NCBI RefSeq assembly: GCF_964355755.1
Contig: NC_092678.1
Location: forward strand, 9,378,422 to 9,442,421
Source of the DNA: Antedon mediterranea
Lineage: Eukaryota > Animalia > Echinodermata
Direction: 5' to 3'
Length of the DNA stretch: 64,000 nucleotides
Position numbers and translations under genes: made by a program. Positions 1 through 64,000 of the stretch are shown here, piece after piece (positions within the stretch are counted from its first letter, which is position 1; each line of letters begins with the position of its first letter). A model generated the notes under the pieces. It saw only the letters and a program-made list of their open reading frames with translations, was not told where the DNA came from and made no database searches.

Positions 1-1413
1 GAGATAGATCAGCGCGAGAGAGGTAGATCAGCGAGAGAGATAGATCAGCGAGAGAGAGAGATAGATCAGCGAGAGAGATAGATCAGCGAGAGAGACAGAG
101 AGAGATAGATAAGCGAGAGAGAGGTAGATTAGCGAGAGAGAGATAGATCAGCAAGAGAGAGATAGATCAGCGAGAGAGAGAGAGAGATCAGCGAGAGAGA
201 TATCAGTGAGAGAGAGGGAGAGATCAGCGAGAGAGAGAGATTAGCGCGCGAGAGAGAGAGAGATCGAGAGAGAACAGCGAGAGAGAGAGAGAGAGATCGA
301 TCAGCGAGAGAGAGATTAGCGAGAGAGAGAGAGAGAGAGGGAGAGAGAGGGAGAGAGAGATCAGCGAGGGAGAGATCAACAAGAGAGAGGGATCAGCAAG
401 TGAGAGAGAGAGATCAGCGAGAGAGAGAGATCAGCGAGAGAGAGGGAGAGATCAGTGAGAGAGAGAAATCAAAAAGAAAGAGAGAGAGATCAGCGAGAGA
501 GAGATCAGCGAGAGATCAGCGAGAGATCAGCGAGAGAAAGAGAGATAAGCGAGAGTGAGAGAAAAAGATCAGCGAGAGAGAGATCAGTGAGAGAGAGAGA
601 GATCAGCGAGAGAGAGAAAGATCAGCGAGAGAGGGAGTGAGATAAGAGAGAGAGAGAAAGATCAGCGAGAGAGAGATCAACGAGAGAGAGAGATCAGGGA
701 GAGAGATCAGCGAGTGAGAGATCAGCGAAAGAGATCATCTAGAGAGAGAGAGAGAGAGAGAGAGGTCAGCAAGAGAGAGAGAGAGACATCGACAAGAGGG
801 AGATCAGCGAGAGAAAGGTCAGCGAGAGAGAAAGATCAACAAGAGAGAGTTCAGCGAGAGAGAGAGAAAGATAAGCGAGAGAGAGAGAGAGATAAGCGAG
901 AGAGAGATCAGCGAGAGAGAAATCAGTGAGGGAGAGATAAGCGAGAGAGAGATCAGCAAGAGAGAGATCAGTGGGAGAGATCAGCGAGAGAGATAGAGAT
1001 AGATCAGCGAGAGAGATTTAGATCAGCGAGAGAGAGATAGATCAGCGAGAGAGAGATTGATCAGCGAGAGAGAGATAGATCAGCGAGAGAGAGATTAAAT
1101 CAACGAGATAGAGATAGATCAGCGAGAGAGAGATAGATCAGCGCGAGAGAGGTAGATCAGCGAGAGAGAGAGATAGATCAGCGAAAGAGAGAGATAGATC
1201 AGCGAGAGAGATAGATCAGCGAGAGAGACAGAGAGAGATAGATAAGCGAGAGAGATGTAGATTAGCGAGAGAGAGATAGATCAGCAAGAGAGAGATAGAT
1301 CAGCGAGAGAGAGAGAGAGAGAGAGATCAGCGAGAGAGATATCAGTGAGAGAGAGGGAGAGATCAGCGAGAGAGAGAGAGATTAGCGCGAGAGAGAGAGA
1401 GAGATCGAGAGAG

Positions 1414-1451
<38 letters not shown>

Positions 1452-2533
1452 AGCGAGAGAGAGATTAGCGAGAGAGAGAGAGAGAGAGGGAGAGAGAGGG
1501 AGAGAGAGATCAGCGAGGGAGAGATCAATAAGAGAGAGGGATCAGCAAGTGAGAGAGAGAGATCAGCGAGAGAGAGAGATCAGCGAGAGAGAGGGAGAGA
1601 TCAGTGAGAGAGAGAAATCAAAAAGAGAGAGAGAGAGATCAGCGAGAGAGAGATCAGCGAGAGATCAGCGAGAGAAAGAGAGATAAGCGAGAGTGAGAGA
1701 GAAATATCAGCGAGAGAGTGATCAGTGAGTGAGAGAGAGATCAGCGAGAGAGAGAAAGATCAGCGAGAGAGGGAGTGAGATAAGAGAGAGAGAGAAAGAT
1801 CAGCGAGAGAGAGATCAACGAGAGAGAGAGATCAGGGAGAGAGATCAGCGAGTGAGAGATCAGCGAAAGAGATCATCTAGAGAGAGAGAGAGAGAGAGAG
1901 GTCAGCAAGAGAGAGAGAGAGAGACATCGACAAGAGGGAGATCAGCGAGAGAAAGGTCAGCGAGAGAGAAAGATCAACAAGAGAGAGTGCAGCGAGAGAG
2001 AGAGAAAGATAAGCGAGAGAGAGAGATAAGCGAGAGAGAGATCAGCGAGAGAGAAATCAGTGAGGGAGAGATAAGCGAGAGAGAGATCAGCAAGAGAGAG
2101 ATCAGTGGGAGAGATCAGCGAGAGAGAGATCAGCAAGAAAGAGAGATCAGCAAGATATAGAGAGATCAGCGAGAGATATAGAGAGATCTGCGAGAGAGAG
2201 ATCAGCAAGAGAGAGATCAGTTAGAGAGAGATCAGCGAGAGAGAGATCAAGACGATAGAGATTTCAGCAACAGAGAGATATCACCGAGAGAGAGAGAGAT
2301 CAGCGAGAGAGAGAGAGAGAGAGAGATCAGTGAGAGAGAGAAAGAAAAATAACCGAGCAAGAGAGAGAGATCACCGAGACAGAGAGATCAGCTAGATAGA
2401 TCAGCGAGATAGAGAGAGAGATCAGCGAGATAGAGAGAGAAATCAGCGAGAGAGAGAGAAAGAGAGAGAGAGATCATCGAGAGAAAGAAAGAAGGAGGGA
2501 GAGAGATCAACGAGAGAGAGATTAACGATAGAG

Positions 2534-2571
<38 letters not shown>

Positions 2572-5500
2572 AGCGAGAGAGAGATTAGCGAGAGAGAGAG
2601 AGAGAGAGGGAGAGAGAGGGAGAGAGAGATCAGCGAGGGAGAGATCAATAAGAGAGAGGGATCAGCAAGTGAGAGAGAGAGATCAGCGAGAGAGAGAGAT
2701 CAGCGAGAGAGAGGGAGAGATCAGTGAGAGAGAGAAATCAAAAAGAGAGAGAGAGAGATCAGCGAGAGAGAGATCAGCGAGAGATCAGCGAGAGAAAGAG
2801 AGATAAGCGAGAGTGAGAGAGAAAGATCAGCGAGAGAGTGATCAGTGAGTGAGAGAGAGATCAGCGAGAGAGAGAAAGATCAGCGAGAGAGGGAGTGAGA
2901 TAAGAGAGAGAGAGAAAGATCAGCGAGAGAGAGATCAACGAGAGAGAGAGATCAGGGAGAGAGATCAGCGAGTGAGAGATCAGCGAAAGAGATCATCTAG
3001 AGAGAGAGAGAGAGAGAGAGGTCAGCAAGAGAGAGAGAGAGAGACATCGACAAGAGGGAGATCAGCGAGAGAAAGGTCAGCGAGAGAGAAAGATCAACAA
3101 GAGAGAGTGCAGCGAGAGAGAGAGAAAGATAAGCGAGAGAGAGAGATAAGCGAGAGAGAGATCAGCGAGAGAGAAATCAGTGAGGGAGAGATAAGCGAGA
3201 GAGAGATCAGCAAGAGAGAGATCAGTGGGAGAGATCAGCGAGAGAGAGATCAGCAAGAAAGAGAGATCAGCAAGATATAGAGAGATCAGCGAGAGATATA
3301 GAGAGATCTGCGAGAGAGAGATCAGCAAGAGAGAGATCAGTTAGAGAGAGATCAGCGAGAGAGAGATCAAGACGATAGAGATTTCAGCAACAGAGAGATA
3401 TCACCGAGAGAGAGAGAGATCAGCGAGAGAGAGAGAGAGAGAGAGATCAGTGAGAGAGAGAAAGAAAAATAACCGAGCAAGAGAGAGAGATCACCGAGAC
3501 AGAGAGATCAGCTAGATAGATCAGCGAGATAGAGAGAGAGATCAGCGAGATAGAGAGAGAAATCAGCGAGAGAGAGAGAAAGAGAGAGAGAGATCATCGA
3601 GAGAAAGAAAGAAGGAGGGAGAGAGATCAACGAGAGAGAGATTAACGATAGAGTTCAGCAAGAGAGAGAGAGAGAGAGATCAGCAAGAGAGAGAGAGATC
3701 GGCAAGAGGGAGATCGGCGAGGGAAAGGTCAGTGAGAGAGAAAGCGAGATCAACAAGAGAGAGTTGAGCGAGAGAGAGAGATAAGCAAGAGAGAGAGAGA
3801 TAAGCAAGAGAGAGATCAGCGAGAGAGAGAGAGTGATTAGCGACAGAGAGATCAGCGAGGGACAGATCAGCAAGAGAGAGAGATCAGCGAGGGAGAGATA
3901 AACAAGAGAGAGGGATCAGCAAGAGAGAGAGATCAGCGAGAGAGAGAGAGAGATCAGCGAGAGAGAGAGAGAGATCAGCGAGAGAGAGAGAGAGATAAGC
4001 GAGAGATCAGCGAGAGAAAGAGAGATAAGCGAGAGTTAGAGAGAAAGATCAGCGAGAGAGTGATCAGTGAGTGAGAGAGAGATCAGCGAGAGAGAGAAAG
4101 ATCAGCGAGAGAGGGAGTGAGATAAGAGAGAGAGAGAAAGATCAGCGAGAGAGAGATCAACGAGAGAGAGAGATCAGGGAGAGAGATCAGCGAGTGAGAG
4201 ATCAGCGAAAGAGATCATCTAGAGAGAGAGAGAGAGAGAGAGAGAGGTCAGCAAGAGAGAGAGAGAGAGACATCGACAAGAGGGAGATCAGCGAGAGAAA
4301 GGTCAGCGAGAGAGAAAGATCAACAAGAGAGAGTGCAGCGAGAGAGAGAGAAAGATAAGCGAGAGAGAGAGATAAGCGAGAGAGAGATCAGCGAGAGAGA
4401 AATCAGTGAGGGAGAGATAAGCGAGAGAGAGATCAGCAAGAGAGAGATCAGTGGGAGAGATCAGCGAGAGAGAGATCAGCAAGAAAGAGAGATCAGCAAG
4501 ATATAGAGAGATCAGCGAGAGATATAGAGAGATCTGCGAGAGAGAGATCAGCAAGAGAGAGATCAGTTAGAGAGAGATCAGCGAGAGAGAGATCAAGACG
4601 ATAGAGATATCAGCAACAGAGAGATATCACCGAGAGAGAGAGAGATCAGCGAGAGAGAGAGAGAGAGAGAGATCAGTGAGAGAGAGAAAGAAAAATAACC
4701 GAGCAAGAGAGAGAGATCACCGAGACAGAGAGATCAGCTAGATAGATCAGCGAGATAGAGAGAGAGATCAGCGAGATAGAGAGAGAAATCAGCGAGAGAG
4801 AGAGAAAGAGAGAGAGAGATCATCGAGAGAAAGAAAGAAGGAGGGAGAGAGATCAACGAGAGAGAGATTAACGATAGAGTTCAGCAAGAGAGAGAGAGAG
4901 AGAGATCAGCAAGAGAGAGAGAGATCGGCAAGAGGGAGATCGGCGAGGGAAAGGTCAGTGAGAGAGAGAGCGAGATCAACAAGAGAGAGTTGAGCGAGAG
5001 AGAGAGATAAGCAAGAGAGAGAGATAAGCAAGAGAGAGATCAGCGAGAGAGAGAGAGTGATTAGCGACAGAGAGATCAGCGAGGGACAGATCAGCAAGAG
5101 AGAGAGATCAGCGAGGGAGAGATAAACAAGAGAGAGGGATCAGCAAGAGAGAGAGATCAGCGAGAGAGAGAGAGAGATCAGCGAGAGAGAGAGAGAGATC
5201 AGCGAGAGAGAGAGAGATAAGCGAGAAAGAGAGAGAGAGAGACAGAGATATCAGCTAGAGGGATAAGCGAGATAGAGAGAGATCTGCAAGAGGAAGATCA
5301 TCGAGAGAGAGAGAAAGAGAGAGATCGATCAGTGAGAGAGAGATTAACGAGAGATATCAGCAAGATAGAGATCAGCGAGAGAGAAATCAGCGAGAGAGAG
5401 AGATCAGCAAGAGAGAGAGAGAGAGATCAGCAAGAGAGAGATTAGCGAGAGATAGATCAGCGAGAGATAGATAGAGATCAGTGACAGAAAGATCAGAGGG

Positions 5501-5703
5501 AGAGAAATCAACGGAGGAGAGATCAGCGAGAGAGAGACATCAGTGAGAGAGAGATAAGCGAAAGAGAGATCAGCGAGAGAGAGATCAGTGAGAAAGAGAG
5601 ATTAGCGATAGAGAGATCAGCATGAGAGAGATCAGCGGGAGATAGAGAGAGATCAGTGAGAGAGAAAGATAAGCGAGAGGGAGAGAGAGATCAGCTAGAG
5701 GGA

Positions 5704-5739
<36 letters not shown>

Positions 5740-6341
5740 AAGAGGGAGACCATCGAGAGAGAGAAAGAGAGAGATATTAGTGAGAGCGAGAATAACGAGA
5801 GAGATCAGCAAGAGGGAGAGAGAGATCAGCAAGAGAGAGAGAGAGAGATCGGTGAGAGAGAGATCAGCGATGGAGAGATTAGCGAGAGAGAGAGAGTGAT
5901 CAGCGAGAGAGAGAGAGAGATAAGCAAGGGAGAGATCAGTTAGAGAGATAGAAAGATCAGCAGGAGATATAGAAAGATCTGCGAGAGAGAGAAAGAGATT
6001 AGCAAGAGAGAGATCAGCTAGAGAGAGATCAGCGAGATAGATCAACAAGAGAGAGATATCAGCAACAGAGAGATATCAGCGAGAGAAAGATCAGCGATAG
6101 AGAGATAAGCGAGAGAGAGAGAGATCAGCGAGAGAGAGAGATCAGCGAGAGAGAGAGAGATCAGCGAGAAAGAGAGATCAGCGAGAGAGAGAGATCAGCG
6201 AGAGGGAGAGAGAGAGAAAGATCAGCGAGAGAGAGAGATCAGCAGGTGAGAAATCAGCGAGAGACAAATCAGCGAGAGAGAAAGATAAGCGAGAGATAGA
6301 GAGAGATCAGCGAGAGAGATAAGCGAGAGAGAGAGAGAGAG

Positions 6342-6381
<40 letters not shown>

Positions 6382-6740
6382 AGCTAGAGAGATCAACGAG
6401 AGAGAGAGATAAGCGACAGAGAAATCAGCGAGAGAGAGATCAGTGAGAGAGAGATCAGTGAGAGATAGATCAGCGGGAGAGAGAGATCAGCGAGAGAGAG
6501 ATCAGCGAGAGAGAAATCAACGGAGGAGAGATCAGCGAGAGAGAGACATCATTGAGCTCAGAGAGAGAGATAAGCGAGAGAGAGATCAGCGAGAGAGAGA
6601 GAGATCAGCGAGAGAGAGAGAGAGATCAGCGAGAAAGAGAGATTAGCGAGAGAGAGAGAGAGAGAGATAAAGATCAGCGAGAGAGAGAGAGAGATCAGCG
6701 AGAGAGAGATCAGCGAGAGAGAGGGAGAAATCAGTGAGAG
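1..6740 (+). repeat. GATCAGC(GA)n compound microsatellite array, purine-rich on +, with internal 1.1-1.2 kb tandem duplications
   Basis: GATCAGC or GATAAGC cores separated by variable (GA)n. Identical translated blocks at 1729 and 2849 (offset 1120) and a near copy at 4071. Confidence 0.97.
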
Positions 6741-6858
6741 CAGGGAAGAGTTAAATTACATGGAAAACTCACGAGCCGTTGAGGCGTGTTAATGCAATTA
6801 AATCGCTATTGTTCTCTATTGTTTTGTGAATAAACTAACTTCCCCTTCAGTCCCATAC

Positions 6859-7615
6859 GGTGACTACTTCTTCGCATGCAGCTAAAGTAAAATGACGTCA
6901 CGTTAAAGCGTGTCGTCACAGAATCTCATGCATATGCAAAAGTTGTTTTGTTTCTGCTTCTTGTGCGCTCATGATTTTACTAAATGTTTTCAGAGTGATT
7001 AATGATGGTGCGATCTGTGGTACAGAAAATAATCCGATATTGCTCCAGATAACAAAGAAGCAGATTAAATATAGTTTTTTATTCGACCCATTTGGCTTAG
7101 ATGCCTAGCCCTAGAAAGACTTTCTATGATACCTACTCACTAGCGGCCTAACTAAAGACAAGTAAAATACAGTATACACTACCCACTATCAGGCCATCCA
7201 TATCCTCCCCTTCATCGTTACCGCGTGGCATTGTGCAGATACTAACCCAGCATACTAGCCCACCCACCCTAGCTCTCAGGTATGCACTGCGCTGCCACTA
7301 GACAGTAGGAGGCCTAGCCTATTTCAGCATTTGAAAATACATACTAATATTGTACATTTATTATTATTTTTTATTTGCACTGGAAGTATCTAGGTTCTCC
7401 TGTCATGTTAAAATTAAAGTATATTATTTATTATCCTCAGCAGTGAAAACAATTATATTTTGTTGTATATTTTCGATAAATCTCGCGTCGCGTGTGTGTG
7501 GTGTGGTGGAAAAAACTCTCAGCAAGTTTGCTTCATTAATATGCATGAGACTCTGTGACGACCCACTTTAACGTGACGTCATTTTACTTTAGCTGCATGC
7601 GAAGAAGTAGTCACC
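6859..7615. mobile_element. MITE with ~77-bp TIRs and 9-bp TSD (Mutator- or Merlin-like), nested in the P element
   Basis: TIR GGTGACTACTTCTTCGCATGCAGCTAAAGTAAAATGACGTCACGTTAAAG, first 50 bp perfect (6859-6935 and 7539-7615). TSD GTCCCATAC at 6850-6858 and 7616-7624. No credible ORF. Confidence 0.88.
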
Positions 7616-8276
7616 GTCCCATACGCGCGGCACCGCCAATTACTGAATATGCTGCCACCAATGTGTAGATTGGCATTAGACTTGTTACCAGTCGTTTTTT
7701 TTTCAGATGTGCTTTTTGGTTTTTTAAAATAAAATAAGTGGTTTAACACTTAACGACTGATTTGAGACTATTTTGCACACGTTACACAAGCGTTTCCATT
7801 TAAAAAAATGTGTATTTTTACAAAGAAACACGCTTTTTAGGTGGATTTTCGGTAAGTATGCAATGGCCTTTTACGAAATGTATCGTCTTTTATATCAGCA
7901 TTTTGATACATATGCCTAAAAGTGCCTAATGTCTAGCTCAGATATGTGAAACCAATAACATCTATATATATTGTGGTTCCGTTTTTATTTGCGACCAATT
8001 CCGACCAAATACCAAAAATAAAAGATTTCTGAACCATCTTTACTCAGTTTTAGAGACTAAGATCGGCGGCGAGATGCTGGTAAGCTCCGCCCAGATAGAA
8101 GCTGTTGCTAGGCCTATCGGCCACCTATTGCTATTCTGTCAGGCAACCTGTTTTAGTTTTTCAATTGTTAAATAAGTCAAAAATACCAGGCTAACATAAA
8201 TGAAAGTTCTAGACCTAGGCCCCTAATTAATTAATTAATACTGTATATAATAATGTTTCCTTTTTTTCATCCACAG

Positions 8277-8452
8277 TTTCTTCATTTGTTGACATGGCCA
8301 AGATATTCCTTTCACAGAAGAAGCCTGATGGTACAAGACGGATTGTGTACTTTTTCCGTGAGAAAAACAACCAGGATGCTCTAGAAAACTATTTCAGTAT
8401 AGAAAGGAGTTGCCTTGGGAGATGGGAAAATCTGACAGTCACAACTTATTAG
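8277..8452 (+). pseudogene. P-element/THAP9-type transposase C-terminal RNase H exon remnant
   Basis: After a pyrimidine-rich CAG acceptor (8274-8276) the frame reads SFVDMAKIFLSQKKPDGTRRIVYFFREKNNQDALENYFSIERSCLGRWENLTVTTY*. This matches the P transposase Y..x.QD.LE.xF..xR..GG...NPT motif. It is shorter than the ORF-track cutoff. Confidence 0.78.
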
Positions 8453-9937
8453 TTATTTTAAATTGATACTTGTTTTGTAAATCTGTTGATTCAGCCATTT
8501 GAAGCAGATAAAGAATGTCACGGAACAAAATATATTTCAGTACTTACGAAGAATCTCTTTTTTTTACTCTGGTATTGATAAACATTATGACATCATGTAA
8601 CAATTTTAATAAAAAATTGTTTTGTAAATAAAGTATATTCTAAATTGTATGTTGGTTTGACTAAAAACAAAACACATAATTTGATGAATACATACTTTGA
8701 AATATACCTTTATTGACATGATTAAACAGTACTGATTTTTATACAAAATAAATTTACAACTCCAACCTTAAACTTTTTTTGTCTTTTGCTTTTATTTTAT
8801 TATTTGTTAAGTTACACCAGTGTGTGATAATACTCTGTTTGATATTGGAATTACACATTCCCTTTAGCGACAAAAACCTCTCCATTTCTAAATCTAAGTT
8901 TCTAAAAAACAAATTAATACACATCATCTTTTATGTGAAAAGCACCCCCTCCCCCTTGAACGTCACTTCAACCAGTCATTGGTGTAGTCTATAGGAAAGA
9001 ATTAGTTTCTTCTATACTTTTGACCTCCCAGCACAATAAAGTTCACATAAAATCATAATCTGTCCACTCATTATCGAACACATCAATTATCTCTAAAAGC
9101 TCCATGGCCTCACCAACATCCATTTCACTTGTATGTATTGTTATACTATAGTATTCACACAATGATCCTAAAAAAATAAGAAATATGTTTTATTAATTTG
9201 GATCTCTTAATTTTTATTATGTAAAACTGATAATACAATGCAGAATTATTTTCAGGCAGGGAAGACCTCTGGGCCTGGCCTTAGACCTATGTAGGCTACC
9301 GGTACATGCAACTGGCGCGCACAGGAGATACTTTTAATGGCCGAGTAGCCTACAAATACACTCTTATTGTTAAAACAGGATCAGGCTAATTTAGTTTGGT
9401 AAGCATATCAATTCTAAATAGGCCTAGGTAGGTAGCAAGAAGAGAAGATTGTAGGCCTAGCCTAGTAGTAGTTGAGTAGGGCCTATTTTAGGCTAAAGTA
9501 ACTAGGCTAGCCTAGGGCCAGCCTAGCTAGGAGTGCCAATACATTCTTACTATCTAGGGCCTAGGCCTACTAGCCCTAGATTGAAGTAGGACCTGGTGTA
9601 GCAAGTAGGCCTAGCCTATTACATATACTTGAAATGTGCGTACGGAAATTTTCTAAAAACGGAAAATACAAATACGACGACGACGACTACGTCGCGATAT
9701 ATATCGAAAAAGTTTAATGCGTCAGGTTACCAAGGGGGCGGTTCGACGAAGACGTCATCAGTAGTGTGTTGTTGCATGCCGTCACCGACCGGAAAACAAT
9801 CGCTTCTGGGCATGCGCAAAGCAATTACTTCGTCTTGAGCGAACATCCGTTGATTATGTAATCGAATCGGCGGTGCCGCGCGTTGTAACGTTTGATGTAA
9901 GGTCCGTGAGTTTTCCATGTAATTTAACTCTTCCCTG

Positions 9938-10916
9938 GTGAGAGAGAGATAAGCGAGAGAGAGAGATATCAGCTAGAGGGATCAGCGAGATAGAGAGAGA
10001 GATCTGCAAGAGGAAGATCATCGAGAGAGAGAAAGAGAGAGATCGATCAGTGAGAGAGAGATTAACGAGAGATATCAGCAAGATAGAGATCAGCGAGAGA
10101 GAGATCAGCAACAGAGAGAGAGAGAGAGATCAGCGAGAGAGAGATCAGCGAGAGATAGATCAGCGAGAGATAGATAGAGATCAGTGACAGAAAGATCAGA
10201 GAGAGAGAAATCAACGGAGGAGAGATCAGCGAGAGAGAGACATCAGTGAGAGAGAGATAAGCGGGAGAGAGATCAGCGAGAGAGAGATCAGTGAGAGAGA
10301 GATTAGCGATAGAGAGATCAGCATGAGAGAGATCAGCGAGATAGAGAGAGAGATCAGTGAGAGAGAAAAATAAGCGAGAGGGAGAGAGAGATCAGCTAGA
10401 GGGATCAGCGAGATAGAGAGAGAGATCTGCAAGAGGGAGACCATCGAGAGAGAGAGAGAAAGAGAGAGATATTAGTGAGAGCGAGAATAACGAGAGAGAT
10501 CAGCAAGAGGGAGAGAGAGATCAGCAAGAGAGAGAGATCGGTGAGAGAGAGAGATCAGCGATGGAGAGATCAGCGAGAGAGAGAGTGATCAGCGAGAGAG
10601 AGATCAGCGAGGGAGAGATCAGCGAGAGAGATAGAAAGATCAGCAGGAGATATAGAAAGATCTGCGAGAGAGAGAGAGAGAGATCAGCAAGAGAGAGATC
10701 AGCTAGAGAGAGATCAGCAAGATAGATCAACAAGAGAGAGATATCAGCAACAGAGAGATATCAGCGAGAGAAAGATCAGCGAGAGAGAGATCAGTGAGAA
10801 AGAAAGAGAAGCGAGAGAGAGAGAGAGAGAGAGATCAGCGAGAAAGAGAGATCAGCTAGAGAGATCAGCGAGATAGAGAGAGAAATCAGCGAAAGAGAGA
10901 AAGAGAGAGAGATCAT

Positions 10917-10947
<31 letters not shown>

Positions 10948-11180
10948 TCAGCGAGAGAGAGATTAACGAGAGAGATCAGCATGAGGGAGAGAGAGATAAG
11001 CGACAGAGAAATCAGCGAGAGAGAGATCAGTGAGAGAGAGATCAGTGAGATATAGATCAGCGGGAGAGAGAGATCAGCGAGAGAGAGATCAGCGAGAGAG
11101 AGATCAGCGAGAGAGAAATCAACGGAGGAGAGATCAGCGAGAGAGAGACATCAGTGAGAGAGAGATAAGCGAGAGAGAGA

Positions 11181-11211
<31 letters not shown>

Positions 11212-11308
11212 TAAAGATCAGCGAGAGAGAGAGAGAGAGATCAGCGAGAGAGAAATCAGCGAGAGAGAAAGATAAGCGAGAGATAGAGAGAGATCAGCGA
11301 GAGAGATA

Positions 11309-11357
<49 letters not shown>

Positions 11358-11813
11358 TCAGCGAGAGAGAGATAAACGAGAGAGAGAGATCAGGGAGAGA
11401 GATCAGCGAGTGAGAGATCAGCGAGTGAGAGATCAGCGAAAGAGATCATCTAGAGAGAGAGAGAGAGAGATCAGCAAGAGAGAGAGAGATCGGCAAGAGG
11501 GAGACCAGCGAGAGAAAGGTCAGCGAGAGAGAAAGATCAACAAGAGAGAGTTCAGCGAGAGAGAGAGAAAGATAAGCGAGAGAGAGAGATCAGCGAGAGA
11601 GAGAGAGAGAGATCAGCGAGAGAGAGAGAGAACAGCGAGAGAGAGAGATCAGCGAGAGAGAGATCAGCGAGAGGGAGAGAGAGAGAAAGATCAGCGAGAG
11701 AGAGAGAGATCAGCGGGTGAGAGATCAGCGAGAGACAAATCAGCGAGAGAGAAAGATAAGCGAGAGATAGAGAGAGATCAGCGAGAGAGATAAGCGAGAG
11801 AGAGAGAGAGAGA

Positions 11814-11855
<42 letters not shown>

Positions 11856-12477
11856 GAACTAGAGAGATCAACGAGAGAGAGAGAGAGATAAGCGACAGAG
11901 AAATCAGCGAGAGAGAGATCAGTGAGAGAGAGAGATCAGTGAGAGATAGATTAGCGGGAGAGAGAGATCAGCGAGAGAGAGATCAGCGAGAGAGAGATCA
12001 GCGAGAGAGAAATCAACGGAGGAGAGATCAGCGAGAGAGAGACATCAGTGAGAGAGAGATAAGCGAGAGAGAGATCAGCGAGAGAGAGAGATCAGCGAGA
12101 GAGAGAGAGAGATAAAGATCAGCGGGAGAGAGAGAGAGAGAGATCAGCGAGAGAGAGATCAGCGAGAGAGAAATCAGCGAGAGAGAAAGATAAGCGAGAG
12201 ATAGAGAGATCAGCGAGAGAGATAAGCGAGAGAGAGAGAGAGAGAGATCAGCGAGAGAGAGAGAGAGAGAGATCAGCTAGAGAGGTCAACGAGAGAGAGA
12301 GAGAGAGAGATAGGCGACAGAGAGATCAGCGAGAGAGAGATCAGTGAGAGAAAGATCAGCGGGGGAGAGAAATCGAGATCAGTGAGAGAGAGATCAGCGA
12401 GAGAGACTGAGATCAGCGAGAGAGATCAGCGAGAGAGAGAAAGAGAGAGAGAGATCAGCAAGAGAGAGAGTGTGAGA

Positions 12478-12520
<43 letters not shown>

Positions 12521-12656
12521 TAAGCAAGAGAGAGAGAGATCAGCGAGAGAGAGATCAGCGAGGGAGAGATCAGCAAGAGAAAGAGATCTGCAAATGAGAG
12601 AGATCAGCGAGAGAGAGATCAGCCATAGAAAGATCAGCGAGAGTAGGAGAGTGATT

Positions 12657-12693
<37 letters not shown>

Positions 12694-15600
12694 AGCGAGA
12701 GCGATAGATCAGCGGGAGAGAGATCAGCGAGAGGGAAATCAGTGAGGGAGAGATAAGCGAGAGAGAGAGATCTGCGAGAGAGAGATCAGTGGGAGAGATA
12801 ACGAGAGAGAGATCAGCGAGAGAGAGATCAGCAAGAGAGTAAGATAAGCGAGAGAGAGAGATCAGCGATAGAGAGATCAGTGAGAGGGAGAGAGAGAAAG
12901 ATCAGCCAGAGAGAGAGAGAGAGAGAGATCAGCGGGTGAGAGATCAGCGAGAGACAAATCAGCGAGAGAGAAAGATAAGCGAGAGATAGAGAGAGATCAG
13001 CGAGAGAGATAAGCGAGAGGGGGAGAGAGAGATAGATCAGCGAGAGAGAGATAGATCAGCGAGAGAGAGATAGATCAGCGAGAGAGAGATTGATAAGCGA
13101 GAGAGAGATAGATCAGCAAGATAGAGATTGATCAGCGAGAGAGAGATAGATCAGCGAGAGAGAGAGATAGATCAGCGAGAGAGAGAGAGATAGATAGATC
13201 AGCAAGAGAGAGATCAGCGAGAGAGAGATCAGTGAGAGAGAGATCAGCGAGAGATAGATCAGCGAGAGATAGATCAGTGAGAGAGAGATTAGCGAGAGAG
13301 AGATCAGCGAGAGGGAGACATCAGCGAGAGAGAGAGATATCAGCGAGAGAGAGATCAGCGAGAGAGAGAACAGCGAGAGAGAGAGAGAGATAGATCAGCG
13401 AGAGAGAAGAGAGATAGATCAGCCAGAGATAGATAGATAGATCAGCGAGAGAGATAGAGATAGATCAGCGAGAGAGAGATAGCTCAGCCAGAGAGAGATA
13501 GATAGATCAGCGAGAGAGAGAGATAGATAGATCAGCGAGGGAGAGAGAGATAGATCAGCGAGAGAGAGATAGATAGATCAGCGAGAGAGAGAGAAAGATA
13601 GATCAGTGAGAGAGATAGATAGATCAGTGAGAGAGAGAGAGAGATAGATAGATCAGCGATAGAGATAGATAGATCAGCGAGAGAGAGATTGATAGATCAG
13701 CGAGAGAGAGATAGATAGATCAGCGAGAGAGAGATAGATAGATCAGCGAGAGAGTGAGAGATAGATCAGCGTGAGAGAGAGAGAGATAGATCAGTGAGAG
13801 AGCGATAAATAGATCAGCGAGAGAGAGAGAGATAGATCAGCGAGAGACAGATAGATAGATCAGCAAGAGAGATATAGATAGATCTGCGAGAGAGATATAG
13901 ATAGATCAGCGAGAGAGAGAGATAGATCAGCCAGGGAGAGATAGATAGATCAGCGAGAGAGATAGAGATAGATCAGCGAGAGAGATAGATCAGCGAGAGA
14001 GAGATAGATCAGCGAGAGAGAGATAGATCAGCGAGAGAGAGATAGAACAGCGAGAGAGAGATAGATCAGCAAGAGAGAGATAGATCAGCGAGAGAGAGAT
14101 AGATCAGCGAGAAAGAGATTGATAAGCGAGAGAGAGATAGATCAGCGAGATAGAGATTGATCAGCGAGAGAGAGATAGATCAGCGAGAGAGAGATAGATC
14201 AGTGAGCGAGAGAGATAGATCAGTGAGAGAGAGATAGATCAGAGAGAGAGAGATAGATCAGCGAGAGAGAGAGAGAGAGAGAGAGATAGATCAGCGAGAG
14301 AGAGATAGATCAGCGAGAGAGAGAGAGATAGATCAGCAAGAGAGAAATAGATAGATCAGCGAGAGAGAGAGATAGATCAGCGAGAGAGAGAGATAGATCA
14401 GCGAGAGAGAGATAGATCAGCGAGAGAGAGATAGATCAGCGAGAGAGAGATAGATCAGCGAGAGAGAGATAGATCAGCGAGAGAGAGAGATAGATCAGCG
14501 AGAGAGATAGATCAGCGAGAGAGAGATAGATCAGCGAGAGAGAGAGATAGGTCAGCGAGAGAGAGATAGATCAGCGAGAGAGAGATAGATCAGCGAGAGA
14601 GAGATAGATCAGCGAGAGAGAGAGAGAGAGAGAGATTGATCAGCGAGAGAGAGATAGATCAGCGAGAGAGAGATTGATCAGCGAGAGATATAGATCAGCG
14701 AGAGAGAGATAGATCAGAGAGAGAGATAGATCAGCGAGAGAGAGAGATAGATAGATCAGCGAGAGAGATAGATCAGCCAGAGAGAGATAGATAGATCAGC
14801 GAGAGAGAGAGAGAGATAGATCAGCGAGAGAGAGATAGATAGATCAGCGAGGGAGAGATAGATAGATCAGCGAGAGAGAGATAGATAGATAGATCAGCGA
14901 GAGAGAGAGAGAGATAGATCAGCCAGAGAGAGATAGATAGATCAGCGAGAGAGATAGAGATAGATCAGCGAGAGAGAGATAGATAGATCAGCGAGAGAGA
15001 GATAGATAGATCAGCGAGAGAGAGATAGATAGATCAGCGAGAGAGAGAGAGATAGATCAGCGAGAGAGAGAGAGAGAAATAGATCAGCGAGAGAGAGAGA
15101 GAGAGAGATAGATCAGCGAAAGAGAGATAAATAGATCAGCGAGAGAGAGATAGATCAGCGAGAGAGAGAGAGATAGATAGATCAGCGAGAGAGAGAGAGA
15201 TAGATCAGCCAGAGATAGATAGATAGATCAGCGAGAGAGATAGAGATAGATCAGCGAGAGAGAGATAGATCAGCGAGAGAGAGATAGATCAGCGAGAGAG
15301 AGAGAGATAGATCAGAGAGAGATAGATAGATCAGCGAGAGAGAGAGAGAGAGATAGCTCAGCCAGAGAGAGATAGATAGATCAGCGAGAGAGAGATAGAT
15401 AGATCAGCGAGAGAGAGAGAGATAGATCAGCGAGAGAGAGAGAGAGATAGATAGATCAGCGAGAGAGAGAGAGAAAGATAGATCAGTGAGAGAGATAGAT
15501 AGATCAGTGAGAGAGATAGATAGATCAGCGAGAGAGAGATTGATAGATCAGCGAGAGAGAGATAGATAGATCAGCGAGAGAGAGATAGATAGATCAGCGA

Positions 15601-16398
15601 GAGAGAGAGAGATAGATCAGCGTGAGAGAGAGATAGATCAGTGAGAGAGCGATAAATAGATCAGCGAGAGAGAGAGAGATAGATCAGCAAGAGACAGATA
15701 GATAGATCAGCGAGAAAGATATAGATAGATCAGCGAGAGAGAGATAGATAGATCAGCGAGAGAGAGAGATAAATCAACCAGGGAGAGATAGATAGATCAG
15801 CGAGAGAGATAGAGATAGATCAGCGAGAGAAATAGATCAGCGAGAGAGATAGATCAGCGAGAGAGAAAGATAGATCAGCGAGAGAGAGAGAGAGATAGAT
15901 CAGCGAGAGAGAGAGAGAGATAGATCAGCGAGAGAGAGATATATCAGCAAGAGAGAGAGATAGATCAGCGAGAGAGAGATAGATCAACGAGAGAGAGAGA
16001 GATAGATCAGCGAGAGAGAGAGAGATAGATAAGCGAGAGAGAGATAGATCAACGGGAGAGAGATAGATCAGCGAGAGAGAGATAGATCAGCGAGAGAGAG
16101 ATAGATCAGCGAGAGAGAGATAGATCAGCGAGAGAGAGAGAGAGATAGATCAGCGAGAGAGAGATAGATCAGCGAGACACAGATAGAACAGCGAGAGAGA
16201 GATAGATCAGCGAGACACAGATAGATCAGCGAGAGAGAGATAGATCAGCGAGAGACAGATAGATCAGCGACAGACAGATAGATCAGCGAGAGACAGATAG
16301 ATCAGCGAGAGACAGATAGATCAGAGACAGACAGATAGATCAGCGACAGACAGATAGATCAGCGAAAGACAGATAGATCCGCGACAGACAGATAGGAG
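9938..16398 (+). repeat. GATCAGC(GA)n array continued; changes to the GATAGATCAGC(GA)n subtype near 13030 and to a GACAGATAGATCAGC subtype near 16170
   Basis: Seen directly in the repeat units. Confidence 0.97.
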
Positions 16399-16399
16399 A

Positions 16400-16697
16400 G
16401 AGGAATTTTTTCGCAAAATGACAAAAATTTCCACCTTTTAAAATTCAATAATTAGACTATAATATTGCCATTTATGCACATATGTTGTGTAAACATCAAC
16501 TTATAGAGCCATAGTAACTAGTTATGTCAAAAAATAAAAGGTTTGAAATTTCGCCATTTTTGCGATAATTTCCCTGCACCATACGATTTTTTTTCGAAAA
16601 CGACCAAAATTTCCACCTTTTTAAATTCTATAATTAGGCTATAATATTGCCATTTATGCACATATATTGTGTTAACATCATCTTATACAGCCATAGA
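16400..16697 (+). repeat. About 1.5 monomers of the ~187-bp satellite
   Basis: Same CTATAATATTGCCATTTATGCACATAT...CTTATAGAGCCATAGTAACTAGTTATGTC core as 23.9-29.4 kb. Confidence 0.9.
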
Positions 16698-16706
16698 AAC
16701 TCTCTT

Positions 16707-19700
16707 GTCTAAAACGGTTTCTAATGTGATTTTAAGCACTTTGATGTTTTTGTGTAACCAAGTTTCATTGAAATGCACAAAATGATCTAAAACGTCTCCA
16801 AATGCGATTTGAAGCTATTCTAAGCACTTTTGTGTTTTTATGTTAACAAGTTTTTTCGAAAATCACAAAATGGTCTAAAACGTCTCCAAATGCGATTTGA
16901 AGCTATTCTGTACACTTTGATGTTTTGTGTGAAAAAGTTTGGTCGAAATGCTCAAAATGGTCTAAAACGTTTTTAAATACGATTTGAAGCTACTCTTAGC
17001 ACTTTGGTGTTTTTTGTGTGAATAGTTTTATCGAAATGCTCAAAATGGTCTAAAACGGTTTCTAATGTGATTTTAAGCACTTTGATGTTTTTGTGTAACC
17101 AAGTTTCATCGAAATGAACAAAATGGTCCAAAACGTCTCCAAATGCGATTTTAAGCTATTCTTAGCCATTTGGTGTTTTTCTGTTAACAAGTTTTTACGA
17201 AAATCACAAAATTGTCTAAAACGTCTCCAAATGCGATTTTAAGCTATTCTGTACACTTTGATGTTTTGTTTGAAAAAGTTTTGTCGAAATGCTCAAAATG
17301 GTCTAAAACGTTTTTAAATACGATTTGAAGCTACTCTTAGCACTTTGGTGTTTTTGTGTGAAAAGTTGTATTGAAATGCACAAAATGGTCTAAAACGTCT
17401 CCAAATGCGATTTGAAGCTATTCTGTACACTTTGATGTTTTGTGTGAAAAAGTTTTGTCGAAATGCTCAAAATGGTCTAAAACGTTTTTAAATACGATAT
17501 TAAGCTATTTTGTGATCTTTGATGTTTTTTGTGAAAAGTTTTATCGAAATGCTCAAAATGGTCTAAAACGTTTTTAAATACGATATTAAGCTATTTTGTG
17601 ATCTTTGATGTTTTTGTGTGAAAAGTTTTATTGAAATGCTCAAAATGGTCTAAAACGGTTTCTTATGTGATTTTAAGCACTTTGATGTTTTTGTGTAACC
17701 AAGTTTCATTGAAATGCACAAAATGATCTAAAACGTCTCCAAATGCGATTTGAAGCTATTCGTAGTACTTTGGTGTTTTTATGTTTACAAGTTTTTTCGA
17801 AAATCACAAAATGGTCTAAAACGTCTCCAAATGCGATTTGAAGCTATTCTGTACACTTTGATTTTTTGTGTTAAAAAGTTTTGTCGAAATGCTAAAAATG
17901 GTCTAAAACGTTTTTAAATACGATATTAAGCTATTTGTGATCTTTGATGTTTTTGTGTGAAAAGTTTTATCGAAATGCTCAAAATGGTCTAAAACGGTCT
18001 CTACTATGATTTTAAGCACTTTGATGTTTTTGTGTAACCAAGTTTCATCGAAATGAACAAAATGGTCCAAAACGTCTCCAAATGCGATTTTAAGCTATTC
18101 TTAGCACTTTGGTGTTTTTCTGTTAACAAGTTTTTTCGAAATGAACAAAATTGTCTAAAACGTCTCCAAATGCGATTTGAAGCTATTCTGTACACTTTGA
18201 TGTTTTGTGTGAAAAAGTTTTTTCGAAATGCTCAAAATGGTCTTAAACGTTTTAAAATACCATATTAAGCTATTTTGTGCACTTTGATGTTTTTGTGTAA
18301 CCAAGTTTCATCGAAATGAACAAAATTGTCCAAAACATCTCCAAATGCGATTTGAAGCTATTCTAAGCACTTTGGTGTTTTTATGTTAACACGTTTTTTC
18401 GAAAAACGCAAAATGGTCTAAAACGTCTCCAAATGCGATTTGAAGCTATTCTTAGCACTTTGGTGTTTTTATGTTAACAAGTTTTTTCGAAATTCACATA
18501 ATGGTCTAAGAAGTCTCCAATTGCGAATTGAAGCTATTTTGTGCTCTTTGATGTTTTTGTGTGAAAAGTTTTATTGAAATGCTCAAAATGGTCTAAAACG
18601 TTTTCAAATATCATATTAAGCTATTTCGTGCACTTTGATGTTTTTGTGTGAAAAGTTTTATCGAAATGCTCAAAATGGTCTAAACGGTTTCAAATGTGAT
18701 TTTAAGCACTTTGATGTTTTTGTGTACCCAAGTTTCATCGAAATGAACAAAATGCTCTAAGACGTCTCCAAATTCGATTTGAAGCTATTCTTAGCTCTTT
18801 GGTGTTTTTATGTTAACAACTTTTTTCGAAAATTACAAAATGGTCTAAAACGTCTCCAAAAGCGATTTGAAGCTATTCTGTACACTTTGATGTTTTGTGT
18901 GAAAAAGTTTTGTCGAAATGCACAAAATGGTCTAAAACGTCTCTAAATGCAATTTGAAGCTAATATTAGCTCTTTGGTGTTTTTATGTTAAAAAGTTTTT
19001 TCGAAAATCAGAAAATGGTCTAAAACGTCTCCAAATGCTATTTGTAGCTATTCTGTACACTTTGATGTTTTGTGTGAAAAAGTTTTGTCGAATTGCTCAA
19101 AATGGTCTAAAACGTTTTTAAATACGATATTAAGCTATTTTATGCTCTTTTATGTTTTTGTGTGAAAATTTTTTTCGAAATTCTCAAAATGGTCTAAAAC
19201 GTCTCCAAATGCGATTTTAAGCTATTCTGTACACTTTGATGTTTTTAACACTTTGGTGTTTTTATGTTAACAAGTTTTTTCGAAAATCATAAAATGGTCT
19301 AAAACGTCTCCAAATGCGATTTGAAGCTATTCTAAGCACTTTGGTGTCTTTTATGTTAACAAGTTTTTTCGAAAATCACAAAATGGTTTAAATCGTCTCC
19401 TAATACGATTTGAAGCTATTCTGTACACTTTGATGTTTTGTGTGAAAAAGTTTTGTCGAAATGCACAAAATGGTCTAAAACGTTTTTAAATACAATATTA
19501 AGCTATTTTGTGTACTTTGATGTTTTGTGTGAAAAGTCTTAACGAAATGCTCAAAATGGTCTAAAACGGTTTCTAATGCGATTTTAAGCACTTTGATGTT
19601 TTTGTGTAACCAAGTTTCATCGAAATGCACAAATTGGTCTAAAACCTCTACAAATGCGATTTGAAGCTATTATTTGCTCTTTGGTGTTTTTATGTTAACA

Positions 19701-22700
19701 AGTTTTGTTGAAAATCACAAAATGGTCTAAAACGTCTCCAAATGCGATTTGAAGCTATTCTGTACACTTTGATGTTTTGTGTGAAAAAGTTTTGTCGAAA
19801 TGCTCGAAATGGTCTAAAACATTTTTAAATACGATATAGCTATTTTGTGATCTTTGATGTTTTTGTGTGAAAAGTTTTATAGAAATGCTCAAAATGGTCT
19901 AAAACGGTTTCTAATGCGATTTGAAGCTATTCTGTACACTTTGAAGTTTTGTGTGAAAAAGTTTCATTGAAATGCACAAAATGATCTAAAACGTCTCCAA
20001 ATGCGATTTGAAGCTATTCTTAGCACTTTGGTGTTTTTATGTTAACAAGTTTTTTCGAAAATCACAAAATGGTCTAAAACGTCTCCAAATGCGATTTGAA
20101 ACTATTCTGTACACTTTGATGTTTTGTGTGAAAAAGTTTTGTCGAAATTCTCAAAATGGTCTAAAACGTTTTTAAATACAATTTGAAGCTACTCTTAGCA
20201 CGTTGGTGTTTTTATGTTAACAAGTTTTTTGGAAAATCACAAAATGGTCTAAATGGTCTCCAAATGCGATTTGAAGCTATTCTGTATACTTTCATATTTT
20301 GTTTGAAAAAGTTTTGTCGAAATGCTCAAAATGGTCTAAAACGTTTTTAAATACGATTTGAAGCTACTCTTAGCACTTTGGTGTTTTTGTGTGAAAAGTT
20401 GTATTGAAATGCACAAAATGGTCTAAAACGTCTCTAAATGCAATTTGAAGCTAATATTAGCTCTTTGGTGTTTTTATGTTAAAAAGTTTTTTCGAAAATC
20501 AGAAAATGGTCTAAAACGTCTCCAAATGCTATTTGTAGCTATTCTGTACACTTTGATGTTTTGTGTGAAAAAGTTTTGTCGAATTGCTCAAAATGGTCTA
20601 AAACGTTTTTAAATACGATATTAAGCTATTTTATGCTCTTTTATGTTTTTGTGTGAAAATTTTTTTCGAAATTCGCAAAATGGTCTAAAACGTCTCCAAA
20701 TGCGATTTTAAGCTATTCTGTACACTTTGATGTTTTTAACACTTTGGTGTTTTTATGTTAACAAGTTTTTTCGAAAATCATAAAATGGTCTAAAACGTCT
20801 CCAAATGCGATTTGAAGCTATTCTAAGCACTTTGGTGTCTTTTATGTTAACAAGTTTTTTCGAAAATCACAAAATGGTTTAAATCGTCTCCTAATACGAT
20901 TTGAAGCTATTCTGTACACTTTGATGTTTTGTGTGAAAAAGTTTTGTCGAAATGCACAAAATGGTCTAAAACGTTTTTAAATACAATATTAAGCTATTTT
21001 GTGTACTTTGATGTTTTGTGTGAAAAGTCTTAACGAAATGCTCAAAATGGTCTAAAACGGTTTCTAATGCGATTTTAAGCACTTTGATGTTTTTGTGTAA
21101 CCAAGTTTCATCGAAATGCACAAATTGGTCTAAAACCTCTACAAATGCGATTTGAAGCTATTATTTGCTCTTTGGTGTTTTTATGTTAACAAGTTTTGTT
21201 GAAAATCACAAAATGGTCTAAAACGTCTCCAAATGCGATTTGAAGCTATTCTGTACACTTTGATGTTTTGTGTGAAAAAGTTTTGTCGAAATGCTCGAAA
21301 TGGTCTAAAACATTTTTAAATACGATATAGCTATTTTGTGATCTTTGATGTTTTTGTGTGAAAAGTTTTATAGAAATGCTCAAAATGGTCTAAAACGGTT
21401 TCTAATGCGATTTGAAGCTATTCTGTACACTTTGAAGTTTTGTGTGAAAAAGTTTCATTGAAATGCACAAAATGATCTAAAACGTCTCCAAATGCGATTT
21501 GAAGCTATTCTTAGCACTTTGGTGTTTTTATGTTAACAAGTTTTTTCGAAAATCACAAAATGGTCTAAAACGTCTCCAAATGCGATTTGAAACTATTCTG
21601 TACACTTTGATGTTTTGTGTGAAAAAGTTTTGTCGAAATTCTCAAAATGGTCTAAAACGTTTTTAAATACAATTTGAAGCTACTCTTAGCACGTTGGTGT
21701 TTTTATGTTAACAAGTTTTTTGGAAAATCACAAAATGGTCTAAATGGTCTCCAAATGCGATTTGAAGCTATTCTGTATACTTTCATATTTTGTTTGAAAA
21801 AGTTTTGTCGAAATGCTCAAAATGGTCTAAAACGTTTTTAAATACGATTTGAAGCTACTCTTAGCACTTTGGTGTTTTTGTGTGAAAAGTTGTATTGAAA
21901 TGCACAAAATGGTCTAAAACGTCTCCAAATGCGATTTGAAGCTATTCTGTACACTTTGATGTTTTGTGTGAAAAAGTTTTGTCGAAATGCTCAAAATGGT
22001 CTAAAACGTTTTTAAATACGATATTAAGCTATTTTGTGATCTTTGATGTTTTTTGTGAAAAGTTTTATCGAAATGCTCAAAATGGTCTAAAATGTTTTTA
22101 AATACGATATTAAGCTATTTTGTGCACTTTGATGTTTTTGTGTGAAAAGTTTTATTGAAATGCTCAAAATGGTCTAAAACGGTTTCTTATGTGATTTTAA
22201 GCACTTTGATGTTTTTGTGTAACCAAGTTTCATTGAAATGCACAAAATGATCTAAAACGTTTCCAAATGCGATTTGAAGCTATTCTTAGTACTTTGGTGT
22301 TTTTATGTTTACAAGTTTTTTCGAAAATCACAAAATGGTCTAAAACGTCTCCAAATGCGATTTGAAGCTATTCTGTACACTTTGATGTTTTGTGTTAAAA
22401 AGTTTTGTCGAAATGCTAAAAATGGTCTAAAACGTTTTTAAATACGATATTAAGCTATTTGTGATCTTTGATGTTTTTGTGTGAAAAGTTTTATCGAAAT
22501 GCTCAAAATGGTCTAAAACGGTTTCTAATATGATTTTAAGCACTTTGATGTTTTTGTGTAACCAAGTTTCATCGAAATGAACAAAATGGTCCAAAACGTC
22601 TCCAAATGCGATTTTAAGCTATTCTTAGCACTTTGGTGTTTTTCTGTTAACAAGTTTTTTCGAAATGAACAAAATTGTCTAAAACGTCTCCAAATGCGAT

Positions 22701-23415
22701 TTGAAGCTATTCTGTACACTTTGATGTTTTGTGTGAAAAAGTTTTGTCGAAATGCTCAAAATGGTCTTAAACGTTTTCAAATACCATATTAAGCTATTTT
22801 GTGCACTTTGATGTTTTTGTGTAACCAAGTTTCATCGAAATGAACAAAATGGTCCAAAACGTCTCCAAATGCGATTTGAAGCTATTCTAAGCACTTTGGT
22901 GTTTTTATGTTAACAAGTTTTTTCGAAAATCATAAAATGGTCTAAAACGTCTCCAAATGCGATTTGAAGCTATTCTAAGCACTTTGGTGTTTTTTATGTT
23001 AACAATTTTTTTTCGAAAATCACAAAATGGTCTAAATCGTCTCCTAATGCGATTTGAAGCTATTCTGTACACTTTGATGTTTTGTGTGAAAAAGTTTTGT
23101 CGAAAATCACAAAATGGTCTAAAACGTCTCCAAATGCGATTTGAAGCTATTCTTATCACTTTGATGTTTTTATGTTAACAAGTTTTTTCGAAAATCACAA
23201 AATGGTCTAAAACGTCTCCAAATGCGATTTGAAGCTATTCTGTACACTTTGATGTTTTGTGTGAAAAAGTTTTGTCGAAATGCTCAAAATGGTCTAAAAC
23301 GTTTTTAAATGCGATTTGAAGCTATTCTTTGCTTTTTGGTGTTTTTATGTTAACAAGTTTTTTCGAAAATCACAAAATGGTCTAAAACGTCTCCAAATGC
23401 GATTTGAAGCTATTG
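16707..23415 (+). repeat. 87-bp tandem satellite with higher-order structure
   Basis: Monomer AAAATGGTCTAAAACGTCTCCAAATGCGATTTGAAGCTATTCTGTACACTTTGATGTTTTGTGTGAAAAAGTTTTGTCGAAATGCTC. 1491-bp tandem duplication (e.g. 18941 vs 20432; 19631 vs 21122). A 4524-bp offset repeat (18053 vs 22577) equals 52 x 87. Confidence 0.96.
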
Positions 23416-23900
23416 TATAGTACAGGGATTTGTCGAAAAAATTGCAAATTTTCGACATTTTGTTTTTGCGCTAAAACTGGTTACTATAGCACAATTAACA
23501 TGCGCAGAACCATTATTCGACTCTGCGCATGTTTATTATGCAATAGTAACCATTTATGTCTACAAATAAAGGGGTCGAAAATTGTCAATTTTTCGAAAAA
23601 ATCCCTGTACTATAGTATGCACAGAACCCATTATTCGACTCTGTGCATGTTTATTATGCTATAGTAAGCATTAATGTAAAAAGTGAAAGGGACGAAAATT
23701 AGCCGTTTTGCGAAAAAATCCCTGTAATAGTACAAGGATTTTTTTCAAAAAATACCCAATTTTGAACTTTTTTATTTTTTACATAAATGCTTACTATAGC
23801 CATGGAGACTCCATGCTATAGCATAATAAATAACAATTGACATGCGCAGAACGCATTATTCGACATTGCGCATGTTTATTATGCTATAGTAACCATTTAT
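23416..23900. repeat. Fold-back (palindromic) ~200-bp unit plus partial copies at the junction of the two satellites
   Basis: 23416-23614 begins TATAGTACAGGGATT and ends AATCCCTGTACTATA, with nested inverted repeats GGTTACTATAGCA/TGCAATAGTAACC and AACATGCGCAGA/TCTGCGCATGTT. Confidence 0.8.
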
Positions 23901-26122
23901 GCTATAATATTGCCATTTATGCAAATTTACTGTGCTAACATCATCTTACAGAGCCATAGTAACTAGTTATGTCAAAAAATAAAAGGATCGAAATTTGGTC
24001 ATTTTCCGAAAATTTCCCTGAAATCAAAAATGTCCACCTTAAAATTCAATAATTAGGCTATAATATATGCATTTATGCACATATATTGTGTTAACACCAT
24101 CTTATAAAGCCATAGTAACGAGTTATGTCAACAAATAAAAGGGTCGAAACTTGGCCATTTTTCGAAAAATTTCAAAAATGTCCACTTTTTAAAATTCGAA
24201 AATTATGCTACAATATTGCCATTTATGCAAATATATTGTGCTAACATCATCTTATAGAGACATAGCAGCTAGTTATGTCAAAAAAATAAAAGGGTCGAAA
24301 AATGGCAAAAATTCCCACTTTTTAAAATTCAATAATTATGCTATATTATTGCCATTTTTCCTGCGGGGAAGCACAAATATATTGTGCTAACATCATCTTA
24401 TAGAGCCATAGTAAGTAGTTATGTCAAAAAAATAAAAGGGTAAAAATTGGGCCATTTTTCGAAAATTTTCCAGCGGGGGAACATAGGAATTTTTTCGAAA
24501 AATGGCAAAAATTTCCACTTTTCAAAATTCAAAAATTATGCTATAATGTTGAAATTTATACAGATATATTTTGCTAACATCATCTTATATAGCCAGAGTA
24601 ACTAGTTATGTAAAAAAATAAAACGGTCGAAATTTGGCTATTTTTCGAAAATTTTCCTACGGGGGACCATAGGAATTTTTTCGAAAAATGACCAAAATTT
24701 CCACCTTTCAAAATTCAATAATTAGACTATAATATTGCCATTTATGCACATATTTTGTGTTAACATCATCTTATAGAGCCATAGTAACTAGTTATGTCAA
24801 AAATAAAAGGTTTAAAATTTGGCCATTTTTTTGAAAATTTCACTGCGGGGGATCATACGATTTTTTTCGAAAAATGGCAAAAATTCTCAATTTTTGAAAT
24901 TCAATAATTATGCATTATGCTATAACGTTGCCATTTATACAGATATATTTTGCTAACATTAACCAAAATGTCCACCGTTTAAAATTCAATAATTAGGCTA
25001 TAATATTGCCATTTATGCACATATATTGTGTTAACATCATCTTATAAAGCCATAGTAACGAGTTATGTCAAAAAATAAAAGGGTTGAAATTTGGCCATTT
25101 TTCGACAATTTCCCTACGGGGGATTATATGAATTTTTTCGAAAAATGGCAAAATTTTCCACTTTTTCAAATTCAATATGTTATAATATTGCCATTTATGC
25201 ACATATATTGTGTTGACATCATCTTAAAGAGCCATCGTAACTAGTTATGCCAAAAAAATAAAAGGGTCGAAAAATGGCAACATTTTCAACTTCTAAAAAT
25301 TAAATAATTATGCTATAATATTGCCATTTTTACAGATATATTTTGCTAACATCATCTTATAGAGCCATATTAAGGAATTATATCAAAAAATAAAAGGCTT
25401 GAAATTTGGCCATTTTTCGAAAATTTTTCTTGCGGGGGACCATAGGATTTTTTTTCGAAAAATGGACAAAATTTTCAATTTCTAAAATTCGAAAATTATG
25501 CTATAATATTGCCATTTATGCACATATATTGTGCTAACATCATCTGATAGAGCCATAGTTACTAGTTATGTCAAAAAATAAAAGGGTCGAAATTTGGCCA
25601 TTTTTCCAAAATTTTCCTGCGGCGACCATAGGAATTTTTTTGAAAAATGTCAAAAATTTCCACTTTTTAAAATTCGAAAATTATGCTACAATATTGCCAT
25701 TTATGCAAAGATATTGTGCTAACATCATCTTATAGAGACATAGCAGCTAGTTATGTCCAAAAAATAAAAGGGTCGAAAAATGGCAAAAATTCCCACTTTT
25801 TAAAATTCAATAATTATGCTATAATATTGCCATTTTTCCTGCGGGGAAGCACAAATATATTGGGCTAACATCATCTTATAGAGCCATAGTAAGTAGTTAT
25901 GTCAAAAAAATAAAAGGGTAAAATTGGGCCAGTTTTCGAAAATTTTCCAGCGGGGGAACATAGGAATTTTTTCGAAAAATGGAAAAAATTTCCACTTTTC
26001 AAAATTCAAAAATTATGCTATAATGTTGAAATTTATACAGATATATTTTGCGAACATTAACCAAAATGTCCACAGTTTAAAATTCAATAATTAGGCTATA
26101 ATATTGCCATTTATGCACATAT

Positions 26123-26599
26123 TATTATTATTATTATTATTATTTATTTCCTTTATTGCATCAAGTAAACAGTGATGAAGTTGACATAAATATAATAGTA
26201 AATATAAAAAATAAAAAAAACATAGTATAACACAGTCCAAACAAGTAATACTAAAATATATCATAGTCCACAAATCAGTCTTTCAATGGCCATCATAGTA
26301 CATCCAGTAACACAAACCAAAAGGGGTTCACAATTTGCTTATCATAACTCAGTTTCTGATCATTCACCAATCATTGAAAACTCCGTGGAAAGTAATGAAG
26401 TTTTTTGTGCGTTGTGTCCGGACTTTGGGGAGGGTGAACGATCTAACGCGTCGGAGCTGATGATTGTGTGTGGGAGGTCTAGGTAAGAGAGAGTGTAATA
26501 TATGATCTTCTTTTTTCATTTTATCAAAGAATTTTTTGACAACTTCTCGCGGCGTTCAGATAGAGTAATGATGTTAAGGTATCTGCGGGTATCAGCATA
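26123..26599 (-). mobile_element. 5'-truncated LINE 3' end (CR1/L2/Crack-like) inserted in the satellite
   Basis: Minus strand reads YADTRRYLNIITLSERREKLSK/FFDKMKKEDHILHSLLPRPPTHNHQLRRVRSFTLPKVRTQRTKNF (one frameshift), typical of an ORF2 C-terminus. (TAA)n tail at 26123-26143. 7-bp TSD CACATAT (26116-26122 and 26600-26606). Confidence 0.82.
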
Positions 26600-27103
26600 C
26601 ACATATATTGTGTTAACATCATCTTATAAAGCCATAGTAACGAGTTATGTCAAAAAATAAAGGGGTCGAAAATTGGCCATTTTTCGAAAATTTCCCTGCG
26701 GGGGACTATATGATTTTTTTTCGAAAAATGGCAAAATTGTCCACTTTTTCAAATTCAATAATTATTTTCTAATATTGCCATTTATGCACATATATTGTGT
26801 TAACATCATCTTATAGAGCCATCGTAACTAGTTATGTCAAACAAATGAAAGGGTCGAAAATGGCAACATTTTCCACTTTTAAAAATTAAATAATTATGCT
26901 ATAATATTGCCATTTATACAGATATATTTTGCTAACATCATCTTATAGAGCCATAGTAAGGAATTATATAAAAAAATAAAAGACTTTCATGCGGGGGACT
27001 ATAGGAATTTTTTCGAAAAATAACCAAAATTTCCACCTTTAAACTTCAATAATTAGGCTAACATCATTCTTATAGAGCCATAGTAACTAGTTATGTCAAA
27101 AAA

Positions 27104-27301
27104 CAAGGCCAACAACAATAAGTTGCGTGCTCTAAGAAATAAATGAACTTTCAAAAAGTAATGTACTTTAAAACTTTTCTGTACATCAAAACAGTTCAAA
27201 AAGTACAGAAAAGCGATAAAACGCAAAGTGATACCGGACCGACAGACAGACCGACAGACCGACCGACATAGTGAACTGTAGAGTCGCGTCCACGCGACTA
27301 A
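27104..27301 (-). mobile_element. Short non-autonomous Helentron/DINE-1/pearl-like element
   Basis: Terminal hairpin AGTCGCGT-CC-ACGCGACT (27282-27299), (GACA/GACC)n microsatellite, related subterminal motif near the other end, inserted in an A/T run of the satellite without a distinct TSD. Confidence 0.72.
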
Positions 27302-27809
27302 TAAAAGGTTTAAAGTTGGGCCATTTTTGCGAAAATTTCCCTGCGGGGGCCCATAGGAATTTTTTCGAAAAATGGCAGAAATGTCCAATTTTCAAAATTC
27401 TATAATTAGGCTATAATATTGCCATTTATGGGCATATATTGTGTTAACATCATCTTATAGAGCCATAGTAACTAGTTATGTCAAGAAATAAAAGGTCGAA
27501 ATTTGGCCATTTTTCGAACAATTTCTCTGTGGGGGTCCATAGGATTTTTTTTTCGAAAAATGGTCAAAATTTCCATTGTTTAAAATTCAAAAATTTATGC
27601 AAATATATTGTGCTAACATCATCTTATAGAGCCATAGTAACTAGTTATGTCAAAAAATAAAAGAATCAAAATTTGGCCATTTTCCGAAAATTTTCATGCG
27701 GGGGACTATATGAATTTTTTCGAAAAATAACCAAAATTTCCACCTTTAAACTTCAATAATTAGGCTAACATCATCTTATAGAGCCATAGTAACTAGTTAT
27801 GTAAAAAAA

Positions 27810-28007
27810 CCAGGCCAACAACAATAAGTTGCGTGCTCTAAGAAATAAATGAACTTTCAAAAAGTAATGTACTTTAAAACTTTTCTGTACATCAAAACAG
27901 TTCAAAAAGTACAGAAAAGCGATAAAACGCAAAGTGATACAGGACCGAAAGACAGACCGACAGAACGACCGACATAGTAAACTGTAGAGTCGCGTCCACT
28001 CGACTAA
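27810..28007 (-). mobile_element. Second copy of the Helentron/DINE-like element, co-duplicated with the satellite
   Basis: Near-identical to 27104-27301 at offset 706, in the same monomer position. Confidence 0.72.
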
Positions 28008-29376
28008 TAAAAGGTTTGAAGTTTGGCCATTTTTGCGAAAATTTCCCTGCGGGGGACCATAGGAATTTTTTCGAAAAATGGCAAAAATTTCCAATTTTCA
28101 AAATTCTAAAATTAGGCTATAATATTGCCATTTATGGGCATATATTGTGTTAACATCATCTTATAGAGCCATAGTAACTAGTTATGTCAAGAAATAAAAG
28201 GACGAAATTTGGCCATTTTTTCGAACAATTTCCCTGCGGGGGACCATAGGATTTTTTTTTCGAAAAATGGTCAAAATTTCCATTGTTTAAAATTCAAAAA
28301 TTATGCTATAATATTGCCATTTATGCAAATATATTGTGCTAACATCATCTTATAGAGCCATAGTAACTAGTTATGTCCAAAAATAAAAGGATCAAAATTT
28401 GGCCATTTTCCGAAAATTTCCCTTCTGGGGACCATAGGAATTTTTTCGAAAAATTGCCAAAATTTCCACTTTTTAAAATACAATAATTATGCTATAATAT
28501 TGGCATTTATGCAAATATATTGTGTTAACATAAGCCTATAGAGAAAAAGCAGCTAGTTATGTCAAAAAAATAAAAGGGTCGAAAAATGGCCAAAATTCCC
28601 ACTTTTTAAAATTCAATAATTATGCTATAACATTGCCATTTTTGCAAATATATTGTTCTAACATCATCTTATAGAGCCATAGTAAATAGTTATGTCAAAA
28701 AATAAAAGGTTTGAAATTTGGCCATTTTTGCGAAAGTTTCCCTGCGGGGGACTATAGAAATTTTTTCGAAAAATGGCCAAAAGTTCCACTTTTTAAAATT
28801 CAATAATTATGCTATTATATTGGCATTTATGCAAATATATTGTGTTAGCATCATCTTATAGAGCCATCGGTAACTAGTTATGTCAAGAAATAAAAGGGTC
28901 GAAATTTAACAATTTATTGAAAATTTCGCTGCGGGAGACCATAGGAATTTATTCGAATAATGGCCAAAATTTCCACTTTTTAAAATTCAGAAATTATTCT
29001 ATAATATTGCAATTTATGCACATATATTGTGCTAACATCATTTTATAGAGCCATAGTAACTAATTATGTTAAAAAATTAAAGGGTCTAAATTTGGCCATT
29101 TTTCGAAAAATTTCCCTGCTGGGGGACCATAGGAATTTTTTCGAAAAATGAACAAAATTTCCAATTTTTAAAATTCAAAAATTATGCTATAATATTGCCA
29201 TTTATGCAAATATATTGCGCTAACATCATCTTATAGAGCCATAGTAACTAGTTATGTCAAAAAATAAAAGGATCAAAATTTGGCCATATTTCGAAAATTT
29301 CCCTGCTGGGGACCATAGGAATTTTTTTTTTAAATGACGAAAATTTCTACTTTTTAAAATTCAATAATTAGAGAAT

Positions 29377-29507
29377 GATCAGCGAGAGAGAGATAGATCA
29401 GCGAGAGAGAGATAGATCAGCGAGAGAGAGATAGATCAGCGAGAGAGAGATAGATCAGCGAGAGAGAGATAGATCAGCGAGAGAGAGAGATAGATCAGTG
29501 AGAGAGA
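29377..29507 (+). repeat. Short GATAGATCAGC(GA)n array
   Basis: About 6 units, seen directly. Confidence 0.95.
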
Positions 29508-30420
29508 CTTCAAAAGTAAACTATAGTGCAACAAGATGTAAGGTAAGTTATTAATTTGAATACTCTATTTATTATTATATAATACGGCCGGTAATGTAAC
29601 AATGTAAAGCTTTTAATTACAATATTATTTAGGCATTAAATGCATGTGTGCAGCATGTATGTTTAAGAAGCAGGCTAAGCCATGGCTAGCAGATTATAAA
29701 ATGTTAGAGGTCCATGTTTTGTGTATAATTATTATATAAAAATCATCTTAAGTTATATTTCTATTTAACACATTTTCAGATCATAGGCTCGTAATTATGT
29801 AGCCGAGATAGCCATTACAATAACATTGTAGCACTAGCTAGCAAAAATCAATTGGACTGGAAAGAAATTTCAGAAAAAATAAGATGCCTGTATAATCTAA
29901 CATCGGTAAGTGCGTTTAAATCACATTATATATTAGTCTTCTTTCAATTATTAGGGAACGTATTCACTTTAAACTTATAATACTATAATTCAAATTTCAT
30001 AATTATTTCTTCTTTCAAAAGCAAGGTGGACATTGTTTTTCTAAATTATAGAAAATAATAAAACAATATTAACATATAAACATATTAACTTGTTAATAGG
30101 AGGGTAACATAAATAAATCTTGGAATAGATTTATTTTTTAAATCATTATTAAAAATATCATAATCGATCGATAGCAATCTAAGATACGTAAATAATTGAG
30201 TTTACATTTTTGTTTCTTTTTTCAGGAGCCCAAAATCAAATATTGTGGCAACAAATGACAAAGTGACAATTTTGTAGAAGGCAAAGAAGTACTGTTGGGG
30301 CGCGATGGAAGGCTTGATAAGCCCGAAATAAAACCCGTAGATAAACTTTACGACGCTTGGTTTAAACGCTACAGATTCATGTTGAACATTGCCAAATTTT
30401 TCATTGTTTATAGATCATTT
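29507..30420 (+). pseudogene. Three-exon spliced gene remnant of unknown function (exons ~29507-29542, 29780-29905, 30226-~30420)
   Basis: GTAAGT donors at 29543 and 29906. TTTTCAG acceptors ending at 29779 and 30225. All phase 0; the middle exon is exactly 126 nt. Joined frame TSKVNYSATRCK|IIGS*LCSRDSHYNNIVALASKNQLDWKEISEKIRCLYNLTS|EPKIKYCGNK*QSDNFVEGKEVLLGRDGRLDKPEIKPVDKLYDAWFKRYRF has two in-frame stops. Confidence 0.55.
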
Positions 30421-30421
30421 A

Positions 30422-32734
30422 GTTTACTTGTTTACTTGTTTCCGGAGCTTAGCAATGCTGGGTCCGGATTCGAGGCTAGGCTATGCCTATAAGCCCCTCT
30501 TGATAATTGATAATCAACTCTTGAATATGGCGCAAATTTAAGAGGGTGGTTGGACCATGCCCGTTCAAGACCGGACTTAAATTGATTGGTTGATCTTGAA
30601 GCTACTACATCCTCCGATAACGAATTCCATAATATAATAGCTTTTCGACCAAATGAGTCTGTCATCCAATTTGTGCGTGAGAACTTTTATTTAAATTTTA
30701 ATTTAAAAGAATGACCACGTGTTCTAACATGTTCATCACGCTCAAAAAAAGAATCAGCAGAAATACTATCCACTCCATGTAAAATTTTTAAAATCTGTAT
30801 CAAATGAGCTCTTTGCCTTCTGTATGCGAGAGTAGGTAGGTTGAGAATTTTCAGCCTTTCTGAATAATGTAAATGACGAATGGAAAAAATAAGCTTGGTG
30901 GCACGTTCTTGGACTTTTTCCAATAGGTCTTCCTCCTTGCAATGTAGCGAGTTAAAAACAACGTTGCAGTATTCTAAGGTCGGACGAATAATAGCTTTAT
31001 ATAAACGAAGAAACCCATCCATATTTAAAAACTTGAAAGCTCGATATACCATGCCCAACTTCCGATTTGCCCTCATTGCTACATCTGCCACATGTACATT
31101 AAAAACAAGTTTAGAGTCAATAGTAACACCGAGGTCTTTTTCATGATCAACTTCATTCAATAAGAAACCACGCATGGCATACAGATGTTTGTTGTTTTTC
31201 TTCCCAAAGTGCATTACTTTGCACTTACCCTCGTTAAAAGGTAATTGCAATTTTTCAGACCAGTCACATGCTTTCTCTAAATCTTCTTGTAAAACTTGAG
31301 CATCATTCACAGTGTTAACTACTCTATACAATTTAGTATCATCTGCAAACATGCGTACAGAGGAAGAAATAACAGAAGGTAAATCATTTATAAACATAAT
31401 GAAAAGAACAGGTCCAACAACGCTTCCTTGCGGGATACCACTACGAACATCAGCCCAATCTGAAACACATCCATTGACACTAACCCGTTGTTGTCTATCG
31501 TTAAGAAATTCTTGAAACCAGTTTAGAAGTTTACCTCTAATACCCAATGCACTCATTTTCAGAAGGAGTCTATGATGAGGCACACTATCGAAAGCCTTCT
31601 TGTAGTCAAGGTAGATACAATCAAAACAATCCTGATTATCAAAATAAGAAAACCAGTTTTCAAGAACATCAAGTAATTGTAAAGCACAGGAACGACCTTG
31701 CCGGAAACCAAATTGCTCATAACAAATAAGTGAGTGATGTTCAAAAAAGTCCAATAATTCCTTCCTGATAATTCTCTCCATAATTTTACCAACTACCGAA
31801 GTTAAACTCACAGGTCTATAGTTGCTTGGGTCAGACTTCACTCCTTTTTTAAAAATCGGTACCACTGTAGCCCGTTTCCAACTATTAGGGACGGCTCCTT
31901 CTTGAAACAATTTCGTAAAAATAATATGGAGGGGATAGCAAATGATATCCTTTAGTTCGACTAAGATGCGTGGGTGAATACCATCAGGTCGACCAGCAGT
32001 TTTAGTAATATTCAACATTGATAAAATATTGAGATTTCGTCACAAGGAAAGTCAACTTGAGATAAAAAAAAATCCTCTGAAATGACATCAACAGCCGGTA
32101 CATTCGAACAATTTTCATCGAGAAATACACTACTAAAAAACGTGTTTAGCAAATCAGCCTTATCCTTGTCATCAGACACATGCCTTCCATTACTATCAGT
32201 TAAGTTGGGAATACCAGACTTTATATTGATCTGAGAAGTGAGATACCTCCAAAAAGACTTTTCATTAGATTTGATCTCAATTGCTATTTTATTTTCGAAG
32301 TCAGATTTACTACATCGAATCAGATCTACTGTTTGATTTCTTACTTGGACAAACTTCGACCAATTTGCTAACACACATACTTTTTGTTTTCTCTTGGCCT
32401 TTACATACTGTTTCCAACATTTATTTTTTTTGTCAATCTGCTTATCAATTTTTTTGTTCATCCAAAGGGGTTTTCTTCCGTGACAAACCTTCCTCATTGG
32501 GATACACTCATCAATATTCTTCGCAAGTACATGCTCAAACTCGTCCCACGATTGAATATCTGATTTATCATTGAAAACCACATCCCGATCTACCAAACCA
32601 ATTTTCTCGCGCAAGAAATCATAGTTACCATGCCTGTAACTTCGAATATTTGGTTCAATTCTGTCATCTCTTACAAGATCCAATGAAAAATGTAACATCA
32701 TATGGTCGCTTTTACCCAGTGGTGGAGACTGCAT
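30422..32734 (-). mobile_element. 5'-truncated CR1-clade LINE; ORF2 from the end of the endonuclease through RT, broken near 32015 and 30687
   Basis: PPLGKSDH (end of APE domain), GPDGIHPR-like motif, NYRPVSLTS, QFGFR, YLDYKKAFDSVPH, SGIPQGSVVGP, MFADD, EKDLGV, RTRGHSFKL. 3' tandem tail (AACAAGTA)2 at 30422-30440. Confidence 0.95.
30687..32018 (-). pseudogene. CR1 ORF2 reverse transcriptase segment (443 aa)
   Basis: Full set of non-LTR RT motifs, separated from the neighbouring ORF2 segments by frame disruptions. Confidence 0.92.
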
Positions 32735-32926
32735 AATTTTTTTTTTCTTTTTGTGGGATCATCCCACTTTTATTTCAAACAAACATCATATAAAAACAGG
32801 AATATATATTTATGCAATTGCAATTTTGTTATCTGTTTGATTACTAATGATTTTTGTATTTGCTTCTATACCAATTATCATTATTCACCATAGTTATTTT
32901 CTATTTTGTATACATGTCATCATCAA

Positions 32927-35900
32927 TGATCTCTCTCTCGCTGATCTTTCTGTCGCTTATCTCTCTCTCTCGTTGACCTCTCTAGCTGATCTCTCTCTCT
33001 CTCTCTCTCTCTCGCTGATCTCTCTCTCTCTCTCGCTGATCTCTCTCTCGCTTATCTCTCTCTCTGATCTGTGTCTCTCTCTCGCTGATCTGTGTCTCTC
33101 TATCGCTGATCTGTGTGTCTCTCTCTCGCTGATCTGTCTCTCTCTCGCTGATCTGTCTCTCTCTCGCTGATCTGTCTCTCTTGCTGATCTGTCTCTCACT
33201 CGCTGACCTGTCTCTCTCTCTCGCTGATCTGTCTCTCTCTCACTGATCTGTCTCTCTCTCGCTGATCTGTCTCTCTCTCGCTGATCTGTCTCTCTCTCTC
33301 GCTGATCTGTCTCTCTCTCGCTGATCTGTCTCTCTCTCTGATCTGTCTCTCTCTCTCTCGCTGATCTGTCTCTCTCTCGCTGATCTCTCTGTCGCTTATC
33401 TCTCTCTCTCGTTGATCTCTCTAGCTGATCTCTCTCTCTCTCTCGCTAATCTCTCTCTCTCGCTTATCTCTTTCGCTGATCTCTCTCTATCTCTCGCTTA
33501 TCTTTCTCTCTTGCTGATCTCTCTCTCGCTGATCTCTCTCTCGTTATCTCTCCCACTGATCTCTCTCTCGCTGATCTCTCTCTCTCGCTTATCTCTCCCT
33601 CACTGATTTCCCTCTCGCTGATCTCTCTCCCGCTGATCTATCGCTCTCGCTGATCTCTCTCTCTCTCTCTCTCGCTAATCACTCTCCTACTCTCGCTGAT
33701 CTCTCTATGGCTGATCTCTCTCTCGCTGATCTCTCTCATTTGCAGATCTCTTTCTCTTGCTGATCTCTCCCTCGCTGATCTCTCTCTCTCTCTTGCTTAT
33801 CTCTCTCTCTCTCGCTCTCTCTCTCTCTCTCGGTGATCTCTCTCTCTCTCTCTCTCGCTGATCTCTCTCTCTCGGTGATCTCTCTCTCTCTCTCTCGCTG
33901 TTCTCTCTCTCGCTGATCTCTCTTTCTTGCTGATATCTCTCTCTCTCGCTGATGTCTCTCTCTCGCTGATCTCTCTCTCGCTAATCTCTCTCTCACTGAT
34001 CTATCTCTCGCTGATCTATCTCTCGCTGATCTCTCTCTCGCTGATCTCTCTCTCGCTGATCTACCTATCTCTCTCTCGCTGATCTATCTATCTATCTCTC
34101 TCTCTCTCTCGCGCTGATCTATCTCTCTCTCTCGCTGATCTATCTCTCTCTCGCTGATCAATCTCTATCTCGCTGATCTATCTCTCTCTCGCTTATCAAT
34201 CTCTCTCTCGCTGATCTATCTCTCTCTCGCTGATCTATATTTCTCTCTCGCTGACCTATCTCTCTCTTGCTGATCTATCTCTCTCTCGCTGATCTATCTC
34301 TCTCTCGCTGATCTATCTCTCTCTCGCTGATCTATCTCTATCTCTCTCGCTGATCTATCTATCTCTCTCTAGCTGATCTATTTCTCTCTCTCGCTGATCT
34401 ATATATCTCTCTCTCGCTGATCTCTCTCTCTCTCTCTCTCGCTGATCTCTCTCTCTCGGTGATCTCTCTCTCTCTCTCTCGCTGATCTCTCTTTCTTGCT
34501 GATATCTCTCTCTCTCGCTGATGTCTCTCTCTCGCTGATCTCTCTCTCGCTAATCTCTCTCTCACTGATCTATCTCTCGCTGATCTATCTCTCGCTGATC
34601 TCTCTCTCGCTGATCTCTCTCTCGCTGATCTACCTATCTCTCTCTCGCTGATCTATCTATCTATCGCTCTCTCTCTCTCGCGCTGATCTATCTCTCTCTC
34701 TCGCTGATCTATCTCTCTCTCGCTGATCAATCTCTATCTCGCTGATCTATCTCTCTCTCGCTTATCAATCTCTCTCTCGCTGATCTATCTCTCTCTCGCT
34801 GATCTATATTTCTCTCTCGCTGACCTATCTCTCTCTTGCTGATCTATCTCTCTCTCGCTGTTCTATCTCTCTCTCTCGCTGATCTATCTCTCTCTCTCGC
34901 TGATCTATCTCTCTCTCGCTGATCTATCTCTCTCTCGCTGATCTATCTCTATCTCTCTCGCTGATCTATCTATCTCTCTCTAGCTGATCTATTTCTCTCT
35001 CTCGCTGATCTATATATCTCTCTCTCGCTGATCTATCTATCTCTCCCTCGCTGATCTATCTATCTCTCTCTCGCTGATCTATCTCTCTCTCTCTCGCTGA
35101 TCTATTTATCGCTCTCTCACTGATCTATATCTCTCTCTCGCTGATCTATCTCTCTCTCTCGCTGATCTATCTCTCTCTCGCTGATCTATCTATCTCTCTC
35201 TCGCTGATCTATCTATCTCTCTCTCGCTGATCTATCAATCTCTCTCTCGCTGATCTATCTATCTCTCTCGCTGATCTATCTATCTCGCTCTCTCTCACTG
35301 ATCTATCTATCTCTCTCTCACTGATCTATCTATCTCTCTCTCTCTCGCTGATCTATCTATCTCTCTCTCGCTGATCTTTCTATCTCTTTCTCGCTGATCT
35401 ATCTATCTCTCGCTGATCTATCTATCTCTCTCTGGCTGATCTATCTCTCTCGCTGATCTATCTATCTCTCTCTCGCTGATCTATCTCTCTCTCTCTCGCT
35501 GATCTATCTCTCTCTCGCTGATCTATCTCTCTCTCTCTCTCGCTGATCTATCTCTCTCTCTCTGATCTATCTCTCTCTCACTGATCTATCTCTCTCACTG
35601 ATCTATCTCTCTCTCGCTGATCTATCTCTCTCTCGCTGATCAATCTCTCTCTCGCTGATCTATCTCTCTCTCGCTTATCAATCTCTCTCTCTCTCTCGCT
35701 TATCAATCTCTCTCTCTCTCGCTGATCTATCTCTCTCTCTCGCTGATCTATCTCTCTCTCTCGCTGATCTATCTATCTCTCTCTCGCTGATCTATCTATC
35801 TCTCTCTCGCTGATCTATCAATCTCTCTCTCGCTGATCTATCTATCTCTCTCGCTGATCTATCTATCTCGCTCTCTCTCACTGATCTATCTATCTATCTC

Positions 35901-36646
35901 TCACTGATCTATCTATCTCTCTCTCTCTCTCGCTGATCTATCTATCTCTCTCTCTCGCTGATCTTTCTTCTCTTTCTCGCTGATCTATCTATCTCTCTCT
36001 CGCTGATCTATCTATCTCTCTCTTGCTGATCTATCTCTATCTCTCTCGCTGATCTATCTATCTCTCTCTGGCTGATCTATCTCTCTCTCTCTCTCTCGCT
36101 GATCTATCTATCTCTCTCTCGCTGATCTATCTATCTCTCCCTCGCTGATCTATCTATCTCTCTCTCGCTGATCTATCTCTCTCTCTCTCGCTGATCTATC
36201 TATCTCTCTCGCCGATCTATCTCTCTCTGGCTGATCTATCTATCTCGCTGATCTATCTCTCTCTCTGATCTATCTCTCTCTCGCTGATCTATATCTCTCA
36301 CTGATCAATCTCTCTCTCGCTGATCTATCTCTCTCTCGCTGATCAATCTCTCTCTCTCTCTCGCTGATCTATCTCTCTCTCGCTGATCTATCTCTCTCTC
36401 GCTGATCTATCTCTCTTTCGCTGATCTATCTCTCTCTCGCTGATCTATCTCTCTCGCTGATCTATCTCTCTCTCGCTGATCTATCTCTCTCTCGCTGATC
36501 TATCTCTCTCTCGCTGATCTATCTCTTTCTCGCTGATCTATCTCTCTCTCGCTGATCTATCTCTCTCTCGCTGATCTATCTATCTCTCTCTCGCTGATCT
36601 ATCTATCTCTCTCTCGCTGATCTATCTATCTCTCTCTCGCTGATCT
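32927..36646 (-). repeat. GATCAGC(GA)n array in inverted orientation
   Basis: (TC)nGCTGATC units. Rare variants shared with 12.2-14.7 kb, e.g. CTCTCCTACTC and CATTTGCAGATC at 33680-33750 vs 12585-12660. Confidence 0.97.
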
Positions 36647-38590
36647 AATTTTAAAATTCTAATTTTGATCCTTTTATTTTTTGAATAACTAGTTACTATG
36701 GCTCTATAAGATGATGTTAGCACAATATATTTGCATAAATGGCAATATTATAGCATAATTTTAGAATTTTAAACAAAGGAAATTTTGACCATTTTTCGGA
36801 AAAAAAATCCTATGGTCCCCCGAAGGGAAATTGTTTGATAAATGGCCAAATTTCGACCTTTTATTTCTTGACATAACTTGTTACTATGGCTCTATAAGAT
36901 GATGTTAACACAATATATGCCCATAAATGGCAATATTATAGCCTAATTATAGAATTTTGAAAATTGAAAATTTTTGCAATTTTTCGAAAAAATTCCTATG
37001 GTCCACCGCAGGGAAATTTTTGCAAAAATGGCCAAACTTCAAACCTTTTATTAGCCGCAGGGAAATTTTTTTCGCTTTTCTGTAGTTTTTGAACTGTTTT
37101 GATGTACAGAAAAGTTTTAAAGTACATTACTTTTTGAAAGTTCATTTATTTCTTAGAGCACGCAACTTATTGTTGTTGGCGTTGTTTTTTTGACATAACT
37201 AGTTACTATGCCTCTATAAGATGATGTTAACACAATATATGTGCATAAATGGCATTATTATATTCTAATTATTGATTTTTAAAAGGTGGAAATTTTGGTC
37301 GTTTTCGACCCTTTTATATTTTGACATAAGTAGTTGCTGTTGCTCTATAAGATAATGTTAGCACAATGTATGTGCATAAATGGCAATACTATAGCCTAAT
37401 TATAGAATTTTAAAAATTGGAAATTTTTTCCATTTTTCGAAAACAATCGTATGGTCCCCCGCAGGGAAATTGTCGCAAAAATGGCGAAATTTCAAACCTT
37501 TTATTTTTTTAAATAACTAATTACTATGGCTCTATAAGTTGATGTTTACACAACATATGTGCATAAATGGCAATATTATAGTCTAATTATTGAATTTTAC
37601 AAAGGTTGAAATTTTGGTCATTTTTCGAAAAATAGCCAAATTTCGACCCTTATATTTTTTGACATAACTAGTTACTCTGGCTGTATAAGATGATGTTAGC
37701 ACAATATATTTGCAGAAATGGCAATATTATAGCATAATTTTCGAATTTTAAAAAGTGTAAATTTTCCCAATTTTTCGAAAAAAAATCTTATGGTCCCCTG
37801 CGGGGAAATTTTCGATGCCCAAATTTCGACCCTTTTATTTTTTGACATAACTAGTTACCGATGGCTCTATAAGATGATGCTAACACAATATATTTGCATA
37901 AATACCAATATAATAGCATAATTATTGAATTTTAAAAAGTGAAAATTTTGGCCATTTTTCGAAAAAATTCTTATTTTTTTGCTGGGAAACTTTCGCAAAA
38001 ATGGCCAAATTTCAAACCTTTTATTTTTTAACATAACTAGTTACTATGGCTTTTTTTAAGATGATGTTAGCACAATATATTAGCATAAATGGCAATATTA
38101 TAGCATACTTTATTAATTTTAAACAATAGAAATTTTGACAATTTTTCGAAAAAAAATCCTATGGTCCTCCGTAGTGAAATTTTTCGAAAAATGGTCAAAT
38201 TTCGACCCTTTTATTTTTTAGTCGCGTGAACGCGACTCAATAGTTCACTATGTCTGTCGGTCGGTCTGTCGGTCTGTCGGTCTGTCTGTCGGTCCGGTAT
38301 CACTAACTGTTTTGATGTACAGACAAGTTTTAAAGTACATTACTTTTTGAAAGTTCATTTTTTTCTGAGAGCACGCGACTTATGGCTGTTGGCCTTGTTT
38401 ACATAACTAGTTACTATGGCTCTATAAGATGATGTTAGGACAATATATTTGCATAAATGGCAATATTATAGCATAATTTTCAAATTTTTTAAAAAGTGGA
38501 AATTTTTGCAATTTTTCGAAAAAATTACACAGGAAAATTTTCGAAAAATTGCAAATTTCAACCCTTTTTATTTTTTGAGATAACTAGTTA
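36647..38590 (-). repeat. ~187-bp satellite in inverted orientation, with two more DINE-like inserts (37070-37186 partial; 38219-38398)
   Basis: Reverse complement of the 23.9-29.4 kb monomers. Hairpin AGTCGCGT-GA-ACGCGACT at 38220-38237 followed by (GTCG/GTCT)n. Confidence 0.93.
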
Positions 38591-38617
38591 AGTAGTATAT
38601 GGAGTACTTCAGTCCAA

Positions 38618-38925
38618 AAAGGAATGTCATACCCCCAGGGCATATTTCATATTTCTATTGTTTAATTTCCAGGTATTGTAATAATAATTAGTGAAAGGTC
38701 ATTCTTTGTACCAGACCGGAAAGGAATGTCATATCCCCAGGGTATATATTATATTTTCTATTGTTTAATTTCCTGTTATTGTAATATTAATTAGCGAAAG
38801 GTCATTCTTTGTTAGAGAAGGGGGTTTGTTATTTTTGGCGGGGTTTTCGTTTTGGCCTGGGTTATAATTGTAGTTGGTGATGAATTTGTATTTTAAATAT
38901 ATTAGTGAAGGTAGTTCTTTGTTTG
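38618..38925 (+). repeat. Subterminal direct repeats (~103 bp, two copies plus a partial third)
   Basis: AAGGAATGTCATA.CCCCAGGG...TAG.GAAAGGTCATTCTTTGT near 38619 and 38721; partial TTAGTGAAGGTAGTTCTTTGT near 38902. Confidence 0.85.
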
Positions 38926-39147
38926 AGGATTGCTATTGTTATTTTTAGGCGGTTTGACCATTGCATAGGTCACCTTTGTTTAGTATATCCTAATTTCTTT
39001 TGTTCATTGTTCTTTTTGTTTGGTACAATAGTTTTGTTTTTGATATTTTAGAGCCGTTTCTTTTTAGACATTGTAAGAAGAGGGACTGCTTTTTGTAACC
39101 TTTCCAGTTGTTTCGTCTATTTTAACGTAGAGTTACAGTATTTCGCT

Positions 39148-39699
39148 ATGTCTGGAAGTATAGATTTTTCGTTAGGTAGCTGTGTAGATACAGTTATAAT
39201 TATTAGCGATGATGAGGAGACTGTTGTTACAGGTAACGATATCGGTGATCGGTACATGCGGACCAATGAGGGTGTACCCGTCGGTGTTGTTGAAGGAGTT
39301 GAGAGGGGTAGCCGGGCTACAAGTTGTATATTTACGTACGTAGATGAGGTAGAGAGAGAATTTTTATTGAAATTGGAATATTTAGCCAGAGAAGTGTTTG
39401 TTTCTCAAATGTTAAACATGTGCTGGATGTTAAGCAAAGCGGCTTGTTATGGTTGCGAATTTGATAGGCCTGGTCAAAAAGATCATGACTTCTGCTGTAT
39501 GAAATCTCCAGAAGAACAGATTGACTATTTTTATAGGGAGGTTCTGGATAAAGAGTATGTTACAGACGATACCGTGTACAGTGAGTTGAATAAGTACGAG
39601 GAATATTCATTACCACGGTATAGACATTTTGTTTACTTTCTCGTAAATACCTTGACTAATTCAGAGAACCTGTATAAGTTATTGTGTGAGGATATCTAA
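39148..39699 (+). CDS. 183-aa acidic hypothetical protein with CxxC-x4-PxQxxH-xxCC putative metal-binding motif
   Basis: Intact ATG-to-TAA ORF in AT-rich DNA with non-repetitive composition; motif ACYGCEFDRPGQKDHDFCC. Confidence 0.72.
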   Translation: MSGSIDFSLGSCVDTVIIISDDEETVVTGNDIGDRYMRTNEGVPVGVVEGVERGSRATSCIFTYVDEVEREFLLKLEYLAREVFVSQMLNMCWMLSKAACYGCEFDRPGQKDHDFCCMKSPEEQIDYFYREVLDKEYVTDDTVYSELNKYEEYSLPRYRHFVYFLVNTLTNSENLYKLLCEDI

Positions 39700-39855
39700 A
39701 ATGTGTTTCGCACGTGCCACGGAAAAACAATTGACCGGAAAACAAACAATTAACAATGCTTTAATCCGCACGCGTTGTAGGGAGACAATTGACAGGAAAA
39801 ACAATTAATATCGCTTTAGGCTAATTACTGTTAGGGCTACCTCCTTACTGAGCTG

Positions 39856-39886
39856 TATATATATCGGACCTGATTCAAACGCAGTT
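39856..39886 (+). promoter_or_regulatory. TATA box and initiator-like CAGT upstream of the PC4-AlkB gene
   Basis: TATATATAT at 39856-39864, CAGT 26 nt downstream at 39882, ATG at 39901. A duplicated ACAATTGAC.GGAAAA motif lies at ~39727 and ~39785. Confidence 0.5.
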
Positions 39887-39900
39887 TTAAAGTACCAACG

Positions 39901-41595
39901 ATGACTTCTACCTCCTCGAAGTTATTGGATCCTAGAAAATTTTTCAACGGTCAAACGAACGATTTGAGTAAAGCAGCGAAGCCGTCAACAAGTAAAAAAT
40001 CATTTCACTCTGCCTCAGGAATGAGCGCTAGGGATTATGCCGAAATGACCGGTGGTGAACCAAAGATTACAATAACTTCAACGAATCGGATTTTTCTGTC
40101 TGAAAAACGCCATGTAGTGGCCCAGCGCTGGGGTGAAGTTGTTTATGTATGCCTCAGAGAATTTTATCAAACGGAAGAAAATTGTGCTTTCAAACCTGGA
40201 CCTCTAGGTATTAATTTACCCGTTCTGCTGTGGCAAAAACTTTTTACCAATATTGATTTAATTCTTCAAGTCCTAGACGACTTGCAAAGAGACATTAACT
40301 TGGTGGAGGCAGTAAGAATCCCACTTTCGGACATACTACATGTGGTAGTTAGTAGCTGGAAAGAAGAGCAGTTTGTATGTATTCGCCATTGTTACCAGGC
40401 CGAAGAAGGAGGCGAGTTTAAACCCGGCAAAAAAGGTATAAACCTTCCAAAGAGACAGTGGTACAAGTTAATTGAACAACACGGTGAAATTCAAAAGATG
40501 ATTGAAGAGGTTGATAATGATAATGTGGTTACCGTCGATGGTGGTGGTGACGAAAACGATAACGGAGGACGTTTATTCAATTCAGAGCAACAATTGCTAT
40601 CCCCTGATGGGTTATCTGTGCAAAAGATAACAGGGGAAAATTTAGATTGTGATTACCTTCAACTTCTTGGTAAAGAAACAGCCGATACATTGTTTAAAAA
40701 ATGTGAGGAAGAGATTGACTATTTTACCGGTGATCTTGCAAAGGTGAAAGTGTACGGAAAGTGGTTTAATATTCCTAGAAAACAGGTTAGTTCCATTATT
40801 TTTTTTTATCCGTGGTTTTGTATTAATGACTTGTTAATTACTTGTAGGCCTATATCGTTTCCTTTGTTTTTCTTTATTTACCGCTGGGTAGCTATAGGTG
40901 TAATTTACTCTTTTACTGTAAATGATTTTATTTGGGCGTGTTCATTTACATCTCGCCAAATAAGATTCTTAAATTACTATGTAATGTATGGTTTTCCCCT
41001 CTGCAGGTTTCGTTTGGCGATTCGGGCTTAACTTACAAATATTCAGGCAATACAGTACCAGCTTTACCGTGGCCACCATTCCTGAAAGATCTCCGCAATC
41101 TTTTAAAAACGGTTACAGGACATTATTTCAATTTTGTCTTGGTCAATCGGTAAATATTCTTGTTTATTATTTTGTTTGTTTTAATTCTATTGTGTTATTT
41201 TACTTACATACATCCCCCCTCCCCCAATTGGGTGTTTTTTTTTTAATCTCATGTTAAAATACTTTATTTTCTATTGTATTTTGTCGTTACTCTATAGATA
41301 TGCTACTGGCAGTGATTACATTGGCGAACACAAAGATGATGAAAAAGACATGAATCACTTTAGTCTAATCGCCTCTGTATCATTGGGGCAAACACGTATG
41401 TTTAGATTTCGACATGGTGATGCGCGAGGTAAGAGTCCCAAAAGAATAATTGAGCCAGTAACTGTTGATCTTAAACACGGTACATTATTAATGATGAATT
41501 ATCCCACTAATGAGTACTGGTACCATTCACTGCCTAAAAATCAATCCATCAAGCTACCAAGAATAAATCTTACGTTTAGAGATATTAAAAGATGA
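39901..41595 (+). CDS. Tandem PC4/Sub1 ssDNA-binding domains fused to an ALKBH2-like Fe(II)/2OG dioxygenase; exons 39901-40785, 41007-41149, 41298-41595 (441 aa)
   Basis: PC4 repeats: RHVVAQRWGEVVYVCLREFY...FKPGPLGINL...W and HVVVSSWKEEQFVCIRHCY...FKPGKKGINL...QW. ALKBH2-like part: LDCDY...EEEIDYFTGDLAKVKVYGKW...PRKQ|VSFGDSGLTYKYSG...FNFVLVNR|Y...IGEHKDDE...IASVSLG...GTLLMMNYPTNEYWYHSLP...RINLTFR. GT-AG introns 40786-41006 (phase 0) and 41150-41297 (phase 2) give one 1326-nt frame. Confidence 0.92.
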
Positions 41596-41737
41596 GAGAA
41601 ATTTTACGCAAACATTAGGCCTAACAGTCTTTAATAGTGATTACAGATCTCAAGAACATCAACTGTTCATGATCTGTTATCATATAGTGTAATAGTACCA
41701 GTTAAATTACTTTTGTGATGATATTTCTACAAATGGT

Positions 41738-41942
41738 TGTATTATTGTATTGAAGTTAATTCACTTAGATATAGGGCTAATTCCATTGATCGTTAATAAT
41801 AATGTGATTGTTTGTCATTGTGTGGATAATGATTAACTTTACGAAACAAATAGCTGTATTATTGTATTGAAATTCACTTAGATCTATACCTAATTCCATT
41901 GATCGTTAATATTCATGTGATTGTTTCCCATTGTGTGGATAA
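41738..41942 (+). repeat. Two ~90-bp direct repeats (offset ~117) downstream of the AlkB gene
   Basis: TGTATTATTGTATTGAA...CTAATTCCATTGATCGTTAATA...CATTGTGTGGATAA occurs twice. Confidence 0.85.
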
Positions 41943-43646
41943 AAATTAAATAATCTCTTAAAAGTAAATTGTATTGTATTTCTAATTGTTATAAATATAT
42001 GTAACAGTTTCTTATGTTTTTAACAAGTGTGCAAGTTTTTCTTTAAAGCGTTTTAACCGTTTAGTTAGTAATTTCAAGAGAAACAAGTACTTGAAACGGA
42101 TAAATGACGTCGTAACGTAGGAAACGGACTGGTAGATTAAAAGAAACGTTATAGGCCTAATAACACTAATAATAACAAACATATATTTCGTACATATTCT
42201 AAATATGTGTGATTAATATTATTACAATAAAGACCATGTAGATCTACAGTGGTTTTACTGTAAGTGGTATTGTAAATAAATTTTGAATTCAATGGTGAGA
42301 AATAACAGATGTCTGCGTATTATTTAATATTACTTTTATCATAATTGCAAACACAGGTCGATCATAATTTGAAGGCAGAAAGACGTTTTGGTTGCCAATT
42401 GTATTTTCTTTACACTTAACACATTTTAACAGAAAAACAGAAAAGCTAGACATTCAACCGGACCCCAAACATTGAAATTTGTTTACAAGCAGGTTATTTC
42501 CATTAGCTATTCTAAGGCCTACTTTTTTTTCTACATGTTTATCTTTCGACTATTTTTTAAAAACTTTTTTTATGAATCTTCCGCTGTTTCGTTAGCAATT
42601 TTACAGGCCTGTGTCTTCGCTCTGTAGGCTTAACCTTATAACGACATACCTTTTAACGGTTCTTTTTAAATGTTCTCTTATTGATGGTTACCTATAGCTC
42701 TCTCACATCCCTTAATCTAGCACCATTTTATGAAATATTCCTCAGTAAGGGGTTTATTACTGACGCTAGGTATCATCGACAGGGAATATTAGACAAAACA
42801 TGACGTCACTATTTTTAAAAGGTTTTCTCATTCAAGAACAGCTGACGTCAATGAAGAATACGTTACAACACGATAACTACCGGACAGCAGCAAAAAACAT
42901 CAACCAATCACAAATCTGAGCTACTAGTTAAATAATAAATAAACGAAACAAAGACAAAAGAAAAGGAAATACACCAAACAAATCATTTTCGTCTCGAAGT
43001 TATATTAACGTAAATTTTTCCTTCACAAAATCACAGGAGACGCGTTTAACGTTTCCAATCACATTATTCAACTCATCAGGTGTAATATCTTTACACAAAT
43101 CCTTTATATCTTTACTTTTTTTCTTACCAGCTCATATCAAACATGAATATTACTCTAAAGGATGTATACTCAATGTACGATAACCCCACCCCCCTTTTTT
43201 TTTTTTTTAAAGTCTGCATAGCGGCACGAGAAAACAATTGATAATGGGGATAAAAAGTTTGTCTTACATTGTTATACAGTAACCTGTGTTTTTCTTTGTT
43301 TACACCATCTCATTGTTTATAATTATGTATGTTAATGTCGATAGTGTTTCTCTAGTACAGTTTATTACTTGTTTATACTCGTAAAGTTGGCAGGCCTCCA
43401 TGTTGTTGGTATATTTTGTAAAAATTGTATTTATGTTTACTTTTTAAAAATCGTTTTATTTGCATTTTATCTCCTCCTGGTTAAAATGAGTGTGATGTTG
43501 CTTAAAAAGTTAACAAGTATAACCACTAAAACGGTTCATTACCTGTAGGAAATCATCAACATTGTAACATACTGTAAACAATACAAATTAGTTTCACAAA
43601 TTATTTAAACAATAACACTAACAAATTATTAGAATTTAAGAAAATA

Positions 43647-43925
43647 AAGGTGTACAGATTTAATTTCGATAAAAAAAGTGTACAAAAATAACTTTACAAA
43701 AAATGTACAGAATAAATTAACAACAACAAAAAATCACACATTAAACTGATTCTTATAAAGGTGTACAGTGTACATTGGCCACAGACATTCTTAAAACGAG
43801 GTGTACAGCTTTTATTTAAAAAAAAAGTATACAAAAATAATTTTACAAAAAGTGTATAGAATAAATTTACAAAAAAAGTTCACACATTAAACTAATGCTT
43901 ATAAAAGTGTATAGACCTAGTGTAC
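43647..43925 (+). repeat. Two ~150-bp direct repeats rich in GTGTACA
   Basis: AGGTGTACAG...ACAAAAATAA.TTTACAAAAA...GAATAAATT...CACACATTAAACT at ~43648 and ~43799. Confidence 0.8.
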
Positions 43926-44603
43926 ATGTCGATGTGTACATGTAACGTGGCATTACCATTAAGAAACAAATACAAACCAAACACTTAACAGCTAAAACAG
44001 CATAGCGATCGTTTTCGTACGTAAAACAATACCTCTAGCAGGTATATCAACTTTAGTATTTTAAGTATAGGGCCTACACGTGACAAACACACACACACCC
44101 TCTTGAATTGTAGGTACAGGCCTTTTGCCGTTCGTAATTCAAACTGTTCGGAAAATTGAAGTTAATATTCTGAGATTAGGCCTATAGTCTATGATTGCAT
44201 TCTGCCTTCCCTCTCAGGAGCTTAGACTTATCAACGGTCTAAAAGAGCTGTAATGCAGGATGCGAAACATAAAAGTTTATTAATAAACAGTATATTATAA
44301 CGATAAAGAAACGAATGTATGATACACCAATATAACAGTACAATAACTGATTAACTGAAGACTTGAAGTCTACTGTATTCCTACAATCATTCAAGTAGAC
44401 ATTGTTTGTTGAGTGTATGATACTTTCTCCAAAGAGAATTCGAACGATGTGTTTTTTCGGACGTGTTTCTACGGTTATGTCGATAATAATTTAAAAAAAT
44501 AAAAACAAAAACAAAACAAAAAACGAACAGCCTACTAACTTCCAAAAAATCAATACCTAAATAAGCTGAACCTAACCCACTAATTACTAATCTCTTCCAT
44601 ACA

Positions 44604-44810
44604 TCAAAATCGGCCGAAAATGATCTGAACATTGAAAAGTGGACACGGTCGTCTGTTCTTCTTTTCTGTTTCCACGGCTTGTGACATCCTCGTTGGTGAT
44701 AAAGTCGTGCGGTTTACACACTTATGATGACCACATCGCATAACATGTTCAGGGAACTTATTTTTCAACTCTCTGATACAATGTTTAAATACAAGTGGAC
44801 TGGAAACCAT
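44604..44810 (-). pseudogene. Degenerate C3HC4 RING-finger-like ORF (68 aa)
   Basis: F-x2-C-x14-CGH-x2-C-x2-R-x21-CP-x-F has RING spacing. The three missing cysteines are TTT, CGC and TTC, each one substitution from TGY. Confidence 0.45.
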
Positions 44811-44831
44811 TTAGGAATAGGGTTTTCTAAT

Positions 44832-45430
44832 AATAAAAGTTGTGTAAAACTTTAGTTATGGTCAAGAGGAATTGGTCAAGACTTGGAGTAAATGGTCAAA
44901 GCCGGTGGCAAATGGTCAAGACCGAGAGAAAAATTAATGTACACCATTTTATAAGTTTATAGTCAATTATTGTGTTAACATTCATTTATGAATAAATCTG
45001 TATATGTATTCAATAATAAAAAAAAGAATAACTTTCTTATGCTTAATATCATGAATAACATATCTTTAGTGGTTAAGGTAATATATTATTTCTCTGTATA
45101 CTGCCGTCACACATATAGATAAAGAGAGACTGTCCATTAATAAAAGTTGTGTAAAACTTTAGTTATGGTCAAGGGGATTGGTCAAGACTTGAAGTAAATG
45201 GTCGAGACTTGGAGTAAATGGTCGAGACCGGGGGAAAATGGTCAAGACAGGGAGAAAATGGTCAAGACAGGGAGAAAAATTAATGTATACAATTTTATAA
45301 GTTTATAGTCACTTATTGTGTTAAATTTCATTTATGATTAAACCTGTATACGTATTCAATAATAAAAAATTAATTTTCCTTCACTTAATATCATGAATAA
45401 TATATCTTTAGTGGTTAAGGTATTATATTA
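44832..45430 (+). repeat. ~300-bp tandem duplication containing a ~20-bp ATGGTCAAGAC minisatellite
   Basis: AATAAAAGTTGTGTAAAACTTTAGTTATGGTCAAG at 44832 and 45139; the second copy has more internal units. Confidence 0.88.
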
Positions 45431-45955
45431 TTTTTTATTTTATTTTATTCAATCAAAACCAACAGCGATAAATACCGCCACTAACAGGTTTGAAACATAA
45501 AACAATACAACAGCAAAAACGGTTAACAATAAAATACAGATAAAATATATATATATATATAAAAAACATAGATTGGCATGCCATAAAAAATTTCAATTAA
45601 AACAGGTTATGCAGACTGTTCAAGAAGTGAACACATCATCGTCCTCTTAAAATAACCAAGTCTATCATTAAAAATATCGATATGATTGCTATTTAGATTA
45701 TTAAATGTATAAGGTAGTCTATGAAAAAGTCCCCTCTTAGTACAGTCGACACGGCTAAAAGGAATATGCAATAAATGTCTATTTCGTGTACGACCAGGAA
45801 CATTTAAACTAAATAGTGAAATTAATGAACAGTCATATTTAGAATTTAAAATATTATATAAAAAAACCATATCAGATATCGTTCGACGATTGCTGACAGA
45901 ATCAATGGAAAAGGCAAAATTAACACAGTTATAAGACAGGAATCGATTATTGACA
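45431..45955 (-). mobile_element. LINE 3' end fragment (CR1-like ORF2 C-terminus, 3' UTR and A-rich tail)
   Basis: RRTISDMVFLYNILNSKYDC...FSLNVPGRTRNRHLLHIP...RLPYTFN is typical of ORF2 tails. (TAAAA)n tail at 45431-45449. Confidence 0.78.
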
Positions 45956-47503
45956 TTAATTAATTTGATTAATGACAGGCGTTTGTTTGGGTTTGGGTTT
46001 ATGTAGGTCAGGTATATTTATTCCCATTTTCTTGGCGTATGACCTTGTTACTGGTCTGCAAGTAGATGTGTTTGTAATCGGGTTAAGAGATTCAGTCTCT
46101 GTAATATTAAATGCAATGGGTACAACTTGATCAATTTCGGAATCGTCGTCACGAGGGGCTCGGGAGAGAAAATCTGCTAAAACTAATTCAGTTCCTTTCT
46201 TATAACCAATTTGGAAAATGTATCCGGACAATCGTAATATTAGTTTCTGTAAACGGGGTGTACATGGCTGATCTCTTGAATTCCAAATTTGTACAATTGC
46301 TGAGTGGTCTACGAATGCATCAAATTCGCAACCCTTTAGTAAATGTCGAAATGCTGAAACGTTAATGTAAAGTCCAAATAACTCTAATTCTGTGACGCTA
46401 TATCGTTGACAGGCTTGTGGTAAGATTTTGGAATAATAACCTATTATGTGTTCTTTACCGTTTACTGTTTGTGTTAAATATGAACCTGTTGCGGTTCTTG
46501 AAGTGTCGCTATATAGCGTAAATCTACTTTCTTTTCTAGGCATTTGAAGAGTTGGTGGTTTAACCATTAAGTGTTTAATTTCGTCAAATGCTTTCAGGTG
46601 TTCAGTAGACCAAACACATTTTCGGCGTTTACTTGCGAGTGTGTGTAACGGACGTAAAATTGATTGTATTTGAGGGAAAAAATGGGATACATAATTTACT
46701 GCACCAATAAATCGTTTAGTTTCTTTATGGGTTCGTGGGACTGGCAAATTTCGGATAGCTGCACACCTGTCGCCTAATGGTGTGATACATGCGTGTCCTG
46801 AAGAATTAATCAGGATGGTGTGTCCCATATATTGCACTTTATTCTTGAATAACTTACATTTCTTTGGACAAATTCTAAAACCATTTAATTGTAGGGCTAG
46901 TAAAACGGAAACGAGGTGCTGCTTATGAGCGAATTTGTCTTGGCTAAATAAAATAATATCATCATGATGGGCGATACAGAATTCTCTAGAATTTGGGATT
47001 TCATTTAAAATTTCGTCAATCTTTGCTTGAAATATACCTGGCGAAACGTTTAATCCTTGTGCTAATCTCTTATAATAATAATGCTTTCCACCATGATATG
47101 AAGCTATACCTGTGTATTGTTGGGCATGTTTGGCTAATGGTACACAGTGGAACGCTGATTTCAAATCAATTACGCTAAGAATCTGTGCATTAGCGTTACC
47201 TATTGTTTTCAAAGTTTCGGCCAATAATGGGAATGGGTGATTAATACGTTTTATCCTGGAATTTAGATAGCGAAAGTCTGTGACAACTCTTTTATCTTTT
47301 GAATTTTTCTTTGAAACAAGAAGGACAGGGGAAGTATACGATTGGTGTCCTACTGCTAAGATTCCTAGTTTGACTAATTTGTTCAATTCGGCCTCAATAA
47401 CATGTTTGTCTTTGTCTGTCGCGAAGTATGTCGAATAAAAATGGTTCATCGTTAGAGAGGTGTATGTCAGCTTTGAAGTTTGGGCAGCTAGATAGTTCAC
47501 CAT
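45956..47503 (-). pseudogene. pol: Gypsy pol RT and RNase H segment
   Basis: SPVLLVSKK, RVVTDFRYLN, IDLKSAF, RLAQGL..SP, HHDD, YMGH, LYSDTS, YSVTELE, VDH, LADFLSR. Out of frame with the protease segment near 47430-47445. Confidence 0.92.
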
Positions 47504-48452
47504 AAAGTGAAAATGCGTTTCTGTTTTGTTGTAAGGTTTTATACAAATCTTCTTTTTCTCTATGTGTTAAAACGCTGTCTGTTAAATCAACTTGTTTTCT
47601 GATTATTTCTTCCTCGGTTAAAGATAGCAATGGGTCTGTACGTTCTAAATGTGGGTACTTGTTTGCGTTGTCATTGGTCAACTTTATTCTATCAATTGGT
47701 AGGTCGTTAGTAACTGTTACAAGGTTGGTTAAGTGAAGGCTCGCGATAGGTTGATGTGTATTTAGAGATACGTTTCTGTTTGTGTTGTTAGTGATATCAA
47801 TGTTGGTTTCTCCTCTATGTAATTTTACTAACATATCTGATGGACAAAGTTTTGAAATATGGGTGGTTGCATGTAGAACAACATCAGAATTGCGTACAAA
47901 GTCGGGAACCCTTCCTTTTAATTTAACTGTTTTAGTATCACCGGGTTTAAGAAAAATCTTGTAGACAGGACGAAAGCTAAAAATCTTTGGTCTAATGCGA
48001 AATGTGTTTTCCTTAAAATTTAAAGTACCGTCGAGTTCAGACAATGTTTCGGTTCCAAGTATCAGGTCAATACCTGTCAAATTTTTAACGATTAATGCTG
48101 AAATTTTAAATTTGTGTCCTTGGATAAATAATTCGAATTGCACTAAGTGGTTGGCATATAAGAAGTCACCGTTACCTAATCGAAATTTAGTTGTGTTCAC
48201 TTTAACTGGCTTTAAACGCGATAAATAAAGTGAGGAATTAACGTACGATTGTGAGATTATAGTTCTAGTTGAACCACTGTCAAATAAAGTTAAAACATTT
48301 CTACCATCTGGTAAATTTCCTTTAACGTAATTTCTGTCGTTAAGTAACAAATCAATATTATCTGAATTCCCTAAGTATTTTGCCTTAAAATTGTCGTATT
48401 TAGTATGGGGGGCCAGATTATAGGCGGCATCTAGTCCCCTTTTTAAAAATCC
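47394..48452 (-). pseudogene. pol: Gypsy pol aspartic protease segment
   Basis: LFDSGS catalytic motif and DLILG. The frame stays open upstream to the gag stop in the -1 frame. Confidence 0.88.
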
Positions 48453-49402
48453 TGCTGGTGGCTAGGGTAATAATTGTTTGACTGTTGGTATGGGTATGGC
48501 GGGGGATAATTTCCGTAAGAGCGGTTTTGTTGTCGGCAGTGCCTTGCTATGTGGCCTGGTTTCCCGCAGTAATAACAGGTTGGGGGAGGTTGTCTATATC
48601 TTGGGGTCGGTGGGGTCTGGAATCGGGGTTTGTAGGGGCTTGGGCTTCGGTTTCGTCTTGGGGTATAATTTCGGGTGGGGGAACGTGAGCGTCGAGTATC
48701 ATCATTAAGGGATCCTTTTGTTGTGGCTATATCTAACTTAAGAGAATTTATCTCATGTTGGAGCGATTCGAGACTATTATCTGTTTCCTTATTGATGTTG
48801 AATGAAACTTCCCGTGTGGAATCATCTATGGAAAGGTCAAGGTAATTTTGTGTGCTATTTACGATATTGTCAATAGTGGCATCGATTGGGGTGGACATGG
48901 CTACAGCTGCTCTACATTTTGGTGGAAGGGTCGAAATAAATTTATTCTTTATCTGCTGGTCAGCGTATCCAATTCTGTCTGCGGCTTGTTTGATTTTGGT
49001 TAAGTGTTTTTCGGCGTTGTCGCCAGTGGTGTAAGTAATTGAATCGTATTCTCTTATGTGCGCATAGATTGATTTGTTTTTACTAAAAATGTTGATGAAT
49101 TGGGTTTTTAAAGATTCCAGTGAATCGAACTGCTTTCCCTCAATCCAGAGTCTAGCTTGGCCCTGAAGGCTACGTTTAAAAATACTTATTACATTAATTA
49201 ATTGGGCATTGTTTACAGGGTTTTCTAAAGTGTGGGCCTCAAGGTAGTCGGTAAACGATAAGTAATGTGCACTACATTGGTCGTGATCGGTTATGGAACT
49301 GTCATATCTTTTGGGAAGGAAATCGGTTTGTCTTAGGTGGGGCACGGGGTGAGGATTGACGGGCTCATTTAAAATTACTTCGTTATCAACAACGTCGACC
49401 AT
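48443..49402 (-). CDS. gag: Gypsy Gag with CCHC zinc knuckle (319 aa)
   Basis: SLQGQARLW and LKTQF capsid-like motifs, RSxSP-rich linker, CYYCGKPGHIARHC. Confidence 0.92.
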   Translation of the reverse strand: MVDVVDNEVILNEPVNPHPVPHLRQTDFLPKRYDSSITDHDQCSAHYLSFTDYLEAHTLENPVNNAQLINVISIFKRSLQGQARLWIEGKQFDSLESLKTQFINIFSKNKSIYAHIREYDSITYTTGDNAEKHLTKIKQAADRIGYADQQIKNKFISTLPPKCRAAVAMSTPIDATIDNIVNSTQNYLDLSIDDSTREVSFNINKETDNSLESLQHEINSLKLDIATTKGSLNDDTRRSRSPTRNYTPRRNRSPSPYKPRFQTPPTPRYRQPPPTCYYCGKPGHIARHCRQQNRSYGNYPPPYPYQQSNNYYPSHQQDF

Positions 49403-49796
49403 ACTTTATAATATTAGTTAATCAAAATATCAAAAACAATTTAGTGTATATATATGTAAACTCTCACTTTTCAATCAAGGTTACAAATCAAAAATCAAAA
49501 TGGTTTTGACTTACCCCAAATGCTTCGGATCCAATTAAAAATGAATTAAAGGAATGCAAAAAGTGTTCAAAAATGTTTAAATGTTCAAACAATGAATTAA
49601 AAAAATGTTAAAAGTGTTCATCAATGTTCAAATTTTCAAACAACGAATTAAAAAAAATGCGAAAGGTGTTCATCAATGTTCAAAATGGTCAAAAAAGTAA
49701 ATGTTAAAAAAAACGATCGAAAAAAAACGGCGTGAAGTTGAAAGTGTCCAAACGAAACAGTTCTTGTCCGCTTGCTTCTGTTTTGATTCTGCTTGG

Positions 49797-50000
49797 GTCT
49801 TCCTCGATTATCTTCTTTGTCTTTATCCAATGGTTATAATTTGATAAAATTTCTGCTTGTCTCGATGTCATTCAAATATAATTTCAGCTTGTCTTTTGTG
49901 TCTTCCTCGACTATCTTCTTTGTCTTCATCCAATGGTAATAATTTGATAAAATTTCTGCTTGTCTCGATCTCATTCAAATATAATTTCAGCTTGTCTTTT
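49797..50000 (-). repeat. ~102-bp tandem direct repeat in the gypsy 5' UTR
   Basis: TCTTCCTCGA.TATCTTCTTTGTCTT.ATCCAATGGT...CAGCTTGTCTTTT occurs twice. Confidence 0.88.
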
Positions 50001-50119
50001 GAGTCAAAGTAAATTTCTGGTTTTCTCCTTTCAAACAAATATGGTTATTTTTGTCTTCGTCTTCGTCTTCGTGTCTTGTTAAGTGTTTATTTCTTGTTTT
50101 CTCACTCTGTTCCTTATGA

Positions 50120-50137
50120 AATTTGGGTCTTCCACCA
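50120..50137 (-). promoter_or_regulatory. Primer-binding site (TGGTGGAAGACC...)
   Basis: TGG immediately follows the LTR terminal CA; the tRNA cannot be identified. Confidence 0.7.
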
Positions 50138-50749
50138 TGTCATATAATGTTGCGTTGTTGAGGTACTAATGAATACTCTTACTCGCTTGACTGTCGTAAC
50201 ACATATATTGTTTATTCAGTATAATACTTCAGTACAATATACAACTATAAGTATAGATAAGGAACGGAGGATCAATGATGCTGTCGGTGAGGTGTGAAGT
50301 GTGTTAGTCTGCTTCTGAAGAAGTGGCTGTAAGGTGTGTGCTCCGTGACATGGCTGTAAGGTGTGTCTGAGCCCTTCTGAAACTTGGGAGTATATTGGCC
50401 CTCGGTTCATTTGCATATGTCACTACGTAATCTATGAGGGTAACGATTGGTCCTAAGTTGATCCAGGGGTGTTTAAGTGGGAGTGATTGATCTTATCTGG
50501 GGAGGTTACAATGATGAATTGGCCCTGTCGAATCTCTGCTTAAAACTGTCAATATCTAATTGTTTTACGATGGGAACAGTCGCAAAGTTAAGCTAAGTGT
50601 TTTCTTTAGGGATTCTATTATAAACTAAATGGTCATTAAAACATCTGGACAAACTCTCCTCTGGACTTTCTGGGTCAAGTTTGTGAACCTATTTGAATTC
50701 CGATACAAAGGTCAATTTCTTAAATATAAAAGTATATCGTTATATTACA
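50138..50749 (-). repeat. 5' LTR of the gypsy element (612 bp)
   Basis: TGTAATATAA...TTATATGACA inverted termini, AATAAA at 50211-50216 (minus), adjacent PBS, sharp junction to the satellite at 50750. Confidence 0.88.
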
Positions 50750-50970
50750 CTATCTCTCTCTCGCTGATCTATCTCTCTCTCTAGCTGATCTATCTCTCTC
50801 TCTCGCTGATCTTTCTCCCTCTCGCTGATCTATCTCTCTCTCGCTGATCTATTTCTCTCTCGCTGATCTATCTCTCTCTCGCTGATCTCTCTCTCTCGCG
50901 GATCTCTCTCTCTCTTGCTGATCTCTCTCTCGCTGATCTCTATCTCTCTCTAGCTGATCTCTCTCTCGCT

Positions 50971-51047
<77 letters not shown>

Positions 51048-53975
51048 TCTCTCTCTTTCGCTGATCTCTCTCTCGCTGATCTCTCTCTCTCGCTGATCTC
51101 TTTCTCGCTGATCTATCTCTCTCTCGCTGATCTCTCTCTCTCTCTCTCGCTGATCTCTCTCTCGCTGATCTATCTCTCTCGCTTATCTCTCTCTCTCTCT
51201 CTCTCACTGATCTCTCTCTCTCGCTGATCTCTCTCTCGCTGATCTCTCTCTCTCTCTCTCTCTCTCTCTATCGCTGATCTCTCTCTCTCATTGATCTCTC
51301 TTTCTCTCTCTGATCTCTCTCTCGCTGATCTCTCTCTCTCACTGATCTCTCTTGCTGATCTCTCTCTCTTTTGCTGATCTCTCTCTCTCGCTGATCTCTC
51401 TCTCTCACTGATCTCTCTCTCGCTGATCTCTCTCTCTCTCGCTGATCTCTCTCTCTCTCGCTGATCTCTCTCTCTCTCGCTTATCTCTCTCTCTTTCTCT
51501 CGCTGATCTCTCTCTCGCTGATCTCTCTCTTTCGCTGATCCCTCTCTTTCTCGCTGATCTCTCTCTCGCTGATCTCTCTCTCTCGCTGATCTCTATCTCA
51601 CTGATCTCTCTCTCTCGCTGATCTTTATCTCGCTGATCTCTCTCTCTCTCTCGCTGGTCTCTCTCTCTCTCGCTGATCTCTCTCTCGCTGATCTCTCTCT
51701 CTCTCCCCCTCTCTCTCTCGCTGATCTCTCTTTTGCTGGTCTCTCTTTCTCGCTGATCTCTCTCTTTCTAGCTGATTTCTCTCTCGCTGATCTCTATCTC
51801 GCTGATCGATCTCTCTCTCGGTGATCTTTATCTCGCTGATCTCTCTCTCTCGCTGGTCTCTCTCTCTTTCTCGCTGGTCTCTCTCTCTCTCGCTGATCTC
51901 TCTCACTGATCTCTCTTTCTCTCTCTGATCTCTCTCTCGCTGATCTCTCTCTCGCTGATCTCTTTCCTTTTAGCTGATCTCTCTCTCTCTCTCTCTGATC
52001 ACTCTCTCACTGATCTCTCTCTCTTTCTCTCGCTGATCTCTCTATCGCTAATCTCTCTCTCGCTGATCTCTCTCTCTCGCTGATCTCTCTCTCTCACTGA
52101 TCTCTCTCTCGCTGATCTCTCTCTCTCTCTCTGATCTCTCTCTCGCTGATCTCTCTCTTTCGCTGATCCCTCTCTTTCTCGCTGATCTCTCTCTCGCTGA
52201 TCTCTCTCTCTCTCTCTCTCGCTGATCTCTATCTCGCTGATCTCTCTCTCTCTCTCTCGCTGAACTTTATCTCGCTGATCTCTCTCTCTTTCGCTGGTCT
52301 CTCTCTCTCTCTGATCTCTCTCTCGCTGATCTCTCTCTCTCTCTCTCTCTATCTCGCTGATCTCTCTTTCGCTGATCTCTCTATCTCTCGCTGATCTCGC
52401 TCTCGCTGATCTATCTCTCTCGCTGATCTACCTATCTCTCTCTCGCTGATCTATCTCTCTCTCGCTGATCTATCTCTCTCTCTCGCTGATCTATCTCTCA
52501 TTCTTTCGCTGATCTATCTCTCTCTCGCTGTTCTATCTCTCTCTCTCGCTGATCTATCTCTCTCTCGCTGATCTATCTCTCTCTCTCGCTGATCTATCTC
52601 TCTCTCGCTGATCTAACTCTCTCTTTCTGAACTATCTCTCTCTCGCTGATCTATCTCTTTCTCGCTGATCTATCTCTCTCTCGCTGATCTATCTCTCTCT
52701 CGCTGATCTATCTCTCTCTCGCTGATCTATCTCTTTCGCTGATCTATCTATCTCTCGCTGATCTCTCTCTCGCTGATCTATCTCTCTCTCGCTGATCTCT
52801 CTCTCTCTCTCTCGCTGATCTCTCTCTCGCTGATCTATCTCTCTCGCTGATCTCTCTCTCTCTCTCTCACTGATCTCTCTCTCGCTGATCTCTCTCTCGC
52901 TGATCTCTCTCTCTCATTCTCTCTCTCTATCGCTGATCTCTCTCTCTCACTGATCTCTCTTTCTCTCTCTGATCTCTCTCTCGCTGATCTCTCTCTCTCG
53001 CTTATCTCTCTCTCTCGCTGATCTCTCTTGCTGATCTCTCTCTCTCTTGCTGATCTCTCTCTCTCTCGCTGATCTCTCTCTCTCACTGATCTCTCTCTCG
53101 CTGATCTCTCTCTCTCTCTCGCTGATCTCTCTCTCTCTCGCTTATCTCTCTCTCTTTCTCTCGCTGATCTCTCTCTCGCTGATCTCTCTCTTTCGCTGAT
53201 CCCTCTCTTTCTCGCTGATCTCCCTCTCGCTGATCTCTCTCTCTCGCTGATCTCTATCTCGCTGATCTCTCTCTCTCTCGCTGATCTTTATCTCGCTGAT
53301 CTCTCTCTCTCTCTCGCTGGTCTCTCTCTCTCTCTCTCGCTGATCTCTCTCTCGCTGATCTCTCTCTCTCTCCCCCTCTCTCTCTCGCTGATCTCTCTTT
53401 TGCTGGTCTCTCTTTCTCGCTGATCTCTCTCTTTCTAGCTGATCTCTCTCTCGCTGATCTCTATCTCGCTGATCGATCTCTCTCTCGGTGATCTTTATCT
53501 CGCTGATCTCTCTCTCTCGCTGGTCTCTCTCTCTCTCTCGCTGGTCTCTCTCTCTCTCGCTGATCTCTCTCACTGATCTCTCTTTCTCTCTCTGATCTCT
53601 CTCTCGCTGATCTCTCTCTCGCTGATCTCTTTCCTTTTAGCTGATCTCTCTCTCTCTCTCTCTGATCACTCTCTCACTGATCTCTCTCTCTTTCTCTCGC
53701 TGATCTCTCTATCGCTAATCTCTCTCTCGCTGATCTCTCTCTCTCACTGATCTCTCTCTCGCTGATCTCTCTCTCTCTCTGATCTCTCTCTCGCTGATCT
53801 CTCTCTTTCGCTGATCCCTCTCTTTCTCGCTGATCTCTCTCTCGCTGATCTCTCTCTCTCTCTCTCTCTCTCGCTGATCTCTATCTCGCTGATCTCTCTC
53901 TCTCGCTGAACTTTATCTCGCTGATCTCTCTCTCTTTCGCTGGTCTCTCTCTCTCTCTCTGATCTCTCTCTCGCT

Positions 53976-54012
<37 letters not shown>

Positions 54013-57000
54013 TCTCTCTTTCGCTGATCTCTCTATCTCTCGCTGATCTCGCTCTCGCTGATCTATCTCTCTCGCTGATCTACCTATCTCTCTCTCGCTG
54101 ATCTATCTCTCTCTCGCTGATCTATCTCTCTCTCTCGCTGATCTATCTCTCATTCTTTCGCTGATCTATCTCTCTCTCGCTGTTCTATCTCTCTCTCTCG
54201 CTGATCTATCTCTCTCTCGCTGATCTATCTCTCTCTCGCTGATCTATCTCTCTCTCGCTGATCTAACTCTCTCTTTCTGAACTATCTCTCTCTCGCTGAT
54301 CTATCTCTTTCTCGCTGATCTATCTCTCTCTCGCTGATCTATCTCTCTCTCGCTGATCTATCTCTCTCGCTGATCTATCTATCTCTCTTTCTCTCGCGGA
54401 TCTATCTCTCTCTCGCTGATCTATCTATCTCTCTCTCGCTGATCTAACTCTCTCTCTGAACTATCTCTCTCGCTGATCTATCTCTCTCACGCTGATCTAA
54501 CTCTCTCTCTGATCTATCTCTCTCTCTCGCTGATCTATCTCTCTCTTGCTGATCTATCTATCTCTCTCACGCTGATCTATCTCTCTCTCGCTGATCTATC
54601 TATATCTCTCTCGCCGATCTATCTATCTCTCTCTCGCTGATCTATCTCTCTCTCGCTGATCTATATCTCTCTAGCTGATCTATCTCTCTCTCTCGCTGAT
54701 CTATCTGTGTCTCGCTGATCTATGTCTCTCGCTGATCTATATCTCTCTCGCTGATCTATCTCTCTCTCGCTGATCTATCTGTGTCTCGCTGATCTATCTC
54801 TCTCTTGCTGATCTATCTCTCTTTCGCTGACCTATATCGCTCTCACTGATCTATCTCTCTCTCGCTGTTCTATCTCTCTCCCGCTGATCTATCTCTCTCT
54901 CGCTGATCTATCTCTCTCTCGCTGATCTATCTCTCTCGCTGATCTATCTACCTCTCTCTCTCTCTCGCTGATCTATCTCTCTCTCGCTGATCTATCTATC
55001 TCTCTCTCGCTGATCTATCTCTCTCTCTCGCTGATCTATCTATCTCTCTCACGCTGATCTATCTCTCTCTCGCTGATCTATCTATCTCTGTCTCGCTGAT
55101 CTATCTATCTCTCTCTCGCTGATCTATCTATCTCTCTCTCGCTGATCTATCTCTCTCGCTGATCTATCTCTCTCTCGCTGATCTATCTATCTCTCTCACG
55201 CTGATCTATCTCTCTCTCGCTGATCTATCTATCTCTGTCTCGCTGATCTATCTATCTCTCTCTCGCTGATCTATCTATCTCTCTCTCGCTGATCTATCTC
55301 TCTCTCGCTGATCTATCTATCTCTCTCGCTGATCTATCTCTTTCTCGCTGATCTATCTATCTCTCTCTCGCTGATCTATCTATCTCTCTCTCGCTGATCT
55401 ATCTCTCTCTCGCTGATCTATCTCTCTCTCGCTGATTTATCTATCTCTCTCTCGCTGATCTATCTCTCTCTCGCTGATCTATCTCTCTCTCGCTGATCTA
55501 TCTAACTCTCTCGCTGATCTATCTATCTCTCGCTGATCTATATCTCTCTCACTGATCTATCTCTCTCTCGCTTATCTATCTCTGTCTCGCTGATCTATCT
55601 CTCTCTCGCTGATCAATCTCTCTCTCGGTGATCTATCTCTCTCTCGCTGATCTATCTCTCTCTCGCTGATCTATCTCTCTCGCTGATCTATCTATCTCTC
55701 TTTCTTTCGCTGATCTATCTCTCTCTCGCTGATCTTTCTATCTCTCTCTCGCTGATCTAACTCTCTCTCGCTGATCTATCTCTCTCTCTCGCTGATCTAT
55801 CTATCTCTTTTTCTCTCGCTGATCTATCTCTCTCTCGCTGATCTATCTATCTATCTCTCGCTGATCTAACTCTCTCTCTGAACTATCTCTCTCGCTGATC
55901 TATCTCTCTCACGCTGATCTAACTCTCTCTCTGATCTATCTCTCTCTCTCGCTGATCTATCTCTCTCTTGCTGATCTATCTATCTCTCTCACGCTGATCT
56001 ATCTTTCTCTCGCTGATCTATCTCTCTCTCGCTGTTCTATCTCTCTCCCGCTGATCTATCTCTCTCTCGCTGATCTATCTCTCTCTCGCTGATCTATCTC
56101 TCTCGCTGATCTATCTACCTCTCTCTCTCGCTGACCTATCTCTCTCTCTCGCTGATCTATCTATCTCTCTCTCGCTGATCTATCTCTCTCTCGCTGATCT
56201 CTCTATCTCTCTCACGCTGATCTATCTCTCTCTCGCTGATATATCTATCTCTGTCTCGCTGATCTATCTATCTCTCTCTTGCTGATCTATCTATCTCTCT
56301 CTCGCTGATCTATCTCTCTCTCGCTGATCTATCTCTCTCTCGCTGATCTATCTATCTCTCTCACGCTGATCTATCTCTCTCTCGCTGATATATCTATTTC
56401 TGTCTCGCTGATCTATCTATCTCTCTCTTGCTGATCTATCTATCTCTCTCTCGCTGATCTATCTCTCTCTCGCTGATCTATCTCTCTCTCGCTGATCTAT
56501 CTATCTCTCTCACGCTGATCTATCTCTCTCTCGCTGATCTATCTATCTCTGTCTCGCTGATCTATCTATCTCTCTCTCGCTGATCTATCTATCTCTCTCT
56601 CGCTGATCTATCTATCTCTCTCTCGCTGATCTATCTCTCTCTCTCTCTCTGATCTATCTCTCTCTCGCTGATCTATCTCTCTCTCTCGCTGATCTATCTA
56701 TCTCTCTCGCTGATCTATCTCTTTCTCGCTGATCTATCTATCTCTCTCTCGCTGATCTATCTATCTCTCTCTCGCTGATCTATCTCTCTCTCGCTGATCT
56801 ATCTCTCTCTCGCTGATTTATCTATCTCTCTCTCGCTGATCTATCTCTCTCTCGCTGATCTATCTCTCTCTCGCTGATCTATCTAACTCTCTCGCTGATC
56901 TATCTATCTCTCGCTGATCTATATCTCTCTCACTGATCTATCTCTCTCTCGCTTTTCTATCTCTGTCTCGCTGATCTATCTCTCTCTCGCTGATCAATCT

Positions 57001-60000
57001 CTCTCTCGGTGATCTATCTCTCTCTCGCTGATCTATCTCTCTCTCGCTGATCTATCTCTCTCGCTGATCTATCTATCTCTCTTTCTTTCGCTGATCTATC
57101 TCTCTCTCGCTGATCTATCTATCTCTCTCTCGCTGATCTAACTCTCTCTCGCTGATCTATCTCTCTCTCTCGCTGATCTATCTATCTCTTTTTCTCTCGC
57201 TGATCTATCTCTCTCTCGCTGATCTATCTATCTCTCTCTCGCTGATCTAACTCTCTCTCTGAACTATCTCTCTCGCTGATCTATCTCTCTCACGCTGATC
57301 TAACTCTCTCTCTGATCTATCTCTCTCTCTCGCTGATCTATCTCTCTCTTGCTGATCTATCTATCTCTCTCACGCTGATCTATCTTTCTCTCGCTGATCT
57401 ATCTCTCTCTCGCTGTTCTATCTCTCTCCCGCTGATCTATCTCTCTCTCGCTGATCTATCTCTCTCTCGCTGATCTATCTCTCTCGCTGATCTATCTACC
57501 TCTCTCTCTCGCTGACCTATCTCTCTCTCTCGCTGATCTATCTATCTCTCTCTCGCTGATCTATCTCTCTCTCGCTGATCTATCTATCTCTCTCACGCTG
57601 ATCTATCTCTCTCTCGCTGATATATCTATCTCTGTCTCGCTGATCTATCTATCTCTCTCTTGCTGATCTATCTATCTCTCTCTCGCTGATCTATCTCTCT
57701 CTCGCTGATCTATCTCTCTCTCGCTGATCTATCTATCTCTCTCACGCTGATCTATCTCTCTCTCGCTGATATATCTATTTCTGTCTCGCTGATCTATCTA
57801 TCTCTCTCTTGCTGATCTATCTATCTCTCTCTCGCTGATCTATCTCTCTCTCGCTGATCTATCTCTCTCTCGCTGATCTATCTATCTCTCTCACGCTGAT
57901 CTATCTCTCTCTCGCTGATCTATCTATCTCTGTCTCACTGATCTATCTATCTCTCTCTCGCTGATCTATCTATCTCTCTCTCGCTGATCTATCTATCTCT
58001 CTCTCGCTGATCTATCTCTCTCTCTCTCTCTCTGATCTATCTCTCTCTCGCTGATCTATCTCTCTCTCGCTGATCTATATGTGTCTCGCTGATCTATCTC
58101 TTTCTCGCTTATCTATCTCTCTCTCGCTGATCTATCTATATCTCTCTCGCTGATCTATCTCCTTCTCGCTGATCTATCTATATCTCTCTCGCTGATCTAT
58201 CTCTCTCTCGCTGATCTATCTATCTCTCTCGCTGATCTATCTATCTCTCGCTGATCTATCTCTCTCTCGCTGATCTATATCTCTCGCTGATCTAATTATC
58301 TCTCTCTATCGCTGATCTATCTCTCTATCGCTGATCTATCTCTCTCTCGCTGATCTATCTCTATCTCGCTGATCTATCTATCTCTCTCTCGCTGATCTAT
58401 CTATCTCTCTCTCGCTGATCTATCTCTCTCGCTGATCTACCTATCTCTCTCTCGCTGATCTATATCTCTCGCTGATCTAATTATCTCTCTCTCTCGCTGA
58501 TCTATCTCTCTATCGCTGATCTATCTCTCTCTCGCTGATCTATCTCTATCTCGCTGATCTATCTATCTCTCTCTCGCTGATCTATCTATCTCTCTCTCGC
58601 TGATCTATCTCTCTCGCTGATCTACCTATCTCTCTCTCGCTGATCTATCTCTCTCTCTTTCGCTGATCTCTCTCTCTCTCGCTGATCTATCTCTCATTCT
58701 TTCGCTGATCTATCTCTCTCTCGCTGTTCTATCTCTCTCTCTCTCGCTGATTTATCTCTCTCTCGCTGATCTATCTCTCTCTCTCGCTGATCTATCTCTC
58801 TCTCGCTGATCTAACTCTCTCTCTCTGAACTATCTCTCTCTCGCTGATCTATCTCTTTCTCGCTGATCTATCTCTCTCTCGCTGATCTATCTCTCTCCCG
58901 CTGATCTATCTCTCTCTCGCTGATCTATCTCTCTCTCGCTGATCTATCTCTCTCGCTGATCTATCTATCTCTTTTTCTCTCGCTGATCTATCTCTCTCTC
59001 GCTGATCTATCTATCTCTCTCTCGCTGATCTAACTCTCTCTCTGAACTATCTCTCTCGCTGATCTATCTCTCTCACGCTGATCTAACTCTCTCTCTGATC
59101 TATCTCTCTCTCTTTCGCTGATCTATCTCTCTCTTGCTGATCTATCTATCTCTCTCACGCTGATCTATCTCTCTCTCGCTGATCTATCTATATCTCTCTC
59201 GCTGATCTATCTATCTCTCTCTCTCGCTGATCTATCTCTCTTTCTCGCTGATCTATATCTCTCTAGCTGATCTATCTCTCTCTCTCACTGATCTATCTGT
59301 GTCTCGCTGATCTATCTCTCTCGCTGATCTATATCTCTCTCGCTGATCTATATCTCTCGCTGATCTATCTGTGTCTCGCTGATCTATCTCTCTCTTGCTG
59401 ATCTATCTCTCTTTCGCTGATCTATATCTCTCTCACTGATCTATCTCTCTCTCGCTGTTCTATCTCTCTCCCGCTGATCTATCTCTCTCGCTGATCTATC
59501 TCTCTCTCGCTGATCTATCTCTCTCGCTGATCTATCTACCTCTCTCTCTCTTTCTCGCTGATCTATCCCTCTCTCGCTGATCTATCTCTCTCGCTGATCT
59601 ATCTATCTCTCTTTCTCTCGCTGATCTATCTCTCTCTCGCTGATCTATCTATCTCTCTCTCGCTGATCTAACTCTCTCTCTGAACTATCTCTCTCGCTGA
59701 TCTATCTCTCTCTCTCGCTGATCTATCTGTGTCTCGCTGATCTATCTCTCTCGCTGATCTATATCTCTATCGCTGATCTATCTCTCTTTCGCTGATCTAT
59801 CTGTGTCTCGCTGATCTATCTCTCTCTTGCTGATCTATCTCTCTTTCGCTGATCTATATCTCTCTCACTGATCTTTCTCTCTCTCGCTGTTCTATCTCTC
59901 TCCCGCTGATCTATCTCTCTCTCGCTGATCTATCTCTCTCTCGCTGATCTATCTCTCTCGCTGATCTATCTACCTCTCTCTCTCTCTCGCTGATCTATCT

Positions 60001-63000
60001 CTCTCTCGCTGATCTATCTATCTCTCTCTCGCTGATCTATCTATCTCTCTCATGCTGATCTATCTCTCTCTTGCTGATCTATCTATCTCTGTCTCGCTGA
60101 TCTATCTATCTCTCTCTGGCTGATCTATCTATCTCTCTCTCGCTGATCTATCTCTCTCTTGCTGATCTATATCTCTCTCGCTGATCTATCTATCTTTCTC
60201 ACGCTGATCTATCTCTCTCTCGCTGATCTATCTATCTCTGTCTCTCTGATCTATCTATCTCTCTCTCGCTGATCTATCTATCTCTCTCTCGCTGATCTAT
60301 CTCTCTCTCGCTGATCTATCTATCTCTCTCGCTGATATATCTCTCTCTCGCTGATCTATCTATCTCTCTCTCGCTGATCTATCTCTCTCTTGCTGATCTA
60401 TCTCTCTCTCGCTGATTTATCTATATCTCTCTCGCTGATCTATCTCTCTCTCGCTGATCTATCTCTCTCTCGCTGATCTATCTATCTCTCTCGCTGATCT
60501 ATCTATCTCTCGCTGATCTATATCTCTCTCACTGATCTATCTCTCTCTCTCGCTGATCTATCTCTCTCTCGCTGATCTATCTCTCTCTCGCTGATCAATC
60601 TTTCTCTCGGTGATCTATCTCTCTCTCGTTGATCAATCTCTCTCTCTCTCGCTGATCTATCTCTCATTCTTTCGCTGATCTATCTCTCTCTCGCTGTTCT
60701 ATCTCTCTCTCTCGCTGATCTATCTCTCTCTCGCTGATCTATCTCTCTTTCTCGCTGATCTATCTCTCTCTCGCTGATCTAACTCTCTCTCTCTGAACTA
60801 TCTCTCTCTCGCTGATCTATCTCTTTCTCGCTGATCTATCTCTCTCTCGCTGATCTATCTCTCTCCCGCTGATCTATCTCTCTCTCGCTGATCTATCTCT
60901 CTCTCGCTGATCTATCTCTCGCTGATCTATCTATCTCTCTTTCTCTCGCTGATCTATCTCTCTCTCGCTGATCTATCTATCTCTCTCTCGCTGATCTAAC
61001 TCTCTCTCTGAACTATCTCTCTCGCTGATCTATCTCTCTCACGCTGATCTAACTCTCTCTCTGATCTATCTCTCTCTCTCGCTGATCTATCTCTCTCTTG
61101 CTGATCTATCTATCTCTCTCACGCTGATCTATCTCTCTCTTGCTGATCTATCTATATCTCTCTCGCTGATCTATCTATCTCTCTCTCTCGCTGATCTATC
61201 TCTCTCTCGCTGATCTATATCTCTCTAGCTGATCTATCTCTCTCTCTCGCTGATCTATCTGTGTCTCGCTGATCTATCTCTCTCGCTGATCTATATCTTT
61301 CTCGCTGATCTATCTCTCTCTCGCTGATCTATCTGTGTCTCGCTGATCTATTTCTCTCTTGCTGATCTATCTCTCTTTCGCTGATCTATATCTCTCTCAC
61401 TGATCTATCTCTCTCTCGCTGTTCTATCTCTCTCCCGCTGATCTATCTCTCTCTCGCTGATCTATCTCTCTCTCGCTGATCTATCTCTCTCGCTGATCTA
61501 TCTACCTCTCTCTCTCTCTCGCTGATCTATCTCTCTCTCGCTGATCTATCTATCTCTCTCTCGCTGATCTATCTATCTCTCTCTCGCTGATCTATCTATC
61601 TCTGTCTCGCTGATCTATCTATCTCTCTCTTGCTGATCTATCTATCTCTCTCTCGCTGATCTATCTCTCTCTCGCTGATCTATCTATCTATCTTTCTCAC
61701 CCTGATCTATCTCTCTCTCGCTGATCTATCTATCTCTGTCTCGCTGATCTATCTATCTCTCTCTCGCTGATCTATCTATCTCTCTCTCGCTGATCTATCT
61801 CTCTCTCGCTGATCTATCTATCTCTCTCGCTGATCTATCTCTCTCTCGCTGATCTATCTATCTCTATCTCGCTGATCTATCTCTCTCTCGCTGATTTATC
61901 TATCTCTCTCTCGCTGATCTATCTCTCTCTCGCTGATCTATCTATCTCTCTCGCTGATCTATCTATCTCTCGCTGATCTATATCTCTCTCACTGATCTAT
62001 CTCTCTCTCGCTGATCTATCTCTCTCTCGCTGATCTATCTCTCTCTCGCTGATCAATCTCTCTCTCGGTGATCTATCTCTCTCTCGTTGATCAATCTCCC
62101 TCTCTCGCTGATCAATCTCTCTCTCTCTCACTGATCTATCTATCTCTCGCTGATCTTTATCTCGCTGATCTCTCTCTCTCGCTGGTCTCTCTCTCTCTCG
62201 CTGATCTCTCTCTCGCTGATCTCTCTCTCTCTCTCTCTCGCTGATCTCTCTTTCGCTGATCTCTCTATCTCTCGCTGATCTCTCTCTCTCTTTGATCTTT
62301 CTTTCTCTCACTGATCTATCTCTCTCTCGCGGATCTATATCTCTCTCACTGATCTATCTCTCTCTCGCTGATCTATCTATCTCTCTCTCGCTGATCTATC
62401 TCTCTCTCGCTGATTTATCTCTCTCTCGCTGATCTATCTATCTCTCTCGCTGATCTATCTCTCTCTCGCTGATCTATCTATCTCTCTCTCGCTGATCTAT
62501 CTCTCTCTCGCTGATCGATCTATCTATCTCTCTCTCGCTGATCTATATATCTCTCTCTCGCTTATCTATCTCTCTTTCGCTGATCTATCTCCCTCTCGCT
62601 GATCTATCTCTCTCTCGCTGATCTATCTATCTCTCTCTCGATGATCTATCTCTCTCGCTGATCTTTCTCTCGCTGATCTCTCTCTCTCTCTCTCTCTCTC
62701 GCTGATCTCTCTTTCGCTGATCTCTCTCTCTCTTTGATCTCTCTCTCTCTCTCTCACTGATCTATCTCTCTCTCGCTGATCTATATCTCTGTCATTGATC
62801 TATCTCTCTCTCGCTGATCTATCTATCTCTCTCTCGCTGATCTATCTCTCTCTCGCTGATTTATCTCTCTCTCGCTGATCTATCTATCTCTCTCGCTGAT
62901 CTATCTCTCTCTCGCTGATCTATCTATCTCTCTCTCGCTGATCTATCTCTCTCTCGCTGATCGATCTATCTATCTCTCTCTCGCTGATCTATATATCTCT

Positions 63001-64000
63001 CTCTCATTGATCTATCTCTCTCTCGCTGATCTATCTATCTCTCTCTCGCTGATCTATCTCTCTCTCGCTGATTTATCTCTCTCTCTCGCTGATCTATCTA
63101 TCTCTCTCGCTGATCTATCTCTCTCTCGCTGATCTATCTATCTCTCTCTCGCTGATCTATCTCTCTCTCGCTGATCGATCTATCTATCTCTCTCTCGCTG
63201 ATCTATATATCTCTCTCTCGCTGATCTATCTCTCTTTCGCTGATCTATCTCCCTCTCGCTGATCTATCTCTCTCGCTGATCTATCTATCTCTCTCTCGAT
63301 GATCTATCTCTCTCTCACTGATCTATCTCTCTCTCGCTGATCTATCTCTCTCTCGCTGATCTATCCCTTTCTCGCTGATCTATCCCTCCCTCGCTGATCT
63401 ATCTCTATCTCGCTGATCTATCCCTCTCTCACTGATCTATCTCTCTCTCGCTGATCTATCCCTCTCTCGCTGATCTATCCCTCTATCGCTGATCTATCTC
63501 TCTCTCGCTGATCTATCGCTCTCACGCTGATCTATCTCTCTCTCGCTGATCTATCGCTCTCTCGCTGATCTATCTCTCTCTCGCTGATCTATCTATCTCT
63601 CTCTCGCTGATCTCTCTCTTTCTCTCTCGCTGATCTATCTCTCTCTCGCTGATCTATCGCTCTCTCGCTGATCTATCTCTCTCTCGCTGATCTATCTATC
63701 TCTCTCTCGCTGATCTCTCTCTTTCTCTCTCGCTGATCTATCTCTCTCGCTGATCTATCTATCTCTCTCTCGATGATCTATCTCTCTCTCACTGATCTAT
63801 CTCTCTCTCGCTGATCTATCTCTCTCTCGCTGATCTATCCCTTTCTCGCTGATCTATCCCTCCCTCGCTGATCTATCTCTATCTCGCTGATCTATCCCTC
63901 TCTCACTGATCTATCTCTCTCTCGCTGATCTATCCCTCTCTCGCTCATCTATCCCTCTATCGCTGATCTATCTCTCTCTCGCTGATCTATCGCTCTCACG
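50750..64000 (-). repeat. GATCAGC(GA)n / GATAGATCAGC(GA)n array, inverted orientation, with kb-scale internal duplications
   Basis: (TC)nGCTGATC(TATC) units; duplicated blocks such as 55501 vs 56882 (~1.38 kb) and 51625-51906 vs ~53290-53573. Confidence 0.97.

Follow-up and report, generated by a model that had tools for sequence, protein, structure and literature searches.

The window, a 64-kb stretch of Antedon mediterranea DNA analyzed as a whole, contains a host satellite array that gives way abruptly to two genes on the forward strand, followed by AT-rich and retroelement DNA. The second gene joins two PC4/Sub1 repeats to an ALKBH2-type AlkB domain. From left to right, the features are as follows.

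36686–38590, no strand: host satellite array with a monomer of ~185 bp and a short interspersed insert inside; the left flank, cut after TAACTAGTTA
38591–38596, + strand: AGTAGT, an (AGT)2 motif as typically seen at Maverick ends; likely the left terminus
38618–38812, + strand: subterminal tandem repeat (period 103 bp, 1.9 copies, 90%); likely within the left TIR
39148–39699, + strand: ORF1, 183 aa, CxGCxxxxPxQxxHxxC family; a well-supported Maverick accessory protein with a predicted helical metal-binding domain
39852–39890, + strand: TATA-like box ~40 nt before the ATG; a possible promoter, from a motif census
39901–40785, + strand: exon 1, with a variable N-terminus, two PC4/Sub1 repeats, a linker and the start of ALKBH2 including the F1 hairpin
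40786–41006, + strand: intron 1, GT-AG, 221 nt; a copy from a different contig, model P0020, has the same intron start
41007–41149, + strand: exon 2, ALKBH2 domain
41298–41595, + strand: exon 3, with the HxD...H iron ligands, the 2OG-binding arginines and the stop
41596–45430, no strand: AT-rich remainder, in which three short duplications and promoter-like motifs occur; no core-gene remnant
45430–45955, − strand: LINE 3' end and A-rich tail, interrupting the element; no Pfam match
45956–50750, − strand: gypsy-type LTR element with gag, protease, RT-RNase H and one LTR (~50140–50750), no integrase; the right-hand junction

The left boundary is sharp and lies where the earlier note had placed it: the satellite is cut mid-motif, with TAACTAGTTA directly followed by AGTAGT at 38590/38591. 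Elsewhere in the window, TAACTAGTTA stands as an exact monomer 20 more times, each time running on into satellite (66% mean identity among the next 60 nt); after TAACTAGTTA at 38581–38590 the next 60 nt are unrelated to these continuations (26% identity), and the gapped score of the 60 nt past 38590 is no better than that of shuffled sequences (165/200 as high). The chance of finding AGTAGT at one given site is ~4e-4, with the caveat that the motif also occurs within three satellite monomers through a single base change and in another register. From this one copy, in which the 5' (AGT)2 motif stands directly after the cut satellite, we infer that AGTAGT at 38591 is the true terminus of the element. 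The motif was described for Maverick ends by Barreat and Katzourakis (2021; PMC8097293). The ~100-bp subterminal repeats reported earlier correspond to the 103-bp tandem repeat. Within the 64-kb window we found no inverted partner, no ACTACT end and no TSD. We counted 38 instances of the predicted TSD, TAGTTA, within the window; the one at 42925 was rejected, as it has no inverted terminus before it and no satellite after it.

Inside this boundary lie the two co-oriented genes that had been noticed about 200 bp apart, namely ORF1 and the PC4-PC4-ALKBH2 gene, both on the + strand with a gap of 201 bp. The latter comprises three exons encoding 441 aa, with GT-AG introns and no internal stop, and matches Pfam PC4 twice together with 2OG-FeII_Oxy_2. 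PF02229 matches two stretches with 78 bits (cut-off 25). In both repeats the DNA-stacking positions F77/R86/W89 of PC4 read W/R/Y, and the residues are predicted to fit ssDNA binding. The strand-helix pattern is compatible with a two-fold (pseudo)dimer, in AlphaFold2 models with pLDDT <50 for the repeats.

The AlkB domain carries HxD...H, NxY and the two C-terminal arginines, and the catalytic residues are retained in all 13 element models with a full AlkB domain. Its F1 hairpin reads VKVYG, to be compared with V99, V101, F102 and G103 of ALKBH2, and is hydrophobic and ALKBH2-like; host ALKBH2s often carry Y here (31/79 matched). Because the hairpin stays ALKBH2-like, we see no clear switch to ssDNA in the AlkB domain, and since this type of hairpin is duplex-capable, an ssDNA-only reading of the enzyme is unsupported. 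The ssDNA-protection/repair module proposed earlier is thus compatible with the PC4 residues and has to be amended for AlkB, which is of the ALKBH2 type with a duplex-permitting hairpin. The RKK loop, which contacts the opposite strand in ALKBH2, is absent: the element reads KNQS, crinoid hosts deviate too, and RKK is found in 67 of 104 other ALKBH2s. We regard RKK as typical of ALKBH2 rather than defining, and the tree places the AlkB domain inside ALKBH2. The fusion likely repairs 1-methyladenine and 3-methylcytosine, with the element itself as its target.

This gene belongs to a dispersed family. Seventeen annotated fusion models, many of them partial, are found on seven chromosome-sized contigs of the species, a protein-level count in which some models may be isoforms of one locus. 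The closest host ALKBH2 (P0006) lies on an eighth contig, which disposes of a single-copy segment syntenic with host ALKBH2, the outcome that the earlier note had set against its own reading. Intron 1 and the sequence to 1.3 kb beyond the stop recur in copies from other contigs; with one of them (model P0004) the remainder is common from 41596 to at least ~42927. Accession order was discarded as a means of linking copies to core genes, as numbers from different contigs interleave. In the tree, whose bootstrap is not fully settled, 11 element rows form one clade (100/98) that is sister to host P0006 (96/89) inside the crinoids (100/100), on a branch of 0.12 substitutions per site. The host has two ALKBH2 genes, given as XP_071944660 and, for the second, the host-type P0071. 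The retained introns point to capture at the DNA level and, judging from these sequences, the ALKBH2 capture dates after the split from another crinoid; no PC4-ALKBH2 fusion was seen outside this species. The apparent expansion of ALKBH2 in the annotation of the species is likely mobile-element cargo.

The copies fall into two subfamilies (A and B), each 94–99% identical within itself over the PC4, linker and AlkB regions. Between subfamilies the AlkB region is 96% identical, PC4 83–87%, the linker 73% and the N-terminus 53%, a pattern such as purifying selection would give, although the high AlkB identity could come from gene conversion instead. One reading would make AlkB a neutral passenger acquired by chance and conserved through recent amplification or gene conversion, in line with the many partial models and with the 13 differences over about 440 residues between the window copy and its nearest paralogue. 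We find this improbable: the reading frame runs through the fusion, whose two introns can be spliced, conservation tracks domain boundaries, and the catalytic residues have all been kept despite the divergence on the element-clade branch.

The Maverick connection comes from relatives of ORF1 and PC4. ORF1 has 41 matches at E<=0.001, 38 of which share the invariant C, G, Q, H and C. A pattern search yielded 47 metagenome loci, 24 of them members of the ORF1 family by profile and 23 non-members that served as controls. Maverick core genes are present in 14/24 member loci and 0/23 non-member loci, and in 13 of the 17 member loci of at least 2 kb. The 24 loci are not independent, because six supplied queries and several are near-duplicates; these six are among the 14 positive loci, and eight of the other 18 are positive. 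The core-gene calls rest on Pfam rve+chromo, DNA_pol_B_2, Pox_A32 and Peptidase_C5, and on a DJR-capsid look-alike (at 0.98). The capsid candidate found no match in the PDB, and the protease resembled ASFV S273R weakly. PC4 ORFs adjoin ORF1 relatives or are fused to them (L016, L018, L039, P0034, P0069), with the ORF1-then-PC4 order of the window in L039. Both are Maverick accessory genes, and the window copy has both near its terminus. The Maverick origin proposed in the earlier note is well supported by this evidence, which the note did not have.

Other searches with ORF1 gave little. A word-based search found no close homologue annotated in the same crinoid species, IMG/VR scans with ORF1, alignment A1 and the pattern found no family member (their single locus being a non-member), an IMG/VR scan with the PC4 region gave only three weak loci, and the Atlas had no usable match for ORF1. 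Alignment A1 omits P0028 and P0038 (repeat artefacts) and P0027 (internal duplication). The predicted ORF1 structure is confident for residues 61–183; it had no match in BFVD at E<=0.001, and its best PDB match (Z 6.5) is not above background. An assignment to Pfam DFF40 was rejected at 17 bits, below the cut-off of 25. The CxGC...PxQxxHxxC family is absent from Pfam and can serve as a marker of Maverick fragments that lack core genes.

To the right of the genes, the short duplications mentioned in the earlier note are present (41729–41949, 43648–43914 and 44831–45433). The RING-like remnant that had formed part of the case for a Maverick is not confirmed: 44607–44810 (−) has partial Cys/His spacing only and matched neither Pfam nor PHROG at E<=0.1, and a 25-aa tblastn match at E 0.033 was set aside since the matched ORF has no RING. 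Nor is 45430 the end of the element, as this position is the A-rich tail of a LINE, in which we take 45430–45955 to include the C-terminus of the RT. With all ORFs of at least 80 aa from the 24 ORF1-family loci as tblastn queries (E<=0.05), no remnant of pPolB, integrase, ATPase, protease or capsid was found in the 64-kb window. Because core genes are absent, we class the window copy as a Maverick-derived terminal fragment rather than an intact member; its core genes were likely lost or split off at the LINE/gypsy junction.

The same absence of core genes, TIR partner and TSD from the window could suggest that a dead Maverick fragment gave PC4 exons to a duplicated host ALKBH2, and that segmental duplication, or some other carrier, then multiplied the chimera in satellite-rich DNA into what is now a host gene family. 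The retained introns, the rearranged satellite and retroelement surroundings, and P0071, which shows the gene duplicating without an element, are compatible with this scenario. Transposition fits better both the seven contigs with two subfamilies of high internal identity and the abrupt start of this copy at (AGT)2 amid unrelated satellite, its ORF1 still intact, and we consider a host family rather unlikely.

We favor, as the probable explanation, that the locus is the left terminus, with its accessory genes, of a Maverick/Polinton. This element would have acquired the ALKBH2 gene of its crinoid host as a genomic copy and joined it downstream of its own tandem PC4 domains, yielding a protein predicted to bind unpaired DNA and to remove 1-methyladenine and 3-methylcytosine from the element's genome. 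Direct observations underlie this reading: the gene structure, the dispersed copies, the AlkB clade nested among the ALKBH2 genes of the species, and relatives of ORF1 and PC4 that occur elsewhere in Maverick surroundings. Other fusion copies would sit in full or non-autonomous Mavericks. The two PC4 repeats may reproduce the fold of the PC4 dimer within one chain and bring the enzyme to displaced strands or bubbles, where repair would then act on single strands and on re-annealed duplex. The PC4 pair would replace the host N-terminus, which in human ALKBH2 recruits the enzyme to PCNA forks that a protein-primed polymerase would not use; this step is weakened because no obvious PCNA motif is seen in the ALKBH2 of crinoid hosts either.

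Alternatively, after such a capture the enzyme could serve the integrated element by removing 3-methylcytosine left by silencing host DNA methyltransferases, with PC4 guiding it to transcription bubbles instead of replication intermediates. The duplex-capable hairpin would suit this role, as would reports that 3mC made by DNMTs is repaired by ALKB2, which co-occurs with these enzymes (PMC7343188), and that PC4 has high affinity for melted DNA (PMC7549692). We deem it unlikely, since the CpG observed/expected ratio is 0.92 over the segment against 0.75 in a nearby LINE, giving no sign of methylation-driven decay, and the host's two ALKBH2 genes already repair chromosomal DNA.

Returning to capture for the element's own genome, a broader proposal, which we put forward only tentatively, is that a Maverick/adintovirus lineage of crinoids, active in recent times, assembled a repair enzyme of its own, with the host ALKBH2 catalytic domain on an ssDNA-binding PC4 pair, and so retargeted repair from host forks to its own protein-primed, strand-displacing replication. 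To our knowledge, Maverick replication in animals has never been observed directly. If true, the proposal would give the first such repair enzyme in a Polinton and indirect evidence for replication via long-lived exposed single strands. A captured, conserved enzyme that reverses lesions mainly of unpaired DNA and is joined to a module binding ssDNA allows the strand-displacement model to be tested with a single purified protein. The locus would also show, in a recent event that can be dated, a virus-like element acquiring a host gene with introns and joining it to one of its own.

With respect to known systems, the AlkB domain resembles host ALKBH2/ABH2 (E about 1e-71 to human ABH2 structures, 81–84% identity to the species' ALKBH2 domain) in its HxD...H, NxY, two arginines and hydrophobic F1 hairpin, but differs in that PC4-PC4 replaces the N-terminus, in its multi-copy, dispersed state and in the KNQS loop. 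Plant RNA viruses likewise retain a captured AlkB-family dioxygenase, which acts on RNA. The same holds for an orchid Gypsy m6A RNA demethylase (PMC9289625), also RNA-acting, and for the 2OG-FeII_Oxy_2 genes of NCLDVs (PMC10598087), which reside in giant viruses; none of these is described as an ALKBH2-PC4 fusion or as Maverick-borne. The element shares with the Mavericks/Polintons (adintoviruses) of aquatic animals, as described in PMC8097293 and by Starrett et al. 2021 (PMC8502044), the (AGT)2 start, a terminal accessory region, a PC4/Sub1-like gene and an ORF1 family found among core genes, whereas the window copy lacks core genes, TIR partner and TSD in the window, and its fusion has introns while the genes of intact vertebrate elements are intronless. 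Adintovirus maps in these sources label the PC4/Sub1-like gene as MOSUB or SSDBP, and the accessible portion of their supplement carries no AlkB label. Published Maverick features include, besides (AGT)2 ends and terminal accessory regions, intron-bearing host cargo by the TIR (PMC8097293; 10.1101/2022.07.12.499685). Host cargo in Mavericks is hence already known, and the PC4-PC4-ALKBH2 fusion appears to be undescribed. The closest parallel is the nematode Maverick cargo wasp and krma (Widen et al., 10.1101/2022.07.12.499685), which is host-derived, intron-bearing and located in a 2–5 kb region adjoining the TIR, as the window fusion probably is. We claim no horizontal transfer for the fusion, which differs from the nematode cargo in being a DNA-repair enzyme that was acquired within its own host lineage and joined in frame to an accessory protein already present in the element.

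The ORF1-PC4 cassette, made up of ORF1, a 183-aa Cys/His-family ORF, and the PC4-PC4-ALKBH2 fusion gene with its host-derived AlkB domain, very probably derives from a Maverick. Its components and its right-hand neighbors are arranged as follows.

Downstream of the AGTAGT boundary: tandem repeat, period 103 bp
39148-39699, + strand: ORF1, 183 aa
39901-40785, 41007-41149 and 41298-41595, + strand: exons of the fusion gene
From 45430, - strand: LINE, its A-rich tail first, adjoining a gypsy element
45956-50750, - strand: gypsy element with a single LTR and gag plus pol in several frames, lacking integrase and a second LTR

The ~185-bp satellite to the left stops at 38590, its last bases being the palindrome TAACTAGTTA. 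In the other exact monomers of the window (20/20) the satellite goes on after TAACTAGTTA, the following 60 nt averaging 66% identity, whereas the 60 nt after 38590 begin with AGTAGT and show 26% identity to the satellite continuation, not above shuffles. AGTAGT is expected by chance at ~4e-4 per given site, and three satellite monomers in the window also hold it through one base change, in another register, so the motif by itself does not prove a terminus. The fusion gene starts 201 bp past ORF1, and three short duplications lie downstream of it. The cut satellite followed by AGTAGT, the ~100-bp subterminal repeats, the two genes ~200 bp apart and the duplications, all proposed in the earlier note, are thus present; the RING-like remnant it described found no confirmation in the window.

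According to the accessible part of PMC8097293, (AGT)2//(ACT)2 is the most frequent Maverick end, target site duplications (TSDs) are 6 bp, the core is flanked by accessory regions, and terminal inverted repeats span 46-1,447 bp. The window yielded neither an inverted partner nor an ACTACT end nor a TSD. The 3' end of the LINE abuts the gypsy element directly, a join that is a deletion or misassembly point, and GA-rich satellite occupies the remainder up to the window end. GA-rich satellite also hosts a ~3.2-kb element (~6741-9940) whose terminal inverted repeats measure 36 bp or more; nested in it is a second element of ~760 bp (6860-7615), bounded by inverted ends of ~45 bp. Both are likely non-autonomous DNA transposons. 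A further LINE reverse transcriptase (30687-32758, - strand, two frames, Pfam RVT_1) is flanked by oppositely oriented blocks of GA-rich and ~187-bp satellite.

The link to Mavericks comes from relatives of ORF1 and PC4. Searching 1.84 billion representatives with ORF1 gave 41 matches; across ORF1 and the 38 matches aligned with it, five residues (C, G, Q, H, C) are invariant, and the relatives matched no Pfam family. A degenerate pattern built on this motif yielded 47 metagenome loci. A profile marked 22 of them as clear members, to which we joined the weaker L018 and L031, making 24; the other 23 served as controls. Member loci encode integrases with rve plus chromodomain, a type B organellar/viral polymerase, A32-type ATPases and an adenovirus-type protease; they encode a capsid as well, and in the Atlas clusters nearest to it DJR-like PF21738 is present in 14-24% of the cluster members (score 0.98). 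With member-locus core genes as queries, a core gene was found in 14/24 member loci (13/17 of those of at least 2 kb) and 0/23 controls, the queries coming from six of the 14 positive loci, the other loci being positive in 8/18 and several loci being near-duplicates. PC4 adjoins or is fused to ORF1 relatives in L016, L018, L039 and the protein records P0034 and P0069, and L039 has ORF1 followed by PC4, as in the window. Member-locus ORFs of at least 80 aa had no match in the window beyond ORF1 and PC4, save one of 25 aa (E 0.033), and the window copy therefore lacks Maverick core genes. Since these genes were tested and are absent, we file it as a Maverick-derived terminal fragment, not an intact member; the Maverick/Polinton origin claimed for the cassette is well supported. 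ORF1 may be one of the unnamed 'Adintoc' or 'Oncoid' classes of PMC8502044. A second small-protein family (CxGC...PGQxxHMxCxxGCLH; L005, L006, L013, L017, L028, L035, L042, L044) has no Maverick core genes nearby, and the Polinton-like L031:1040-6258 (- strand) apparently holds four tandem capsid-like ORFs beside an integrase and a protease.

The joined exons of the fusion gene, with two GT-AG introns, encode 441 stop-free aa matching Pfam PC4 twice and 2OG-FeII_Oxy_2. The public model, P0001, quits exon 3 at an internal donor (41430) for a distant terminal exon (43130-43180) and drops the last iron ligand, unlike genomic exon 3, which reads through to a normal stop. Six other models (P0003, P0005, P0012, P0016, P0019, P0020) have ~35 additional N-terminal residues, unmatched in the window for the three compared (cf. 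39700-39900); the 5' end of the window copy differs from, or is shorter than, theirs.

Window exon 1 is identical to an annotated Antedon mediterranea protein. Judged at the protein level, from annotated proteins, the fusion family comprises 17 models, possibly including isoforms of one locus, on seven contigs of 22-41 Mb. The closest plain ALKBH2 (P0006, 268 aa) lies on an eighth contig, at odds with a single copy at the host ALKBH2 locus; P0071, a second plain ALKBH2, shares a contig with four fusion models. On other contigs, the terminal peptide of P0020 matches non-coding DNA of window intron 1 and the last 13 residues of P0004 are identical to non-coding 42886-42924; the repeated unit is therefore intron-bearing genomic DNA and, from these sequence matches, reaches at least 1.3 kb beyond the fusion stop. 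Its introns rule out a retrocopy origin. Duplication might instead have dispersed the fusion as a family of host genes; we consider spread through Maverick transposition likely.

In a tree of 31 AlkB domains whose bootstrap is not fully settled (partial P0001, P0003, P0020 and P0021 and near-duplicates P0016 and P0018 left out), the 11 element rows form a single clade (100/98) with host P0006 as sister (96/89). This pair nests with P0071 (95/94), then with the other crinoid, Anneissia (100/100), and ALKBH2 was therefore captured after the split from Anneissia. P0071, the second host-type ALKBH2 of Antedon mediterranea, falls below the host/element pair and has an F1 hairpin that is incomplete in the model. 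The full fusion gave 460 matches at E<=1e-40; among the best 120 (242-770 aa; a divergent fusion is possible beyond either limit), PC4 and AlkB are annotated together in three, all from Antedon mediterranea, and PC4 in 0/113 rows from elsewhere.

Compared with human ABH2 structures, the AlkB domain gives matches at ~1e-71, and its predicted fold is confident. Iron and 2OG ligands are retained in 13/13 element models with a full domain, and the domain has an ALKBH2-like F1 hairpin. It has lost the RKK loop, which is altered in crinoid hosts too. The accessible text of PMC2965238 assigns the choice between duplex and single strands to the F1 hairpin; ABH2 acts on both substrates and uses APIM to bind PCNA. 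According to the accessible parts of PMC7549692 and PMC4350104, F77, R86 and W89 mediate the binding of PC4 dimers to ssDNA and melted DNA, with Y in place of W89 in many orthologues. Both PC4 repeats retain aromatic and basic residues at DNA-binding positions; structure prediction gave no resolved arrangement for their joint fold. Two fusion subfamilies share 96% identity in AlkB, 83-87% in PC4, 73% in the linker and 53% at the N-terminus, a sequence pattern that suggests selection, with conversion as an alternative cause; a rival view is that AlkB is a neutral passenger.

1mA and 3mC arise mainly in unpaired DNA and both block polymerases, and Maverick replication is thought to be protein-primed and strand-displacing, without PCNA. 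The PC4 pair would bring the captured enzyme to displaced strands or bubbles of the element, where it would repair single strands and re-annealed duplex. We somewhat favor the entire reading, self-repair of the element included. The enzyme might otherwise repair DNMT-made 3mC, a substrate of ALKB2 (PMC7343188, accessible part), on integrated copies, but a CpG o/e of 0.92 lends this no support.

Adintovirus maps in the accessible part of PMC8502044 label MOSUB and SSDBP genes but not AlkB, and the accessible parts of PMC4738411, PMC11131425, PMC11662393 and 10.1101/2023.08.22.554363 report neither PC4 nor AlkB in Mavericks. Bay scallop has five PC4 genes (PMC9223095, accessible part), some of which, at a guess, might be Maverick accessory genes. 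AlkB itself occurs in a Gypsy lineage (PMC9289625) and in giant viruses (PMC10598087), as far as the accessible text of each goes. Host cargo and PC4-like genes are already known in Mavericks; what appears new, not being described in the records listed from the Polinton/Maverick/adintovirus or crinoid-genome literature covered (most subscription papers and Repbase outside its scope), is a host-captured ALKBH2 fused to a PC4-like gene.

Follow-up and report, generated by a model that had tools for sequence, protein, structure and literature searches.

The 64,000-nt stretch of the Antedon mediterranea genome analysed here (the window) holds a gene in which two PC4-like domains are joined to a complete ALKBH2-type dioxygenase. 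This PC4-PC4-ALKBH2 fusion is real and occurs in Antedon in many dispersed copies. It is undescribed as far as searched, and it is better read as cargo of a Maverick/Polinton than as an innovation of the host. In regard to what it does, the balance leans slightly towards a fusion that rides in the accessory region of the element and tethers a captured demethylase to the element's single-stranded DNA replication intermediates. The preliminary description of this DNA was right about the domains and the undescribed architecture, and its single-chain pseudo-dimer is supported by a structure prediction; it missed the dispersed family and the nearby Maverick-type end, which make the element's DNA the likelier target.

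Structure of the fusion gene

After recomputing the exon and intron joins, the three pieces said to be spliced by GT-AG introns into a 441-aa frame indeed gave 441 codons with a single terminal stop (Table 1). The two PC4-like domains and the complete AlkB domain were likewise recovered: Pfam PC4 matches exon 1 in two places (E 3.2e-22; 78.2 bits against a cut-off of 25), Pfam 2OG-FeII_Oxy_2 matches exon 3 (E 3.1e-19), and both HxD...H and RxxxxxR are present, with HKD at 41329, WYH at 41518 and RINLTFR at 41560. Because the PC4-to-AlkB junction lies within exon 1, the fusion exists at the DNA level and splicing is not required for it. The linker contains DENDNG, known from the C-terminus of stand-alone PC4 proteins in crinoids, and the sequence following it aligns with crinoid ALKBH2; DENDNG marks the fusion junction at ~40565.

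The splice is backed by paralogous RefSeq models, for example P0010, in which 426 of 440 aligned residues are identical, and exon 1 is 100% identical to an Antedon mediterranea RefSeq model. Intron 2 falls at the point where gene models of other animals (P0115, P0064) also break off. The RefSeq model of the window locus itself (P0001, 403 aa) exits exon 3 at the donor near 41429 and joins an exon near 43130; it consequently lacks WYH, with the distal His that is the third iron ligand, as well as RxxxxxR, and is in this respect the exception within the family.

Table 1. Features of the fusion gene and of the unit around it (positions in the window).
Feature	Position	Strand	Description
Left end of repeated unit	38591-38596	+	AGTAGT, exactly where the 186-bp satellite (to 38590) breaks off
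Likely terminal-repeat region	38591-38955		~103-bp internal tandem copies; many variant contigs in 3/3 runs
Intronless Cys/His ORF, 183 aa	39148-39699	+	CYGC, HDFC, acidic CK2-type sites, ends LLCED; same multicopy unit, 3/3 runs
Spacer, likely promoter	39700-39900	+	200 bp; duplicated 19-nt motif (39727, 39785); TATA-like run 39856-39864; promoter role inferred
Exon 1	39901-40785	+	N-terminal tail, both PC4 repeats, linker and first ~57 aa of AlkB domain in one open frame
PC4 repeat 1	40084-40293	+	Keeps equivalents of R70, F77 (as W), R86, W89 (as Y); lacks R100, K101
PC4 repeat 2	40312-40515	+	Keeps F77 (as W), R86, W89 (as Y), R100 (as K), K101; lacks R70
Acidic linker	40516-40614	+	Holds the fusion junction (~40565)
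Intron 1	40786-41006	+	221 nt, GT-AG, phase 0; ancestral ALKBH2 position
Exon 2	41007-41149	+	AlkB nucleotide-recognition lid and core
Intron 2	41150-41297	+	148 nt, GT-AG, phase 2
Exon 3	41298-41595	+	HKD, distal His (WYH), RINLTFR; the RefSeq model exits at an alternative donor inside it, near 41429
Downstream part of unit	41596-45420		Common to other copies at least to 42924; ends at LINE fragment and Gypsy

Origin of the AlkB domain

With the paralogue P0010 as query, the AlkB part matches ALKBH2 at E 6.5e-72 against 4e-23 for ALKBH3. The fused AlkB domains form one clade in the tree (support 99/98), nested in crinoid ALKBH2 (100/99), and their neighbours are the Antedon protein P0006 (83% identical, weakly supported) and the likely resident gene P0173 (81%). 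None of the 11 fused sequences aligned has lost any of the catalytic motifs. As in human ALKBH2 (3RZG, 3BTX) and crinoid ALKBH2 (P0173, P0007), the catalytic domain is complete, with HxD...H, RxxxxxR, a Val-aromatic finger and the R198/G204/K205 loop, the last retained as FRHGDARGK. The equivalent of the Val101-Phe102 base-flipping finger reads KVYGKW, with a Tyr that is also found in sea-urchin orthologues. Unlike these proteins, the fusion has an N-terminal PC4 pair, belongs to a dispersed family of at least 17 members and reads KNQ (11 of 11 fused sequences) in place of the basic loop RKK241-243. The loss of RKK was considered as an adaptation of the fusion to ssDNA and rejected: the likely host copy P0173 has KSQ at this place, so RKK was lost before the fusion arose. 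The roles of finger and loop in ALKBH2 are treated in the available parts of PMC3413135 and PMC9370705, which disagree on the strand that the RKK loop binds. On its sequence, the fusion is predicted to have 1-methyladenine (1mA) and 3-methylcytosine (3mC) demethylase activity.

The mode of capture can be read from intron 1. By a rough regular expression, 54 of 71 ALKBH2-like matches lose homology directly after PRKQ, and 51 of these 54 have Val next, as expected from read-through of a GT donor; two P0173 isoforms indicate the same intron 1 acceptor as in the fusion. Since the ancestral intron was kept and the domain is nested in crinoid ALKBH2, the enzyme was captured as genomic DNA and not as a retrocopy.

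Antedon also has the paired stand-alone ALKBH2 proteins P0006 and P0022, whose first 13 residues resemble the starts of Anneissia PC4-family proteins. With 40 comparisons made, the resemblance of the P0006 start to crinoid PC4 genes was reached by 0-1 of 1000 shuffles for three of eight comparators. P0006 is catalytically whole and, since it starts like crinoid PC4 genes, may be a second element-borne form without PC4.

The PC4 pair

Over 69 aa, the repeats share 43% identity. Among the residues with a role in ssDNA contact by PC4 (R70, F77, R86, W89, R100 and K101, according to the available text of PMC4350104), the aromatic pair and R86 are retained in both, repeat 1 has lost R100/K101 and repeat 2 has lost R70; the net charge of each repeat is -1. 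With DNA-binding residues partly eroded in both repeats, strong targeting to ssDNA is not a given.

The single-chain pseudo-dimer proposed earlier is also what AlphaFold2 predicts (pLDDT 92.7, pTM 0.86), in a model that covers the 153 aa of the PC4 pair and was built from a 19-row alignment. We take the pair to be an asymmetric pseudo-dimer, probably with a single main DNA channel. Taken singly, each repeat shows the fold of PC4, superposing on PC4/MoSub1 with rmsd 1.4-2.6 A over 65-71 residues, and the whole pair matches Pur-alpha repeats I-II (3K44) with Z 10.9 and rmsd 3.8 over 129 aligned residues at 7% identity. Intramolecular dimers like that of Pur-alpha are termed type I PC4-like domains in the available text of PMC7549692. 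The predicted dimer of two repeats in one chain is thus like those of Pur-alpha I-II, Whirly and MRP1/2; unlike them, the fusion is PC4 proper in sequence, and AlkB is absent from that part of PMC7549692. Compared with PC4, Sub1 and MoSub1 (PF02229; 1PCF, 4USG, 4BHM), the fusion shares the fold of each repeat and has Tyr at W89, as do many natural PC4 orthologues (PMC4350104, available part). It differs from them in having two repeats per chain with unequal loss of the basic contacts and Cys at the D84 position, in belonging to a divergent crinoid subfamily, and in being joined to an enzyme.

The repeats group with seven stand-alone Anneissia PC4 models and three unnamed proteins, many on contigs shorter than 2 kb, in a tree of 70 columns with weak support (90/59), and by sequence they appear to derive from a divergent multicopy crinoid PC4 family. 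The best match of the pair among viral structures (BFVD) is MOSUB of a Branchiostoma lancelet adintovirus (TM 0.79, 175 columns, E 3.8e-7), a structural likeness only, at 23% identity. Tandem PC4 as such is common: most multi-PC4 matches have two to four repeats, and algae and oomycetes have tandem PC4s as well. A DEK_C plus four-PC4 architecture was frequent among the matches (P0030, P0038, P0046 and others), with a related four-PC4 protein from a green alga.

The carrier and its surroundings

Of 21 copies of the 11-nt satellite motif that flanks the left end of the unit, 20 continue as satellite and one, at 38591, continues as AGTAGT. By chance, this would happen with a probability of 4e-4 if the breakpoint is fixed, or of 3e-3 when three motifs and 2 nt of slack are allowed, for an end that was sought after other Maverick leads. 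In the available part of PMC8097293, 5'-(AGT)2 is the commonest end motif of Mavericks/Polintons, and their accessory ORFs flank the core modules. Read from the left, the unit consists of AGTAGT, ~103-bp tandem repeats, the Cys/His ORF, the promoter-like spacer and the fusion gene, which begins 1.3 kb inside the Maverick-type end. It thus sits between terminus and interior, where accessory ORFs lie, and the tandem-PC4 fold of MOSUB adds a second likeness to the accessory genes of Mavericks/Polintons (adintoviruses). MOSUB and SSDBP occur as labels in the text of Fig. S2 of PMC8502044, in which the assignment of labels to the individual adintovirus maps is not distinguishable. Host-gene cargo is known for nematode Mavericks (PMC11131425, available part).

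The Cys/His ORF could, with little confidence, be taken for an 'Oncoid'-type accessory gene. Sequence searches found no relative of it, its Pfam match to DFF40 (E 0.007) is below the cut-off, and its structure model is unusable (pLDDT 36.9). No Pfam family was found in any frame of the downstream part of the unit. An inverted partner of the likely terminal-repeat region was not found in the window, nor was a right end or a target-site duplication, and the unit is interrupted by LINE and Gypsy sequence. Maverick core genes (protein-primed polymerase, integrase, ATPase, protease, capsids) were found neither in the 6.8-kb fragment nor in the rest of the window. The cargo of the unit has introns, unlike intact vertebrate Mavericks, which are intronless according to the available text of PMC8097293. 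All in all, the unit is likely a truncated left arm derived from a Maverick, and the window copy is probably drifting.

The remainder of the window is rich in repeats. Large blocks of GA-rich 13-23-bp satellite, an 87-bp satellite and the 186-bp repeat in both orientations occupy positions 1-38590 and 50750-64000. Within GA-rich satellite, a 3.2-kb element at 6741-9937 is bounded by perfect terminal inverted repeats of 33 bp that start with CAGGG; it has no Pfam match and is a non-autonomous cut-and-paste transposon. A 5'-truncated LINE reverse transcriptase in two frames lies at 30687-32758 on the reverse strand. On the same strand, at 45956-49405, a Gypsy-type element has gag (with zinc knuckle), protease, reverse transcriptase and RNase H in three long frames, and is cut before its integrase by a LINE fragment at ~45425-45960. 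Short coding-exon-like stretches with splice signals and no Pfam match, which may belong to a gene with introns that faces the fusion gene, are found at 43010-43580 on the reverse strand, and two TGACGTCA sites near a CCAAT box give 42760-42910 a promoter-like appearance.

Copies and distribution

In Antedon mediterranea, 17 distinct annotated proteins of the family, in five clusters, are spread over seven chromosome-size contigs (22-41 Mb). The full architecture, with both PC4 repeats and the whole AlkB domain, is found in 7 of the 17, 13 reach the C-terminal motif and 10 are partial or shortened models. The non-coding flanks are multicopy as well: all 30 bins of 38600-43400 are covered, with many variant contigs and deletion joints, in each of the three sequencing runs used out of five, whose contigs span the introns without a GT-AG joint and whose depths are not copy numbers; in addition, the tail of P0004 matches 42886-42924 of the window. 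One contig of run X1 joins 38939 to 41128 (the end of exon 2), so that the upstream ORF and the two PC4 repeats are missing from it; further joints in the run contigs leave out 464-1303 bases, and these are likely deletion derivatives of the element. There are also contigs with conserved exons but unalignable introns; their copy of origin is unassigned, so they were not counted as evidence of selection. The N-terminal extension of P0003/P0016 was not found in the window.

In a phmmer search with exon 1 against 1.84 billion representatives, no further protein with PC4 and AlkB ranked; the best 150 of 289 matches were considered, the top two being from Antedon. In a Pfam scan of 79 proteins (two Antedon paralogues and 77 of the matches) only the two paralogues had both domains. 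Were there such a fusion in another organism, it should rank high among these matches, as far as protein-annotated genomes are concerned. The protein search found no fusion in Anneissia or other echinoderms, and scans of viral and metagenome contigs gave nothing real, their sole locus (L001) being an unrelated phage match at 29%. Three Branchiostoma models that combine ALKBH2 with zinc fingers (P0125, P0188, P0115) were considered as a parallel fusion and rejected, because the final AlkB exon is missing from them and they resemble separate gene models run together.

The statement that no description of this architecture was known to its author also withstood the searches of domains and literature, which found no PC4-AlkB family and, as far as searched, no paper on PC4, AlkB and a transposon together. 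ALKBH2 was not found with PC4/SUB1 in the best 25 of 206 literature matches, nor AlkB with Polinton terms in the best 30 of 89. The main texts of PMC8502044, PMC11071296, PMC11131425 and PMC11161782 mention neither AlkB nor PC4; Repbase, subscription papers and supplementary tables could list such cargo. PC4 does not occur in the text of PMC8097293 or PMC4738411, the available part of the latter listing other AlkB fusions, and the 'PC4' of PMC11662393 is a cluster label and not the domain.

Proposed function and alternatives

Mavericks are thought to replicate by a protein-primed polymerase via single-stranded intermediates. The preliminary description had the tandem PC4 deliver the dioxygenase to unwound DNA. 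What stands of this is the predicted pseudo-dimer; the DNA that the enzyme serves is likely that of the element itself and not host transcription bubbles, given a dispersed family of this size and a Maverick-type end so close by. In such a scenario, the PC4 gene would originally have encoded the ssDNA-binding protein of the element, and recombination at the DNA level would have placed a host ALKBH2 behind it. The PC4 pair would coat displaced strands and keep ALKBH2 where lesions arise, and the fusion would remove 1mA and 3mC that could otherwise stall the element's polymerase. Both lesions arise more readily in ssDNA (PMC3413135, available part), and 3mC, which stalls forks, is also a by-product of DNA methyltransferases, according to the available text of PMC9246332. 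Falling a little short of an even chance, in our estimate, is the fuller reading that a Maverick lineage joined a host ALKBH2 to its own single-chain PC4, gaining a replication-coupled repair that is kept by selection for the element and possibly answers damage by the host DNA methyltransferases.

The explanation that competes best, although we hold it unlikely, is that a Maverick took up ALKBH2 by accident, fused in frame, and that the copies multiplied with the element while the fusion was useless to it. Young copies stay open without selection, and the intact frame of the window copy, earlier taken as a sign of recent activity or selection, is weak evidence for selection: the frame would stay stop-free in 30-54% of cases after 13-26 random substitutions, and it is intact because the copy is young. 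The window copy has eight residues found in none of seven full-length paralogues, one of them at a position otherwise conserved from human to crinoid, and six amino-acid changes among its 10 listed fixed differences. The many partial models and the internal deletion variants in the DNA contigs also fit a useless passenger. Against this, the identity between two subfamilies declines from AlkB (193-196 of 203 residues, 95-97%) to PC4 (80-87%), linker (70-76%) and N-terminus (~57%), although a recent spread of the AlkB segment could give an equally high identity there without selection. Seven of 14 listed coding variants are synonymous, compared with 24% expected (p 0.034), in a selected subset (40 of 228 and 40 of 268 variants) from runs that may represent other individuals. 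Finally, the catalytic motifs are whole not only in the fused copies but also in their sister P0006.

We regard it as improbable that the fusion is a host-directed enzyme, that is, a crinoid family, duplicated or domesticated from the element, which aims ALKBH2 at melted host DNA. Some of the seven complete models come under two or more accessions, perhaps a sign of transcript support, and host-type introns are retained. However, the copies have kilobases of non-coding flank in common, the window copy has a clean transposon-like end in satellite, stand-alone ALKBH2 genes persist alongside the fusion family, and the searches found no fusion in Anneissia or other echinoderms.

It is quite improbable, too, that the fusion counters silencing by removing or oxidising methyl marks laid by the host, or by-products of its DNA methyltransferases, instead of random damage, even though these enzymes make 3mC and co-evolve with ALKB2 (PMC9246332, available part). 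CpG is not depleted in the upstream ORF and the PC4 part (o/e 0.96-1.01), but the neighbouring Gypsy has the same ratio (1.00). Moreover, the active site is that of an ordinary ALKBH2, and ALKBH2 activity on 5mC is weak at best. Another carrier such as a Helitron/Helentron, with AGTAGT arising by chance and the fusion serving rolling-circle ssDNA, seems very improbable: Helitrons capture intron-containing host genes, and the satellite blocks around the unit contain a motif at ~38220-38300 that we take to be DINE-1/HINE-like, yet this motif is outside the breakpoint, the chance of such a match to the Maverick end motif is low, as given above, and Pfam found no Rep/helicase (RepHel) in the window.

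Viral AlkB domains offer a parallel to the fusion as Maverick cargo. Plant RNA virus replicases carry AlkB domains, and with these and the phage family PHROG 21963 (match at E 3.5e-22) the fusion would have in common that a selfish replicon brings its own alkylation-repair dioxygenase. Unlike the viral domains, its AlkB part was captured recently from an animal ALKBH2, introns included, and is attached to an ssDNA-binding fold.

If the Maverick reading is true, the fusion would be, as far as the searches reach, the first AlkB enzyme in an animal Maverick/Polinton and the first PC4-AlkB fusion anywhere, and, if it is a replication-coupled repair enzyme, the equivalent, in a DNA-virus-like element, of the AlkB domains that plant RNA viruses carry. 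It would also assign a function to the PC4-like accessory genes of Mavericks, so far little studied, and would argue that ssDNA stays exposed during Maverick replication for long enough that alkylation is of consequence. Found in one genus so far, it is a young, datable capture, with the donor gene, the donor PC4 family and the junction all visible, and it represents a natural, predicted ssDNA-tethered ALKBH2 that could easily be tested in vitro.
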